DNA of 63,549 bases, counting the filler, from Sluysia triapertura (lineage: Eukaryota): NCBI GenBank assembly GCA_046118255.1. It is 5 parts of 5 records of this genome, joined end to end, with 100 filler letters (N's around TTAATTAATTAA, not from the genome) between each part and the next. Parts side by side here need not be neighbours in the genome. Positions count along the whole stretch, not along the records: positions 27,320 to 39,142 come from JBJNIA010167259.1; 4 more parts are not named here. The stretch is one strand, 5' to 3'. Below, in pieces: positions 1 to 63,549 of this stretch. The position numbers were made by a program, and so were the translations under genes. The notes below the pieces were generated by a model. That model saw only the letters and a program-made list of their open reading frames with translations, did not search any database and had not been told where the DNA came from. The first letter of the stretch is position 1, and each line of letters starts with the position of its first letter.

Positions 1-15
1 TATTATTATTATTAA

Positions 16-77
<62 letters not shown>
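1..77. repeat. (TAT)n microsatellite
   Basis: Near-perfect TAT trinucleotide run seen directly. Confidence 0.95.
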
Positions 78-226
78 GTATTGTGCGCAGTGTTATCAAG
101 ATGAATTATGATTTTGGTTATTTCCACTGAAAGAACGAACCATCATTAGATTTAGAAATTAAGGCTTTGTTTTATAATTTCATAAAATTATTTTTGTGAT
201 TTTATTGAACAAAGAATTTTTCTTAA

Positions 227-392
227 TACTAAACCTACCGTGCCGGGTCATTTATATGACCTATTATATGATTTTTTACCAAACCACCACTTATATTTAT
301 TTTTTTGCAATGACTTTCAAAACATTTTTATTTTTGCTTTTTTAAGAAAAAAATGCAACCTTGCATAAACTACCGTGACGGGTCAATTGACC
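227..392 (+). mobile_element. piggyBac-like terminus (one end only)
   Basis: TTAA (223-226) is followed by TACTAAACCTACCG. The subterminal motif CTACCGTGMCGGGTCA..TGACC occurs twice (235-261, 370-392), resembling CACTA-start piggyBac ends. No partner end was recognised. Confidence 0.4.
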
Positions 393-1279
393 ATAATTTA
401 AATTCTATGAGGTTTTCATTATGTTTTTGTGTAACATAAGTACTTATATAATGTTTATAAATGTAAAAATACACCCATTCATGTGTCTATGCAATTGTTC
501 GGTTTTTTATCTACTCGAACAATTATAAAATAAATTTTTAGAAGTTGGGTCGGCCTACGCTAAACGGTTTATCTTACTTATAGGGACGTTCACGTAGGTT
601 TTTCAAAAAATAACTGAAGGTCAGAAAAATGCTAGTTATATTAACTATGTTCTTTGTCTTTTCTTTAATTCTAGAATATATCTCTAAAAATATGTTCTTT
701 ACATTATATTTTTTAACTCGTTTATTTAAAAATTATACCTTAGATCCTTTATATTAATAACTATAAATTCTTTAATCCTCTTAATTTTTTAATTACTATA
801 AGCTTTCTCTCTTTAAAACAAAAATTATGTAATGTTAATAATTAAACTTTAATTGCAAATTGTTAATTCTTTTTATGTTAACTCAATCCTTATTCGTAAT
901 AATAAAAAACAAAATAAATTCGGAACTTTTATTAAAAACAATGTGATAAAAACCTTTAAATATGTAATTATATGTATATCCACAAAAAATAGTAGAATTT
1001 ATAATATGATGAACAATTCAATATAATAAAATTATAATTTTACAATTTAACATAGGATTTTGACTCAGAGTATAACTTTGAGTTTCTTACAAATATGTCA
1101 GTGATTTTTAGTGTATTTTGAGACCGAACAAATAGGGTCAATAACTTATCAGTAAAAGCTTACTTAATCAATTTATAAAAGATTGTTTGCTGATTTCGTG
1201 GACGCAACCGAATGTGATCGAAAACCAAGTATGACCAGATCGTAAATTAGATATTACCAAATTGTAGATCGAATATGAC

Positions 1280-1334
1280 AAATCGAATATAACCAAATCG
1301 AATATAACCAGATTGAATATAACCAAATCGAATA
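1280..1334. repeat. 15-bp tandem repeat (AAATCGAATATAACC)
   Basis: About 3.5 direct copies, with degenerate flanking units from ~1205. Confidence 0.85.
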
Positions 1335-2366
1335 TTGAAAGATCAATTTATAAAATCGTCGAACCAAATTAAAACGCTAGTGTCGAAAGTCTCTTTATTT
1401 TCTTGTGCTTTTATAAATTCTAACGTAAATTAACTTTTTACTCTTGTGTCAGATAATTATTAAACTTGGCCTTTTATACTTAGCATTAATGATTATTAAT
1501 TTCCGATATTTAAAATTTCCGTTTTTTACTGATAAATCATAATATAAATATCCTTTTATAATTAATTAATTAATGTTTATAAAACTTTTCAATAAAAATT
1601 TTAAAATAAATATCCGTTTTTAAGATTTAATTATTTATAAATGAATAATTTGTATAATAACATAAATAATAAATATTACGCAATGACGTTTTTAATTTTA
1701 TTATTCAATAAATTTATTATTATTATTTACAAAATTATTAATAAATTTTTTACAATAAAATTATTATTATATTTACAAATTTTACAATAAATAATACATA
1801 ATAAATTATGATCGTTAGGATAATATTATTTACACAATAAAAAGAATCTATAACGTCATGTTTTTAAAGAAGTTCTTTATGATTGATTACTATTGAAAAT
1901 TACATTTACAAGGATAGCATGCCACTTTATTCAAGTAAACTATTCAAATGAGAACATTGTACGCTCACAGTTTACAAAAGTAAAGCAAATAAATTTTCTT
2001 TTAAAATTATGTTAGTGATTCAAAACTCATTCTAAATGTTGACAAAGTGTTGACTAAACAAAGAGTAGTTAAACGGTTTTGAAACATTTGAAAACTTGAA
2101 TAATATCTGTACACCAGCCATTTTATGTAATTAACAAAGCAGCTGAGTAATTGGTAAATTGTCTTATTTCCTACTACTTGAGATTCGACTAAAAATTTTT
2201 AAAGCTTATCCGAATATCATTTTTTAATATTAAGTAATGTTGAATCCCGCTAAGGTCTATGAATAGTAACTTCGTGTTTAGGTAGCTAGCAACATAATGG
2301 TACCCGATGAGTCATTAATCATGAAACGTGAAACTATATAAATGATATTATGAAAAATGAACAATC

Positions 2367-4100
2367 TGTTGGAATTACTCAATTGTTGATTAAGAAATAT
2401 GTAAACTATGTATAAGATTGGAAAATGTAAGAAGAATTGATACAAAAAGATGAGAAAAATGAGTGAAAATGACTCATATGGAAACGTTTATATTCATTTT
2501 GAAAGTTGAGGAATACCTTGGAATTACTTAGGTGTTGAGAACCCTAAGGTCTGAAATGTTTTGAAGCATCAAAGTATTCTTGAATTTGTGAACCTTGAGA
2601 TCTTATCAAACCTTAAGTATTGATACGAATTTGGGACTTTTGAGTGCCCTTTAAAGTATTTGAATTAAGTCATTGTTAATTTTTATACATTAATAATAAT
2701 TAACATAGAGAAGTAGAAAAAGCATCTAGAGTCCCCTGAATGTTGTATAGGGTACTAAATAACTTTGGAATCTTAATAAGACCTTTAACTATAAATAAGA
2801 TTAAGTCTAAAATAGATTAATTAAAATCTTAACTTAATTAAGTTTTATTGAATAGCGTTTGAATACGGAATGCTGTGTCAAATTTTGTGACTGAGTATCT
2901 GTTTGATTTAAAAGATCTTTTGATGACGATATGGTTTGACAGAATTCACGCAATGAAAGCTCCAATATTGGTCTAAGTCATGTTTTAATTAACTATCAAT
3001 TTTAGAATTTTTCATATTTAGAATGATGAAACGATAATGAATTGAAAGAGTAGAACCTAGAAATGAATTTGAAATTTATGTAGAACGGTCTGTGTAAGAA
3101 TGAAAAAATTTGATGTGAAAAAATGAAAATCAATTGAATTCTAAAAACTAAAGTTAAATTCATTATTTTATGTATGTTGATAATACTAATGATTATTATT
3201 TTAATGTGAGAAGTAATTTAAGTAAAATAGAAGCAAATAGTGTTTAATCATTTTTATGCTTTGTACTAATAATAAAGTCTGTCAGGCCATACCATGTAAT
3301 TGTCAAAGCTATTATTGTTGATCTAATCGTTAGTGTAGGAGAATGTTTCATTGTAAAACTCAATAATGATTGGATAATGAGAAAGTAAAAGGAAAAATAA
3401 TTCAAAACTTTTCAACACAATTTTTCAAAAACAATAAAAAACTTTCTCTTACAGAGTAGTTCAATGTATGGGTAATAATGTAATTTCTTTATCATTTATT
3501 CTTAAAATAAAATGTAATTCTTTTAGTAAATAAATTACCAAATTTGTTTTTTTAATTAATTTATTTGTTTATCTAATTTATTTTGCTTTTTAGGTAACAC
3601 TGGATTTTTGGGAGGACTCCTCAATTTTTTTAAAAATAAAATTTAAAATTTTAGGGAACATTTTACTAATTTTTTATCATTACTAGGAATTAAACTGGTT
3701 TTGGCATTTAGACTTATTATTCATTATCATTACATTGTATTAGCCAATACGACCTTTTCAAGTATTAAATTACAAATTAATTTTTAGCTGGCAGATAACT
3801 AATTGGAAAGATTCTTTGCTAGTTTTATTCTTTTGGTAAAAGTTATTGCGAAAAAGGAGATTCACATATTCTAGTTTTATTATTATCCTTATTTAATACT
3901 TTGTTCCCGATATTTATTTATCACTGGTACTAATATTCTTTTCTTAATTTATAATTTGATTTTGAAGTTTTAACTTTAAATAAAAAGAAAATTTTGTTAT
4001 TATTTTATTAAATAATTAGTGTTGAGTTTTAATACTTAATGTAATAAACTAAGGAAGTAGCTGTCAATATTTTCAGTTTAATTGAAGCTACATATAACTC
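2367..4100 (+). mobile_element. Repeat family A, diverged near-complete copy (TGTTG...CAACA, solo-LTR-like)
   Basis: Starts TGTTGGAATTAC. Colinear by eye with the reverse complement of 55116-57308 over more than 1 kb (e.g. CATCTAGAG..CCTGAATG, AATAAGATTAAGTCT, TTTGAATRCGGAATGCT, TTCATTATTTTTATGTATGTT). Right end approximate. Confidence 0.75.
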
Positions 4101-5446
4101 TTAACAAATATATTTTTAGGCTTGTTGGAATTTTGATTGTTTTAACACAACCAAATGCTTATGTTGTAAAAATTATCTCCTCTTTTGTCATTACGTAGGC
4201 ATTTTCCTTTCATACATACTTTTAAACTCTAAGTCATTGTGCTAAAAATATCTTTATTTATTATAAAATTTTGAAAATTAATAAATTTTAATTTTTTTAT
4301 AAAATACAATTTGTAAAACTAAAATCGGATTTACAATTAAATTTTATAAATTATCTTTTACATTATAATTTTATTTTAATTTTAATAATTTTATCATATT
4401 TAAAAACACAATTATAATTGTTATTTTGTTTTTTGAAGCATATTTTACTATAAAAGTTTGACATTTGTTTTTTAATGAAATTAAACGTACTAAAATGATA
4501 TAATTTTGGATTAAAATGATATTTTTGGAAAAGCTGTACATTTAATGAAAGGTGCTGTTATTATCTATCATTAGTGGAATTACTTGAATCTTGCAATGTA
4601 AATTAATGGATAGATCGTATGAAATTATATTTTTAATGAATTCTAAAAGGTTTACGAACGGAATAATTAAATAAACTATAAACACAAAATTGTTTTTCTT
4701 GTTAGAAGTATTTTAAAACAAATTCTAATTTCGATATATTTAACTTTAACACAATACAATATCAATTATAATTAAGTAAAATTGAATGTAAAGTTCGTAA
4801 TAAATATAAATTACCAAATTTAAATTACTCAAATCTAGAGGTACTAGCACAACATAGGTAAATGTTAGTACCCTAATAACAAGAAAATGAAAAACACAAT
4901 AAAGGCTTAAAGCCTAATTAACCATAGGAAAATAAAGCAATCTAAAACAAAGTTTAATCAATTATTAAATGAATGAAAGATTCAATCTCATTGTTCACCA
5001 TTACTGCGTTGAAAGAGCCTTCTTGTAGCATATAATTCAATAATAGACGACGCATGCCTATTTATTTAAACCACTTTTAATAATAATGTAAGTGATAATG
5101 TAAGTGAACAATAATGTAAGTCTTATTATTATCCAGCAATTATTCAAAGATAATGAGTAACAAACTAACTCTTATCTAATACAAAATTTAACTTAATGAT
5201 TATAATTGATGTGGTTTCAATTAAAATGAAACCAGCTATAATAAAATTAGCTAATTTAAATTTTGGCGAGTTCGCAGGCTTGTCCACAATACTTTTAAAT
5301 CAAAACAATAAAATATCAAAGTTTACGGAGATCTCTTCTTACTTTTTATTAATAGCATATTCGCTTTAATACATTAACAAGAAGTTTACTGTTAAACTCT
5401 TTCTATAATTACTAAAATGGAGTCTACGACTTTTTAAGGTATCAAT

Positions 5447-5770
5447 TATGCTTCATTTTCATTACCATCATTCTTTTTAATGTTCGTATCGTAGTTCAGA
5501 CGACTAAATACGTTTTCATCTGCAATAATTGGTTCTTCTTCATTTCCTTCTATTTTGCGTTCTATAGATTTCAAATTTAGAGTTGATGTTACTGCCAAAA
5601 CTACCAATACGCTTAATAATTAAATTATTCTAAAACCCAATAAATGTATGAGAGTAATCCTTCACCTGAAGAATTTAGATATCTTTTACGAATTTCACTA
5701 GCATCTCTATAATTCAAAATGAATCCTTGATACGATTTAATTTCTTCCATACGTTTTGGATATTTGAAGT
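5447..5770 (-). pseudogene. Decayed coding-like fragment with a hydrophobic segment, unknown product
   Basis: Reads FKYPKRMEEIKSYQGFILNYRDASEIRKRYLNSSGEGLLSY, then a frameshift/stop, then LLSVLVVLAVTSTLNLKSIERKIEGNEEEPIIADENVF...*. No family recognised. Confidence 0.3.
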
Positions 5771-6399
5771 ATTATGTATCTCAAACAATAATTTTATTTA
5801 AAATTTAATTTGGCAATTTAATGAGAACAGGCGAATGATTAACTACTTCCCAATCATCATCAAATTCATTATAATTTATTCATTTCATATTTTATATAAA
5901 TGTAATAGCTTTTGGAAAACTTCATCTGAGAAAATTGTTGATAATAGTTATGAGATACGAGGAACAATAAGAAATATATGCGTAAAGATGAACATAGATA
6001 CATGCAAAAGAGGAACAGCAAACCAAACATAGTAACAATAGTTACAGAAAATGTAACGATATAGTTATTATAACAGTAATCAGAAAATCATCATAACAAT
6101 AGCCATTATTATCAAGAAAATAGTTATTATTATTGTGATAATAATTATGATTATTATAGTTATTAAAAATTATTATAACTATGTTGAGTAACTCTGTTAA
6201 TTAATTTGTTTATGCAAGATGTGTCGATTTATGTTGGTGTTTGTTTGTGATTATTAACTTAGTGTTCAATATATAAATCGAGTTACAAAATGTTTGATGA
6301 ATATTTATAGGCCACGTTGTTAAATATTATTGTATAAATTTATTTTTATTTATAGTGTAAATAATAATCATTTTAATGTTTGATACTTACATTTAACTA

Positions 6400-7110
6400 T
6401 AGAATAACTACTTTAAATTGAGATTGTACAAAGATAATACATTTAGTTAAATAAGTAAAATCATACTAAATTAGGATTAAATGAAACTAATATGAAATTA
6501 AATTTTAACAATATTACGATCGATCAAAATCATTTAAAACTATGATTTAAAATATTCTGTAAATAAAACAAAATCATGTTAAATTAAGATTGCATAGAAA
6601 TAATATGAAATTAAAACTTAAAACATGATCGATCAAAATTATTTTAAAATTAGATTCCGTAAATAATATGAAACATCATATTTATAATTGAGATAATACA
6701 AAATTAAAATTATTTTAATTTCCAACATAATATTCATAAAATAAAATCAGTTTAAAATACGAGTTAGAAATTACAATAATTTAAGCCAAAAAGAAAATCA
6801 TGTCATTATTTTGATTAATTTATGATACAATTTTTATGTGATTATTAATACAAACGATTATTATTATATAATTCTTTACTTTAATTTTTTGATATACAAA
6901 CGACTAGTATTATAATTTTTAGTACTGACTATTAATAGAAACGATTATTATTATTATTGAATGTAATATAATTTGTATTACTTTAATTTTATGTCATACA
7001 AACGATTAACATTATTGAATACAGTGTCATTTTAATACTGACTATTAACACAAACGATTATCATTATCAATTTTTATTACCCTAATTTTATGATATACAA
7101 TTGATTTTCA
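6400..7110. repeat. Degenerate AT-rich minisatellites
   Basis: Recurrent AAATTARGATT..TAATATGAAA units (6400-6720) and ACAAACGATTA(TTAT) units about 45 bp apart (6848-7110). Confidence 0.6.
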
Positions 7111-8192
7111 TTATTTAATGTAACTTATTATTAGTTTTCTAAGCCAAAAAATAGACTGTAGTAAAATGCAAAAAACACAACAATATTTCAAACATTAACA
7201 ATCTCATTGCGGTTATAAACCTCAGCAATCTAATTGTGATTTGTTCGACATTATTTGCTGATTACGTTGTGGTTATTAATCATTGATTATAGTGCGGCTA
7301 TTATTGAAGGAAGGCTTACAATTTTAACTGACGTATCGAATATTTTGTAACTATTTTGTGAAATATATTTTGGCTTAATCTGTTAAAGTACATATAATTT
7401 TAACATTCATTGGTATAAGTTAATCATATTGTTCAAATAAAATTTAGTGATTCTTTTATTCATATTAAAAAGGGATTGAAAAATGAAGCCTCTGAGAAGT
7501 AAACTAAAGGTTATTACTAAATAAACTAAAGTTACAAAATGAAACTTTTGAGAAATAAAGTTCTGTAAGAAATAAAATAAAGTCTTTCTAGAATAAGATA
7601 AAGTTTTACAAAATAAGATAGTGTTATAAGATAAATCGAAGTTTCATAAAACAAAGTTAAGCTTCACCAAATAAAGAGATAGTTGAATACTATTCATATA
7701 TTTAAATAAATTAAATAAAGTTCAATTGATTCTAGGTAAAAATAGAAATTTAATTAAGTAAAACTAATAAGATTTAAACGAGTTAAACACTTCTAGCTGA
7801 AACGAATATGGGATTTACGACATCAAAGATAAGTATTTTAGATTGAGTTAAACTTTTAAACAAATTTAGTAAACTAATTACAGTACATAATTATTGACAC
7901 TCGCTAAGAACATAGAATATTTGACATTATAAACATAAAGCAATACCATAATTTTTACAATAGTTATTATTAATATTGTTATTAATTATTTTATATATGG
8001 TAAAAATATTATATATTGTTGTTTATGAAATATTATTATTTTCCTGAAATGGCATTTCTTTTATTTTTTTTTAAAAAGTTCCTTTATGGATTACTATATA
8101 ACTTCGAAATGATTAACATAATTATTAAAATATAATACTTAATCAATTAACCAAATTTATTAGTATCGTACATATTATATATAATATGGAAA

Positions 8193-8393
8193 TTATTTAT
8201 CGTCAAATTTAAATATATATTCTGTAAATACACCAAGAAATTGAAATAACAATAAAACAATAGCCATGACACCACAATAGTACACTTCCTTATCCAATAC
8301 ATTTCGTATTAAACCACTGCAGCCTTTCAGGAACAAATCAGGACCGAAATATATTAAATCATTAGCTAAAATTAATAATAAAAAGACAAACAA
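8193..8393 (-). CDS. Possible fragment of a multi-pass membrane protein
   Basis: 66-codon open frame with two hydrophobic segments flanking GLIRNVLDKEV. Faint resemblance to MFS/SLC46 C-terminal helices. No splice sites established. Confidence 0.2.
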   Translation of the reverse strand: MFVFLLLILANDLIYFGPDLFLKGCSGLIRNVLDKEVYYCGVMAIVLLLFQFLGVFTEYIFKFDDK

Positions 8394-9789
8394 TTAATCA
8401 AATAAGAACAATTTTGAAATATTACTTTAAAAATATGTATTTTCATTAATAATAATTATTATTATTTTATTATTTATTACAAAAAACATTATTAAAAGTA
8501 AGAATAAGAATTGATAAATTCGGTATAAATATTGAATAAAATAAAACAAAATTTCATAATGGAAAAGGTAATAAAGTATAAAAAGTTTAAAAGTTTTAGC
8601 GAATTAGAGGAAGTGGAGATTAGAAGTACAACAAAACGATGGAGAGTTAATAAATATTAGCAGATTGGAATTTGATATAAAATAAACCAATCTGGGATTA
8701 AAATTCGTTCAAAATTATTTTTGTCATTAGTGTAATTATTATAAAAAGTTCATTAGAGCAGCACAAAACAAACTCAAACTTATTTAACTTCTACTAAAAT
8801 GTCTAATTAAATTTAATCTAAGTCAAAATTAAAAAGAAATTTAATTTTTAATCATTTTTGTTTATTTATTTTTATTTTATTTGAGCTAAAGTTTGAATAT
8901 GTACTTTTATTATATATGCTTTTGTTTATAAGAAAACGTTTTATCTTGTAATTGTGTAAAAATATTAATTGCAAGAGTTTCATTACTGATTTAGTTAAAT
9001 GGCCAGAATTTATTGATGTAATTCTATTTACAAAACCTACAATCAATTTGTTTTAAAACTTATATTAGTGGGTTTGCCTGTGATCTAAGTCTTAGACAAT
9101 AAGGGCTCATCCACAGGATTTAAATACAAACAAATGGAGTAAACTTATGGAGGTTTAATATGCAATTACATATGCCTAACTTAAATAGTTATACCTGCAA
9201 TAACTGCTAAAATAGGCTTATTAAATATGCGTAATTAATAGATTAGTGCTGAATTTAAAACTCATTAAAGAATGCATTTTTAGTAACAACTAGGTTGATT
9301 TTAAGTCCTTTAAAATAGGACGTGGAATTAATAACTTAATGTAGTTTTAAACTGACATACAAAATCAATAATTCAATGGAATTTAAATCGATTATAACTA
9401 TATAAATTAAAATCACTTTATTTTAAGTCCTTATTTAAAATGCGTCAATAAAAATATTTTAACATTTTGATGAAATAAATTTAATTCAATAATAATATTC
9501 ATTCTTGAAAATCGGCAATTAATATTATGTAGAACGGAAAAATTAAAACATATATAATGAGGCTTAAACTTAGTATAAAGGTTTTATACATTTAACCGAC
9601 GTTAAAATCTTATAGAATTCGTAAGAAAATCAGAATAAATGTATATGCAACAAGAACTAGTACAGATGTAATAAATATTGTTGAAGTTAATAAATTTTTA
9701 AAATCACTAAGGTTAAGTACAAATTCCTAGGTTGCTGATGGATATTAACTGTACACTTTCTCACCACCTAATCACACTTGAATTTCATA

Positions 9790-10245
9790 ATAAAACTCTC
9801 TCACATAAATCATTAGAACATCTTTAAGAATTAAAGAGACAAGAACAGCTGTGACAATTGCATGGTACGGCCTGCCTAACTTTATAAAACACAAAAAATT
9901 GATTAATGATCAACAACCGTCATTTTATTTTACTCTTACTCTATGCTAGACTTCATGAAATTGATTGACCGGAGATCGAACCAGGAACCTCTACCTGCGT
10001 AGTTTGATGCTCTACCATTGAGCTATCAACCCCATCTAACAAATTTATTTTATTAAAGTCAAATTTACCAAATGGCATTTTAGGCCTTTTACCCCCAACA
10101 TCTATCTATCTTTACTTAACTCACTACTCACATTAAAAAATAAATTGTCAACACGCGTAAAAATAATTAATTTAAGTTTACTTTTTAGATTTTAATTGAT
10201 TTTCATTTTTTTCACACCAAATTTTCTAATGGAAAGTGTTTAAGC
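9790..10245 (-). mobile_element. Repeat family A fragment interrupted by a ~160-bp insert
   Basis: Colinear with 56136-56445 and 59415-59680 on both sides of 9945-10105. Confidence 0.75.
9961..10032 (-). tRNA. tRNA pseudogene or tRNA-derived element (ACG at the anticodon position, anticodon stem broken)
   Basis: Minus strand reads GGGTTGA TA GCTC AATGGTA GAGC A TCAAA CTACGCA GGTAG AGGTT CCTGG TTCGATC TCCGG TCAATCA. A and B boxes and the D stem are intact, acceptor stem 6/7, T stem 4/5, anticodon stem unpaired. Confidence 0.75.
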
Positions 10246-13200
10246 TTCCATGGAACATATATGTTTGTAAATAAATTATAAGAAAAAAATTGATGCTTTA
10301 TAAATAATTAATTTTGTATTATTTTGTTAAATTTATTTATTTGTAAATAAAATTAAAAAATCAATATTTTATAAATGTAAAGGTAAAAGTAAAAATTATT
10401 GTAAAGGTAAAAAATAAATGGTAAAAATTATTCTGTCGATAAAAATTAATGTATTTTATTTAAAATACATTTTCATATAAAAATATATAATAATTAAATT
10501 ACATTGAAATTACTATTGAAATATTATAAAAAATAAAATTATTAAAAAACAAATAATAACAATATTATTATTATTTAAAACATTTAAAACTAAATATTAT
10601 TGTTTGTAATAATGATTGTTTACGGATAATCATAGCAACATAAAAACTATAAATACAGTGGGATTTTGTAAAATAGTCACAACAAAAAACTACAGCTCAT
10701 ATTTGTTATATTTGGAAGAAAGTTATACTTTATTGTTTTCTGATTACAACTTGAGAAAATTAGGAGAAAGCCATATTTTATTCATAAATCTAATCATTAG
10801 TTTTATATTAACTAATCATTAGTTTTAAAATAAATTTAATTAATTACATAAATTATACTTAATTTTAAATTACAATTTGGTAAATATTTGGTAAATAAAT
10901 AAACTTTGTTCATAAAATTGTGATAATTAAATATTAATTATAAAATTAATATTACTAAATATTGTTTGAACGAACCTTTAACATTTTATGTGATATTTTA
11001 TTACTAAATTTAATATAATTTTGTGTATTTGATACTGTACAAGTACATTCGATTATTAAAAATTTTATTTGTAATTTGTATGTAAATATTGATTTCACAT
11101 TTTCTAAAGTTATACAATTGAATTGATAGTTTTTTATCTAAAGTACGAATTAACATTTTATATCCAAAGTTTAATTGATTTAAATTTTATTATTGAATTT
11201 AATATTTTGTGTTTTTTAATAAATAATTTATAACATTCCTTGTGTCTTTTAATAAATAATAATCATTTAAATATTTTTATTCGGATAATTTTTGAATAAA
11301 ATAATAATTAAATTAACACTTTGTATCTTTTAAATAGTGATTATATCTATTCTTTAAATTATAATAAATTCTTCATTAAGAAAATTCAATTACAAAAAGT
11401 GTTTCGAACTAGGTATCACGTAGAATCAATAATTTATATACATATATACCTCCAGTGTTACTTTTTTTATTGACGCTGCAAATCTATGTGTTGGCACTTG
11501 AGTGAGTAAAACCAGTATCATAAAGAATTCACAATAAGAATAAGGAAACTAATCCAAAACAATTTTATCTTATATCCGTCTTTAATCTTAATCTTCACAT
11601 AAATAATTAATTTTGTAAAATTTTGTTTGTAAATAAAAAATTTAATTTGTTTATAAATAAATTGTAAAGAAAAAATATTTTATAAATAGTCAATTTTGAA
11701 AAAAAATTTAATTTAAAAGTTAGTAATTACTTTTTGATTCTATGTTGATATAAAAAGTTTTGACAATATTTTTTATATTTACTTTACGGTGATATGAAAA
11801 AACTTTAGTAATTTTTATATTTATTTTATGATCATAAAGGTTATAAAAATTGTTTCATGAAATAATTGTTTCATGTGCGTTGAAATTATTAAAGAGCACG
11901 CACAAAAGTTTTATAAATCTTTCAAAATATATATTTGTTTGGAAGAAGATTGTTGAAATTAATTTGGGACGTTGAATTATTGTGTAACTTTGGGATTGTG
12001 GAAATAGACCTTTTTATTGGAAGGAGATTTTGTCAGATTGGACATCTATTTAATTGGAAAGGAGATTCTTTGGAATAAATTCTTATTAAATTGATCACTT
12101 AAGTTAATAATTAATAAGTGTGCTCCAATAATTTTAGTAATAATATACAACGTAAAATCTTTATATATTCAAAACCAAGTATCAAACCTGGTTCAGTTTA
12201 AACTAAAATTAAAATCCAAATAAAGATCATCTCTTTATTTTTAATCTGTACATCATATAAATTTGTAATTTTTATTCTTTAACCTGTGTATGTTATATAT
12301 TATATTTATTTAATAAAATTTTGTTTTTCATGTTATATTTTTTCGAGAATCTTGAGGATTAAATTTAAAAAATTTTGAAAGTTAAGAAAGAAAATAAACT
12401 AGAAAGAAAATTTAAGTGAATAGAGATATATAACATTAAAGAATACACGTAAAAGATAATTTAAAAAGATATTTAACTGCAGCATAGTGACCCTCTAATA
12501 GAGAATTCATTTTAAGAAAAACTTTAATTTTTATATTCAAAAATATATTCTTTTTTAATCTGTAATTGCGTCCTCGTTCAGATGTTGGGATTAGTGAAGG
12601 GTAAAGGTAGATATAAAGGTTTAAGACTCAGGATAACATAATAAGGTGAACGTTATTGAGGAATTGAGATAGAGGATTCTGACGAATTGTAACGGTAAGA
12701 TAAATATATAAGATACTTGAATTAAGACAAAACAATGAGAAATACGAAGAAATAACCCATGACAAGGTTTTATTTGTTAAAATACTAAGGTACATTTGTT
12801 AATTAACTTAATTAAAATTTATTTAATTTAATAAATTATTAGAGATGTTTACTCATGATATAAAAATGTTAAATTTAGTGTATACTCTTGATTTTTATTA
12901 TTGGTTTTAATGATGAAGTGTTACGAAGCACGTCCACGCAGATAACGTAAAATTAGTTATTTTAATTAATTTTGTAATTTAAAATTAAAGATTAAATACG
13001 TTCAAATGTCTGAGAATTAATAAAGTATATATCAGATTAAAGCTTGTAAAGAAACAAGGGAGTACACGCTATTGAGATTGACGTGTGACATACCGTTAAC
13101 ATGTTACGTATGATATAAAATATTGTTATTAAAAGAAATTTTATATTAGATTATAAATATGGGTAAATTAGGATGATGCATTTTCATATTTGTTTGTATA

Positions 13201-14329
13201 ATTCCAATTGTGGTATTAATTTGTGATTCGAATATTTTAAAGAGATATGGGCTTGTTCTTCACAAAACTCATGATCTCTAGATAATTGTCGGGTAATCTA
13301 AAGTCGGAAATTCATTGGAAATAAATATTGAAATTTCATTTTAGTAATTGGTCGGCATAAAACCGGCTCTAAGAAAATAGCACGCGTAGTAAACATGCGA
13401 AATAATTAAATTGAATTCTCTGGATACTCTATAAAGAGCTAACTTTTTGCAACAAAATACACAAAAAAACGATAACAGTAACAAGCGACAAAATAGTCAA
13501 AAGCCAAAGATCAGGACTATTGAAACAACTACTTGCTGTAAGGATGCTGGATTCAATTAAGTTGTGGATAACACTCACTGAATCTTTTTCTTCAGTAGTA
13601 ATACTAAAATAAAGACGGGTTTAATGGTTAGTAGAGAGCTAGGATTCATTTTGTTTTATTATTTTATATTTTTTCGCGGTAACAGCATTTATATTGTGTA
13701 ACCCCAGCGATTTTTAAAAAATTAGAAAATAATTTATTAAAGAATTTGATTTAAAAAATTAAAAAGTTTGATCTATAGAACTATGATTGTGATATAAAGA
13801 GGATGATTTATAGAATTATATTTATTGTATAAAAGATTTGATTTATGTAATTGTTATATAAGAATATATCGAGATTCAGTTTTATTTGATTTTTAGTTTT
13901 TAAAGAGGGATATTAGTAAAGAAAACAAAAACACAACACAGACATAAATCGCAATATACAGACGGACCCATCATAAAAATAGTTTTTTCATAACTGTTGA
14001 TTTTAAGAAGAAATCGAATTTATTTAGGCTATTTGGCCACTCTATTGGCAGAACTCACAGTAAATTTAGACATAAATCTGTTTACAATAATAATTTGCTA
14101 AAGACTTAAATCTTAACGAATTTCGTGATATATATCATAGCAAAAGATATTTCCGTATTGTTATACTCTAAGCATACATTCATGTTACTTACAAATACGT
14201 CATCTATAAGTCGTATATTGTAAGCGAACTCTACTGTTAATCTATTTTTCTGTAAGGTAGTTTATAAGATAAAATCACAGCAATTATTATATATCGAATT
14301 TATTTTTAATATTAATATGATTTTATTTC

Positions 14330-14580
14330 TCAAATATTTTGAAGATTTCAGCTACTCAAAGGTCTTTAGTAATTATCAAGATCTCACAAATTCTTAAAAG
14401 TTAATGGGATTTCAGATGATTTCAAGGTTCGCAAGATGAAAGGTACCTTAACGCCCCCGATCCCATTTCAAGTCTCAACACCTTACAAAGGTCTTTGGAA
14501 CTTCAAGGTATTCTTCAGCTCTCATCGTTACTATAGATACTTTCATCATCATTATCACTCGAACATTGTTTATATTGTAT
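14330..14580 (-). mobile_element. Repeat family A fragment
   Basis: Matches 56960-57210 (TCTCAACACCTTA..., TCAAGGTATTCTT). Confidence 0.65.
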
Positions 14581-15025
14581 TGCGATTTAATTTTATTTTA
14601 TACAATAATAAAGTAATTTATTTGATTTTTTATTATTTTAATAAATTGATGAGCTGTGAATGGTTTCATGTGCTCAAAGACTATTTAAAGATAAAATACA
14701 TCGAAGTAGAATAACACCGAAGCAATATTTTTAGAAGATTTAAGAAAGAAGTTCATAGATTTTTTGAAAAACATATTGACATCCTCGATATTCATTCATT
14801 GATTTCATTCGGAATGTAAAGGAACTTGTTTATGTTCACCATTCGAATTCGTCAGAAAGAAAAATTATCAAGATTATCCAAGATTTCTTTAAATAGGGAT
14901 TTAAGTAGTAAGTTCTATTCATACAGGTTTTGTCTCTTCTTTAAAGGAAGATTTAAATTATTACTCAAACTTTATAAATGTTTGACTAGTTTAAGTCTAA
15001 TATTAAAATCTTTATAAAATACGTT

Positions 15026-15151
15026 TAGGGTTTCCAATACCGGGGTCTCGGACATTTTTTTGATTTCGTAATATCGATATTCGCAGCTTCAAAATACCGG
15101 TTTTTCGGTATCAGCAGAAAATTTTTAAGGAGATTTTAGTTAAATTGTATA
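15026..15151 (+). mobile_element. hAT-like terminus, truncated by the gap
   Basis: TAGGGTTTCCAATACCGG start with repeated ATACCG/CGGTAT subterminal motifs, typical of hAT-type non-autonomous elements. Confidence 0.45.
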
Positions 15152-15251
15152 NNNNNNNNNNNNNNNNNNNNNNNNNNNNNNNNNNNNNNNNNNNNTTAAT
15201 TAATTAANNNNNNNNNNNNNNNNNNNNNNNNNNNNNNNNNNNNNNNNNNNN
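15152..15251. other. Assembly gap with artificial six-frame-stop linker
   Basis: N run containing TTAATTAATTAA. The same structure occurs at 27220-27319, 39143-39242 and 52061-52160. Confidence 0.95.
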
Positions 15252-16677
15252 TAAAGGTTTCTTTTCAATAATAATTTTTTTATTGATATTATGTATAGCT
15301 ACTTAATTTTAGTCCCATTCTATAGTTAATTCTACTTCTTTCTATAGATGTTTTATTTCTACGTAATATCGTAGTAATGTGGACATTTTCATATACATAA
15401 TTAATTACCTATTATAATAATTATTTGTTTATATATTAATTCCCACATAATCTCACATGCATCTATTTTGAAGTTATTTATTAGTTTGATGCTACCGCGT
15501 GATTCGCACTCTTTTTAGTTTGTCATTTAAAAGTGACGAGTTCATATTTGTTTCTTTCATTTACTTTTAATTTCAGGTCTTTTAAATTACTAAAATTACT
15601 AAAATCTTTTAAATATATTTTAGATATATTTTATTAAGATATATTGAGCTTTATTTGAAATTATATTTTTGATTTTTTAGTTGTATGTCACAAATGTATA
15701 ATTAAATAATTAATTTTCACAATATTTTAAAAATAAAATTATCAAATTTAAATTTAATTATGCAGAAAAATTAATGTAATTGGTTATAAGTATCTTAGAG
15801 GTTGAATAAAAATTATTTTATGAATTTAAAACATTTAATTTTTTTCTGATTTAGTTCTAATTTTACAATTAAAATTAGCTTTTACTACAAAACTAAAATT
15901 CCTTTTTATATTTTGTCTTTTATTTACTTTTGCTTCTAAAATTACTTTTAAATATGCAATGGCTTTCATTAAATTTTTAAAGTTTTAAATGTAAATAATA
16001 AATCAATAAATAAATGTATTTAAATTTACTGAATGTATTTAATAAATAATTACTAAATTTGTTGTGTCAACAATTTTATCGTTTATTATCTATAATTAAT
16101 TGTTTGAAATTTTTATAAATGTTTCTATATCGATGAAAGGAAACGAACGATTAATAGAAAATAAATTATGAAGAAATTATAGATTTAGATATTTCTCTAA
16201 AAGTAATCAATTTATAACATGATTTCAAAAGTTGTGGAATTAAAATAAATATTATTTAAAACTTTTAATTTCGTTATAACCGCTTCATCAAAACTGATGC
16301 AATTATAAAATTGAAATTTAATTTTCAATAAATTGTAGTGAAACAAAAGAATTTTTAATCTCAATAAAATTTGTAAAACTTACTTTTTTAAGTTATATTC
16401 ATTTTTAAAATTTATAAAAATATTTGAGGTTTAGTTTAACAATATTATTAATTTATTATTTAAATTTTCTTATATTACTTTATTTTAAATCTTATTATAT
16501 ATTATATTTATTATCACAATTATTAATATTAGTTTTTATTATCCTAGAACAATGATTAAAAACTTTAAAAATAAAAATAATGCATACTATTGATTATTTT
16601 AATAAAAAGCAAATTTTAATATAAGTTGTAAAAATTTAAAAATTAATATATTACAAACGAATTTCATTTTATTATAG

Positions 16678-16736
16678 AGAACTAAGTGAAGAATATGACA
16701 AAATTGACAAAGAAGAAAAAACAAATACTGGAAAAG
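16678..16736 (+). CDS. PDE4: PDE4/dunce linker exon upstream of UCR2 (partial gene)
   Basis: TATAG acceptor, open frame ELSEEYDKIDKEEKTNTGK, and a phase-1 GT donor that joins in frame to the exon at 16818 across an 81-bp intron. Confidence 0.6.
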
Positions 16737-16817
16737 GTTTATTTAATATGAAAATAAATAAATAAAAATAATATATGTTTTGTTTTATTGGTAATTATTT
16801 TTAATTTTGTTTTTAAG

Positions 16818-16927
16818 ATTCTGAAAATAAAATTGCTTTGGATACAGTTAAGGAGTTAGAATGGTGCTTAGAACGATTAGAAAGTATACAAACGTGCAGA
16901 TCAGTCAGTGATATGGCGTCCATCAAA
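16818..16927 (+). CDS. PDE4: cAMP-specific phosphodiesterase 4 (dunce) UCR2 exon (partial gene)
   Basis: 110-bp exon between TTTTAAG and GTAGGC encoding (D)SENKIALDTVKELEWCLERLESIQTCRSVSDMASIK. This matches the PDE4 UCR2 motif LAxETLEELDWCLDQLETLQTxxSVSEMASNK. Confidence 0.92.
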
Positions 16928-17581
16928 GTAGGCATTAACAAAATAAATAATTTTAGTTTTATATTTATAAACAATAGATAAAAATATATAAAGAAATAAA
17001 CGATAAAGACATTCGTATAACTACCGAAACATGAAAATAGTGAAGTTATCAAGAATATATACCAAGGTACAAGTTTCAGAGTTTCTCTGACAATTAATAT
17101 GTAAACTGCTTTTTGCCATTATGCAGATAAATTTTTTATAATTATATAATTATTATTATAATTATATAAAAAATTAAGCTTAAAACGTATGTTAAAATAA
17201 TTAAACATGTACAAAAAAGAAAAATTCCAATAAAGTCTAGTTACTAAGCATCACATTATCATATTTCAAAAAATTCAATTGTACTGTGACTATCAATATT
17301 GACATGTCCATGTCAATAATTATCAGTAATTTAATCGTCATAGTGATTTATAATAGTAATAATAATTATTATTTTTATTATATTTTTATTTTTTTATAAC
17401 ATCACCACATTATGTTAATAATAATTCATATCCGTTGTTATGCATGTAAAATATTTTGTGATGGAGATTATTCTATTTATATTGTATAATATAATATGGC
17501 GTAATATTATAACCGTCCTATTTAAAATGTGACTTCATTTATCTTCTCATGATACTTGGATTCAAGAAAAGCATGATTTTG

Positions 17582-18130
17582 TAATAATAATAAATTAATT
17601 TATATTACAATCATATATACTGCAAAATAAGTACTCAAAAGCACTTAAAATGAATCATTCACTATAATATTTCTGAAACAGAAAAGCTTTGCCTTTTTCT
17701 TAAATATTTCATAATATTCCAATAATTTGACATTCTTTGGTAGCTGGTTTTGTATTTTTGAAATATAAATGTTATATAACCTATCATCTAGCTTATTATC
17801 ACTGTGAATTATACGCAGATTATTATATCTCAATGAAATATTCATCTTGGTTTCCAAGTTTTTTATTATTTCTAAGAGATATTCAGGACTTCCGTAATGT
17901 AAGCACTTGTAAATTAATGTCATGATTTTGACTTCTATTCTTGATTTTATTGGCACCCAATAGAATTCCTTAAGATAAGGTAATTGAAAAGCAAATAACA
18001 AAAGTGCGAGTTTTAATAAATAACAATTAATTCAATGATCTCTTAGAAGAAAATTAAATCAATTATGAATAGTCTATCTGCGAAATGATTGTGTACTTTT
18101 ATTTTGAAAAACTTTATATTTTAAACCTTA
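17582..18130 (-). mobile_element. L2/CR1-group LINE 3' remnant (ORF2 C-terminus and tail)
   Basis: ORF 17645-18001 LKEFYWVPIKSRIEVKIMTLIYKCLHYGSPEYL...NQLP...FKKKAK fits the L2 ORF2 C-terminal pattern LHWLPVxxRIxFKIxxLxYKCLxGxAPxYL...WNxLP...FKxxLK. It has a (TTA)n tail and a second copy at 50417-50752. Confidence 0.85.
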
Positions 18131-21100
18131 TGAATCAAACATAGTTGCATTTGATAATATAAAATTTATATTATCATTATGTAAAGAGACTTGCAGAAAT
18201 GTGGAAATATATATTCAAACAATATTAAAACAAGTTTACATAACTTTGAAAATAAATAAAAATTGTTTGACTCATGATATTTGAAATTATTAAAAAAATA
18301 AAGCAATAAAATTTATTATTATTATTATAATCAATAAGAATTGATATATTTTTAAGAATTAAAATATTTTCAAACAAATTATTTTTTTAGTCGAAATAAA
18401 TAATTTTATAATGATTTATTGTTCTTTAATTAAACAATTATTATTTTAATTATTTATAATGAATGATTTATTTTTTACAACGTGAATACTTAATTATGCT
18501 GTACATTATAACGTTATGCACTGTATAAAATCATATGCTGATATATTTGACCAGACAAGCCTATATGACACGCAAAGTATACTTCATAATTACCAATAAT
18601 TAGTTAAATTAATATTTTGATTTTCTTGAAATGAAATAAATTAATGTTATTCTTTTTTATGTACGTTATTAAAATACGTTGTTAATATACTTAAAATACT
18701 TATCTTGACAATTTAAAAACGATAATGCACATCCATATGCGAATGACACTATTTAATGTGTACTTATATACAATCTTTATGGTCAAACAATTCATTCATA
18801 GATCATTTTATGCATTTTTTAAATTTGTGTTTATCTTAAATTACTATATACATACTTGCCGGTAAATACAATCTTTTGTTGTAATTTATTTAGTTAAGAT
18901 TTTTATTGTATCTCAAATTATCAAAATCTTTAAATAATTTATAACACTTATTATTCCTATAAAACAGAAGAAATGTCTATCACATGTAAAAAAAATAAAT
19001 AAAACCAACATTTAAATTCAACGTTATCCATAAAATCGTTTATCAATAAATCTGATGTATGATGCACAGCAGGTGAACAAAGTACTTTCTGTTGTGCTAT
19101 TTTGTCCGCAACGAATACGTATAATACGTATAACATGAATACGTATCATTACGGCAATCAAAATTGGTTAGGACTTTCCTAATAACAATTGTTTCAAATA
19201 TTATAATCAATAACTTGATAAAAATCATTTTCTAAAAATATTAAATGAGGAACATCATATATCAGCAATATTAGAATCACAAAAGGATTGTAAAGTTAAA
19301 TTTTTCGATTTTATTTAAGGTCCAAGGAATAGTTAACAGTTCTCTTACCTTCAACTAATTTTAAGCCTTAACTATCAATTACTACTTAGATCAACAGATT
19401 CTTTTATTAAACAGATAGCTTTATTAAAGAAATACTTTGTAATTTTTATCATTAATATGTAGTTTTACTTCTTTTTAAATTTTTATTTCAAAAACAAGAA
19501 ATTATCTACATATTGATAATAAAATAAAATATAATTAATTTAATGATGATGACAGTAAAATCAGTAGATTAATTTAATAAAAATAATAATGTTAAAAATG
19601 AAAATAATACACAATAATAAAATATTTTGAATTAGATATAATAATAATAATAATAAAGGATTTAGCTATATTAAATATTTCACAAGTAAAATTTATTATA
19701 AAAAATAGCATAATAATGTTATTATGAAAATTATAAAAATATTATAAAAATACCAAAATATTTATGGTAATAAAAATTAAGAGACTTGTAGATATTGATC
19801 AAAATTCATTATGATTTATTAAATACATAAAACATAGATTTAATATCATTAAAAGTAAGAGAAAGAATTTATTTTATAATTTTAGTAATTTCTAGGGTGC
19901 TGACTCACTAAATGTGTGACGTACTTATTATTATTTTACTTATTATGATTATTGTTGTTTAAGTGTATTAAATAATAACAATATTAATGCAATAATAATA
20001 TTTTTAAAATTTTATTTTTTGACTAAAATCGAAATAAATATTTCAGAGATTTTATTTCTTAGTTTGAATGTTACTTTTAATCAGTTTTGTTTATTGTGGC
20101 TTTGTTTCGTATCACATCAAAATCTCAAATTATTAATAATAATTTTATTAAATAATTATTAAATAAATAAATTATCAAACGATTTTTATATAAATTATTA
20201 AATGAATTATTAAATAATTTTAAATTGATTGCTAAATAAATAGAAATTCGGTAACATGATTTTTCGTTGATAAAACAGTGGTATTGAAATTCAATTACTA
20301 TTCAGAAGTCAAGTTTCATCTATCTTGATAGAACTGAAATCTAAAAAAATATAGGTCGAGATTAATTATATGATATTTAATTATATGATATGATAGGAAA
20401 ACTTTATATAAATAATGATCAACCCCTATATATTTGAGAGTTTATTAGATTTTTAAAGATTTTAAAACAAATTTAAAAATTTTAATTTTACTTCATCGAA
20501 TTTATTAACTTAAGTGATCTTGAATCATTTTTACAAAATAGTACTAATTTTTCTTTAACTTGAAACTAAATTGATTTATATTTTGAATCCTGGTTCTTTT
20601 ATATTACTTTCCATTGTGTATTTATTATGTCTTTATGCATTATTAACTCTAATTAACCATATTATATTACGAAATACACCTATTTTACAGTCTAATCTTA
20701 CCGAATATTTGTTAAGTGATCGAAAAATTAAAAATGTCGAAATAATATAAATCATTCGACAAATTAATTTCAGTTTTTAAATTTATTTGAATTTATACAC
20801 AGAATAAAATTATATTCATTAGAATTCTAAAGCTTAAGAAAATGTTACTTAAGTTTCATTTTAGCCAAACACAAATATTCATAATTATGTATTGCATTGT
20901 ATTGTATTGTTTATTTGAATATTAATCCTTAAAACTTCTAGGCTTAATTCAGTGTCCTACTCCAAAATTTTGCAATTTTATTATTCTCACAATAAAAACT
21001 ACTTCATAAGATGTATTCGTAACTTCTTACTTAACAGTCACTCTGCAAAATTATTGGAATATAAGGTTAATAATTTCAAAAATATATACGTAAATAATAT

Positions 21101-21371
21101 CATTTATAAACTATTTATGTTTATGCTATTTTATTATTTTGTTTTATTATTATTTCGTCATTCTACCACAATATATTTTACAATTTCTTTACCTTTTGAA
21201 TTGTCTTATACTTAGAATAAAAAGCGAATTATTATTATTTAAATATATTATAAGAGAATAATTAATAATGAAACTCACGAAACTATTTTAACAGTTCACT
21301 AATTTTATATCATACTCTAGATGTTTTGTTATTTTTAATAAGTAATTGAAAACATTGTACTCCATGCTTCG

Positions 21372-21372
<1 letters not shown>

Positions 21373-21421
<49 letters not shown>
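21373..21421. repeat. (AAT)n microsatellite
   Basis: Perfect run seen directly. Confidence 0.95.
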
Positions 21422-21422
<1 letters not shown>

Positions 21423-22623
21423 GAAATTTAAACACAAATTATAAAACAATATCATAATGCAGTTTTTGCCAATAAGTTATATTTTATAAAATGAATTAAA
21501 TTCAAAATATGTTATTTTATTTGTAAAATATTCTTTTTAAAATAAATTAACCATATAAATATTTCTTTTTCAATATATGTTTAGTATTAAAAATTTATTA
21601 TAAATTTTCGTTATTTACTTCTTATCATTATTTATCCTATGTTTAGTGCATATCATTTATTGTTTGATATAAATTCTTTTCACAAACATTTTCGATGAAA
21701 TTGAGAAATGGAATATAGAGGGGAACACATTCACAATTTACATGTTAGGTTGCCATCACAACCATGTGAAATAATTCTAAGATGTCGTTATGGCACCTTA
21801 AAATTATTTACACTATTTAAAATCATGAAAACATTATTTAAAATCATAAAAAATATTCTAAAATTATTTAAAATTAATTAAAAAAATTATTTTCCAAAAA
21901 AAGAAATTATTTTTTCTAAAAAAGAAAATAAAAATTTTAAAAAAGAAAACTGGTTTCTAGAAAATTCCATTGATTTTCATTGGATGATGACTAGTATATA
22001 ATGAAAATCGCCATTTGCAATAATATCAGTTGTAGTGAAAGCAGCCATTTTAAAATTTTTAGTCAGCCATTAAGCAAAAAACTTTGTTAATTTTTTCGCG
22101 TGACGCAGTTATCTACATCTTAAACAGACAGTTCTATGTCCAATAACAGTAATCATCATTCATTCTAAATGGATTAAGCATTCAAAGAGTATTGGGAAAA
22201 TATTTACTCGGATATATTCTTCAAATCCATGCAAGAAGTAATTTGTTTTTATTAAGACTGATATTGGTTTTGCTTAAGAAAACGAATATCATAAAATCTA
22301 CTCAATATCATCTTTTGCTTAAGGTTCGCCGATATATTGAGGGCTAAAATCTAGTGTAAATTAGTATTTAGTTCTTATTAAAGGCTCAAAAGAGTTTTAA
22401 TATAAATTTCGTAATTAATTTTTACTCTCTATCATTCTTCTATATTTTATTCTGTAATATAATTTAATTCAATTTGTATAAATTTTTGTCTTGTTAATAA
22501 AAAACTCTGTTAGTTATTTGTGAATTTAATTAAATTAAATAGACTCTCTAGTTATAAGATTATAGGTTTAAGTTACTTTATTTAGTTTAACTTATTTTAT
22601 TATAGAGTTGCCTTTTTACGACT

Positions 22624-22679
22624 TAAGACGCTTACTGTAACTGGACCCTGCTCAATTTTCTATTTTGCCGTAGGTTTAG
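22624..22679 (+). repeat. Short dispersed repeat (second copy 43965-44018)
   Basis: TAAGACGCTTASTGTAACYGGAYCCTGCTCAATTTT(C)TATTTTGCCGTAGGTTTAG occurs at both loci. Confidence 0.85.
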
Positions 22680-23002
22680 ACTTCAGTATCAGCATACAAA
22701 CTCCTGACGAAAATGTTTTAAAACATGTGATAGACTTATAAATATATTTTTTTATCACGCATTTGTAGTATTGTAGAATCATTTGAAATATCTTTGAGCA
22801 TTGTAATTTTCACTTATTTTGAAAGATTTTTAATTATTGTGTAAACTCCATCGCATTTTCTATATAATAATAATTATTATTGTAATAGAAACACATTCTG
22901 ACACATGAAAAATATTAAAGAAAAATATGTTTAAATATAAAAACTATAACATAAATTAATAGTAATGTAAAATTTAAAAATTTATTGTTTATTGTTGTTT
23001 TT

Positions 23003-23404
23003 TTACAAAAAGTATGTCTTTGAATACTTCCTTGTATCAATGAATTCATTGATGTGTTTACAATTAATGTAAGTTTCTTTATGAATTCTTGTTAATACTA
23101 TTATAAATCTTTGTCAATATGCTCGCTTTAATCCACTTTAATTATGTCAAATTGAAAATTCTTTAATATAAAATCACAAATTGTTATTACTCTTAATATT
23201 TATGAATGGCTTCTCAATTGTTGTTAACACAAACTTTTGGTTTACAATGATAATCCAACTATCTTTACTTATATTATTACTATGCTTCAATAACAACGTA
23301 AACTTTTCTAATATTTATGTCATATAAACTTTACTCATATAATACTTTATAAACAAGATTTGTTTTATCTAGAAGTGTGAGCTGGAATACTCGTTTCGGT
23401 AACC
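23003..23404 (-). mobile_element. Possible decayed LINE ORF2 C-terminal region
   Basis: A single frame with several stops reads RLPKRVF...SWIIIV...FYIKEF...RF. The RLPK motif is typical of post-RT regions of non-LTR elements. Confidence 0.3.
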
Positions 23405-23866
23405 TGAAATGGAAACACAAAAATAAGTTTTTTATTTTCTGTAGTACCAACTTAAATATATCTTTCTCTGACTTTTAAATTTAGTTTTAATTAAAGCAAA
23501 ATGTTATTGTAGATAGTTTTATTCTTCCTATGGAGGCTCTATTCTTGATATTTCGAATTTAATTAATTAGAAATAATAAATAAAAAAACTAAACTTAGTA
23601 AAATTTATTATCTAAATACTTATCTAAATATTCATCAGTGGTTATAATAAAAAAAGGATGGTATAAATTTAACAATGATACAAATATTAAAATTACTAAT
23701 ATTAATAACAAATTTAAATAATTTAGTTTTCAAGCGGAAAATATATTATTTATTACTCACTTGTAACACTTTTTCGCAATTAATCATTAATCGACTCAAT
23801 GATTAATGTGCGCTTAATAATTGTTTCGGTAAGCCAGTATTAAAGTCTTCCGTGTCAAGATTAACG

Positions 23867-24120
23867 GCGTGTGTATTCAATCTCTTTCAAACCAAATAAT
23901 GAATAATCACAATTATTCACAATTAATGAATAATCATTCAATCNNNNNNNNNNNNNNNNNNNNNNNNNNNNNNNNNNNNNNNNNNNNNNNNNNNNNNNNN
24001 NNNNNNNNNNNNNNNNNNNNNNNNNNNNNNNNNNNNNNNNNNNGCGTGTGTATTCAATCTCTTTCAAACCAAATAATGAATAATCACAATTATTCACAAT
24101 TAATGAATAATCATTCAATC
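23867..24120. other. Gap (23944-24043) flanked by an identical 77-bp duplication
   Basis: 23867-23943 equals 24044-24120, typical of an unmerged contig overlap. Confidence 0.85.
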
Positions 24121-27051
24121 CGTTCCGAATGATTAATACGTATTTCGATTGCTTAGTATCCAAACGTTATCCGGCAAGATTTGCATCGTACTTATTCAAT
24201 TTCTAAAATCGCTTAATGTCCACGAGTGTATGCGTATATATTTTTTGTGAGGTTATGCAGATTTTTTAGCTACTTATAGTGTTATTTTATTAATTTTTTA
24301 TAATATGTATGTAATAATAATTTTATCAACGTTATATTCAATACAGTATTAACGATAGTATTATAATTTTGTTAATAATAATTTTATCAATGATACAGTA
24401 ATAATTTATAATTTATTTACAGTTTTAATAGTAATACAATAAACAATTTTATTAATAATAATTCTGAATAACAAATATTATCATTCGCTTGAACAATATG
24501 TTAATAAATTTTGATTACATATATTTTATATTTATTCTTATTTTAAGATGATTTTTGTGATTGTAATGCTTTTAATTTTGATGTAATTCTTTCTGTTCTG
24601 CTTATTCTTTATTTTAGGTTAATTTTATGGAGAATAATGTTATTAATTTTTGAATACATACAAAATTTATTTAATCTTAGTTTAGCATGATTTTAGCTTA
24701 CCTATTAAAATGATTTTCATTGGACTTTATATTCTCTTTTATAGAATCTCATTTTAAAATGATTGTTTATTTAATTTCAACTTAAAACTGGTTATTATTT
24801 GTTACTAAATTTTGAATTTATATTAACTCTATTAAATCTCATTTGAAATTGATGTAAAGCATTATATAATCTTAATGATAAAGATTTTAATTTTATTTTA
24901 AAATAATTTTTTAAAATTAATTTAAATTAAATGAATTTTAGATTTAATTTACAAATTTGAAAATTTAAAAGAGATTAAAAAATTTAAAAATTTAAAAAGT
25001 GAAAAATTGAAAAATAAATGAATATTATGTTACAGTATAATCTAAAACAAGGATAACAATTTGAAGGTGAAAGATATATATAATATAAATAAATAAAATG
25101 AAAATTAAGTAGAACCACTTCAGCTACAAATCCGAAACGTTTATTACTATATAATGATAATACTTATTCCATAGTTTAATGATTAGTTTCGAAATAGACG
25201 TTGAAAATTACATATTACAATGAAAAAGATATTAGAGTATTTTTAATATTTTTTGAAAATCCAAGTTTTGCTAAAGTATAAAACATCAGACATCAAAGTA
25301 TTCTTACACGGTGTTATTAGAAATATTGCAACGTTTAATGATCTTTTAATGATAAATGTCTGCATGAAGTCAATCCATTTATACTAAAGTTTAAAGAATC
25401 AAGCAAATCATTCCTATATCAACCTTTAATGATGATTAATGAGACGAGGTTAATTCAACCTATACCGAACCAGATCGAGTTTCTTTATATCGACTCATGA
25501 GAAATGTTTCAGTTTTTGTCCACTTTTTATTAACGATGTCTTCTAGTTTTGAGTTAATTGTAATATTGAATTAGATTTGTTAACAAATATTTATAAGATT
25601 TATAAGTACATGTCATCCACGTTGGTTGATTTAAGTTTAAACGAATTTTTATTTCATTTAGTGTTTATTTAAAGAGCTGCAAATATTTGTAAAAACTATG
25701 TGAATGCTACGATTAAGTTAATAAATGCATTATACTGTGAGTATCATGATCAATTACATAACTACTTATTATCAAAAAATGACTTACGTTTCCTTTCATA
25801 GTTAGGAGCCCCATCACGTACGAAATGTATTTTGAAGTTTATAAGTGCAGTGTAATTAGTGCTTGCTTAAAATATGTCCTTTAATCAATAAGCACCTTTG
25901 GCAAAAGATCAGTTAAGTAATTGCTTATAACTTAAAGTTTGTTTACGTAGTATAATTCGTCAGTGGAATTTGCGTATTGCAAAATTGTATTCTTTAGTTT
26001 GCATTAGTGTTCCTAATCTATAAAAATTACGTCAGTATAAGTTTAGAAAATGTTCTTCAAGAATTACGTCACGAAATAACTGGACTTATCATTAAGACAA
26101 TTCAGGTACAGGTTAAAGTGATTGACAATTTTTCTGTTGTAATGTTTGATTACTTTATTGGTGTTCGTCCTAATTCTGTTGATGTTAATGAATTTTTATT
26201 CGTTTTATCGGTTTTATTGATTGTTTAATCATATAATATTTATAATGTTAATTAAATTAATAAAGCTACTTAGTAATGACATAGATATTTAAATCCATTA
26301 AATCCAATAATTTGTTTCTAGAAGTAGTTAATAGAATTTTTATAACGTCCATTAATTTACATGATTCATTTAACATTGATAGAACTCGACTGTTCCAAAA
26401 CTGGAGTGACCAAAAGAAAGAATTAACGCGATATAATATCATTTTTTGAGTTAAATATAATTAATACTTATTTCGATAAGGATACTAAGTCCACAAGTGA
26501 TTCAGTTCATACTACTTTATATCGAGTCTTAATAAATATATTTTCATTAAAAATAAATAACAACTTAGTTAATTCTTTACTTACTCTTTTTAATAACAAC
26601 CTAATTTACACAACAAAACCAAAATTGTAAATATATTGATTTTTTGAAATATTCACTTAAATATTGTTTATTAAACTTTTTTACTCGTTTATCCATAGTT
26701 TAACCAAATATATCATTACCGGCAAATGAAATAAATATATTTTTACTTATTTATTTATAAAATAGTCATATATTTTTATACTTGTCTGGAAAAATATTGG
26801 AAAAGTGTGAAATCACTTAGTTTCATTTGCAAAAAATATGAATAAAGAAGGAATATAAATGAAATATAAATATTATTGCTTATTACTGTTAGATAGTGCT
26901 ATGTGAAACAGTAAAATGACACATACATCAGATAAACTATTGTAGCATGTCTAAGATGCAATTATGATTGCGGCAAAAAATTCAAAAGCGAAATCTAATT
27001 TCTATTAAAAGTTCATTTTTGAACTGCTCACTATATTATACGTACTGCTAC

Positions 27052-27106
<55 letters not shown>
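27052..27106. repeat. (TAT)n microsatellite
   Basis: Perfect run seen directly. Confidence 0.95.
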
Positions 27107-27108
<2 letters not shown>

Positions 27109-27394
27109 AATAATAATTTATTATTGTAGGGAACTCGTCATCCGGTAATCATCATAATTCATCACACAACATACACTATAACTCATCTCATAAAGTTCAA
27201 CATAACTCATCATTTAAAANNNNNNNNNNNNNNNNNNNNNNNNNNNNNNNNNNNNNNNNNNNNTTAATTAATTAANNNNNNNNNNNNNNNNNNNNNNNNN
27301 NNNNNNNNNNNNNNNNNNNTCTAACTTTGAACTTTTTAGTATACAGGTAATTAATTAATTATATATGTACAATGAAAAACACAAAAAATTTTTT

Positions 27395-27463
27395 TTGGGG
27401 GAGGGGGAGGGGTGTTGAAAAAATTTTACCGTCCCGGTTTGGCGAAAAAAAATGGTAACCCTA
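27395..27463 (-). mobile_element. hAT (Blackjack-like) terminus
   Basis: Minus strand begins TAGGGTTACCAT, followed by the AAACCGGGAC subterminal motif. Confidence 0.5.
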
Positions 27464-29663
27464 CATATAAGTCATCTAATAAGACTTTGACATGGTCGTA
27501 AATTTTTAAGGTTATAAAACATAAGTTCACTCATACATTACTGAAGTATTTCTTTTTGAATAACCAAAAAGGTCTTTTTAGTATAGTGTTCCGTACTTTA
27601 GTAGTATAATTGAGATTAAAACAATGGATTTTTAAAGTTATAACGTGACTTATTTTATAAAATTAAATGAAATAAAAAGTACGAAATATGCTACACGCAA
27701 AAACTGAATAATTTAGCATAAAAGACGCAGAGTACGACAATAATTAAGTAAACGAGTTTGTATAACACAAAATAATAATAGCACAATATTAAGATTACAA
27801 TGGACATAAATGTCGAAAGTAATTAAATTCGATTGTGGTGGTCCAGCCCACAACTATGTACACATCACATAAATCACACCAATCAATTACACAAACCTCA
27901 TCACAAAAATTACATTATAACAAGTTTTGCCCATACCATTCAAAACACCACATCACCCATCGTTACGAAATTACAGATGCCTAATAAAATTTATTTTATT
28001 AGACACAAAGCTCGTTGTCATCCGGTCATCATTATTACGCAGTATTTTAATAATGGATTCAATCAAACAAATAGTTTCTACAGGACTTGGAATTTTATTT
28101 TCATCTAATTTACCAACGGTATTTTAAAAATGTGTATTTCGAAGCAATAGTTCTCCCTTTAGATATACTGAATCTAAATCTTTACGCCACCCATATTTTT
28201 AAAACATTTTGAGAATAAATTTAATAATTCAATACTATTATTGGATATTTAATAATTTCCTGTCTCAGTGCATCAATACTTACTACCTCATATATCAAAT
28301 CAAACTTTGTATTAACAATTCTTAAAATGTGCTTTGGATTTTAAATAGGAAACATTAAATAAATATTGCAATCAAGAGGTTAATTTAAAAAACAATATTA
28401 TTTATATTTTTGCATTTATCAAAATTTAAGTATTTATCTAAATTGTGTAACTGAATCTATTTTCTGTTTAATAAAATATGCTTTTGTGATATTTTATTTC
28501 ATTATTTTAATTCAAAAAAGCCACACACTTATGTTTCTTATGTTTCACAACCATTTCCAATTTGGCAATTCAATTTAACTTTTTTAAGAAAGTGATCAAA
28601 TATTTTAAATTAAAAACTAATTACAATGTTAATTTATCATAATTATACAATTATAACTATATATTCAATAAATAACACAAATATTTTATGTAAAAGCTAA
28701 GTAATCATAAAAAATTTGATTTACGATATTTTAAATGTCATTTTAATCATTTTATGGTGAAAAAAACACTAAAAGATTTAAATATATTTGTGAATATAAC
28801 TAGTGGCACATTTTGCTGACTTTTGTTGTATGCAATTAACTTAAAACTATTTGTTAGTTCTATTAATGTGAATATATGGACTGACAAATTATTCAGATAT
28901 TAATTTCATTATAAAAATTCTTGATAGATTGATTTATGTAAAAAATATGATAATAATATAATAGTGCACAGTCATGCAAAAAAAGATTTTACTTTATTTG
29001 GAGGTTTTTATTTTTCATATGCATAAAGATTATTGTTGGAATATAAGTAATTAAGTAAATAATTTGTTTGTTATGAATGGTTTTAATTTGTTGAATACGT
29101 TATTTTAAACTAAATAATGAAGTATACTGAGGTTTTAGTTCTTATAAAAAATTAGAAAAGTAAAGAAAAAGCAACTTAAAAACCATGAAAATAAACTACA
29201 AATTGGTTACTTTTATTTCAAATACTAAAATTACATCTAAGTACATATTTCAAAACCAACATTACTCGCAAGTAATTTGAAACATTAAAATTAAAAAATT
29301 AAAATTAATAAATGAATTGTTGTATTTTGTAATATCAAGTAAAATTTATTATTATAAGATACAATTATTTATTTAGATTTTAATCTGTGTGAATTCCTTA
29401 CGACATTGGCTAATACGTAAGTGACGTATATGATAATTATTTGGAGATTTTTTTATATCTTAAAGTGCCAAAAGACTAGTTATAGAACTATTGCTATAAT
29501 GTCAGAGATTCAGTTTCTGTCTTATTGCAATGAGAGGTTAAAATTATGTATTATACGTCGGATCCCATTTAAAACGGATCTCCGAAAATGAAATTTTAAT
29601 GTTAAACTATGAAAACAAAAAGGATTTTTGGGGCATTTTATAATGTCAAGTGTCTAAAAATAG

Positions 29664-29951
29664 ATTTTAAGATTTAAAAGTACAAATTAAGTATTGATTT
29701 AATAATTTTGTCTAAAAATAATTAATATTTAGTAAAATAATTTAGTAATATTTAATATATTATTGATTTTTCTAAAAAATAATTTAACAGACCTAATTAT
29801 TATTGGTATTATTATTGTTACTTTTATTATTATTATTTTATTATTGTTATTTTTATTATTAAAATCATTATCAATATTTTTATTTTTAAATTATTATCAA
29901 TATTATTTCTAAAATTCTTTTCTTTTAATAAATCAAATTTTATTCGGACAT
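29664..29951 (+). repeat. Direct repeat, copy 1 (copy 2 at 33898-34111)
   Basis: High identity by eye from TTTTAAGATTTAAAAGTACAAATTAA to TTTTATTCGGWCAT. Copy 1 has extra internal AT-rich sequence. Confidence 0.9.
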
Positions 29952-30620
29952 CATAATCATTCTTCAATTATCGATATTTCAAATGTACTAAAACCATTTA
30001 AAATATTACCAATAATTTTCGAGATGTCTTTGAAACTGGATATATAAGTTTAAATAAAGGAGACAAACTTAACATTAAAAACAATGAAAAAATAATTTAT
30101 AATGTAAGAACAGCTGGAAATGTATTGATGGATGGTGCTTGTGAAAGAGGTTCAATAGAATGCGAAGGGAAAATATATGACAACGTAGTAGCTCAAGAAA
30201 CATACGTATTAAGTTTAAGATCTTTTAATGAAAGTTTTGACTTAGAAAAAGGTACAATGATATCACGTCCATTTTGTAAAAGTACCAAACAAGTTGCGAT
30301 ACTGGTGAATCTATATTAATATACGAATTAGAAAAATTTCAATGCCAACTAATATTTTTGATACAATTTTAATTTAATTTCCGGATTTATGCACCAAAAT
30401 GAACTAGCTGTAGAAGATAATTTAGACATACCAGAAAGAAAAAGATTAAACGAAGTGGAAACCTCAACAATTTTAATGGCTACTAAAGAAGAAGATGGAT
30501 TGATATTAGTATCAAAAAAGTTGGTAATTAGATGCGTACAGGAAATCATAGAGACAAATTATCAAGGAATCTATTTATCTGAAAAAACAATTATGCAAGC
30601 AAGGAAAGGTATAGACAAAA
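29943..30620 (+). pseudogene. Chuvirus/herpes-gB-like fusion glycoprotein (env-like) remnant, frameshifted
   Basis: Joining frames at ~30010, ~30290 and ~30368 gives FGHHNHSSII...FRDVFETG...RTAGNVLMDGAC...GKIYDNVVAQ...LRSF...FCKSTxxSCDTG...C...IRCVQEIIETNYQGIYLSE. This is colinear with the recalled chuvirus-type G pattern CGMHSHxS...CxxxHxTG...TLAGxVxxDGxC...GxWDNVVVQ...C....C...CGxxxxxTEHPxLFIxE. Confidence 0.75.
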
Positions 30621-30773
30621 AATTTAAAACTATCTTTTCGAATTTTTACTTAGCTTTGTACATTAATTAGGGACAAATTTTATTAAATTTATATTGAAAT
30701 AATTCATAAAACTTTATTTACTAAGTATACGTTTACTTTCTTCTATCTTATTTTTCATTCATATTTTTAGATA

Positions 30774-31076
30774 ATGTATTACATCAAATGTTCAATATGT
30801 CAAAAATTAATTCACAAACATTATATAAAAACATTTTCATGAATGCATAAATTCCATTTCAAATGAATTATAAACCTTTTTCATTTTACACTAACTAAAC
30901 ACATGAATTGTCCATTGTGTAGAACAATGATAAAAGAAATACAGGTATTTTATAGGAGAAAATTCCGTCATTCATATGTACTCGAAAAAATTTCATCAAA
31001 TGTTAATATAGAAAATATTCAGGTACAAGAAATAGAAATTATTCAACCTACCTATCTTAAACAATTTAATAAATAG
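30774..31076 (+). pseudogene. RING-H2 finger protein with two in-frame TGA codons at Cys ligand positions
   Basis: MYYIKCSICQKLIHKHYIKTFS*MHKFHFK*IINLFHFTLTKHMNCPLCRTMIKEIQVF...* fits C-x2-C-x13-[TGA]-x-H-x2-H-x2-[TGA]-x14-C-x2-C. The TGA codons are at 30840 and 30864. Confidence 0.8.
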
Positions 31077-31594
31077 GAAATAATCATACCTAAGACAAAT
31101 TTCCCTCCTGGTCTGACGCGTTCTCAAAAACACCACTGTCGCAGAGACAATTGAGACGTTGGTATAAAAAGATAGGATTATATAAAAATAATTTAAGAAT
31201 TAAAAATAACCATTTCTTAAAAAATGTACTTAATATTTCATTTGCATTTTTTATTTTTGTGCTTCCTAATTAGTAATTAAATTAGTAATTAAATAAATAT
31301 AAAATCAAACTAGCGATTAAACTATCTAAATTTGTATCTGCTACTTTTTACTAAATATGTTCATTTATTTAGATGTCATCAACTTCCTTTCCACACGCAT
31401 ACATCACAAATAATATCCCTTCTTTATACAACGACATAGACCGCTTTGTGGCAAAAATGATACCCATTGTGTATTTTCAAAATCAAATCTTACCCCTAAT
31501 ATTTTGAAAAATGAATTGGATCACAATTGTATAACTCATTTATTTCAAATCTGTGAGAAAAGTAAAGCAAATAGAATAAAAACTTAACTTAAAC

Positions 31595-31640
31595 TGAGTT
31601 CACCAAGGTAATGGGCTTACCAGTTAGGGCCGGCCGTTGG
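31595..31640 (+). repeat. GC-rich dispersed motif B (putative retroposon 3' end)
   Basis: TGAGTTCACCAA.GTA.TG.GCTTACC.GTTAGGGCC is shared with 48134-48180. Related versions lie at 60749 (+) and 61757 (-). Confidence 0.75.
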
Positions 31641-32689
31641 ATTTATAAATCAAATAAGTCTCAAAAATATGCTAACAGAGCCTTAATTCTTAATCCTATC
31701 TGGAGGTAAACTTTATTAATGACTATTGTAGTGCTAAGATCCTCTAATAATTGTCAAATTGAGGTTTTCTGTTATTAAAAATATAAGTAGGTTTGAAAGT
31801 TATGCGTCATAATATTTAAAAGAATTTCTAGAAAACTTTGATTTTTAAAATATAAATGAAAATTGAAATTTATTTAGTAATTTTACGTAGATTCCATTAT
31901 ATGATGATTTTCCGTGGCTAGAAGTAAATTCTAGCGGTTGAAAACATGGAGCAAAACGAGAGATTTTATAGTTAAATCTATGTAATTTACAATAATAAAA
32001 GTCAAAAGATTTTCTTAATTTATTCTAAAAATTACGTTACTATAATTCACTGATAATAAAAATTATAGATTTTCGCAAATTATCTGTTTAAGTTAATTTC
32101 TTGCTAATAAATTTTAAGAAACAATAATTTAGGTACAGATCTAAGAAAAGATCCAATAATTATATACAAAAATTTAAGTTGATTTTACCTTTGATACTTT
32201 ACAGTATCTCCCTTAAAAATAATTAAACTAACGTAAAATGTAGATTCACAATGATTAAAGAATATTAAAAAAACTACTGGAGTCGTAGCCAGAATTTCGA
32301 AGTCTGTTGCAAAAAATTGTGCAAATGTTGTGAAAATGTTACTTATTTATATAGTTTTAATCTGACCTTCATCGGATTAAAACAAAATAATTAAAATAGT
32401 TATTAACATTTTACGCTAACTTGATTATAAATAATTAAAATAATTATAGTTAAATAATTATAGGCAGTTAAATAATTAAAATTAAATAATTAAAATTACT
32501 TACATTGGAACAAAAATTAGAACAAAAATTTCTAAATTAGAAGCAATAAAAATTTTAATAATGATCAATTAACGTATACAAAATTAATCAATAAATCAAT
32601 TAAATGTTTTATGCACAAAATTTCGCTGCACACAAAATTAATTTTTTAATGTTCAAATTCAACCCCCATTAATTATAAACACTTTACAG

Positions 32690-33240
32690 GGATACCCCAA
32701 ATACAATAGTCAGGTATTTCTTGCCGCGGCTAGGATTTCGCTTAAAATATTAATATTTGTAAATAAAGTCCCACTACATTCGCGTATTCAAGGATACTCT
32801 TCTTTAGTCATAACTAATTTAGCACAAAATTGTGAAGTACGCATAGAATCGGAAGGGCTGCCTACTTTTTTTAAATATTGAAAAGCCAGTAGATCTGCCT
32901 AAACATTCTGTATTGTATACTGATGATAAGGATAGTTCACCCATACACCACACTTATCTCTGTTGGAAAAAATTATACTAGTTTTTGTTGCAGTCAGTTG
33001 GCACTAGATTTTAAAGAAGGTTATCAACCAATAAGGGTTTGCCTAATGCCGTATCACAAACTCTTCCATTCTGATGAGTTGTTAAGGCTCCGTATAAGAA
33101 TTAGAAATTTTTTAGTAACAGAACACGGATTAAGTGAAAACGATCTTCTAATGCGAAGGTTATAGCTGATGTTCGTCAATATTGGCTTACGTCACTATGT
33201 GGCATTCTTCCCTGATATAATTATTAAGGGGAATCATCAA
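32690..33240 (+). pseudogene. Decayed coding-like segment, unknown product
   Basis: GC above the flanks, with broken frames including the 80-aa ORF 32923-33165. No family recognised. Confidence 0.3.
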
Positions 33241-33626
33241 CCTTACTTATACAAATTTAGTATCACATGAATCATTAAATCCTATATTAAGGGCACCGAA
33301 GGTTTTTAAATTATTATATCCCTTCCCACCGCGTGTTTCGTGTTTGCAGCACGCCAAAGACTTAATTTCATTATTTGATTTAATTCCTTTTTGCCACAAA
33401 TTGATAATTCAAAATTTATTCCTCCTTTAATTTTGCCTGCTTCTCTTGCTTCTTCTTCTTCCTCTTTTTCTCTATTCCATCTACCTCTTCTGACAAAAAC
33501 TCAATCTGCACAGAATTTCCTCACTTTGTTAAGCCTATACCTTTTTCACCTCCTCACAAACATCATAAAAGTGATACATTAAATAATAACACAAATACAA
33601 TCAAAGAAAATCCACACATTCACAAC

Positions 33627-33876
33627 ATGAAGACAGAACAAAAAACGACAAAATCTACCAAAACTGAGAGAAAATAATCAACAAAACCACCGGAGAAAGT
33701 TGCGATCACCAAGAAGCAGAAAATGGATTCGCCAAACGTTGATCTAGACGACACTGTCGATGACGATGTCGGTGTTTTGGGAAAAAAACTTAAATGATAA
33801 TGAATTTTTTGGTTGTGATGACGATATCCCAGTCATCACTTTATTAGATGATGATTTTACTTTTGATTTTGATTGA
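33627..33876 (+). pseudogene. Decayed small basic/acidic protein
   Basis: MKTEQKTTKSTKTERK*STKPPEKVAITKKQKMDSPNVDLDDTVDDDVGVLGK, then a frameshift in an A-run, then LNDNEFFGCDDDIPVITLLDDDFTFDFD*. Confidence 0.45.
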
Positions 33877-33897
33877 GATAGTAATAATACCAATTAT

Positions 33898-34111
33898 TTT
33901 TAAGATTTAAAAGTACAAATTAAATATTGATTTAATAATTTTATTGATTTTTCTAAAAATAATTTAATTGACCTAATTATTATTGGTATTATTATTATTT
34001 TAATGTTATTTTTATTATTAAAATCATTATCAATATTTATATTATTAAAATTATTATCAATATTATTTCTAAAATTCTTTTCTTTTAATAAATCAACTTT
34101 TATTCGGTCAT
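33898..34111 (+). repeat. Direct repeat, copy 2
   Basis: Matches 29664-29951. Confidence 0.9.
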
Positions 34112-35937
34112 GGTCAAATTAATAAATACATAAATAAACGTGAAATATTCACAAAAGCACACAATAAAAGTCACAATAAAAAAGTTTCTGTACAGAAGTC
34201 ATCGCAGTTTTTCGTTAAACGTTATTTTACTCCGCTCATCCAACAAGGTTCAATATTTGAATTTCAATTCAGGTGTTCGACTTCTTCGAAAAATCAATCA
34301 ACTCACAGATTACAATATCTTTGATAGGATTTTATTCTGCTTTTAATCGTTAGTTTAAATTATATAGGTTTTATAATCACATTGAATTAAAAGTAATTTT
34401 GCACTTAATTATTTTTATACCCCTTTTAAGAGGTGTGGAAACAGTTAATAAAATAAATATCAAAGATTATATATTAATCTGATTAAAATCATTATTACTT
34501 GTGCTATCATACTTTTTATAAATTTAATAATATTTCCTTTTAAAATTTTTTTGTTGAGTTCTTATTTACTGCTAAAATAAGGTGGCCGATCAAGAGATTT
34601 GAAATAAGGTTGAAAAGTACCACTTAAAATAACATTTTAAATTGAATTTAACTGTAATTTAAGCACTTTTCCAAATAACATTCGATAACTTCTTAAAAGA
34701 ACTAAGAATAGTATCGCACAAATCACGACAAATCTTGCCAAAAATATAATTTAATCTAACATAAACCTATTTATACCTCCATATAAGATCTTCTAAATTA
34801 CTGCATACAACTTAGCCCTTAAGTGAATAAGACTAAGATTGTAAGGGACACATAGTATAAATAAATAAAACAATTCAAGTATAACACTAGCAATAATCCT
34901 TTATAATCTTTATAACAGTTTAATGTTTTAATTAATTATGAAAACACAATTTGAATAATTTGTATTAGGATAAAAAATATAAGAAGCTTACAAAACTTTG
35001 TTATATAATAAATATATAAATGTTACAAAAATTAAATACTAGTGGTAATTAATTTTTCTTAATATAAAGTTTTTGAAATTAATTTTGTTTCAACCGTTTA
35101 AACGGTTGAATAAAAAAATTAAATAAAAGAATTCGAGTAAGATTTTAGGTCAACAACAAAATGGTTGCGAAAATTTAAATTAACTGACTAACTGATTATT
35201 CTTTTGTAAAAATGTTGTCAATTTTGAATCGATACGGTTGTTCTCTACACTATGAGAATTTGTATAATGTCCAGATTTTTGTTACGGCCAAAGTAAAATT
35301 TTTATGTGTGATTTTGTTAAGAATTTGTTGATTGACTATCGTGAATTTTATATTCCTAGTTATTGTTGAGAAATATTATGTGAAATGTTATATATTTATA
35401 CTTAATTCTTAAGGCCAAGTATGACAAAATTTAAAAAGTTTTTTATCAATTATATACAATTTTACAAATTATTTATTAAAAATATTCCTTTTAAATAATC
35501 TGTTAATCAAATTAAACTAAAATTAAATTATTATTAATAAATTAATGTTATTGATTATTATTAATTAATGTTAAAATAAAATTATACACATAATTAAGAA
35601 ATATTTCTTTCAATAAAGGTTATACAATTAATCAAAAGTTAGATTATTCATAAAATAGTTATTTATAAATTACACAAGTTGACTTTAGTTCACAAAAATT
35701 ACAAACTTTTGACGTTATACACTTTTATTGTTTAGTGTTATAAGCTATATGTTAGGTTAAATTATATAAAAAAAACTAATTAAATACAAAGTAACAAATT
35801 ATTATAATATTACCTTTAAACAACTAACACTGATTTTTATTAACTAAACCATATTAACAAAATTATGAAATGGAAATGTGTTTTCGTGATTTTTGTGCAT
35901 TTATATATATTTTAATTAATAAAATAGTTTATTTAAT

Positions 35938-35942
<5 letters not shown>

Positions 35943-35990
<48 letters not shown>
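35943..35990. repeat. (TAT)n microsatellite
   Basis: Seen directly. Further runs at 37620-37662 and 38082-38132. Confidence 0.95.
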
Positions 35991-35994
<4 letters not shown>

Positions 35995-37617
35995 ACTATT
36001 ATTATATCATACCTACAAAAATTTTAGGTTATTGAACTATTATAAAGCATTTTAAGAAATATTTTGTACGCTTTTGAGTAATTTTTATAGTGATATAAAA
36101 GTATGGCATAAGTCAAAAATATTAATAAGTGTACACAACTTAAAATATTCAACTTATGATAGATATAATAGCATGTAAAAACCTGTATATTTAAATATAT
36201 AATTTATTAAAATAAATAATTTATTAAAAATGTTGTTTTAAAAGAAAAAGCAATTATTATTTTATTATAAAACATTAGAATTAAACCTAGAATCAAAATT
36301 AAAAAATTTGTAAAAATAAACAAAGTATTATCAAAAAAATATAAATAAAACAAAGACAAATTAATTGTATTAATAAAATGAAAGTGCAGAAATAAACGCC
36401 GATAAAAATATAAAACTTTCTTTACACATTTATGTATAACAGTTTGCGTAATTCTAGGGAATTATTTTTGAGAAAATAGTTGCTTATATAGAATATTTTT
36501 TTAATAATGATACTCGATGAGACAGCAAAAAAGAAAATTATTAAAAAATAAAAATAAATACTAATCAAACTGTTTTAAAACAGCTCTTTTTCTAACGAAC
36601 TGAAGTATTGGACCAATTTGTATTTTTTATCAACCTTTTCGTAATTGTTTATTTCCATATTTTCTTATTTTACAAAGTTAATTTTTATAATTAATTTTGT
36701 TATTAATAATATTAGTATTAATAATAGTAACAATATTTTCAGAATATTATAATTTTTTATTATTACTAATAACATAAGTGGTGCCACACTTCTGACAATA
36801 ATAAGTACAATATTACATCAATTTGTTCTAAAGTAAAATTAATTCTTTAAAACAACTTATTTAATCATTTAAAAAATTGTACTACTGTATAAAAATAACA
36901 AAAATAACTATTATTTCCATATGAAAAATAAAATTAGTATTATTATTTAATAAATTATTATTAAATTTAATAATTGTTAATCATATTAAATGCACTATTA
37001 AATGATTTTACTATTATTTTGATTTTATTCTTACCTTGTTTTAATAAATTAAAAAAATTATATAAAATTGTAATTCATTTTTATACTTAAATAATTTATA
37101 AAAATTATATGGTGACATTTTAATGGAAAAATTGTTTATTTTTAAAATACATTGACATAATAAAATATTGCAACCTAGAAATGTATCTAAAATAATTATA
37201 CTTTGATTGCTATAATTATCACACACTTCCATAATATTTGATTTGTTATTTTTATGATTAAATAGTTTATTCACAATTTCATTGCTTGATAGTTCAAGAA
37301 TAACTTACTAATTTTAGAAATTATCATCAATTTTTTAATTAAATCTTGCTTAAATTTTTTTGTGGAAAAATTGATTTTATATTTAATCATTAATATTAAT
37401 TTGATAATATTTTATATTATTATAAAAATTTAATATATTTTAAATAATAAAGAAAAATCTTATATTTTAAATTAAAATCAAATGTTATAGGTTATATATA
37501 ATAAAAATGATAAAATAATTATCATCTAAAATATATATAAATATATAAAATAAAACTTTTGAATATAAGTAATACTTATTTCAACAAGTACATATATGAT
37601 TAATGTTAAATTTTTTG

Positions 37618-37663
<46 letters not shown>

Positions 37664-38072
37664 TATAAAGGGATAGTATCTTCAAGAAATGAGATATTTG
37701 TCATATTATTCTTGTATTAGAAAAAAATGTGATATTTTTAATTATTTCATAATCGTCCTGTAATTTGATTTTCTCCAGTTATGGTGGTAAAGTTTTTGAA
37801 ATATAAATGGTGTTATATTATTATCATTATCATTATAAATTATATTATCATATTATCATTATCTTATTATAAGTTTTTATAAATCTATATTCATTCCACA
37901 AATATATCACAATTTTTGCAACGTAATCACTTATAAATTAGCATCATGATTTTAAATTCTACTTTTATTTTATTTTACAGTTTAATTCTTTATATGAATT
38001 TATTATATGCGTTTTTCATTGTAAGTAAAAAATTACTTTTGCAGTTTTTCCGTATATAATTGAATACAATAA

Positions 38073-38133
<61 letters not shown>

Positions 38134-40829
38134 GTATTAGTATTAGTATAATTTGATATCATTGAATGCACAATTAGTGTTACTATAACTAAAATATATG
38201 TTACTTTTATAAACATATTTTATTTTTAAATAATTTATCATAATATGTTAATCTCTGGTTAAAATATGTACAATTATCAATAAAATATCCCATCAAATAT
38301 CAATAAAATATTACAATTTATAAAAAAAAGTTATTATAAATGTAATTTAAAAATAACACATTGTTTAGTAGAAATAAATTGTTTATATTTTTTTCAAAAA
38401 AATTAATTAATATTTTAAATAAAAATAATTTTTCAGAAATTTAATTATGAAACAATGTGATTTATTTTCATAGAGATTTTTATAAGTATTTTGAGATTTT
38501 TTAAACTTTATAACCCCTTACAGGACTATATGTTTATTAGATCTTAGAAGGGTTAACTTAACAATAATTTTGCAATTAAATACAAATATAGAATTAACAA
38601 ATGTTAAAATATATTTATTAATTAAGAAAATTAATTATTTCTTATTACTTCTTGCAATGTGTAAATTTAAAATTTTATTAACTTTAAAATTTTCCGAATT
38701 AAAGAACGTTCTCTAATTTTTATGTTTTAATAAGTTACTTTTCATTATTAATTTTTCATTATTTTTCATTAATTTTTCATTATTATTAATTTCATTATTT
38801 TTAATTATTAAGTCATTATTAATTTTGATTTTTAATATTTCAATTACTTTTTATTATAAAAAATTAGAAAAATAATTTGAACTAATTACATATTAAATAA
38901 AAACTCAAAAATTAATACTTAGTTATTTTGTCTTATTCTTTTTACTATATAAATTATAAAGATTTTTTAAAAACAAATTTTTAATATTAATTATTGATTA
39001 TTGTAATTATTTATGTTTTTCTTCTTTTTCTTCTAATAATATTAATAATAATATTATTATTATTTTAGTCTAGGTCCTATTTATAGATTTTATTTCATTT
39101 GCTATTTTATCCACTTTATAATAATGCAATTTCTTTCTGATTNNNNNNNNNNNNNNNNNNNNNNNNNNNNNNNNNNNNNNNNNNNNTTAATTAATTAANN
39201 NNNNNNNNNNNNNNNNNNNNNNNNNNNNNNNNNNNNNNNNNNTTGATTAAATCGTTGTAGTTTTTTTGTTTAAAATAAATTTGAAAAAAAACGCTCATGA
39301 ATTATTCCTCAACCCAATACATTTATTACTTGATTATTGATTTTTTAAATATATATGACAAATTATTAAAAATATTATTACTATAAAATGATATTTGTAA
39401 TAGCATTTATGTTATGAAAAATCAATTAAAGGTGTAACAAACTGTAAACTGTAACAAATTGTGTGTAATGAAGTATAAAATTGATAAGTTTTTATTAAAT
39501 TTCGAAATAATATTAAATTAAGTAAAAAATCAAATAATATGTGTACGTCTTTATGTATAAATTGTTGTTGAGGTTAGTTTCAAAATTTACAATTATAAAC
39601 ATAAATTGATTACTTGTTTTGTAATAATTTAATAAATATATAATTCAGTAATTCATACTATAAAATAAATAAATAATAAAATGTTAAAGTGATTGAATTT
39701 TAATATTATGAATGCGTGTAATTATATCCACAACAGATCGCCACTCTAAATTATTAGCAGTTATTTTTTAGTGTACTAAAAATTAAAATGTAATAAATAA
39801 AAATTTTACATATGATTCTCATTGTATTAGTTAAGTAAAGCAAACAAGTTACTCAAAAGAGTAATATAGTTTTATTTAGTGTTTAAGATTATATGGTACT
39901 TAAAAAATTGAAATTTTATTTATGTATTACTTATAATCTTAAGTACATATTTTGATAAAATTAAAATCCGTATTAGTAAAAATACAAACACGAACTAAAT
40001 AGATTTATTAATACCAATTATATTAATTATCTCCAAACTAATTTTGCGAGAAAATATGTAAACACAATGTCAAGCGTTGTAAATATGTCAGCATAATAAA
40101 GTTCAAAATACTGCGAGTTCCACGAAAAGTAATCGGTTAATAAACACTTTAAAATCAGTATATTGTTTGGTTGCGAGATGTTCAGTGAAGTCTGAAGACT
40201 TTGGCTATTGTATAATTTATTTATTTATATTAATATTATTCAGTGGCTAGCTCTTTTTTTCTCGAGGTTCGTATGAACTACTATTACAGCAATGTGTCAC
40301 TGCGACTGACATAAAAACAAAATAATGTTAATTATGTCCAGAAGAAGTCAGCCAATCACAATTATTTTAAATATTATCAACTTTTGAACATAATTATTAA
40401 CACAAGCCAATCATAATTATTTTAAACACTTAAACACCATCAATTTTGAACATTATTAACAATACATTATTGATTTTTGAATTATTAACATTTTGAATTT
40501 TATTATTAGTTTTATTATTAACATTATTAATTAGAAATTTTATTGTTTTCATTGGAAATTTTATTATAGTTAGTTTTAATATTATTAACTTTTAATTATT
40601 ATTAACTTTTAGTTATTCGATAATTTTTGTTTAAAAAATTAAAATTTTAATTTAACTTTGTTTAAATATTAACCTTCAAGGTTAATTCGTGAGAGTATAA
40701 ATAGTAATAATAAATTTCACAGAAACACAAAAATTTTTTTACATATTTTCTGAACCAATTTTTTGGAAGGGCTAAATTTTGAAAAAACTTTCGCGAACTA
40801 ATCTGTGTACGTTAGTGTAGTGGCCAACA

Positions 40830-41500
40830 CTCACAACTTAAAATTTATAAAAATATCACATCCAATATTCATAAGCTAAACTTCACCAAAATACAATTTC
40901 CAAAACAATTACACTTCTTACTACCGAACTACACCAACACAATCACCATAAATAATACCCGATATTTGTAATATCTCATTAACTCACACACATCAACAAT
41001 TCGACTAACATTTTTAACCATCCACAGCACAACAAACTTCGACATTTAATCTCGAATAATTCATAACATTTACTCATAAGGTATTCTAACAAACAAGCCA
41101 CAACCACAGTATATAAAACACAAATCCTAAACACAATAACACCATTCAACAACGTTAACAAGTACCTCATACACAGATAACATTTACATTAAAACTTCCA
41201 ACCAACTACACTAAACTAAACCTACTTCATTTACACATGTTCATTGTCAATACCCATTTTAATCACACTACAAATACGTTAAGATTTATTTTGTAATCGT
41301 CTTTTAAAATTAAAATAACTTCAACCTTTCAATAAGCATCTCAAACTATCATATTCAAGGCATAAATCTTATTATTAATTACAAATCATTAATACATTTT
41401 AGTAATTTATTCTAACATTCGTTGTTTCCGACACAGCTCAAGTCATTTCTTTTATATTCAAAAGCAAACACAATAAAGTCTTCAAAAGATTCATCATTTT
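40830..41500 (+). mobile_element. Decayed LINE ORF2 (RT thumb region)
   Basis: C/A-rich strand reading KLNFTKIQ...ITINNTRYL*YLINS...TVYKTQI, matching the LNxxKT...RYLG...xYKxxI pattern that follows non-LTR RT domains. Boundaries approximate. Confidence 0.45.
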
Positions 41501-42280
41501 TACTATGAAACAATAAGACAACTTAAGTTTAACATATCACTTTACTGTCGTTTTAAGTAACAACAACCGCTTTTACTTTTCTTTCTATTTTAAATATGTG
41601 AGAAAGTAAAGAACATAAAAGAAAAGATAGTGTAACTTGATCAAGACGAGATTTATGCGTTTTATTTTAATAATAGTAATATTAATCACAGTGTTGTTGT
41701 TATTATTACTATTATTATCATTATTTTTATTATTATTATTATCACCATTTTATTATTATATTTTCCATCTAAACTGACAAATCATACAGTAACTACCACT
41801 ATCAGTGGTTATTGAATTAAAATTCATATCAAATCAGTGTCACCACTCATAGTGGTTTACATATCAAATATCTTGCATATCTTGTAAATTTAGTATTGTG
41901 TTAGGTCTCTTTTATAACGTGTCTGGTTGGATGTTCATTTATTGCACACCCTATATTTCAATCTTGTTATCTAATAAAATTGATTTTAAAAATAGAAAAC
42001 TTAGAATCAATTGGACGACCAATGATATCTCCCTGAAGAGTCAAGCAGACAAAATTAGAGTTACAGCGAAGATTAATAAAAAGTATAATACCTAAAAGTA
42101 TACCAACGTTCAAGACAAACAAAAAAAGAGGATTATATCTTAAATACAAAAGCAGGACGATATCAGATATCATTAACATCTTCTGTTTCGTCATACAAAT
42201 AGTGTTAATAGTATTGTTAATTTTAATCTAACAAGAGCTTTTCATCTAAACGGACTCATTCTCAGTAATTAATCGATATA

Positions 42281-43111
42281 ATGATAATGATGATTATTTC
42301 AATAAAAGACCGTAATACGAGTAATACTGTACGTATTACTCGGAGACATTGCTCATCAAAGAATTTTACAGATTTGTTAAATGCGTATATAAAATATATT
42401 CATAATCCAATTGACGATCCGTATTTGTCTGATACATTACAAGACTTGATTAATTCTATTAATTTAACAAATTGTGATGTAAACAATATCGGTTTCCTAC
42501 TCATTATTTCTCTAACGACGTCGCAACTAGAAAGAGTTGAACAAAGAATAAATAGTATCAATAAAGAACAACCACCATGTGATTATCTTTCCTTTCTTCA
42601 ATCAATCTATGACATTTATATGAATTTATCATTAGAAAATATGATAGATGTAGAATCGGTCTATAAGCCACATTTTCAAGTTACATGCTTCATCAAAGTT
42701 GATAATGATGTTTTTCCAATAAATCAGCGATGCATCGATATAATTAATGATAAGTTACTGAAAACGCAAAATATTCAACTTATGATTAGTAAATTACAAG
42801 TTCATCTGGTAGCAATTAGGAATATTCGATCAAAACGGTCGTTTCCCTGCAATATTTATAATGAATCATTATTCTTTGTAAGATGTTCCGAACATGATTT
42901 TAACCATAGCGAAGTAGTTAACGTGTATGACGATTATCATGAAAGAAACCTAAAACAACGTGAAATAGAACAATATCTTCGTTTTATTAACTCGCAACAG
43001 AACAAATCATTGATGAATGGACCAATACATGTAGAACATTTAGAGCTAGTTGTCATAACCTTTTATAAGATCGAGTCAATCAGTGTGAATTATAAATTTA
43101 TACATATGTGA
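42281..43111 (+). CDS. Intronless 276-aa hypothetical protein
   Basis: Longest ORF in the window. An open ATG-to-TGA frame of this length is very unlikely by chance at this AT content. No motif recognised. Confidence 0.7.
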   Translation: MIMMIISIKDRNTSNTVRITRRHCSSKNFTDLLNAYIKYIHNPIDDPYLSDTLQDLINSINLTNCDVNNIGFLLIISLTTSQLERVEQRINSINKEQPPCDYLSFLQSIYDIYMNLSLENMIDVESVYKPHFQVTCFIKVDNDVFPINQRCIDIINDKLLKTQNIQLMISKLQVHLVAIRNIRSKRSFPCNIYNESLFFVRCSEHDFNHSEVVNVYDDYHERNLKQREIEQYLRFINSQQNKSLMNGPIHVEHLELVVITFYKIESISVNYKFIHM

Positions 43112-43427
43112 TAAATTTTATTTCAGTTTATTAGTTTCGTACTAGGGTTGGTGAAGCACAACAGTGTTTCCAGCATTATCAAGGGTCAACAGAAGTAAAA
43201 AAAAAATAAAAAATAAAACATGCAACTCTAAAAGAATTTGGTCGCCTTTGAACTTCATAGCAATCAATGTTTTAATAGTAAAATTTAGTATTGATAATTT
43301 CAAGGCCTTTCTTTTTTTACAAATCGTAAACCAATGTTTTTATGTTTAATAGTATCGAATAAAGATAAATTTTCTAATAATTTTGAAGATCAGCTTGTGA
43401 AATTAATGTATAAAGATATAAAATTTA

Positions 43428-43727
43428 TTGACTTGTTACAAAACCATAAAATTAAGGGGATACAAGGAAAGAATGTTGTTATGTGCTAATGCGGTTTTAT
43501 ACATAATCCATTTAGAGTCTTACAACAAAATGATCTTTAACATATTAAGTTGCCTCTTAGGACCGACTCAAAAGGAATGTGTTGACACGCATACTAATTC
43601 CTCATTTAAACAGCAATATATTAAACTAGTATTGATGAATGAAAATAAGAATAACTTTAAACGCCCTCAAAATCTATACACCTCAATTCGTGCAAGGAGT
43701 ATTACTTCCCAAATCTGTATCAATTAA
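43428..43727 (+). CDS. Hypothetical or decayed ORF (99 aa)
   Basis: Open frame downstream of and co-oriented with 42281-43111. No canonical start and no motif. Confidence 0.3.
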   Translation: MTCYKTIKLRGYKERMLLCANAVLYIIHLESYNKMIFNILSCLLGPTQKECVDTHTNSSFKQQYIKLVLMNENKNNFKRPQNLYTSIRARSITSQICIN

Positions 43728-43964
43728 ACAAACAGCCCATACTTATAATATTAAAATTCTTGACTAAATTAAATGTTTCATTGAAATTTTAATTTTAATT
43801 ATCTTATTTTTATTATAATTTTACAAAATGTTTGTTAATAAGAGTTCAATAGTGTTTGTTATTTTTGATAAATTGAGATCTCCAAAATTTGTTAGGATAA
43901 GAGTTATTACTAAAATAAGTAATATTATTGACTTATAAGTTACAGAGGTACCAACTGCTAGTTG

Positions 43965-44018
43965 TAAGACGCTTAGTGTAACCGGATCCTGCTCAATTTT
44001 ATTTTGCCGTAGGTTTAG
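43965..44018 (+). repeat. Short dispersed repeat (copy of 22624-22679)
   Basis: Direct sequence match. Confidence 0.85.
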
Positions 44019-46199
44019 CATTAAGGAAAACCACAGCATTATTATTCTCATTTATCTGAATGCGAAATAAAATATTTTGGTTGAATAGATATTAGAGTAA
44101 AAATTATAAGATTTAAGATAATTTATAGTCAATTTTATGATTTTTATTGAAATTTTACTTTATAATATTAAAGACGCAACAGTATGTAGATTATGTTGAG
44201 TAGAGGAAATCAATGTTTATATTTTGTACTTAATGAAGTCCGACAAGTAGCTCTATGTAATTGTCTGAGATGCCACTTTTGTCTTGTCCCATAAAATATA
44301 CGAATAATTTGTGTACAAAACATTGATTAGAAACTCAAGAGATTTTGGACAATGAGAGTGATATAAAAAGGAATATTGGTAATATTTATATTTTTTGTTT
44401 GGCGGACACAAAATTTATAAAAGTTAAAATATGATAAGAAAATCTATATTTCGAATAATTTTTATTTTATTTTCACATTATTTTAAAATTTTAATTAAAT
44501 TGTTAGGGAATCAACCTATTTTAAAATATTTTAATTATTTAATTCATTTCAATCGAAGCTTCTAAGAAATTTACGTTAGGAAGCAATCCCTCTTAATTAT
44601 ATTTTATTTTCCGGAATATAACCATAGAGAACAGATGTTCCCCAGAAATAAGTAGAAGTTCGCTTTTATATTTGACGTCTAACTTCATTTAGTATTTATA
44701 TTGTTCATTGCATTATTTATTTATGTATGTATTTGGCTGATAATAAAATAATCATATTGTTGTGTATTTTATTTGATTCGTTTTTTGGAACGATTGAAGA
44801 AAATATTATTAAAATAATTGAAAAATAAATTTCCTAATAATATAAGGAAATATCAAAATGCAGAAAAGCATTGATTTACAATAGATAATTTTAGTTATTT
44901 TAAATTTTAAAATTAAAATTTTGGTGTATGATTAATGTACATTTTCTTATTCAAAAACCTTTTGTTAATATAAATTAATAATTTCCTAAAATTTTGCAAA
45001 ATCATTATTTTAGGAAGAAAACATATTTTACATCCTAACGTAAAATAAAATTACCAAATAGTTTATAAATGATTTTTGAATAATTACATACTTTGCAAAA
45101 TTAGCTATTATAGCAAATGATTTGTAAACTTTTCGTGAATAAAATCAAGATCAATGTTTAGTGAATTTGAAAAATATATAGCTGTATTAAGAAGTATTAT
45201 ACATTTAATTTACTAAAATGAAGCCATTTCATTTTACTGTCTAAAGATATTACAGATTATATTGGAAAATTTATGCACTCACATGATTATTTATTTAAAA
45301 TTTAAAAATATGTACTGGTATAATTAAACTGAGTCATTCTTCTTATTGTAAAAGAATATTTATATAAACAATTATAAATTACACTTTAAGTTTCTAGTTT
45401 TCGTTAAAAAATTAAGAAATTGCAATTTAAGAAATAAAACTGATTTATTTTGGTCGTCAAAAGGGGAAAATTATTTTAAAGGTGTATATTAATTCTTGAA
45501 AGCATTTCTTTAAATAAATGCTTTGTTTTATAATATTAACAAAATCGTTTACATATTAATATACATTTTGTTATAAAATATTTTAAAATTCACTTTATTC
45601 CATTAGCATTGCATCCACTGAATTTCTGTTTTTATTAATTATGTACGTTGTCATCACAACCTCTAAACTAGTGATAAAAAAGAAAGTTATTTTCTAAAGC
45701 AGGAAATATGTTTCGAAAAAAGAAAATAATGTTTTCTAAAATAAAAAATACCAGCTGTATTTAATCTTTACTCGTAAAAGTAAAATCTTAAAATTTAACT
45801 TAAAATCCGATTTAATGAGGGATAAGCCTTTTTAAATTATTCAGGTCTGAAAAAATTACATTTGTTTAATAAACTTTCATTAAACTTGCGTTTTTGAGTC
45901 ATTTGTTGTACATTAATGTTAAGGTATAATAAAAAGCTATATTAATCAATTTTTATATAGAATAATTTTATTACCTAAAGTAAGTAATGTTACAGTAAAA
46001 CCCATATGTACAAATAATTAGGTAATGATAGAGTACAGACAAAGAGTAGACTCTACCTTACGATTTGCTATTTTAGTTACAGAAACGCTGTACAGTTAAG
46101 TTGTAAATCGTTTACTGCTCCAAATTATTTTGCTTTAAGTTAATAATAAATAAAACTAAAATTGCCAAAATTAAAAATATTTAATATTTGTAATTTTAG

Positions 46200-46351
46200 G
46201 AAGTATATTATATAAGATATTGTGTTTGGGAAATAACTGGATTTCAAGATCTGCTATATATTGGTAATTTTTCAGTAAATCTGACTAATCCAGAACCATA
46301 CATGGAATCAGTTAAATACCAAGAAATAGTAATGATTCAACAAAATATAAG
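46200..46351 (+). CDS. Candidate internal exon of an unidentified gene
   Basis: TTTTAG acceptor, AG|GTAAAT donor and open frame EVYYIRYCVWEITGFQDLLYIGNFSVNLTNPEPYMESVKYQEIVMIQQNI. Confidence 0.4.
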
Positions 46352-48133
46352 GTAAATTGATTTATTATTTGTAAATTTAAAGTAATAATAACAAGACTTG
46401 ATTATTACAATTTATATTATATAAAATTTTTAAGATGTTTTATTATTAAATTTTTAATTTTGTGAGTTTGCTATATTTCTGATTCCATTTTAAATTTATT
46501 ATTTCAACTTATTCAAATTTCAATAAATTTGAATCAGAAATTTTGTGAGACTCAAATTTTTAAACAAATTATAAAACTAAAAAGACAAAGAATAAAATAT
46601 CATTGTCAATGAGAATAATATTGTAAAGATGTAAAAATTTTTATTTTATTTTATATTTTAGTTATATTTAAAAATTGTAAAAAGAGTATTAAAAATTATA
46701 AAAATTATTATTTAAAAAATTATAAAAGTATTATTATTTTATTTACAAAAAATTATAAATTAAAAAAGAATTTAAAAGATGATTCCAGAACAAAGAAGTG
46801 TCTTAACGAACTAATTTTTAAATTTGTCTTTATGAGTATATAAAGAAAACAAAGAAGAAGAAGCCATAATTAATTCTTCAGCAATTCAATTCGTCGTCAG
46901 AAAAGTTATTACACCATTAACACCAGTAACACGAAGATCAATAATTTCGGTGTTCCAGCAGTAATCAAATTCATCAACCATCCATCAGCATTAGATCCCG
47001 CGTCTACAATAAGAGGGATTACAACTTCCAATTATCAACAAATCAATCAATCAAATTACTTCGAGAAACACTTCTAGAGCTTGATCATTAATTTATTAAT
47101 TGAATTTGTAAGTTTGTTTCATGTAGCTTGAAAACTCAGTTTGAATTAAAATATTTACGTAAAAACATCAATTTTCGGTTGGTCATTAAAGCCAATCATA
47201 AAATCACTTTAAACTCTAAATTCATCTTTTTTTAGTTGGCCTTAAGGTAAATTATAAAATACTTATCAAGAGATAGAGTCTTCGGGCTAGACCTTTATTA
47301 TAAATAGTTTCATATTATTATTATATTTTTATTATTTAAAAAATTTTTTATTATTGTTGTTTTTTATAAATTTACAATCGGCTTATTTTAATTTGTTGTA
47401 TTTAATAAATTTGTATTATAATAAAATTTAGATACTTTGCAGTTTTGAATTATTGTTATTTTGTCGTACAAATAGTGGTATAAATCATTTTACCTTCTTC
47501 ATATTGTAAAACGATTAAAATTGTATAAAATTTTATTAGTGGAAGTACGTGAATTACAACGTGAACTCTTTAACGTAATAATTGAAGTTAAGTTTCAGAA
47601 ATAAAAGAATAATACATGTTTATATAAATATCGTCGACCTTAGTCTTACATTAACTTTAATATTGTATATTCCAGCATTGGCCGTGATTTAGTATCGGAC
47701 GATTTTGTCTATTATTGTTTGAGTTAAGACAAAGAGTATTTTTATACAGTTAATTTTTTCGAATTGTTTTCACGTAATTTTACACCAACGCCATTAGTAA
47801 GTTGTATGTTGTAAACGGACTCTGAATAATGATAATTTATTTTGCTGTGAGTTAGGCTCTTTTATTAACAACAATTTTAACAACGTTATCTGATTATTCG
47901 GTGATATGTAATTATTTGTTAATACTTTAAATTTAATAATAAATTTAAATAGTAATTTCTTTCGTAATCGAAATACGCCAATTTTTCCAGTAAAATTATT
48001 TTAATTCAAAGTTATTTTACAAAACATATTCTAATTAATTTACTTAAGCTATTTAACAAATGTATACACAAATTTTATAACCATCCGATGCACTATATTT
48101 ATATATAACTATAAACATACAATTATTACATAT

Positions 48134-48180
48134 GTGAGTTCACCAACGTACTGAGCTTACCGGTTAGGGCCAGTCAATGG
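48134..48180 (+). repeat. GC-rich dispersed motif B
   Basis: Near-copy of 31595-31640. Confidence 0.75.
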
Positions 48181-48299
48181 ATTTTCTATCAAAAATTTAA
48201 GGTAAATGGAGGTGATAATTAAATGTAATACTTTGGGAAGAGCTTTTAATATTTTTAATTTCTTATTAATACGAAAAACTGAAATTCTATTTTAATTGT

Positions 48300-48516
48300 A
48301 TTTTAATGAGGTTCTTACTTCGAACCTTGAATGTTGATATTTTAATTAGGTTCTTAAATTGAACCTTCAATTTAGTGATTTTAATAAGGTTCCTAAATTG
48401 AACCTTTATCAATTACAAAAAGTGATTTTAATTAGGTTCTAAACCGAACCTTTCACAAAAAGAAACTTATTAATTGATTTTAATAAATGATTTTAATAAG
48501 GTTCGTACTAGAACCT
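48300..48516. repeat. Array of five spaced palindromes ATTTTAATDAGGTTC-N6/7-GAACCT
   Basis: AGGTTC arms at 48309, 48348, 48387, 48434 and 48499. Arms are invariant while loops and spacers differ. Confidence 0.92.
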
Positions 48517-49051
48517 ATAATGTTATTTAAAAATGAATCAATAATTATAAAAGAAATTCATTAAAAAAAGGAATAATGTATATATAAAATAATACGGTAT
48601 AATTTTAATCAGATTATATAACACAATAATCCTTCGTATAATTATTTTAAAAAGAGAGTTTAATAAGCTACTTCGAAATATTAGCAAAATAGAATTGGAT
48701 TTTATGTGTATTTTAGTTCAGCAATTTTAAAATTTGCAAGATACTTATTAATAAAAAACTAACGATAAGAACGAATATGTAGTCAAAATTGCTCCGCAAG
48801 GTTTTCCTTAGCGAGTTGCGTAAAATTTTGCAAAAATTTTTGTGCGTGAATATGGTCGTAATTTAGATCTTTATATATAAAAAACGAATGACCTTGAGGT
48901 CATTATTAAAACAAAAATAAAATTATAAAAAATATATTCCTTTGCGTTTTTAATATCAAAAATTTTTATTTAAAAATTATAATTATATTAAAATTATCAA
49001 AAATAAAACCTTACTTAAAAAAATAAATAAATAATTTGTAAATTTAAACAA

Positions 49052-49513
49052 TTAGAAATGATCTATAATTATGAGTTGATAGTATGAGTTTTGTATTGCA
49101 AAATTGTATTTTAAAAAGAATTTAAGTAATTGTTCAAGTTTGACTCTCCTTGAGGACTTAATTTCATTAGAAACCTCCATTTTACAACCTAAATTTGCTA
49201 TGCAATGAATGTAATTAAATGATGTTTTAATTTCTTTAAGTGCTGTTTCTAAAACAAATTCTAGCTCAATAGAATAATTCTTACGTACATAGTATATTAC
49301 ATTTAACCTTACGAAATCTCTTTCTGATTTTAAAGTTTGCTTAATTTTAATTATCATATAGTTTCTACAAGATTTTCTTAATTTATCAAGAGAATGTAAG
49401 GACTTATAATGTTTATTAAGGTTTAGCTCAACCTTATCTGTCATGTTTAACATTATCTTTATAAACTTAGTACCATTATGTTCAAATGTTATTAATAAAA
49501 AAGTATAATCCAA
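49052..49513 (-). CDS. Intronless ~150-aa hypothetical protein
   Basis: Long open frame in very AT-rich DNA. Starts at TTG, first ATG is 20 codons in. No motif recognised. Confidence 0.5.
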   Translation of the reverse strand: MDYTFLLITFEHNGTKFIKIMLNMTDKVELNLNKHYKSLHSLDKLRKSCRNYMIIKIKQTLKSERDFVRLNVIYYVRKNYSIELEFVLETALKEIKTSFNYIHCIANLGCKMEVSNEIKSSRRVKLEQLLKFFLKYNFAIQNSYYQLIIIDHF

Positions 49514-49581
49514 ATTTATTATATAATTAAAACTATTAATTACACTAAAATGTAAAAATAATTTGTCTATTGTAATCGTCC

Positions 49582-50177
49582 ATGAGACTCCGACGCGATA
49601 TTTTTAAAGACCCTGTCGTTGCATGTCATCGATCCAAAATAATTGACTGACGACTATTTCCAGAACCTTTGTGATTTGATGGTGAGTGAACATGTGACGA
49701 ATTTTGCGGACACAGGAGATGGATTTGATCAACTTCACCAATGTACCTAGGTCAATTACAACAAATTTAAATTTCATTCAATATGTTATAAGACAGCGCT
49801 ATGCAATTAACGGAAATAGGTGAGTGTGTCAATTTTGACAAGAATTGTATTTATTCACACGGTTTGTCCGATCTACAACCACCTATTTTAATATACCAAA
49901 TCTTAATAATCATTATGAATGCATCAAAAATTTAGTATGAAGTCTTATGATTTCACCGCACATGGAGAATCCAACCATCAAGTATTCTACATCGATCGAC
50001 GATCCCCAGATTGACAATGCTTCCAGATCGCTAATTCAATTCAAGTTTAAGGTAAAAAAATCTCTTTACTTTGATGTTTTTTATGACCATGATTTTACAC
50101 ATTATACTTTATTTAGAAAAATATGTAAGGGTGATCCTGTGGCATGTCCAAACAAGATTAAGGAATTTTATTTGTAA
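49582..50177 (+). pseudogene. Decayed intronless ORF, divergent from 49052-49513
   Basis: Raised GC and broken frames from MRLRRDIFKDPVVAC to ORF 49947-50177, which ends ...KGDPVACPNKIKEFYL. Confidence 0.4.
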
Positions 50178-50416
50178 TTAAAGACTTAATTATAATCAAA
50201 ATTTGTTTAATATATGTTTTATTGTTTTACTTATATTTCTTTAGTAAGATTTATTAAGATAATTAATCTATATCTAATAGTCAAATATATAGTCAACTTA
50301 ACTGCATCAAATAAAGTTTATATGAATAACAAAAAGCCATATTTACAATTGACAAACAGTGGATATTTTATAACAAAAAATTGAAAACGTATGCTTAGTC
50401 GAGATTGCCCAAGCGG

Positions 50417-50752
50417 TAATAATAATATATTAATTTATATTGCGCTCACAACTACTACAAAGTAAGTACTCAAAGGCGCTTAAGGTAAATCATTCACCAT
50501 AATATTTCTGAAATAGAAAGAACTTTGGCTTTTTCTTAAATATTTCATAATATTCCAGTAATTGACATTCTTTGGTAACTGGTTGTATATTTTGAGACAT
50601 AAACGGCATACAACCTATCACCTGAATAGATTATCATGCCTCAATGAGATATTCATCTTGGTTTCCAATTTTTGTTTTATTTCTAAGATATTCAGGACTT
50701 CTGTAATGTAAGCACTTGTAAATATTTGTCATAATTTTGAATTCTATTCTTG
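50417..50752 (-). mobile_element. L2-type LINE 3' end
   Basis: Homologous to 17582-17942. The minus strand ends AAGCGCCTTTGAG...GAGCGCAATATAAAT...(TTA)n, the L2-like 3' stem-loop and tail. Confidence 0.85.
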
Positions 50753-51023
50753 TAGTTAAAAAGGTAAATTTGAAAGTCACTTTGTTTGATAAAATTTGGA
50801 AGGGCTGGTTCAGTTTGGATTATCATTTAATCAACTCAGGTCTAACTTATAGAAAGTTTTGGGCCCATCTAATAATTAAAGGCGAAATTTTTTCTGTTGA
50901 TTTTTTAATTAGTAAGTGCCATTATTTGTTAAATACAAATTTAAATCTAGTATATTTGATGTTTTACAATTTTAAGATAAATCATTTCCATTTTATAGTA
51001 TGTTGATTTACGAAATTATGTAG

Positions 51024-51304
51024 GACTTATTGATATCAATATACTGGCGACTGGAATTTCAGGTGGTATTCGGAAGAAACGGGAAGAGTTGGCAGCCGTC
51101 ATTTGGGATATGGTAACTGGGATGAATACCAAACGCGGATTTGCAGACTCAGGTTCTAAGACATTACAGTATCAACATGTTTTGGATGAGGTCCGTAAAA
51201 CTACTGATAGAATGATATCGCGCGAATTATTCGAAGATGCGTTAAACGTATTAAAAATGGAAGGTAAGGTGGAATGGGCCGGAAAAATTATCCGCTTTAA
51301 ATAA
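51024..51304 (+). CDS. MCM4: DNA replication licensing factor MCM4, terminal exon (winged-helix C-terminus; partial gene)
   Basis: A TAG acceptor precedes (G)LIDINILATGISGGIRKKREELAAVI...TLQYQHVLDEVR...MISRELFEDALNVLKMEGKVEWAGKIIRFK*. This matches the MCM4 C-terminus [24 protein letters not shown]...LKYQQLFEDIR...ITKDMFEEALRAL. Confidence 0.9.
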
Positions 51305-51375
51305 GTGAATAATTCACGGAACATTAATGTTTGTATGTCAAGAATTGTGTGTGTATTTATGTGTAAAATGAACTT

Positions 51376-51381
51376 AATAAA
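51376..51381 (+). promoter_or_regulatory. Probable MCM4 polyadenylation signal
   Basis: First AATAAA, about 70 bp after the stop codon. The motif is common in AT-rich DNA. Confidence 0.4.
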
Positions 51382-51941
51382 ATCACGTTTAGTATTATTT
51401 GAAATTTATTAAACTATCAGTTACGAGATGGACGAATGAATAATTCGTGATTTTACAAATCAAAAAACAGTAATATTTAACTTTATCGAACCATAAAAAG
51501 ATAAAATTTGCCTAAATAAGTCAACACTACAATATTTAACTTTCACATATTAAACAAAGCTGTTATGATTCGAAAAATAAATAAAAATGGAGTAATAACT
51601 ACTAATCGGTGACGTTTAATAATAATAATTCGACTATAAAAGTGTCGTTAAATAAAATATTATTCATGGGTTTTGAAATTAGCAGTTAAATATTAAATTA
51701 TAATACCAAGGAAGTTTTAATAAAGGACATATTTAACTTCTTAAATCCATTCAATAAAATTCACGAACTGAATTGTATGTGTATTATAATACGTATTGTA
51801 ATTATTAATAAATTTAATCAAGTTGACCGAAATGAGTAATTAAATAAATCTACACAATAAAATATTAAATTAATAATGTAACCTTACAATAGATAAAAAT
51901 AATAATGGACAGAATTTTTATTTGTGTTAGTTAATTATATA

Positions 51942-52060
51942 TGTTGGGATTGCCCAACTTTGGATTGGGAGACGAGTAGAGGGCATGTAGAGTTACAAAC
52001 GAAGGAAGAATTGATGAGAAGTAACAGATGAAGTATTATAAACATTGTTGAAATAAGAAT
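51942..52060 (+). mobile_element. Repeat family A left end, truncated by the gap
   Basis: TGTTGGGATTGCCCAACTTTGGATT..., nearly identical to 63406 onward. Confidence 0.85.
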
Positions 52061-52849
52061 NNNNNNNNNNNNNNNNNNNNNNNNNNNNNNNNNNNNNNNN
52101 NNNNTTAATTAATTAANNNNNNNNNNNNNNNNNNNNNNNNNNNNNNNNNNNNNNNNNNNNCTATAATTACAATGTATAAAATCCAATATTAATTCGTATC
52201 ATCCAGCCAAAATTAATAATGAGTCAATTAAGTATAATATTCCAAAAAAATAACTAAAACTATATATTAATTTATAATTGAAACTAAACACGATTGCTGT
52301 TATTTAATGAACATTTATTTAATATCATTACGAGCTTTTAATTTAGAAATATTCTCATTTCAATGTTATTTACATTGAGTTTTTTAATTGAGAACAATAT
52401 TATAAAAATACATTTTATACAATGTAGTTTTGTTAAGTATTAATTAACGTTATATGAATTTATATGAATATTAACTTATCCAGGGAAATTTTTCTTACGA
52501 ATTGACTTTAAATGGCATTGAATTTTTTAACTCCGAAAAAATAGTTCAATACACACCGAGCTCGAAAGCAAGGTATGATAAGACGTTCATGGTAACTAGC
52601 ATGTTAATAACGCATTATACTTAATAAGTGTTACACTGTGTTTTCGAAAATATCACTTTTAATTTATTTAGTTTCAACAAAATATGTGAGAATTCAGATT
52701 ATATGTTCTTCATCACACACCGTCTTCAATGTATTAATATTAATCATCAAAAAATCATTTTAATATGATTTTTGAAAGTCTAATTGAAACAGAAATTATT
52801 TTGATAATATATATTAATTTCTAATAAAAATACAAATTATTTAAAGATG

Positions 52850-53563
52850 CAGTTGTGGCCAAATTATTAGACTAGAGACAATTTTTGTGATAAAATTCAA
52901 CATTTTTTCAAGGATGCTGTGAAACTATTAATCAAAAATGTATAAATACATGCCTTTTACCGTCATTGGTCAAAGAAAATGTAAAATGTTGGAAAAGAGC
53001 TACTTTCTCCAAAAAAATTCTGGTGAAAGTAAAATAATAGATAAAAATACTGAGATCCAAAACATACAGAAATTTTATTCATGTAGAATAATAATAACAC
53101 AATTTACTACAAATCAAATATGTACAAAATTTGTTATCCAATAATTTCCTGATCCTTAACCCTTTCAGCCCCGAATTTCTTTTCCTTAAGTTATATGGTG
53201 ATTTATTGTCTTTATAGATGATGATTTAGGAAAATTGTATGAAAATATATAGGTCAAAGTTCAAACATAAATATCCATTGAAAAGTTACGAAAAAGTTTA
53301 TAAAAAGTTAGTTGTGTAAGAGAAAAAATCGCCATTAACGCCATATGGCGGTCCCGGGGCTGAAATGGTTAAAAACATGCCACGGATGCCATACTTTTAT
53401 GAGGGTTTCAATAAGTTGGGTATGGTGGTTGGTTAATGGGCAGAAACTCTCCTTTTGACATTCTCCCACAAACTTTTTATGGGAGTCATGTCTGGAGAGT
53501 TTCCAGGCCAGACATCGAGAAACATCTTTTTCATGTTTTAGTCTAATAATTTGGCCACCATTG
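52850..53563 (-). mobile_element. Internally deleted Tc1-family transposon
   Basis: 25-bp TIRs at 52850-52874 and 53539-53563 (CAGTTGTGGCCAAATTATTAGACTA, 23/25 match), with TA on the right flank. The minus strand at ~53523-53385 encodes LDVWPGNSPDMTPIKSLWENVKRRV, the Tc1 WPxxSPDLNPIENLW motif. Confidence 0.9.
53160..53368. mobile_element. piggyBac-type MITE nested in the Tc1 remnant
   Basis: TTAA on both sides (53156-53159, 53369-53372) and 14-bp TIRs CCCTTTCAGCCCCG / CGGGGCTGAAATGG (13/14 match). Confidence 0.9.
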
Positions 53564-53994
53564 TAACTTATAACAATAATGACAGAACAAGTTCAAGCAT
53601 ATTGTACAAAAAATCGTTATTTTCATACCAAGATTCTTGGTTAATAATCTTAATCGATATAATAACTAAAGCTATTCTTTCAATCAATCTGACGCAAGTT
53701 AGTATTATTAGATCTTTTCGCTAAAACTTTAAAATCATCGTTTACTTTTACGTTTTTATGTTTCAAGTAATAATTAATCACTGAGTAAGTACTCGCTGTT
53801 AAAATTGAATTTAAAACTAGTCGTAAAATTTTTATTGCTTTACATTGATGTAGCTGTTTAGATAACGAAATTAAACATTCAGTATTGATATGATTATTAA
53901 AAACTCAAATATGATAATTCAATATTCCACATATGATTCGTAGCATGACAAGACTTAAAAATTAATAGTACTATTAGATGATATCGAAATAGTT

Positions 53995-55044
53995 TTAATT
54001 GATTGTGATATTGTGAATTGATTGGATGATGAGAGAGTATAAAATATAGATTTCAACCGTGACAATAATGATGATAGATCTGAACATCCATGCTTAGGTT
54101 AAGGTCTTTAATTTTATTTATTTATTTATTATTAAAATAAAATAAACAACTAGTTTTATTTTAAAAATATTAAATTTGTTAATATTAAAGTTTTTATTTT
54201 TTAAATTGATATTATTATGTAAAAGAATCATGAAAATAAAGACATTTATAATAATTATAACAGCTAAAGAATACTTTGACATTCCAAAGAACTATATAAG
54301 TTGTTGAGATCTTTTGGAGGTTGAAATGTACCCAAAAACCTTTGAAGGTATTAGAACACCTTTGAGATTTTTAATTTTGAGACCATCTAAGACTCTATTA
54401 ACCTTTATGTATTCTGGAAACATTGATAAGCATAAAAGATCTTCGAGTAATATTATAAAGTGTATAAAATCTTTAAAATGTTTGAAATTAGTGGGAGACC
54501 TCATTCGCTATTTTATTTTAAAGTATTAAATTTATTATTTTTATAAAGGAGTTTTATCATTATTTAGAGGGAGACTCCCTTCGTTATTTTATTCTAAAAT
54601 ATTAAATTTATTTTTGATTTTAAGTAATTGTATTATCACTTTACAATTGTTCTTTTAAAATATAATAGTTATCCAACATTAATATTTTAAACTTCCTGTA
54701 TATTGATATTCTTAGTCTGTTGCGTTACTCATGGTTGTTTTATTTTAAAGAATTTGTAATATCCTGGTTATTATTGTAAACGCTATTTTTATTTTTGTCA
54801 TTTTAATAATGACTCATATTAATAATAATAATTTTTTTTCGATTTTTATTTAATAGTACATTATTGTTTTAGTTTCGATTTGATTTTCAAGCACCTTAAA
54901 TTTGGTATAATAGTTATCGATATTATAAAAGAAGATTACGGCAAAATTATACTTGATACACTGACTCTTGAAATTATTAAGGTTTAAGCTGATCAAGTTA
55001 ATAATATTGAGTTGTAATAACAAACAAATTTTAAAGACGCAACA
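53995..55044 (+). mobile_element. Repeat family A, rearranged copy ending AAAGACGCAACA
   Basis: Segments match the reverse complement of 55981-56140, 56935-57190 and 55116-55442. Confidence 0.8.
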
Positions 55045-55115
55045 ATAATGCAAATATTATCAAATAAACGATAATAAAAATAATGCTGGAAAACAATTTT
55101 CGCTATAAGTATTAT

Positions 55116-57308
55116 TGTTGCGTCTTTCAAATTTATTATTTATTATAGCTCAATCTGATCTCGTTTAGCTTAAAATAGTCTTAATAATTTCAGTAGTAAG
55201 TATATCAAATATAATTTTGTCGTAATCTTCTTTTATAATATTAATAATAATTATACCAAATTTAAGTTCTTGAAAATCAAATCAAAACTAAGACAATGAT
55301 TATTAAACAAAAAATCGTAATATAATTTATTACCAATAAGAATCTTTACTAAATACTGAGAACAACTAAACGACAAAAAATAACAAAATCAAACAACCAC
55401 AAAACAACCAGGAGTGACGCCACAGACATTAACAATATCAAAGTCTATAAAATTAATAGTAATTATGTTATTTAAATATTTTGTGGTCAACGTAACAAAG
55501 AATGATGACCATTATAATGAAATTCCTTGATAATAATACCTTTCTATTAAAAACTTATCAATAATGTCTGAAGGTAAAATACTCAGTTCTCTGATATAAT
55601 AAATTGAGTAAAGTGTTTCTCTTCAATTCACCTTAAAAATAACTGAAAATCAAATATGATTTAAATATAATCCTCAACAAAAATTACGTAAACTGTTTCT
55701 CAATTAATAAATAAAAATGAAATATAGTCTTAACAAAAATTGCGTAAGGAGTCTCTTATTAATCCTCCTTAAAACAGCTGAAAAGCAAATACAATTTAAA
55801 TATAATATTCAACAAAAACTACGTGAAATTTTTCTCACTTAATTATCTTAAAAATAGTTTTTTAACAAAAATTGCAAAAGGAGTTTCTTATCAACTCACC
55901 TTACAAGTAGACTAAAAAATTAACTAAAAGTGACACAATATTAAAATTATTCAAATTGAAATGAGATCAATCACTTATATTATTTTAATAAAATAATAAA
56001 TAAATAAATAAAAATTAAAAACTTTACCCTATACATGGATTTTCATATATATCATCATCATTGTCATTATTGTAAAAATTTTGAAATCTTTATTTTATAC
56101 TCTCTCATCATCCAATCAATTCACAATCTCACAACCAAACACTCTGTCACACAAATAATCCTAACCTTTTTGAGAATCAGACCGCCAATAACAACTTTGA
56201 TAACTACATGTTACGGTCTGTCACACTTAATTAAGTAGAAAACATAGAAATCTTATTTATTATCAACCATCATTTTCTTTTACTCTACTCAATTTATTTT
56301 TACTTAAATTACATCTCACATTAAAATAACAATAAACAATATTAACATACATAAAAAATAATGAATTTAGAATTTCACTTTTTAGAATTTAATTAGTTTT
56401 CGATTTTTCACACCCAATTTTCTAATGAAAAATGTTTTCAGGTTCTTATTCTCAAACGAACCATTCTACAAACATTTCAATCTCACTTCTCTTTCATAGA
56501 TTCATTATATTTGCATCACTCTAAGTATAAAAATTTGACATTCAATAATTAAAAAGTAATTAAAATTTGACTTTGCTCAATATTAAGACTTTCTTTGCAC
56601 GAACTCGGTCCAACCATACCTTCATTGAAAGGTCTTTTCAAAACAAATACATACGCAGTTTCAAATTCAACATAGCATTCCGCATTCAAAAGTTATTCAC
56701 GAAAAACATACTTTTTCTTAATTAAGTCAATTAAGATTTTTAATTAATTAATATATTTTCAGACTTAATCTTATTCTACGTTTAAAGGTTTTATTGATAT
56801 TTTAAAATTATTTAGTAGTTTATAAGGCATTCAGGAGGCTCTAGATGTTTTCACCTTCACCTCTCTGATTCATTTGCCTTGTTCTTCATGTTAATTATTA
56901 CCATATTATTTTAAATAACGATTTTATTTCTCAATCATTTTAAAGATTTTATACACTTTATAATATTACTCGAAGATATTTGATGATTATCAATGTTTTC
57001 AGAATACTTAAAGGTTAATAGAGTCTTAGATGATCTCAAAATTAACAAGTTGAAAGGTAATCTAATGACATCAAAGGTTTTCCAAGTCACTTTCAAGCTT
57101 TCACAAGGTCTCAACACCTTATATAGGTTTTGGGAATGTCAAGGTATTCTTTATCTGTTAAAATTATTATAAGTGTTTTTTTATCATGGTTCGAATTTCA
57201 ACAATGTTTATAATGTTCAATCCATCAATTTGTATAAGTTCTTCATTTATTTTATGATTTTATATGCTTCTTACTCATCTTCTAATCTAGAGTTTGGCAA
57301 TCTCAACA
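55116..57308 (-). mobile_element. Repeat family A, longest copy (~2.2 kb)
   Basis: Both termini are present (TGTTGAGATTGCC... and ...AAAGACGCAACA on the minus strand). Internal ~135-bp tandem units at 55600-55910. No long ORF. Confidence 0.8.
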
Positions 57309-57319
57309 ATATTATGATG

Positions 57320-57660
57320 AACTTTAATGAGGTTCAATGACCTATATAAGTGTTTGAAACCTCACGGAAGCTTGAGATGGACTTGAAAAACCTTTCAAAG
57401 CATTAAATTACCTTTAAAATTGTACACTTACTCTTGGAACATCGATAAGCATTTGAGATTCTCTAGTAACCTTATAAAGTATTTAAAATTTTTATTATCG
57501 GTATTAAAGATAAATATTCGTAAAATTAATATAAGGAAGTAGAAAATGAATCAGAGAAAATAACTAGAGCCTCATGAAAGCCTTATAAACTACTAAATAA
57601 CTTTAGGTGCTTAATAAAAACCTTTAAGCTAAAATAAAATTAAGTCTAAAAATAGATTAA
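57320..57660 (+). mobile_element. Repeat family A internal fragment
   Basis: Matches 2520-2822 (CTAGAG.C.C.TGAA, AATAA.ATTAAGTCTAAAA). Confidence 0.65.
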
Positions 57661-57662
57661 TT

Positions 57663-58450
57663 TGTTGCGTCTTTCAAATTATTATTACTGTAATTCAATA
57701 TTAATTCAATTAGTTTAAAAAGAATGTCACTTATCCAAGTACTCCCAAAATAAAGTATAAGTTTTCAAAAATTCTCTTATTTAATATCAATAATTATTCA
57801 TCCCAAAATTAAGCTCTTGGAAATCAAATCAAAAATAACACAATAATTTACTATTAAACAAAAATCAAAATATAATTTATTATTAATATAAATATCTACT
57901 AAATAATATTCAAACCGGCTAAAAAGGTCAAGATTAATAATAATATTTATAATAATATTAAGGACACTACATTATAACTAAAAAATAGAAGTGACGCAAG
58001 AGACTAAAAATATCAATATCTAGAAAGTGAAGAATAATGATAGTGCCCAAGTATTTTTAGATAACTTAACCAAGCGTAACTACGAATAAATATTACAAAA
58101 AAAATTAATATAAAAAATTAATATTTGAAAAATAAACAAAACTAATTTTAAAGTCCCAAAAAGATAAATTGCAAAGGGGGTCTCCCACCAAAAGATTTTA
58201 AAATCCCTTAAAAAATAGATAAAATAATAATGTTGATAATAATCAGAATATTAAAACGATATTAAAATAATAAATTAGAATAATAAAATAATAAAATATC
58301 CTTACCAAGATCATGGATCTTCTTAATTCTGCAAATCTTCTTGGGTTCTGTGATTGTATGATTGTGTTGTAAAAATTTCGAAATTTTTATTCTATACTCT
58401 CTCATCATCCAACAATCCCAAGTCTCAATCAAACACTCTCGCACAAATCG
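57663..58450 (-). mobile_element. Repeat family A right-end fragment
   Basis: Begins TGTTGCGTCTTTCAAATT and is colinear with 55116-56150. Confidence 0.75.
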
Positions 58451-59414
58451 TGGTGGCCAACCTATTACTTTGACAATTTTATTTTACCATTACATAACAA
58501 AATCACTCTTCACTAAAATCATTTTTCATATGTCAAAACATTTTATTCATTATCTTATAACATTTGTATCACAATTACATTTTAAACCTTCGAACACACA
58601 TCTCAAAAATTCAATCTATAATATTTTACGTTTACAATCCTCAACATTCAATCCTTAATAACACTGAAAACATTAAATCAACAATTTTAAACCATTTTTA
58701 GACATTTCAACCAAATTGTTACTTTTTAACATTTCTAGTTACGCACTATTTCATATAGACATTCTCCTATCAATTCTTCATACACATTGCGTAGTTCACT
58801 AATCACCGAATAAGGTCTTCTTCAGAAGAATTTGAAGAGAATTTTAATCTTTATCATTTTTCAAGGAATTTAAGTATGTTTAGAAACAGAAGAATTAAAA
58901 GAAAGATCGTGTTTTTAAAATTTTAAAAGGAATTTGTCTTTATTTTTTTGTATTATTATTATTTTAACATTAACTACATCATAATTATCATATAACTATT
59001 ATTATTTTGGTAACCATTTTATTGTCATTTTATTCACACAATCATTGTTCTTGTTCTTATTCTTACTATTACATTTTGTTATCTACTACCCCATGCAGAT
59101 TATATGTTTATATTTTTTAGGAGTTTAAGAACATCAACAATGAGACATACGCAGAAAATAATTAGTCCAAATCAAAATTTAATTTTAAATGTTATAGAAT
59201 CTAAAAAATTAAATCGCTTATGTGTCCTATTTTATTTTTATTTCATGAATAAAAAAATTAATGATAATTTAATCAAATGTCATAATAATTTTGTAATTTT
59301 TGAATCTTTTACAATGTTAAATATAAATGATTTAATTAAGTTAATAAAGTTACATAATAAATATCAATTAAATCAAAATTTTAAAATTATAACTATACTT
59401 CAACAATATTTATC

Positions 59415-59740
59415 ACAACACAAATCATCCAAACCTCTTTGAGAATCAGATCTACAATAACAACTTTGACAATTACATGGTACGATCTGTCAAACTTCAT
59501 TAGGTACCAAACATAGAAATTTGATTTATTATCAACCATCATTTCCTTTTACTCTACTCAATTTATTTTTTACTTAAATTACTTCTCATATTAAAATAAC
59601 AATCAACAATATTTTTAACATACATAAAAAATAATGAATTTAATTTCACTTTTTAGGATTTAATTAATTTTCGATTTTCCTCTTTCACAGCAATGATCTC
59701 ATATTCAATTCATTACATTTGATCATTTTAAGTATTGTCA
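59415..59740 (-). mobile_element. Repeat family A internal fragment
   Basis: Close match to 56148-56410 and 56490-56530. Confidence 0.8.
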
Positions 59741-60700
59741 GTGTGTAAAATGTTTAATGTAAAAAATTATTTAAAATTGTGTAAAAATCAATTGTAAATA
59801 TAAAAATGTAATAAAATAAATTTAAATAGTTGATATTTTGCTGGAATTATTATCATTATTATTATTAAAAAACTGAAATTATTATTAAAGAAATATTATT
59901 ATTATTATTATTTCAATACCCAATTATTATTATTAAAAAATATTAAAGATATTATATTGCATGCATTAGTAAAATTAAGGTGATTGAAATGGTTTAAATT
60001 AAATGGTTTTCTAACATACATTTAATAATAAAATTTTTCTGATAAAATTTTTTTGCTAGTTGTTGGTTGCAGCTCTGCTTAATTTAGTTATTCAATCAAT
60101 AATCATCCATCTGATTTATTTGTATCACTGGTTATAACGATAAATTTTTGAAAGGATAAATTGAACTATAATTTATTTCATAATTATAATTTATGGCTAA
60201 TCGTTAGTTGATCTTTTAATTGTTTATTTAATTATATTCGTTCATAAAAAATAATAAAATTATACTAAATTAGTACAAAGTTTATTGCTGAATTAAAGAA
60301 ATAAAGGAATATTATTATTACATGATAATATACATAATTTCATTTTTTATTATAATTTTTGTTTTTACGATTGTCATTTATAAGGTAAAATTCCAACTTT
60401 GTAACAATTATATTTGTGTATAAATTTATATCAGTTTACATTGTTAATTTATTTTAATTTGAACTTAATTGTGTATACTTAATTTATTATTTTGTTAAAT
60501 ATATTAAAAACTATTGAAATTCTAAGTTTCTACAACAGATTTAAGATAGCCTTTTCGCTAACTATTAAATTGGATAATTATAAAATTGATAAAATTCAAT
60601 AATCACTAAATTGTTATTCTAATTTATTTCAAAATGTATTTTTAGATGGAATAGAAAATTCCAATTACATTTAAACTTGCTATAAACAACAGAAGACAAA

Positions 60701-60806
60701 TATATTGTGAGAATTTTGTTTTTTTATATTTATATTAATATATCTTACGTGAGTCCTCTAGGACACTGGGCTTACGCACTCAAGGGCCAGCACATAGATG
60801 TCAGCA
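60701..60806 (+). repeat. Motif B variant; left arm of an inverted pair
   Basis: GTGAGTCCTCTAGGACACTGGGCTTACGCACTCAAGGGCCAGCACATAGATG followed by AAATAAATAAA. Inverted homolog at 61702-61809. Confidence 0.8.
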
Positions 60807-61701
60807 TCGAAATAAATAAATATTATATTTGCTAATCATTTGATTTTATTTAAGATCCAGAATGATCTATTTAGTTTCACTATTTTTTAACGTAAAGAAA
60901 ACTATAATTACACAATGCTTTAAAACATATTTAAGACAAAACACGATTATTCAAATACAATTATTTATTAATAAAACTTAAATTGTAAAATATACAGGAT
61001 ACAATTTAAAATACAATATTCAAATGTTCAAAGTAAACAATAATCAAAATATTTAAAAAATAATTATCAAAGACGATATACAATGTAATTTAAGACAATA
61101 TATATTCAAAAAATTTCAATGACTGTTAATATAATTATATCAAAATATTCAGAGTAAAATCAACGTTAAGTATAATATACCAATGTTTCGTTAATAATAT
61201 TAATTTTATAATTTTATAATTAATTAATATTGCGCCTTGTATTTTATTAACAAATATTATACGGTAATAAAATTTACAAAATTTTGATTTTATTTTAAGT
61301 AAAATTTATTTTCTTACAAAAATGAAAAAATCTTAAAATATATGATAACAAATATATAATTAAAACAATAATAGTAAATAATAATAATTTAGGATAATAA
61401 TAATTTCAATTTTATTTCAATTTTTAAAAATCCTTATTATTATGCTCATAAAAATCTCATTTAATTTAATAATTCTTTCAATTAATAATTACATATAATA
61501 TATATAATTCAATAATTATATAATAATTATTATTATACACAATTTAATAATTATATAATAGCCATTATCAAATTTAATAATTATATAATAGCTATTATGT
61601 ACAAAATACCTTTAAAATATTTAATCAAAGTTCAATTTTAACAAATTTCAAATTTCCTTTACAATATATTTTTGACCTCCAATTTCCATATTTCTTACTC
61701 C

Positions 61702-61809
61702 CTGGCATCTATGCATCGGCCCTTAAGTGCGTAAGCCCGGCGTTATAGGGGACTCACTTATATATAAAACACTTAATGATTATTATTCAAAGCAAAATTC
61801 TCACAGTAT
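61702..61809 (-). repeat. Motif B variant; right arm of an inverted pair
   Basis: Minus strand reads TGTGAGAATTTTG...GTGAGTCCCCTATAACGCCGGGCTTACGCACTTAAGGGCCGATGCATAGATG. Confidence 0.8.
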
Positions 61810-61829
61810 AAAAAATGCAACATTTCATA

Positions 61830-62000
61830 ATTAAGAATTAATTAAAAATTTGACTTTGCTCAATATTAAGGCTTTCCTTCCATAAACCTGGTCAAGCCAT
61901 ATTTTCATCGAAAGGTCTATTTAAAACAAATATATATACAATTTCAAATTTTATGTAGCATTTAAGCGTTATTCACAAAATCGTATTTTTCCTTAATTAA
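61830..62000 (-). mobile_element. Repeat family A internal fragment
   Basis: Matches 56555-56725. Confidence 0.75.
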
Positions 62001-62511
62001 GTTGGGATTCCTAATTGTGAATCAGGAAATGAGAGAGAAACATATGGAGCTATAAGATGAAGAGAAAACTTATACGAATTGATGGATTGAACATTATAAA
62101 CATTGTCGAAATAAAAATCATGAAAATAAAAACATCTGTAGTAATTTTAACAGATAAAGAATACCTTGACATTCCAAATACCTATATAATGTGTTGAGAC
62201 CATGCGAAAGCTTGAAAGTGAATTGGAAAACCTTATAAACTTTATAAACATTATAAACATTATTGTTAATTTCATCATTTTTAATATTGTTTAATGGAGA
62301 ATTATAATAATAATTTGAATTTGATTTTTGTTTAAACAGTAAATTATTGTGTTATAATTGATTTGATTTTCCAAAACTTATTATTATCAAAGTAAGAAAA
62401 TTACTGAAAATTTATATTTGACATAGTGAGTACTGAAATTGTTGATATTAGTTTTAAGCTAATTAAATTGATATTAATTTATCATAGCTGATAATTTTCA
62501 AAGATGCAACA
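62001..62511 (+). mobile_element. Repeat family A, internally deleted short copy retaining both ends
   Basis: Starts GTTGGGATT, ends AAAGATGCAACA, and lacks the central ~1.5 kb. Confidence 0.7.
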
Positions 62512-63405
62512 AATGTTTGAAGAGCGTGAGATTCATAAACATAAAGTTAATTAAAATTAATTTAAAATTATATTTTATTTAAAATTAAAATTATATTTAA
62601 AATTATATTATTATATTATATTATATACTAGTGAATAAGAACTCACAAAAAGAGCCAAACAGCATCAAGTTCAATGTTATATGTGATGTAAACGCACGAA
62701 TATTTAAAGAGATCGAAAAGCTTAGGCTAGTAGTAATCTTATCTATGAGTATCACTCTGAAACGCAATAAATTTACAATGATAAAAATATTTAGCCCGAT
62801 TATAAATTTGGATTGTACACAAGTAGAGTTTTTCTAAATAATATTGAAGATGGCGAATTACATTCATTCTATTATTTTACAGTAATTATTGAATTTATTG
62901 AATATTCTAAAAATGTATCGTCTCCTTTTTGCCTCTGTCATTAAGTTAAATTCGTATAAAGTATATTTTCCTCATTTTATAAAATTTTATATTTTTAACA
63001 AAATGGAAAGTAACAAGTCATTGAAATAGAAGAGTATTTTGAGACGATCTTTAAATGTAGCAGAAATCATTACAACGATAAATTTTGTCTTTATGTAATA
63101 AATATATTAATGCTTTTACATTATAATATTGTCGATCATATAAATGTAGGTTGAATAAATCTTGATTTAAAATATAAGTATGTCTTAGATAAAAAAAACT
63201 GGTTAAAATATGTCGAATCTCTGAAGCCTTATCATATACTGACAGATAATATAAATGCTAAACTGATTAGATTATAACGATTCGACTGCCGAATCAAATC
63301 AAAATAATACAGCATCTTATGTACATTCAATAAATATATTCCATTTCTTTTTCTTATATTCATTTTCTAGCCGTACAAATAAACCGATCATAAAATCAAT
63401 AAAAG

Positions 63406-63549
63406 TGTTGGGATTGCCCAACTTTGGATTAGGAGACGAGTAGAAGACATATAGAATTATAAATGAAGGAAGAATTGATGAGAAGTAGCAGATGAAGTAT
63501 TGTAAACACTGTTGAAATAAGAATCATGAAAGAGAGAACATTTATAATG
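63406..63549 (+). mobile_element. Repeat family A left end, running off the window
   Basis: TGTTGGGATTGCCCAACTTTGG... Confidence 0.85.

Follow-up and report, generated by a model that had tools for sequence, protein, structure and literature searches.

A decayed gB-like envelope fragment, very probably from a Burro-like Ty3/gypsy retrotransposon, in an AT-rich animal genome

Introduction

The Burro elements of planarians are gypsy-like, occur in thousands of copies and carry an env gene in frame between a BCL2-like domain and the protease. This env matches mononegavirus fusion glycoproteins, and decaying Burro fragments with stops and frameshifts have been described in Dugesia japonica (PMC6431247, available sections). 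SMEDWI-2, a PIWI protein of planarians, silences BURRO1 (PMC8532177, excerpt). According to the accessible part of a broader survey, gB-type env is found in Ty3/gypsy elements across animals, with the order GAG-ENV-POL in flatworms, nematodes and bryozoans (PMC13524379). Errantiviruses 1-6 of S. mediterranea belong here, with an HSV/gB-type env in configuration C1a (GAG-ENV-POL) and 1-215 intact copies, and the same text gives env-conferred infectivity as known for Drosophila elements only. A related gene, the glycoprotein (G) of chuviruses, is known from insertions in arthropods and nematodes (PMC10084718, in part).

Here we analyse a stretch of DNA of 63,549 nucleotides (the window), which is AT-rich with a GC content of 22.8%. 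A first-pass annotation of its sequence had read part of it as the remains of a gB-like fusogen of class III, akin to chuvirus G and derived from an endogenous virus or an env-bearing retroelement. The fusogen relic, its relation to chuvirus G and its retroelement origin are upheld by a match to Pfam PF24664 and by fold matches of a homologue. We conclude that the relic is very probably a dead, doubly truncated env fragment of a Burro-like Ty3/gypsy gag-env-pol LTR retrotransposon (an 'ancient errantivirus').

Results

Three-frame translation of 29901-30700 gave four stop-free stretches in frames 3, 2, 1 and 2, hence three frame changes, and the path between them has no in-frame stop (Table 1). 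The first-pass annotation had described about 225 colinear codons with ordered motifs across three frameshifts, and this description holds: all of the motifs were found in that region, in order and on the + strand. The pieces are colinear on the natural homologue P0009 (residues 27-36, 55-141, 144-166 and 208-256) and on P0010 (residues 304-365, 368-389 and 397-479, within an env that spans 160-807). Comparisons by tblastn and by profile both returned the locus. Residues 253-447 of P0003, from its env, matched 30023-30619 (E=5e-15) when compared with the window by tblastn, and a profile search of the window matched 30008-30625 (E=3e-30). The ORF at 30002-30316 matched Pfam PF24664 (Monjiviricetes_fusion) with 29.8 bits, above the cut-off of 27 (E=2e-7), while three of the four pieces submitted gave no such match. 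Piece 1 reached E=5e-5 in pairwise comparison with P0009 and fell below significance in the six-frame profile search of the window.

Table 1. Features of the env relic and the adjoining repeat, in positions of the window.
Feature	Positions	Strand	Frame	Evidence
Env relic, whole: part of a PF24664-type gB-like fusion glycoprotein ectodomain	29946-30620	+		~225 codons; tblastn and profile
Piece 1, His/Ser-rich motif, weak alone	29946-29996	+	3	8/10 identical to P0009 27-36
Piece 2, fusion-domain part, within ORF ~30002-30319	30023-30292	+	2	Pfam PF24664, E=2e-7
Piece 3	30292-30360	+	1	13/23 identical to P0003 343-365
Piece 4, within ORF 30362-30670	30362-30619	+	2	P0010 397-479, E=9e-12
AT-rich local repeat copy; abuts and truncates the relic's 5' end	29665-29951	+		blastn to 33898-34111, E=3e-48
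Twin of the upstream repeat; no env sequence after it	33898-34111	+		Repeat comparison

We also searched the window with a profile of three homologues, none of them a match from the window's own search. Relic pieces ranked first, second and third among 1182 window ORFs (47.9, 44.4 and 20.9 bits), and the next-best ORF scored 7.2 bits, with a maximum of 8.9 bits across 20 locally shuffled windows. The env relic at this locus is genuine, beyond chance. It comprises roughly one third of an env, from the fusion-domain part of the ectodomain, and lacks the signal peptide, the central helix, the C-terminal domains and the membrane anchor.

Both ends of the relic are broken. The upstream repeat and its twin agree in 49 of 51 letters up to 29951 and in 15 of 40 beyond it. 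At its end this different local repeat covers the first two codons of GHHNHSS, indicating that the env gene was cut at ~29951. Eight contigs of sequencing run X1 extend upstream of 29945 with different sequence. At the 3' end, homology stops at ~30620, and the summed depth of contigs falls at 30614, from 40,247 to 348. Neither the missing parts of env nor any gag, pol or LTR turned up in the window, and no LTR-like pair flanks it within 15 kb. No MATH or BIR domain was seen at this copy. None of 14 non-G viral ORFs, with L and N represented in part, matched the window at E 0.1, and Rfam gave no match there. In two additional sets of 25 and 146 window ORFs, mostly confined to those of 40 or more residues and 27% or more GC, only MCM4_WHD and PDE4_UCR reached the Pfam cut-off.

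A phmmer search against 1.84 billion representatives returned six matches, of which four were repetitive-protein artefacts and two, P0003 and P0006, were PF24664 proteins; no further PF24664 protein reached E 0.001 in this search. In P0003, env is followed by retroviral aspartic proteases and preceded by a weak Bcl-2 match (E=0.007, below cut-off). Relatives of P0003 (P0009-P0012) were found, which led to contig L001, a single frame of 3426 residues with env, proteases, RVT_1, RT_RNaseH, Integrase_H2C2 and rve. The L001 integrase is of the Ty3/gypsy type, and L001 matches the relic locus with E=1.5e-10. L001 and P0003 have a pre-env domain in common (E=1e-8), for which L001 gave no Bcl-2 match in Pfam. 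The env domains of these relatives are part of Ty3/gypsy polyproteins, and the domain order, Bcl-2-like, env, protease(s), RT, RNase H and integrase, is that published for the Burro elements of planarians. The relic is 24-33% identical to its best relatives. Other searches added little: a word-indexed protein search with a 105-residue ORF found nothing among 114 candidates, which is weak evidence, the ESM Atlas held only unnamed clusters below 0.9, and scans of viral contigs with the element env P0003, A5 and A7 as queries confirmed no relative. A match to designed PPR repeats in a PDB sequence search was rejected as an artefact of summed 4-bit repeats.

Some features of the relatives were observed in passing. 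The Burro-like polyprotein of L001 (2-10282 of that contig) has several protease-like domains and extra hydrophobic segments. It is followed by a separate ORF at 10617-12107 with an exonuclease domain (RNase_T, E=1.4e-5), which is absent from the Burro domain list in the available text of PMC6431247. Troyka, considered as an identity for P0003 on account of the several proteases, was rejected, as no Troyka has an envelope according to the accessible part of PMC12440569.

We compared the locus with env proteins of five elements and G proteins of eight RNA viruses. Element env were picked for their resemblance to the query or to P0003, and virus G on the basis of a single short motif, which makes both sets biased as well as small. 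That motif picked 13 viral loci, of which eight encode glycoproteins and five non-glycoproteins were left out. Three of the eight were confirmed as PF24664 and the others were taken as virus G by likeness; two adjoin a capping methyltransferase domain, one above the cut-off and one just under it. Against the locus, the five element env scored 49-74 bits, whereas the eight virus G scored at most 32.7 bits and three of these had no match at all. For pieces 2, 3 and 4, a profile of three element env gave 45.5, 20.3 and 40.8 bits, versus 22.8, -2.4 and 4.7 bits with a profile of the eight virus G (the piece 4 values refer to its last 55 residues). Piece 2 has 22-28 identities in 88-90 columns with the five element env and 12-19 in 75-90 with the virus G. 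The segment after the second cysteine pair region is longer in virus G and shorter in both the locus and the five element env. Two unrooted trees, one per piece and built without the short or fragmented P0011, P0012 and L002, placed both pieces inside the element clade and outside the eight virus G with UFBoot 100; the trees resolve this clade membership and not the position within the element clade.

Published sequences point in the same direction. We examined 229 env and fusogen sequences in the supplement of PMC13524379, as far as it was available, by motif search and by eye only; motifs can be missed there because gapped rows split them. TGES (3 occurrences), EEDG (1), GIYLS (1) and ETNY (2) were found only in S. 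mediterranea elements among these sequences, and PFC had two occurrences in S. mediterranea elements and one in a tunicate. HSS and TNY favour no group, since 12 of the 13 HSS occurrences are in insect elements and TNY is widespread. By eye, the relic has 24/89, 13/23 and 17/41 identities (about 27%, 57% and 41%) with Smed_errantivirus_3. Also by eye, an insect-type motif pattern, which is missing at the locus, is seen in the supplement's three BEL env from mosquitoes.

The predicted fold was assessed mainly through the homologue P0010. Its AlphaFold2 model has a mean pLDDT of 47.6 and is confident only at ~223-382, which overlaps pieces 2 and 3, and at the membrane helix. A Foldseek search of the PDB with this model gave Thogoto GP, baculovirus GP64 and herpes gB as top matches at E ~5e-7, with low TM-scores of 0.11-0.15. 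The best Foldseek matches in BFVD were tick and insect chu-like G; BFVD cannot return an element env because it holds viral proteins only. VIA-align ranked the HSV and HCMV gB first, with middling Z scores of 6.7 and 6.3 over 205 and 137 aligned residues (rmsd 6.8 and 4.1). The window piece alone has a pLDDT of 52 and no fold match under E 0.001; chu-like G came first at E=0.27. A structural comparison with gB, as the first-pass annotation had suggested, is favourable for the homologue and not for the window piece, which folds poorly and has no significant match. These models support a gB-like fold for the family through P0010, not from the fragment itself.

Run X1 was the only run with this stretch, and no RNA run was listed for it. 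X1 is not independent, and the assembly may have been made from it. In X1, 3857 contigs align to 29200-32200 at 80% likeness, 159 of them at least 99% alike and 3207 less than 95%. The summed depth across the relic is 23,000-171,000 versus 15-19 for single contigs, a value that is not a copy count. The relic belongs to a highly repeated sequence family in this run. Of the variant sites listed, the 40 with the best support have almost all of their summed depth on letters other than that of this copy, and transitions account for 279 of 441 changed places. Close to the first two frame changes, the related contigs are also longer or shorter than this copy. None of the contigs listed spans this copy, whose frame changes are known from the assembled sequence. 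The variants, the transitions and the length differences suggest that the relic is an old, decayed private copy.

Discussion

Combining the searches, the trees and the context of the relatives, we identify the locus as, with high probability, env debris of a Burro-like Ty3/gypsy element. Because this copy has no linked gag, pol or LTR, its membership in the element rests on the affinity of its env. Compared with Burro/GYPSM1, the giant gypsy LTR retrotransposons of dugesiid planarians, the relic's context-bearing relatives have the same in-frame succession of Bcl-2-like domain, env and protease, whereas the relic itself keeps only ~225 env codons and is truncated on either side of the region in which that succession would be visible; the likeness is to Burro as described in the available text, not by direct alignment. 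The S. mediterranea errantiviruses have the TGES, EEDG, GIYLS and ETNY motifs in common with the relic. Unlike them, this copy is broken, and its divergence is at the low end of their within-group spread (27.4-63.7% in the accessible part of PMC13524379), so that it represents a different family. The first-pass annotation had considered an undescribed lineage. The lineage is in print, as Burro (PMC6431247) and the S. mediterranea errantiviruses (PMC13524379), going by the available portions of both; the family within it may still be unnamed.

Among the other explanations, an env of BEL/Pao type (Anakin or Tas), or a gypsy-type env recaptured and amplified by another transposon, survives best, and we regard it as improbable. 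The very high repeat depth fits amplification by any retroelement, and capture of this gene family by BEL/Pao has been published (PMC7642597 and PMC13524379, each in part). Anakin and the mosquito BEL-Pao elements also resemble the relic's relatives in that an LTR retrotransposon carries and amplifies a gB-like env. They belong, however, to another retrotransposon superfamily than these relatives, and their motifs are of the insect type, which speaks against the BEL/Pao origin mentioned in the first-pass annotation, in a comparison by eye that covered mosquito BEL. In addition, both relatives with context have retroviral-type proteases, and the pol of L001 is Ty3/gypsy.

A copy of a chuvirus (Jingchuvirales) glycoprotein mRNA, taken directly from an RNA virus, is less probable still and has already been largely refuted. 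PF24664 is named for viruses of the Jingchuvirales type, chu-like G is the best BFVD match of P0010 and, at E=0.27 only, the first of the window piece, and G-only insertions are common in arthropods (PMC10084718, in part). The Pfam family and the class III fold are indeed common to the Jingchuvirales G (as far as the same source is accessible) and the relic's family. These G nevertheless form a separate clade with other segment lengths, and the longer segment of virus G is missing from both the locus and the five element env. With scores of at most 32.7 bits, three virus G without a match, trees that exclude the locus from the virus G and neither L nor N nearby (0 of 14 non-G viral ORFs matching the window), the chuvirus insertion considered in the first-pass annotation is not supported. 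A fusogen or antiviral env domesticated by the host, with frame changes that would be assembly errors or spliced over, could draw on the stop-free path between frame changes and on the lack of a listed contig that spans the copy. It is the least probable of all, given that both ends are missing, one is fused to a repeat, the variant sites with their 279 of 441 transitions look like those of a private copy in decay, and related contigs are longer or shorter than this copy close to the first two frame changes.

The Burro-like origin suggests a simple history. A copy of the very abundant element would have landed in a non-coding part of an AT-rich animal genome. Deletions would have left only ~675 bases, with one end fused to another repeat, and three frame changes and many substitutions would have followed by neutral decay. 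We class the locus as a relic derived from the Burro-like family and not as an element itself. Since the start, the signal peptide and the anchor are all absent, we infer that the relic does nothing as a protein now. The parent gene would have encoded a gB-like membrane-fusion protein within the polyprotein, cut out after a signal peptide. Class III fusogens are membrane-fusion proteins, and by analogy with them the parent protein would have let particles enter other cells.

The single locus matters little, as such debris is expected in Burro-rich genomes and has been in print since 2019. It is of use as a marker of a very abundant enveloped gypsy family with a divergent env in this genome. 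It is also a warning that 'chuvirus glycoprotein' matches in animal genomes can be retrotransposon env rather than records of infection by RNA viruses. A bolder proposal, that a distinct and extremely abundant gB-env gag-env-pol family resides in a host outside Dugesiidae and possibly outside flatworms, is in our view doubtful. If true, the restriction to certain hosts reported for this env type would be widened or broken, and either long vertical descent or transfer of an enveloped retrotransposon across phyla would be indicated.

That the host is an animal is shown by two exons in the window, a spliced one of PDE4 and a divergent one of MCM4. The env type and the AT richness suggest that it is likely a triclad flatworm, an argument that is partly circular. 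The MCM4 piece scored about equally (36.5-33.5 bits) with PDB entries that we take to be from vertebrates and fly, which weakly disfavours an insect host. The PDE4 exon is at 16817-16930 (+), with a PDE4_UCR match (E=1.8e-9) and AG and GT splice signals; a short-motif search of the window found no PDE4 catalytic-domain motifs, and the env relic may be located within a PDE4 intron or outside it. The MCM4 exon at 50999-51304 (+) encodes the C-terminal winged helix; it had no match in the word-indexed protein search, and its matches in the Atlas gave taxa at domain level only. A search of the rest of the window for three short MCM ATPase motifs found none, possibly owing to long introns or split motifs, or because the exon is an orphan piece.

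Several other features of the window were noted. The longest open frames, at 42269-43111 (+) and 49052-49603 (-), encode 280 and 183 residues and have no Pfam match under E 0.05. The region 32640-33900, which adjoins the twin repeat, is GC-richer (34-35%) and looks like decayed coding sequence, with no Pfam match at cut-off. A second repeat of very high depth is located at 31523-31724 (summed depth 22,000-27,000), and 31595-31654 within it matches 48135-48193. Dense direct and inverted repeats of 60-150 bases with 75-95% identity occupy 51900-63549 and 17581-17951 / 37735-37974 / 50416-50752, and are probably old transposon fragments.

Follow-up and report, generated by a model that had tools for sequence, protein, structure and literature searches.

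Gag-Env-Pol retrotransposons with a gB-type envelope are found in Platyhelminthes, Nematoda and Bryozoa (PMC13524379). Planarian-hosted Burro has the order BCL2-env-PR, occurs in thousands of copies and leaves decaying fragments in Dugesia (PMC6431247); the available parts of the sources also describe an envelope with RING, BIR or ubiquitin-like cargo (PMC6431247; PMC13465017, citing Lee et al. 2026) and report a B-IAP for Burro1 (PMC13465017).

We analysed a window of 63,549 nucleotides from Sluysia triapertura (GCA_046118255.1), in which a first-pass annotation had proposed, at 29664 to 34111, the relic of a virus-like mobile element. The Gag-Env-Pol Ty3/gypsy descent of its envelope (env) supports that proposal. 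On balance, we read the locus as the dead remnant, with internal deletions and rearrangements, of a large Gag-Env(gB)-Pol Ty3/gypsy retrotransposon with accessory genes, of the Burro-like or flatworm-errantivirus type.

Comparison with described systems

The gB errantiviruses (Platyhelminthes C1a group, PMC13524379) have the env family in common with the locus, and its nearest database relatives share their gene order; six Schmidtea env rows in that paper have, by eye, a motif layout like that of our env matches. In contrast to these elements, the locus retains internal env only (gag, pol and LTR ends are missing, and by eye so is a primer site), and RING-H2 and orphan frames come directly after env; the main text of PMC13524379 contains zero occurrences of 'RING'. 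The likeness to Burro lies in best env matches where a Bcl-2-like domain precedes env and a protease domain follows it, in ubiquitin- or apoptosis-related cargo that includes a RING, in great abundance and in known decayed fragments. Set beside published descriptions of Burro, the locus RING differs as a separate H2-type frame without a BIR. The locus is moreover a 4-6 kb relic, whereas Burro exceeds 30 kb, and it has nothing of the giant Burro polyprotein, with its BCL2-env-PR order and its BIR/RING/MATH cargo. Burro is planarian-hosted; the genome that holds the locus is AT-rich and has an animal-like MCM4 exon.

Anakin (BEL/Pao with a chuvirus glycoprotein) and jingchuviral EVEs (PMC10084718) share the glycoprotein Pfam family and, like the locus, are often fragmentary and close to retrotransposon debris; unlike them, the locus has top env matches that are Gag-Env-Pol with the gypsy order RT-RH-IN, and no BEL/Pao or chuvirus gene lies near it. 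Large retrotransposon derivatives (PMC6431247) and non-autonomous env-keeping families such as TelKA2n (in the part of PMC5408684 available) have lost pol and kept cargo between direct repeats, as at the locus, but the repeats here fall short as LTRs and do not mark the limits of the repeated unit. Troyka and Oikopleura Tor were rejected as matches, having no env or a different env.

An internal envelope fragment

Pfam, profile, phmmer and tblastn searches identified a frameshifted internal fragment of a gB-type (PF24664) envelope at 29946..30667 on the + strand, covering the middle ~240 of roughly 600-650 residues. PF24664 matches 30002-30316 (E 2e-7), and the env profile scores 115 bits in the window. 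Homology sets in at 29946 with 14.4 bits, a score reached by 0 of 100 control stretches. At the 3' limit the profile is firm to 30622 and tblastn with 5 of 18 homologues reaches 30667; an extension to ~30720 is equalled in score by 1 of 100 controls. When sub-profiles for the N-terminal region with its signal peptide and for the C-terminal half with its membrane anchor were run, their scores were matched or exceeded by 41 and 40 of 100 controls, respectively. A frame at 27810 was rejected as the missing env start, matching no homologue, profile or Pfam family. The 'fusogen' of the first-pass annotation thus stands as a gB-like gene carrying PF24664 and falls as an intact fusogen, only this frameshifted fragment remaining. 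Its observation that no gag, RT or integrase is visible agrees with whole-polyprotein profiles, which match env alone within the window, and with tblastn of 18 homologues, whose best non-env match there has E 0.089.

Among 1.84 billion proteins, phmmer returned 17 matches to the fragment, 16 of them with PF24664. Half of these 16 carry gag or pol domains, 7 are short pieces, and in the remaining one a Bcl-2-like stretch precedes env (E 0.00096, below the cut-off). The closest relatives, 24-29% identical, are Gag-Env-Pol Ty3/gypsy polyproteins like those of flatworm errantiviruses and planarian Burro elements. A metagenome scan with an alignment (A3) yielded three related loci; the window's own env piece found no match in such a scan. 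Env lies 5' of PR-RT-RH-IN in homologues P0005, P0011, P0019, L001 and L003. L001 has accessory ORFs downstream of pol, and L002 has a zinc knuckle and a ubiquitin-like stretch, both before env. The BCL2-env-PR order or Burro cargo was seen, in part, only in P0002 and L002, and is absent from the locus. No env relative turned up in the prokaryote genomes scanned, and a word-index protein search with the env piece gave no match (a weak negative). Judged by its sequence, the env fragment derives from the known Gag-Env-Pol Ty3/gypsy group.

A RING-H2-like pseudogene and orphan frames

A RING-H2-like pseudogene follows on the + strand at 30774..31200 (3' end approximate), with an N-terminal RING and a decayed tail. 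Six of the eight zinc ligands are kept at C3H2C3 spacing, and the domain carries two in-frame stops. Pfam zf-RING_2 scores below the cut-off (E 0.021), the best PDB match is the Arkadia RING-H2 (E 0.23), and a word-index protein search found no match (again weak as a negative). No BIR domain beside the RING was matched by Pfam. What had been annotated as a RING ligase gene is a RING-like frame, though as a weakly scoring, stop-broken pseudogene. The RING motif is absent from 19 homologous proteins and from ORFs of at least 100 aa in the three related loci, all incomplete elements.

Beyond it lies ORF-A, a decayed + strand orphan cut by an insertion into a 5' part (31373..31551, 31% GC), with joints in other copies, and a 3' part (32654..33270, 35% GC, summed depth about 370-1,200). 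The 1.1-kb secondary insertion (31552..32653, no strand assigned, 23% GC) is missing from other copies: the insertion-free joint 31551>32654 occurs in three contigs (side 82) and 31547>32670 in one. It holds motif B, a DNA motif of 60 nt (31595-31654); a second copy, 82% alike, lies at 48135-48193. Motif B is short and repeated very often, its summed depth being 92,557 at 31632, and its folding is no stronger than that of shuffled sequences (z -0.03 and 0.30); earlier placed within the cassette, it is real but belongs to this later insertion.

ORF-B, a decayed small basic/acidic orphan (33627..33876, +, 35% GC), is overlapped by a divergent contig over 33543-33820, and ORF-C (34110..34346, +) is a decayed frame beyond the right repeat, outside the supposed cassette. 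The stretch 33271-33600 is pyrimidine-rich on the + strand (purine fraction 0.37 versus 0.58 for env and MCM4), and strand bias and translation point to a candidate decayed glutamate-rich frame at 33306..33563 on the - strand, as a lead only. The + strand genes annotated before are joined by this plausible minus-strand frame, which makes it doubtful that all genes share one strand. Frames 31373-31551 and 34110-34346 had been overlooked.

A Pfam scan of both parts of ORF-A, ORF-B and the 33306..33563 frame gave no match. An atlas search with the first open piece of the ORF-A 3' part gave no usable match, the remainder of that part being covered by the Pfam scan and by comparison with L001-L003. 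Rfam returned one chance match only and ARAGORN none. The wider sequence context is that of an AT-rich genome with an animal-like MCM4 exon, for which the word-index protein search, a weak negative here too, found no match.

Direct repeats

Two AT-rich direct repeats (~11% GC), both on the + strand, flank these features: a left copy of 283 nt (29665..29947), which abuts mid-env at a breakpoint and is not a demonstrable LTR, and a right copy of 210 nt (33898..34107), which in other copies runs into downstream repeated DNA. The pair, annotated before as 215-290 bp, is real (self-blastn with dust, E 2e-47), with 209 aligned bases, 8 substitutions (3.8% diverged) and 75 gap columns. The truncation of the glycoprotein by the first repeat was likewise borne out by the onset of env homology, as was the lack of TG...CA ends or an evident TSD: both repeats lack TG..CA termini, and a scan of 17x17 boundary pairs returned one chance 4-mer only, with AG..TC ends. 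By eye, the left repeat adjoins env coding sequence where a primer site would be sought, and no purine run lies 5' of the right repeat. There is no third copy within the window, ATT-microsatellite noise aside. The repeat was rejected as a source of the env signal or anchor by profile comparison against control stretches, and as a high-copy element by its low summed depth, which is 80 in one bin and 202 in another.

The repeats could be eroded LTR parts of a true non-autonomous family, with env stump, RING and orphans mobilised in trans, which comes near the view of the first-pass annotation. We consider this unlikely. The repeats are co-oriented, 210-283 nt long and little diverged, interior parts have broadly similar intermediate depth, a divergent contig contains the env-RING junction, and env-keeping derivatives are known (TelKA2n, in the part of PMC5408684 available). 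However, such a family is at odds with termini that show neither TG..CA nor a TSD, with a left repeat that runs straight into env coding sequence and leaves no space for a primer site, and with other copies that have env where the left repeat stands and contigs that pass the right one. LTRs should also be deeper than the interior, whereas the repeats are shallower, some of their letters being skipped. Because the left repeat marks a breakpoint inside env and other copies continue past the right repeat, the repeats do not define a unit. They are probably a by-product of rearrangement rather than the termini of a new element.

Other copies in sequencing run X1

Run X1, the only run used, is probably from the source sample and hence no independent sample; its summed contig depth does not equal copy number, and repeats were partly skipped. 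Every internal part of the locus is repeated in it. Depth in env bins is 42,000-82,000, versus 12-20 for unique DNA, dropping within env to 1,185 at 30362; RING and orphan bins have about 340-1,500. Past the right repeat, bins of 200-860 (one of 13,552) extend to 35623, followed by 82, and abundant repeats also lie at 29332-29617 and 34766-34849. Eight contigs have a different, env-like sequence upstream of 29945 (read by eye), and eight cross 34111 with another letter there, at most 45 letters from the contig end. Repeated DNA thus extends past both repeats, and the 4.4-kb cassette is not bounded by them as had been claimed. One contig links 31310 to repeat-like sequence; joints 31303>32474, 30379>32541 and similar were rejected as unreliable, with short sides in AT-rich DNA.

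A divergent contig (33 differences, about 86-88% identical) bridges the env tail and RING over 30631-30901, as one contig among the matches listed (8 of 7,462 pieces). Its env portion is ~37 nt long and falls in a stretch matched by tblastn and not by the profile. The env-RING pairing was therefore probably inherited within this genome, and the earlier suggestion that the two belong together is probably right. The observation named beforehand as telling against the cassette proposal, a high-copy repeat with glycoprotein and RING never co-occurring, was not what we found: the repeat is not high-copy (depth 80 and 202, against 12-20 for unique DNA).

The locus could instead be a pile-up of unrelated repeats, in which an env fragment of a very abundant errantivirus came to lie next to an independent RING/orphan element of moderate abundance, and one segmental duplication then copied the two as neighbours. 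Env bins are roughly 30- to 150-fold deeper than RING bins, nested insertions are evident (the 1.1-kb insert and the abundant repeats at either side), and no RING turned up in the related loci. Against this, env and RING share orientation across a short spacer, env depth at 30362 is close to the RING level, as fits a close subfamily inside a larger family, and the divergence of the bridging contig makes the junction old. We regard such a pile-up as quite improbable.

Discussion

The relic of a Burro-like or flatworm-errantivirus-type retrotransposon that we favour could have arisen in five steps. An ancestral deletion would have taken the second env half and all of pol, bringing a 3' accessory block (RING-H2 and orphans) beside the env stump. 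The deleted form would then have been copied at least once, by an intact helper in trans or by segmental duplication. In the present copy, AT-rich sequence originating further downstream in the element, perhaps within a long LTR/UTR or a second tandem copy, would have been joined to mid-env, probably through microhomology-guided deletion or template switch, giving the apparent direct repeat. A repeat bearing motif B would later have inserted into ORF-A, followed by neutral decay. In the parent element, to go by the families, env would have served particle cell entry, and host proteins would have been the targets of the RING protein as an E3 ligase; the present copy performs neither role.

Several observations pull against this reading. 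At 24-29% identity to homologues, env is placed by matches rather than by a tree against chuvirus, Anakin and Maverick sequences, and the env-RING link in another copy is that one contig among the matches listed. Env depth far above RING depth is what separate repeats would also give. The homologous proteins and the related, incomplete loci lack a RING, and the RING here is H2-type without a BIR, which sets it apart from the B-IAP of Burro1.

A bolder variant, which we hold to be a long shot, is that a Burro-like errantivirus gave rise to a family without pol that combines an anchorless N-terminal gB half with a free-standing RING-H2 ligase and from two to four orphan genes, and that helper elements spread to tens of copies. 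Such a family would carry cargo in the manner of a satellite, and its soluble env stump and E3 ligase might act on helper or host.

Mavericks carrying a fusogen have reportedly been described in one study. That the locus is an endogenised fragment of a chuvirus-like RNA virus, a BEL/Pao Anakin or a gB-bearing Maverick-like DNA element with cargo is nonetheless very improbable: the Pfam family takes its name from Monjiviricetes fusion proteins and arthropods often carry chuvirus glycoprotein EVEs (PMC10084718), but all informative top env matches are Gag-Env-Pol polyproteins of gypsy type (in line with the earlier remark that this is not the standard chuvirus or BEL/Pao layout), three IMG/VR viral-contig scans (env piece, P0002 and alignment A3; word-limited and weak as negatives) found no relative, and the frames scanned with Pfam have no nucleoprotein, polymerase or capsid match.

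As it stands, the locus that we read as a retrotransposon relic is transposon debris, and the combination of envelope and ubiquitin-pathway cargo is already known from Burro, one Burro-like element being reported, in the available part of PMC13465017, to aid stem-cell survival. In the source genome there is a Ty3/gypsy family with a gB envelope that is very abundant and shares only 24-29% identity with anything found. The genome probably also has a subfamily with accessory RING-H2 and orphan genes, of which the literature searched gave no description. Intact members, if there are any, would extend the known range of ubiquitin-pathway cargo carried by Burro-like elements.

An envelope fragment of the Gag-Env-Pol kind

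Reading the envelope (env) frame through against 1.84 billion representative proteins returned 17 matches, 16 carrying PF24664 and the remaining one a spurious PPR protein. Half of the 16 also have zinc-knuckle, protease or full pol domains, 7 are 200-492-aa pieces from short contigs, and the top match has a weak Bcl-2-like stretch directly ahead of env. Where pol is present, the order is env then PR-RT-RH-IN (proteins P0005, P0011 and P0019; metagenomic loci L001 and L003). In the window, PF24664 is matched at 30002-30316 (E 2e-7, model 112-207 of 653). Env homology begins at 29946, exactly where the left direct repeat ends (0 of 100 controls equal this), so the first-pass annotation rightly had this repeat truncate the glycoprotein. 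By profile the homology ends at 30622, and tblastn carries it to 30667 in 5 of 18 queries; frameshifts occur around 30286-30378. Neither the signal region nor the anchor-bearing C-terminal half was found in the window; the annotated fusogen gene holds as a domain match, but, judged from its sequence, it is a fragment and no working fusogen. Consistent with the annotation's lack of gag, RT and integrase, tblastn of homologues and polyprotein profiles found no gag or pol across the window.

Other copies appear in contigs of X1, one public run containing the stretch and probably its source, which therefore tells of copies in the same genome but gives no independent support. The comparison was made at 80% likeness, with, for example, 8 of 7,462 pieces and 6 of 1,733 loose ends listed. 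Summed X1 depth, which is no copy number, reaches 42,000-82,000 in env bins and is uneven (1,185 at 30362, 226,841 at 30219); exact unique pieces have a depth of 12-20. A decayed frame without any match at 27810-28250 (+) is also multi-copy DNA in X1 (bins 1,900-4,800).

The direct repeats do not bound the cassette

The annotated direct repeats are present: 29665-29947 and, by alignment, 33898-34107 lie in direct orientation, the left having 74 bases more, and differ by 8 substitutions across 209 aligned bases (E 2e-47; GC about 11%), a likeness far exceeding chance. No third copy occurs in the window except microsatellite noise. Such a pair would suit a genuine non-autonomous LTR family, which we nevertheless consider unlikely. 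As the annotation had cautioned, both repeats lack a TG start and CA end, and a target-site duplication scan of 17 x 17 boundary pairs gave just one 4-base match, put down to chance.

The proposed bounding by these repeats fails in other copies. Among the matches listed, 8 X1 contigs differ before 29945 and are env-like there (by-eye comparison with homologues), so the left repeat marks a break inside env; 8 cross 34111 and repeated DNA extends as far as about 35600, hence the unit does not end at the right repeat. The few letters that the left repeat and the env-like alternative have in common at the junction suggest microhomology. In one X1 contig 31310 is joined to sequence resembling the repeat, which puts the repeat on the downstream side of RING in another copy. 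Depth in the repeat bins is 80 and 202, with some repeat letters skipped.

Abundant repeats at 29332-29617 and 34766-34849 adjoin the block on its two sides; after 34849, 65 X1 contigs diverge among the matches listed, so that copy is truncated. A strong DNA hairpin (35079-35122, z -3.6) lies close to where the repeated block ends downstream and might be a terminal signal, whether for this element or for a different one.

RING-H2-like pseudogene, orphan frames and a nested insertion

From 30774, six ligand residues stand at RING-H2 spacing, with two stops within the domain and weak scores (Pfam E 0.021; Arkadia E 0.23). A word-index protein search found no relatives, a weak negative, and no BIR domain was detected beside the RING; IAP RINGs are C3HC4-type. 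The orphan frames (31373-31551 with 32654-33270, 33627-33876 and 34110-34346, all +) have a GC of 29-35% versus 21-23% in insert and downstream DNA, with no Pfam match and, for the first open piece of 32654-33270, no atlas match. X1 depth is 520-1,494 in RING bins and about 340-720 in orphan bins. Env, RING and these frames do share the annotated strand, but 33271-33600 has a minus-sense appearance, leaving the one-strand claim uncertain.

Motif B (60 nt, 31595-31654; second copy 48135-48193) lies between the repeats as annotated, but belongs to a later 1.1-kb insertion splitting one orphan gene, since X1 contigs join 31551 to 32654 (three) or 31547 to 32670 (one) among the matches listed. Extremely abundant in X1 and with no Rfam or tRNA match or special fold, it probably belongs to some short interspersed repeat.

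Genomic setting

The window is AT-rich (GC 14-32% per kb); at 50999-51301 (+) it carries a 3' MCM4 exon resembling those of animals (Pfam E 3e-5, PDB E 4e-8). Going by the composition and the relatives of env, the host might be a planarian, which is a guess. An unbroken 280-aa frame at 42269-43108 (+) has no Pfam match; its nearest atlas clusters are all SMAD MH2-domain proteins (score 0.83, low recognition), making it a candidate intronless MH2-like gene and a lead. Several families of dispersed repeats, 80-680 nt long and often in inverted orientation (2619-3327, 10101-10241, 53999-63524; 17581-17943 versus 50416-50752), cluster at 54-62 kb. Five 100-nt gaps (15152-15251, 23944-24043, 27220-27319, 39143-39242, 52061-52160), four with 12 called bases mid-gap, all fall outside the cassette.

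A probable Burro-like origin

According to PMC13524379, GAG-ENV-POL elements with a gB env occur in flatworms, nematodes and bryozoans, and its Schmidtea env rows share, by eye, the motifs of our env matches. Burro, as described in PMC6431247, has thousands of copies, env in frame with BCL2 before and protease after, ubiquitin- and apoptosis-related domains, and, in Dugesia japonica, fragments undergoing decay; PMC13465017, citing Lee et al. 2026, ascribes a RING+BIR region to Burro1. A literature search found no paper on a gypsy LTR retrotransposon with envelope, RING finger and additional ORF. Among Gag-Env-Pol relatives, pol is followed in L001 by accessory ORFs, one of them for a DEDD exonuclease (10617-12104), and L002 has a ubiquitin-like stretch in Gag (61-3057). 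P0005, a full env-pol retrotransposon polyprotein, carries a Flavobacteriaceae MAG label, probably eukaryotic contamination.

Among the matches listed, one X1 contig covers 30631-30901 with 33 differences and 6 gaps and ties the env tail to RING in another copy; this one record has about 37 nt of env-side sequence. No RING motif was found in 19 homologous proteins or in ORFs of at least 100 aa of 3 related loci, all incomplete and distant, which weakens the env-RING link. A pile-up of unrelated repeats, which this absence would suit and the shared joint would not, seems a shade less likely still than an LTR family. A gB-type env could also stem from a chuvirus, Anakin or Maverick, a very improbable origin beside the env-then-pol order of the relatives.

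We therefore regard the cassette as derived from the errantivirus/Burro/LTR kind; gag, pol and LTR ends were looked for and not found, so it does not qualify as an intact example of an errantivirus, a Burro or an LTR element. Its likeliest history, and on balance a probable one, begins with a Burro-like element that would have lost the second half of env together with pol, so that a stump of env came to lie next to accessory genes of the 3' part. This deleted form would then have been copied, a secondary junction would have yielded the apparent direct repeat, and nested insertion and decay would have followed. The envelope-plus-ligase combination is nothing new in kind, and the stand-alone RING-H2 next to a shortened env varies that combination modestly.

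What the first reader, a model, noticed from the sequence alone, without database searches (positions are those of the whole stretch)
30774..31076. RING-H2 finger whose only two internal stops are TGA at zinc-binding Cys positions
Seen: in a 100-codon ATG-to-TAG frame with no frameshift, both interruptions are TGA and fall exactly on RING ligands 3 and 6; the other six ligands are intact. Known: TGA is one substitution from TGY and can encode Sec, or Cys in some genetic codes. Inference: either coincidental TGY>TGA decay or UGA recoding (a seleno-RING, or a donor with an alternative code). Decay is the more likely explanation, because the neighbouring genes are decayed and coding-like sequence continues past the TAG to ~31154.
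Basis: partly seen in the sequence, partly recalled or inferred. Interest (0 to 1): 0.72.

Follow-up and report, generated by a model that had tools for sequence, protein, structure and literature searches.

The report
Decayed RING-H2 relic beside viral glycoprotein fossil
A real but orphan RING-H2 zinc-finger reading frame with stop codons at two of its eight zinc-binding positions lies next to a frameshifted fossil of a viral fusion glycoprotein in very AT-rich, gene-poor DNA; it is most likely a dead gene remnant, not a case of stop-codon recoding.

Summary
Frame 30774-31076 (+) reads C-x2-C-x13-TGA-x-H-x2-H-x2-TGA-x14-C-x2-C, with RING-H2 hallmarks (CSIC, H-x-F-H, CPLCR). The pattern occurs once in the piece and in 0 of 1500 shuffles, so it is a true RING-H2 relic.

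Its surroundings are decayed. On the same strand, 130 nt upstream, 29946-30643 is a fossil of a Monjiviricetes-type viral fusion glycoprotein (Pfam PF24664 above cut-off; tblastn E=1.8e-15). It has three frame changes and covers only about a third of the domain. Nothing else in the 11.8 kb is recognisably coding.

No SECIS element was found (Rfam at two thresholds, own motif scan). No relative of the RING frame turned up in any collection, so the paralog test could not be run. The six Cys codons of the glycoprotein relic are all TGT or TGC.

Under neutral decay, two nonsense hits both landing on Cys codons has a probability of about 0.01. That is odd but was selected post hoc.

Best reading: pseudogene, with chance third-position changes (about 0.8). 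UGA read as Cys or Sec is not excluded, because the piece gives no independent test of the host's genetic code (about 0.04).

The parts
30774..31076 (+). RING-H2-like reading frame: 100 codons from ATG to TAG, with two in-frame TGA
30789..30920 (+). RING-H2 core (44 codons). Ligand codons: C 30789-91, C 30798-800, TGA 30840-42, H 30846-48, H 30855-57, TGA 30864-66, C 30909-11, C 30918-20
   Evidence: one match in the piece and 0 of 1500 shuffles
30903..31076 (+). Longest intact ORF inside the frame (57 aa from an internal ATG). It holds only the last two ligands, and no relatives were found
29946..30017 (+). Viral fusion glycoprotein relic, first alignable block (same frame as the RING frame)
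   Evidence: P0006 residues 66-82, P0003 228-245
30023..30291 (+). Glycoprotein relic, second block, in a different frame from the first
   Evidence: Pfam PF24664 E=2e-7, 29.8 bits against a cut-off of 27; tblastn with P0003 E=1.8e-15
30292..30360 (+). Glycoprotein relic, third block, frame changed by one base relative to the second block; the change is not at a stop codon
   Evidence: P0006 181-203, 48% identity, collinear; DNA read
30362..30643 (+). Glycoprotein relic, fourth block, back in the frame of the second block. Similarity ends here, at about position 310 of the 653-position profile
   Evidence: nothing glycoprotein-like downstream
29665..29951 (+). Copy 1 of a short AT-rich dispersed or direct repeat. 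Its 3' end abuts the start of the glycoprotein relic
33898..34111 (+). Copy 2 of the same repeat, about 4.2 kb downstream. About 95% identical in aligned columns, and lacks two blocks of 52 and 21 nt

Best explanation
The frame is the non-functional remnant of a RING-H2 (C3H2C3) zinc-finger gene or exon in gene-poor, very AT-rich eukaryotic DNA. It lies immediately downstream of a decayed endogenous viral glycoprotein fragment. The two TGAs are ordinary nonsense substitutions at the third base of what were Cys codons. That both fell on zinc ligands is coincidence, sharpened by ascertainment: the frame is only recognisable as a RING because the other six ligands survived. Nothing is made from it. 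Shown: the motif, the stops, the decayed neighbour, and the absence of SECIS and of relatives. Inferred: that the stops arose by substitution, and that the host uses the standard code.
For: (1) The RING-H2 pattern is real: one match, against 0 of 1500 shuffles. (2) The same-strand neighbour 29946-30643 is a viral fusion glycoprotein relic (PF24664; tblastn E=1.8e-15 and 9.5e-11 to P0003 and P0006; P0003 itself matches PF24664 at 2e-90). It has three frame changes, two of them not at stop codons, and only about a third of the domain is present, so this locus tolerates decay. (3) No other segment of the 11.8 kb matches a protein family, and there are no tRNA or Rfam hits. (4) No SECIS: Rfam at gathering score, Rfam at E<=10 on 30600-33000, and my own quartet/helix scan, strict and relaxed. 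(5) All six in-frame Cys codons of the glycoprotein relic are TGT or TGC (read). (6) Codon-position composition of the RING frame is nearly flat (G at position 1 is 9%). The glycoprotein relic keeps a coding signature (G at position 1 is 28-33%, at position 3 is 4-12%). (7) A TAA/TAG-free run of about 100 codons is expected by chance in this piece; the mean longest run in Markov simulations is 106. The open frame is therefore not evidence of selection.
Against: Under a neutral one-step model, the chance that two nonsense hits both land on the six Cys codons is about 0.01 (56 one-step paths to a stop, 6 of them at Cys). There is no frameshift in 100 codons, whereas the neighbouring relic has three in about 230. 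The neighbouring relic has no nonsense codon in its aligned frames, whereas this frame has two. The host's genetic code could not be tested independently, and no paralog or ortholog could be found to show the ancestral codons.
Confidence: 0.8

Rival explanations
1. The source organism, or the donor of this gene, reads UGA as cysteine, as Euplotes does. The frame is then an intact, or recently intact, 100-aa RING-H2 protein.
For: Both TGAs sit exactly on ligands 3 and 6, and the frame has no other defect. The coincidence needed by the decay model is about 1%. UGA=Cys/Sec is established in Euplotes, whose non-coding DNA can be about 23% GC (PMC4759687). Two of six Cys codons being TGA would be unremarkable under such a code.
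Against: None of the six Cys codons in the adjacent glycoprotein relic is TGA. That relic is broken by frame changes away from stop codons, so it is not explained by Euplotes-type slippage at stops. There are no C4A4/G4T4 telomere repeats. The E. vannus germline genome is 36.6% GC (PMC12513430), against about 22% here. The longest TGA-sense frame elsewhere, 33419-33856 (-), has no family match. Monjiviricetes-type glycoprotein fossils are typical of arthropod genomes (PMC7642597, PMC10084718, listed). The prior that a given piece comes from such a lineage is very small.
Confidence: 0.04
2. The TGAs encode selenocysteine, giving a 'seleno-RING' with Sec as zinc ligand, directed by a SECIS element in the 3' UTR.
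For: In-frame TGAs at positions normally held by Cys, which is the usual Sec/Cys relationship.
Against: No SECIS at Rfam gathering score in the whole piece. None at E<=10 in 30600-33000. No candidate in my own quartet-plus-helix scan, even when relaxed, where shuffles give 0.38. From established knowledge, two Sec residues in a structural zinc site have no precedent and no catalytic rationale. The locus sits in decayed DNA.
Confidence: 0.01
3. One or both TGAs are sequencing or assembly errors in an otherwise intact RING-H2 gene.
For: Both stops share the local context A-TGA-AT. The rest of the frame is undamaged.
Against: Two independent substitution errors, not indels, at third codon positions 24 nt apart would be unusual. 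Reads are not available here. The flat codon-position composition and the decayed neighbourhood do not suggest a live gene.
Confidence: 0.04
4. The RING relic is not an independent host pseudogene. It belongs to the same insertion as the glycoprotein relic, as a chimeric reverse-transcribed copy or a mobile element bounded by the two repeat copies at 29665-29951 and 33898-34111. This concerns origin only and is compatible with the decay explanation.
For: Same strand, only 130 nt after the last alignable glycoprotein residue. The first repeat copy ends exactly where glycoprotein similarity begins, and a second copy lies 4.2 kb downstream.
Against: No known Monjiviricetes gene order puts a RING protein inside or after a truncated G gene. 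The locus L002, which carries the relative P0003, has no RING nearby. No reverse transcriptase, integrase or gag remnant lies between the repeats.
Confidence: 0.25
5. The Cys/His pattern is a chance arrangement in AT-rich DNA and not a RING at all.
For: No Pfam RING model reached E<=10 on the separate pieces. No homologue was found.
Against: 0 of 1500 shuffles reproduce even the permissive pattern. The non-ligand hallmarks are also present: hydrophobic residue inside C-x2-C, F before the second His, I after ligand 6, and C-P-x-C-R. The pieces are too short (22, 7 and 69 aa) for a 44-position profile to score.
Confidence: 0.02

Closest known systems
RING-H2 (C3H2C3) zinc fingers of E3 ubiquitin ligases (Pfam zf-RING_2 type)
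   Same: Ligand order and spacing. Hallmark residues: C-x-I-C, C-x-H-x-F-H-x2-C-I, and C-P-L-C-R.
   Different: Ligands 3 and 6 are stop codons. The conserved Trp after ligand 6 is Leu. The finger starts five codons after the ATG. No profile match on the pieces and no detectable relatives.
Endogenous viral elements derived from Jingchuvirales/Mononegavirales glycoproteins (Pfam PF24664 Monjiviricetes_fusion), as described in arthropod genomes (PMC7642597, PMC10084718)
   Same: The neighbour 29946-30643 matches the family profile above its cut-off and aligns collinearly with two family members. It is fragmentary and frameshifted, like most such fossils.
   Different: Only about profile positions 90-310 of 653 survive. 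It is only 24% identical to its nearest relatives among 1.84 billion representatives. The host is unknown.
UGA=Cys/Sec decoding in Euplotes (PMC4759687 and references therein)
   Same: In-frame TGA at positions that require Cys.
   Different: No independent sign of that code or of that organism in the piece. The adjacent relic uses only TGT/TGC, and its breaks are not at stop codons.
Eukaryotic selenoprotein genes
   Same: In-frame TGA at Cys-equivalent positions.
   Different: No SECIS element. Two TGAs in structural zinc ligands rather than one in a redox site.

Membership tests
RING-H2 zinc finger | Eight zinc ligands in the order C3H2C3 with canonical spacing | tested here: inconclusive
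   Spacing is met exactly. Six ligands are encoded and two are TGA stop codons, so the feature is met only if TGA is read as Cys or Sec.
RING-H2 zinc finger | Pattern beyond chance | tested here: met
   One match in the piece, 0 of 1500 dinucleotide shuffles.
RING-H2 zinc finger | Profile-HMM match above the Pfam gathering score | tested here: not met
   The pieces of 22/23 and 69 aa were scanned separately and no RING model scored at E<=10. The 7-aa middle piece is too short to scan. The read-through with X at the stops has no reference and was left out.
RING-H2 zinc finger | E2 binding and ubiquitin-ligase activity | not testable with these tools
   Needs biochemistry.
Selenoprotein gene | SECIS element in the 3' UTR | tested here: not met
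   Rfam at gathering score, Rfam at E<=10, own scan strict and relaxed: none.
Selenoprotein gene | Cys-containing homologues with TGY at the TGA positions | not testable with these tools
   No relatives found in any collection.
UGA=Cys genetic code (Euplotes type) | In-frame TGA at conserved Cys columns in other genes of the same genome | tested here: inconclusive
   The only other coding relic has six Cys codons, none of them TGA. The sample is too small, and no intact gene is in the piece.
UGA=Cys genetic code (Euplotes type) | Organism markers (C4A4 telomeres, gene-sized chromosomes) | tested here: not met
   No C4A4/G4T4. 11.8 kb without an intact gene. Germline DNA of such a ciliate would not be excluded by this.
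Monjiviricetes-type fusion glycoprotein (PF24664), endogenous relic | Profile match above the gathering score | tested here: met
   29.8 bits against a cut-off of 27, E=2e-7, profile positions 112-207.
Monjiviricetes-type fusion glycoprotein (PF24664), endogenous relic | Collinear alignment with full-length family members, conserved Cys columns kept | tested here: met
   tblastn with P0003 E=1.8e-15 and P0006 E=9.5e-11; five Cys columns aligned.
Monjiviricetes-type fusion glycoprotein (PF24664), endogenous relic | Complete, uninterrupted gene | tested here: not met
   Three frame changes, only about a third of the domain present, and nothing downstream.

The most novel reading that the evidence does not exclude
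The two TGAs are decoded, either as Cys by a reassigned code in the source organism or as Sec, so the frame encodes an intact 100-residue RING-H2 protein whose zinc sites use UGA-encoded ligands. If the host is not a Euplotes, this would mark a new lineage with UGA=Cys, or the first seleno-RING.
Probability: 0.04. Interest if true: 0.7.

Novelty: new member of a known kind. Interest (0 to 1): 0.17.

Why it matters
As a pseudogene it matters little. It is one more dead RING-H2 remnant, beside one more fossil of a negative-strand RNA virus glycoprotein in an AT-rich eukaryotic genome. The placement of both stops on zinc ligands is the kind of signal that flags stop-codon reassignment. If the source genome turned out to carry TGA at Cys columns in other genes, this locus would be an early pointer to a variant code. 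The glycoprotein relic is also very divergent: it has only two relatives at E<1e-3 among 1.84 billion representatives. It may therefore record an unsampled viral lineage.

Tried and rejected
(1) An intron model linking the two coding-like blocks at 30002-30316 and 30362-30667 and a splice acceptor before 30771. Rejected: alignment to P0006 shows the gap is filled by a third block in another frame, so these are frame changes and not introns.
(2) The RING frame as part of the Cys-rich glycoprotein ectodomain. Rejected: no similarity of 30774-31076 to P0003 or P0006 even at E<=50.
(3) Euplotes-type +1 slippage at W-W-W-T-A-R sites as an explanation for the glycoprotein frame changes. One junction (near 30360) does lie at a TTT-TAA. 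The other two lie away from stop codons.
(4) PPR-protein hits to the 105-aa glycoprotein piece. Rejected as artefacts of summing one weak match over many identical repeats; no single stretch passes in the PDB search.
(5) Exact-product look-ups of four ORFs of the piece: none on record.
(6) Searches for RING relatives: word search, IMG/VR, JGI metagenomes, PDB, and within the piece and L001/L002. Nothing found.
(7) Two Pfam calls failed on my coordinate slips, one reference containing a stop codon and one 7-aa piece.
(8) Left out: a Pfam scan and a structure prediction of the read-through frame with X at the two stops. The tools take no reference through a stop, and the joined string has no reference.

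Full report
**Observation**

- It has 100 codons from ATG to TAG.
- It has two internal stops, both TGA, at 30840-30842 (codon 23) and 30864-30866 (codon 31).
- Cys codons (all TGT) are at codons 6, 9, 46 and 49. His codons are at 25 and 28.
- The spacing C-x2-C-x13-[TGA]-x-H-x2-H-x2-[TGA]-x14-C-x2-C is that of a RING-H2 (C3H2C3) finger, with the TGAs at ligands 3 and 6.
- Non-ligand hallmarks are present too: a hydrophobic residue inside the first C-x2-C, F before the second His, I after ligand 6, and C-P-L-C-R at the last pair.

**Is it more than chance?**

A permissive RING-H2 expression that allows a stop at up to two ligand positions matches once in the six frames of 27320-39142. It matches in none of 1500 dinucleotide-preserving shuffles. 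From the codon frequencies I estimate roughly 4e-5 chance matches per Mb. The finger is a real relic of a RING-H2 domain.

The open frame itself carries little weight. In Markov simulations of this composition, the longest TAA/TAG-free run per piece averages 106 codons. The 25 open codons after the TAG (31077-31151) have no family match.

**Surroundings**

- The piece is 22% GC overall, falling to 13-16% over 35320-38819.
- It has no standard-code ORF longer than 105 codons, no tRNA and no Rfam family.
- The one recognisable neighbour lies on the same strand just upstream. Segment 30002-30316 matches Pfam PF24664, the Monjiviricetes-type viral fusion glycoprotein, above its curated cut-off (29.8 against 27 bits, E=2e-7).
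- An exhaustive HMMER search of 1.84 billion representatives found only two true relatives. P0003 matches PF24664 at 2e-90 and P0006 at 5e-31.
- tblastn of these two proteins against the piece gives a collinear match over 29946-30643 (E=1.8e-15 and 9.5e-11). The match runs through four blocks in three frames: 29946-30017, 30023-30291, 30292-30360 and 30362-30643.
- Two of the three frame changes lie away from any stop codon. They are ordinary frame disruptions, not programmed slippage.
- Only about positions 90-310 of the 653-position profile survive. Nothing glycoprotein-like follows.
- This is a decayed endogenous viral element of a kind well documented in arthropod genomes (PMC7642597, PMC10084718). 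I describe where it is broken and made no mended or consensus version.
- No other stop-free segment on either strand matches a protein family.

**Is the RING frame part of the glycoprotein?**

No. It shows no similarity to P0003 or P0006 even at E<=50. It begins 130 nt after the last alignable glycoprotein residue.

A 215-290-nt AT-rich repeat ends exactly where glycoprotein similarity begins (29665-29951). A second copy lies at 33898-34111. Whether the 4.2-kb interval is one mobile or chimeric unit is open.

**Tests of recoding**

Selenocysteine:
- No SECIS at Rfam gathering score anywhere in the piece.
- None at E<=10 in 30600-33000.
- No candidate in my own scan for the NUGA...AA...GA quartet with flanking helices, strict or relaxed.

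UGA=Cys:
- The piece has no intact gene from which to read the code.
- The six in-frame Cys codons of the glycoprotein relic are all TGT or TGC. This is weak evidence: if a third of Cys codons were TGA, zero of six would still occur about 9% of the time.
- There are no C4A4 telomere repeats.
- Euplotes, the one lineage known to read UGA as Cys or Sec (PMC4759687), has a 36.6% GC germline genome in E. vannus (PMC12513430). E. octocarinatus introns are 23% GC, so composition alone does not exclude the genus.

Paralogs: none could be collected.
- The 69-aa piece 30867-31073 shares too few 5-residue words with any protein of 38-120 aa in the 5.8-billion-cluster collection to yield a candidate.
- It has no relative in IMG/VR or JGI metagenomes.
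- A pattern spanning both TGAs, with every third codon base free, has no match in either collection.
- Four ORFs of the piece are not on record anywhere.

**How odd is the coincidence?**

The present frame offers 56 one-step paths to a stop codon, six of them at Cys codons. Two independent nonsense hits would both fall on Cys codons with a probability of about 0.01.

The frame also has no frameshift, whereas the neighbouring relic has three frameshifts and no nonsense codon. These points keep the recoding reading alive.

Three things discount them:
- The pattern was picked out post hoc from a large scan.
- The frame is recognisable only because the other ligands survived.
- Codon-position composition of the RING frame is almost flat, whereas the glycoprotein relic keeps a clear coding signature.

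**Verdict**

The feature is real. It is most likely a dead RING-H2 remnant with two chance third-position nonsense changes, embedded in decayed DNA next to a viral glycoprotein fossil (confidence about 0.8). Its origin, whether host pseudogene or part of the same insertion, is unresolved. UGA decoding as Cys or Sec is unlikely (about 0.04-0.05 together) but not excluded. The deciding tests are the source genome's code, paralogs and raw reads, and all need data outside this piece.

**Left out**

I did not run a family scan or a fold of the read-through frame with X at the two stops. The tools take no reference through a stop, and the joined string has no reference. Two Pfam calls failed on my own coordinate slips.

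Noticed in passing
window 29946-30643 (+): Frameshifted, truncated fossil of a Monjiviricetes-type viral fusion glycoprotein (PF24664). It is very divergent: only two relatives at E<1e-3 among 1.84 billion representatives, at about 24% identity.
   Followed up: yes
window 29665-29951 and 33898-34111 (+): Two direct copies of an AT-rich repeat of about 215-290 nt, roughly 95% identical in aligned columns. Copy 1 carries two extra blocks (52 and 21 nt). Copy 1 ends exactly where glycoprotein similarity starts. It could be an LTR-like or dispersed element bounding a 4.2-kb unit.
   Followed up: partly
window 32600-33900: An island of higher GC (33-38%, against about 22% for the piece) with several 70-90-codon open stretches on both strands, but no Pfam match and no Rfam match. 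Its nature is unknown.
   Followed up: partly
window 31100-31160 (+): A short patch richer in GC than its surroundings, just after the RING frame's TAG. No family match.
   Followed up: partly
window 35320-38819: Extremely AT-rich stretch (13-16% GC) with several (ATT)n/(AAT)n microsatellites, for example 35943-36005, 37620-37663 and 38076-38153. CpG observed/expected for the piece is 0.95, so there is no sign of CpG depletion.
   Followed up: no
window 35079-35122: A 44-nt near-perfect palindrome (87% self-complementary).
   Followed up: no
window 30002-30316 (+), residues 30-66: This segment draws strong whole-sequence E-values from designer and natural PPR repeat proteins (PDB 5i9g and others; P0001), with no single stretch passing. 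It looks like a repeat-summation artefact and would mislead an automatic annotator.
   Followed up: yes
L002 (ENA ERZ25039515 contig_89787) 6001-10749: The nearest full-length relative of the glycoprotein is called as one 1582-aa product, with the glycoprotein domain followed by retroviral-type aspartyl protease domains. This suggests a retroelement context for that relative.
   Followed up: no
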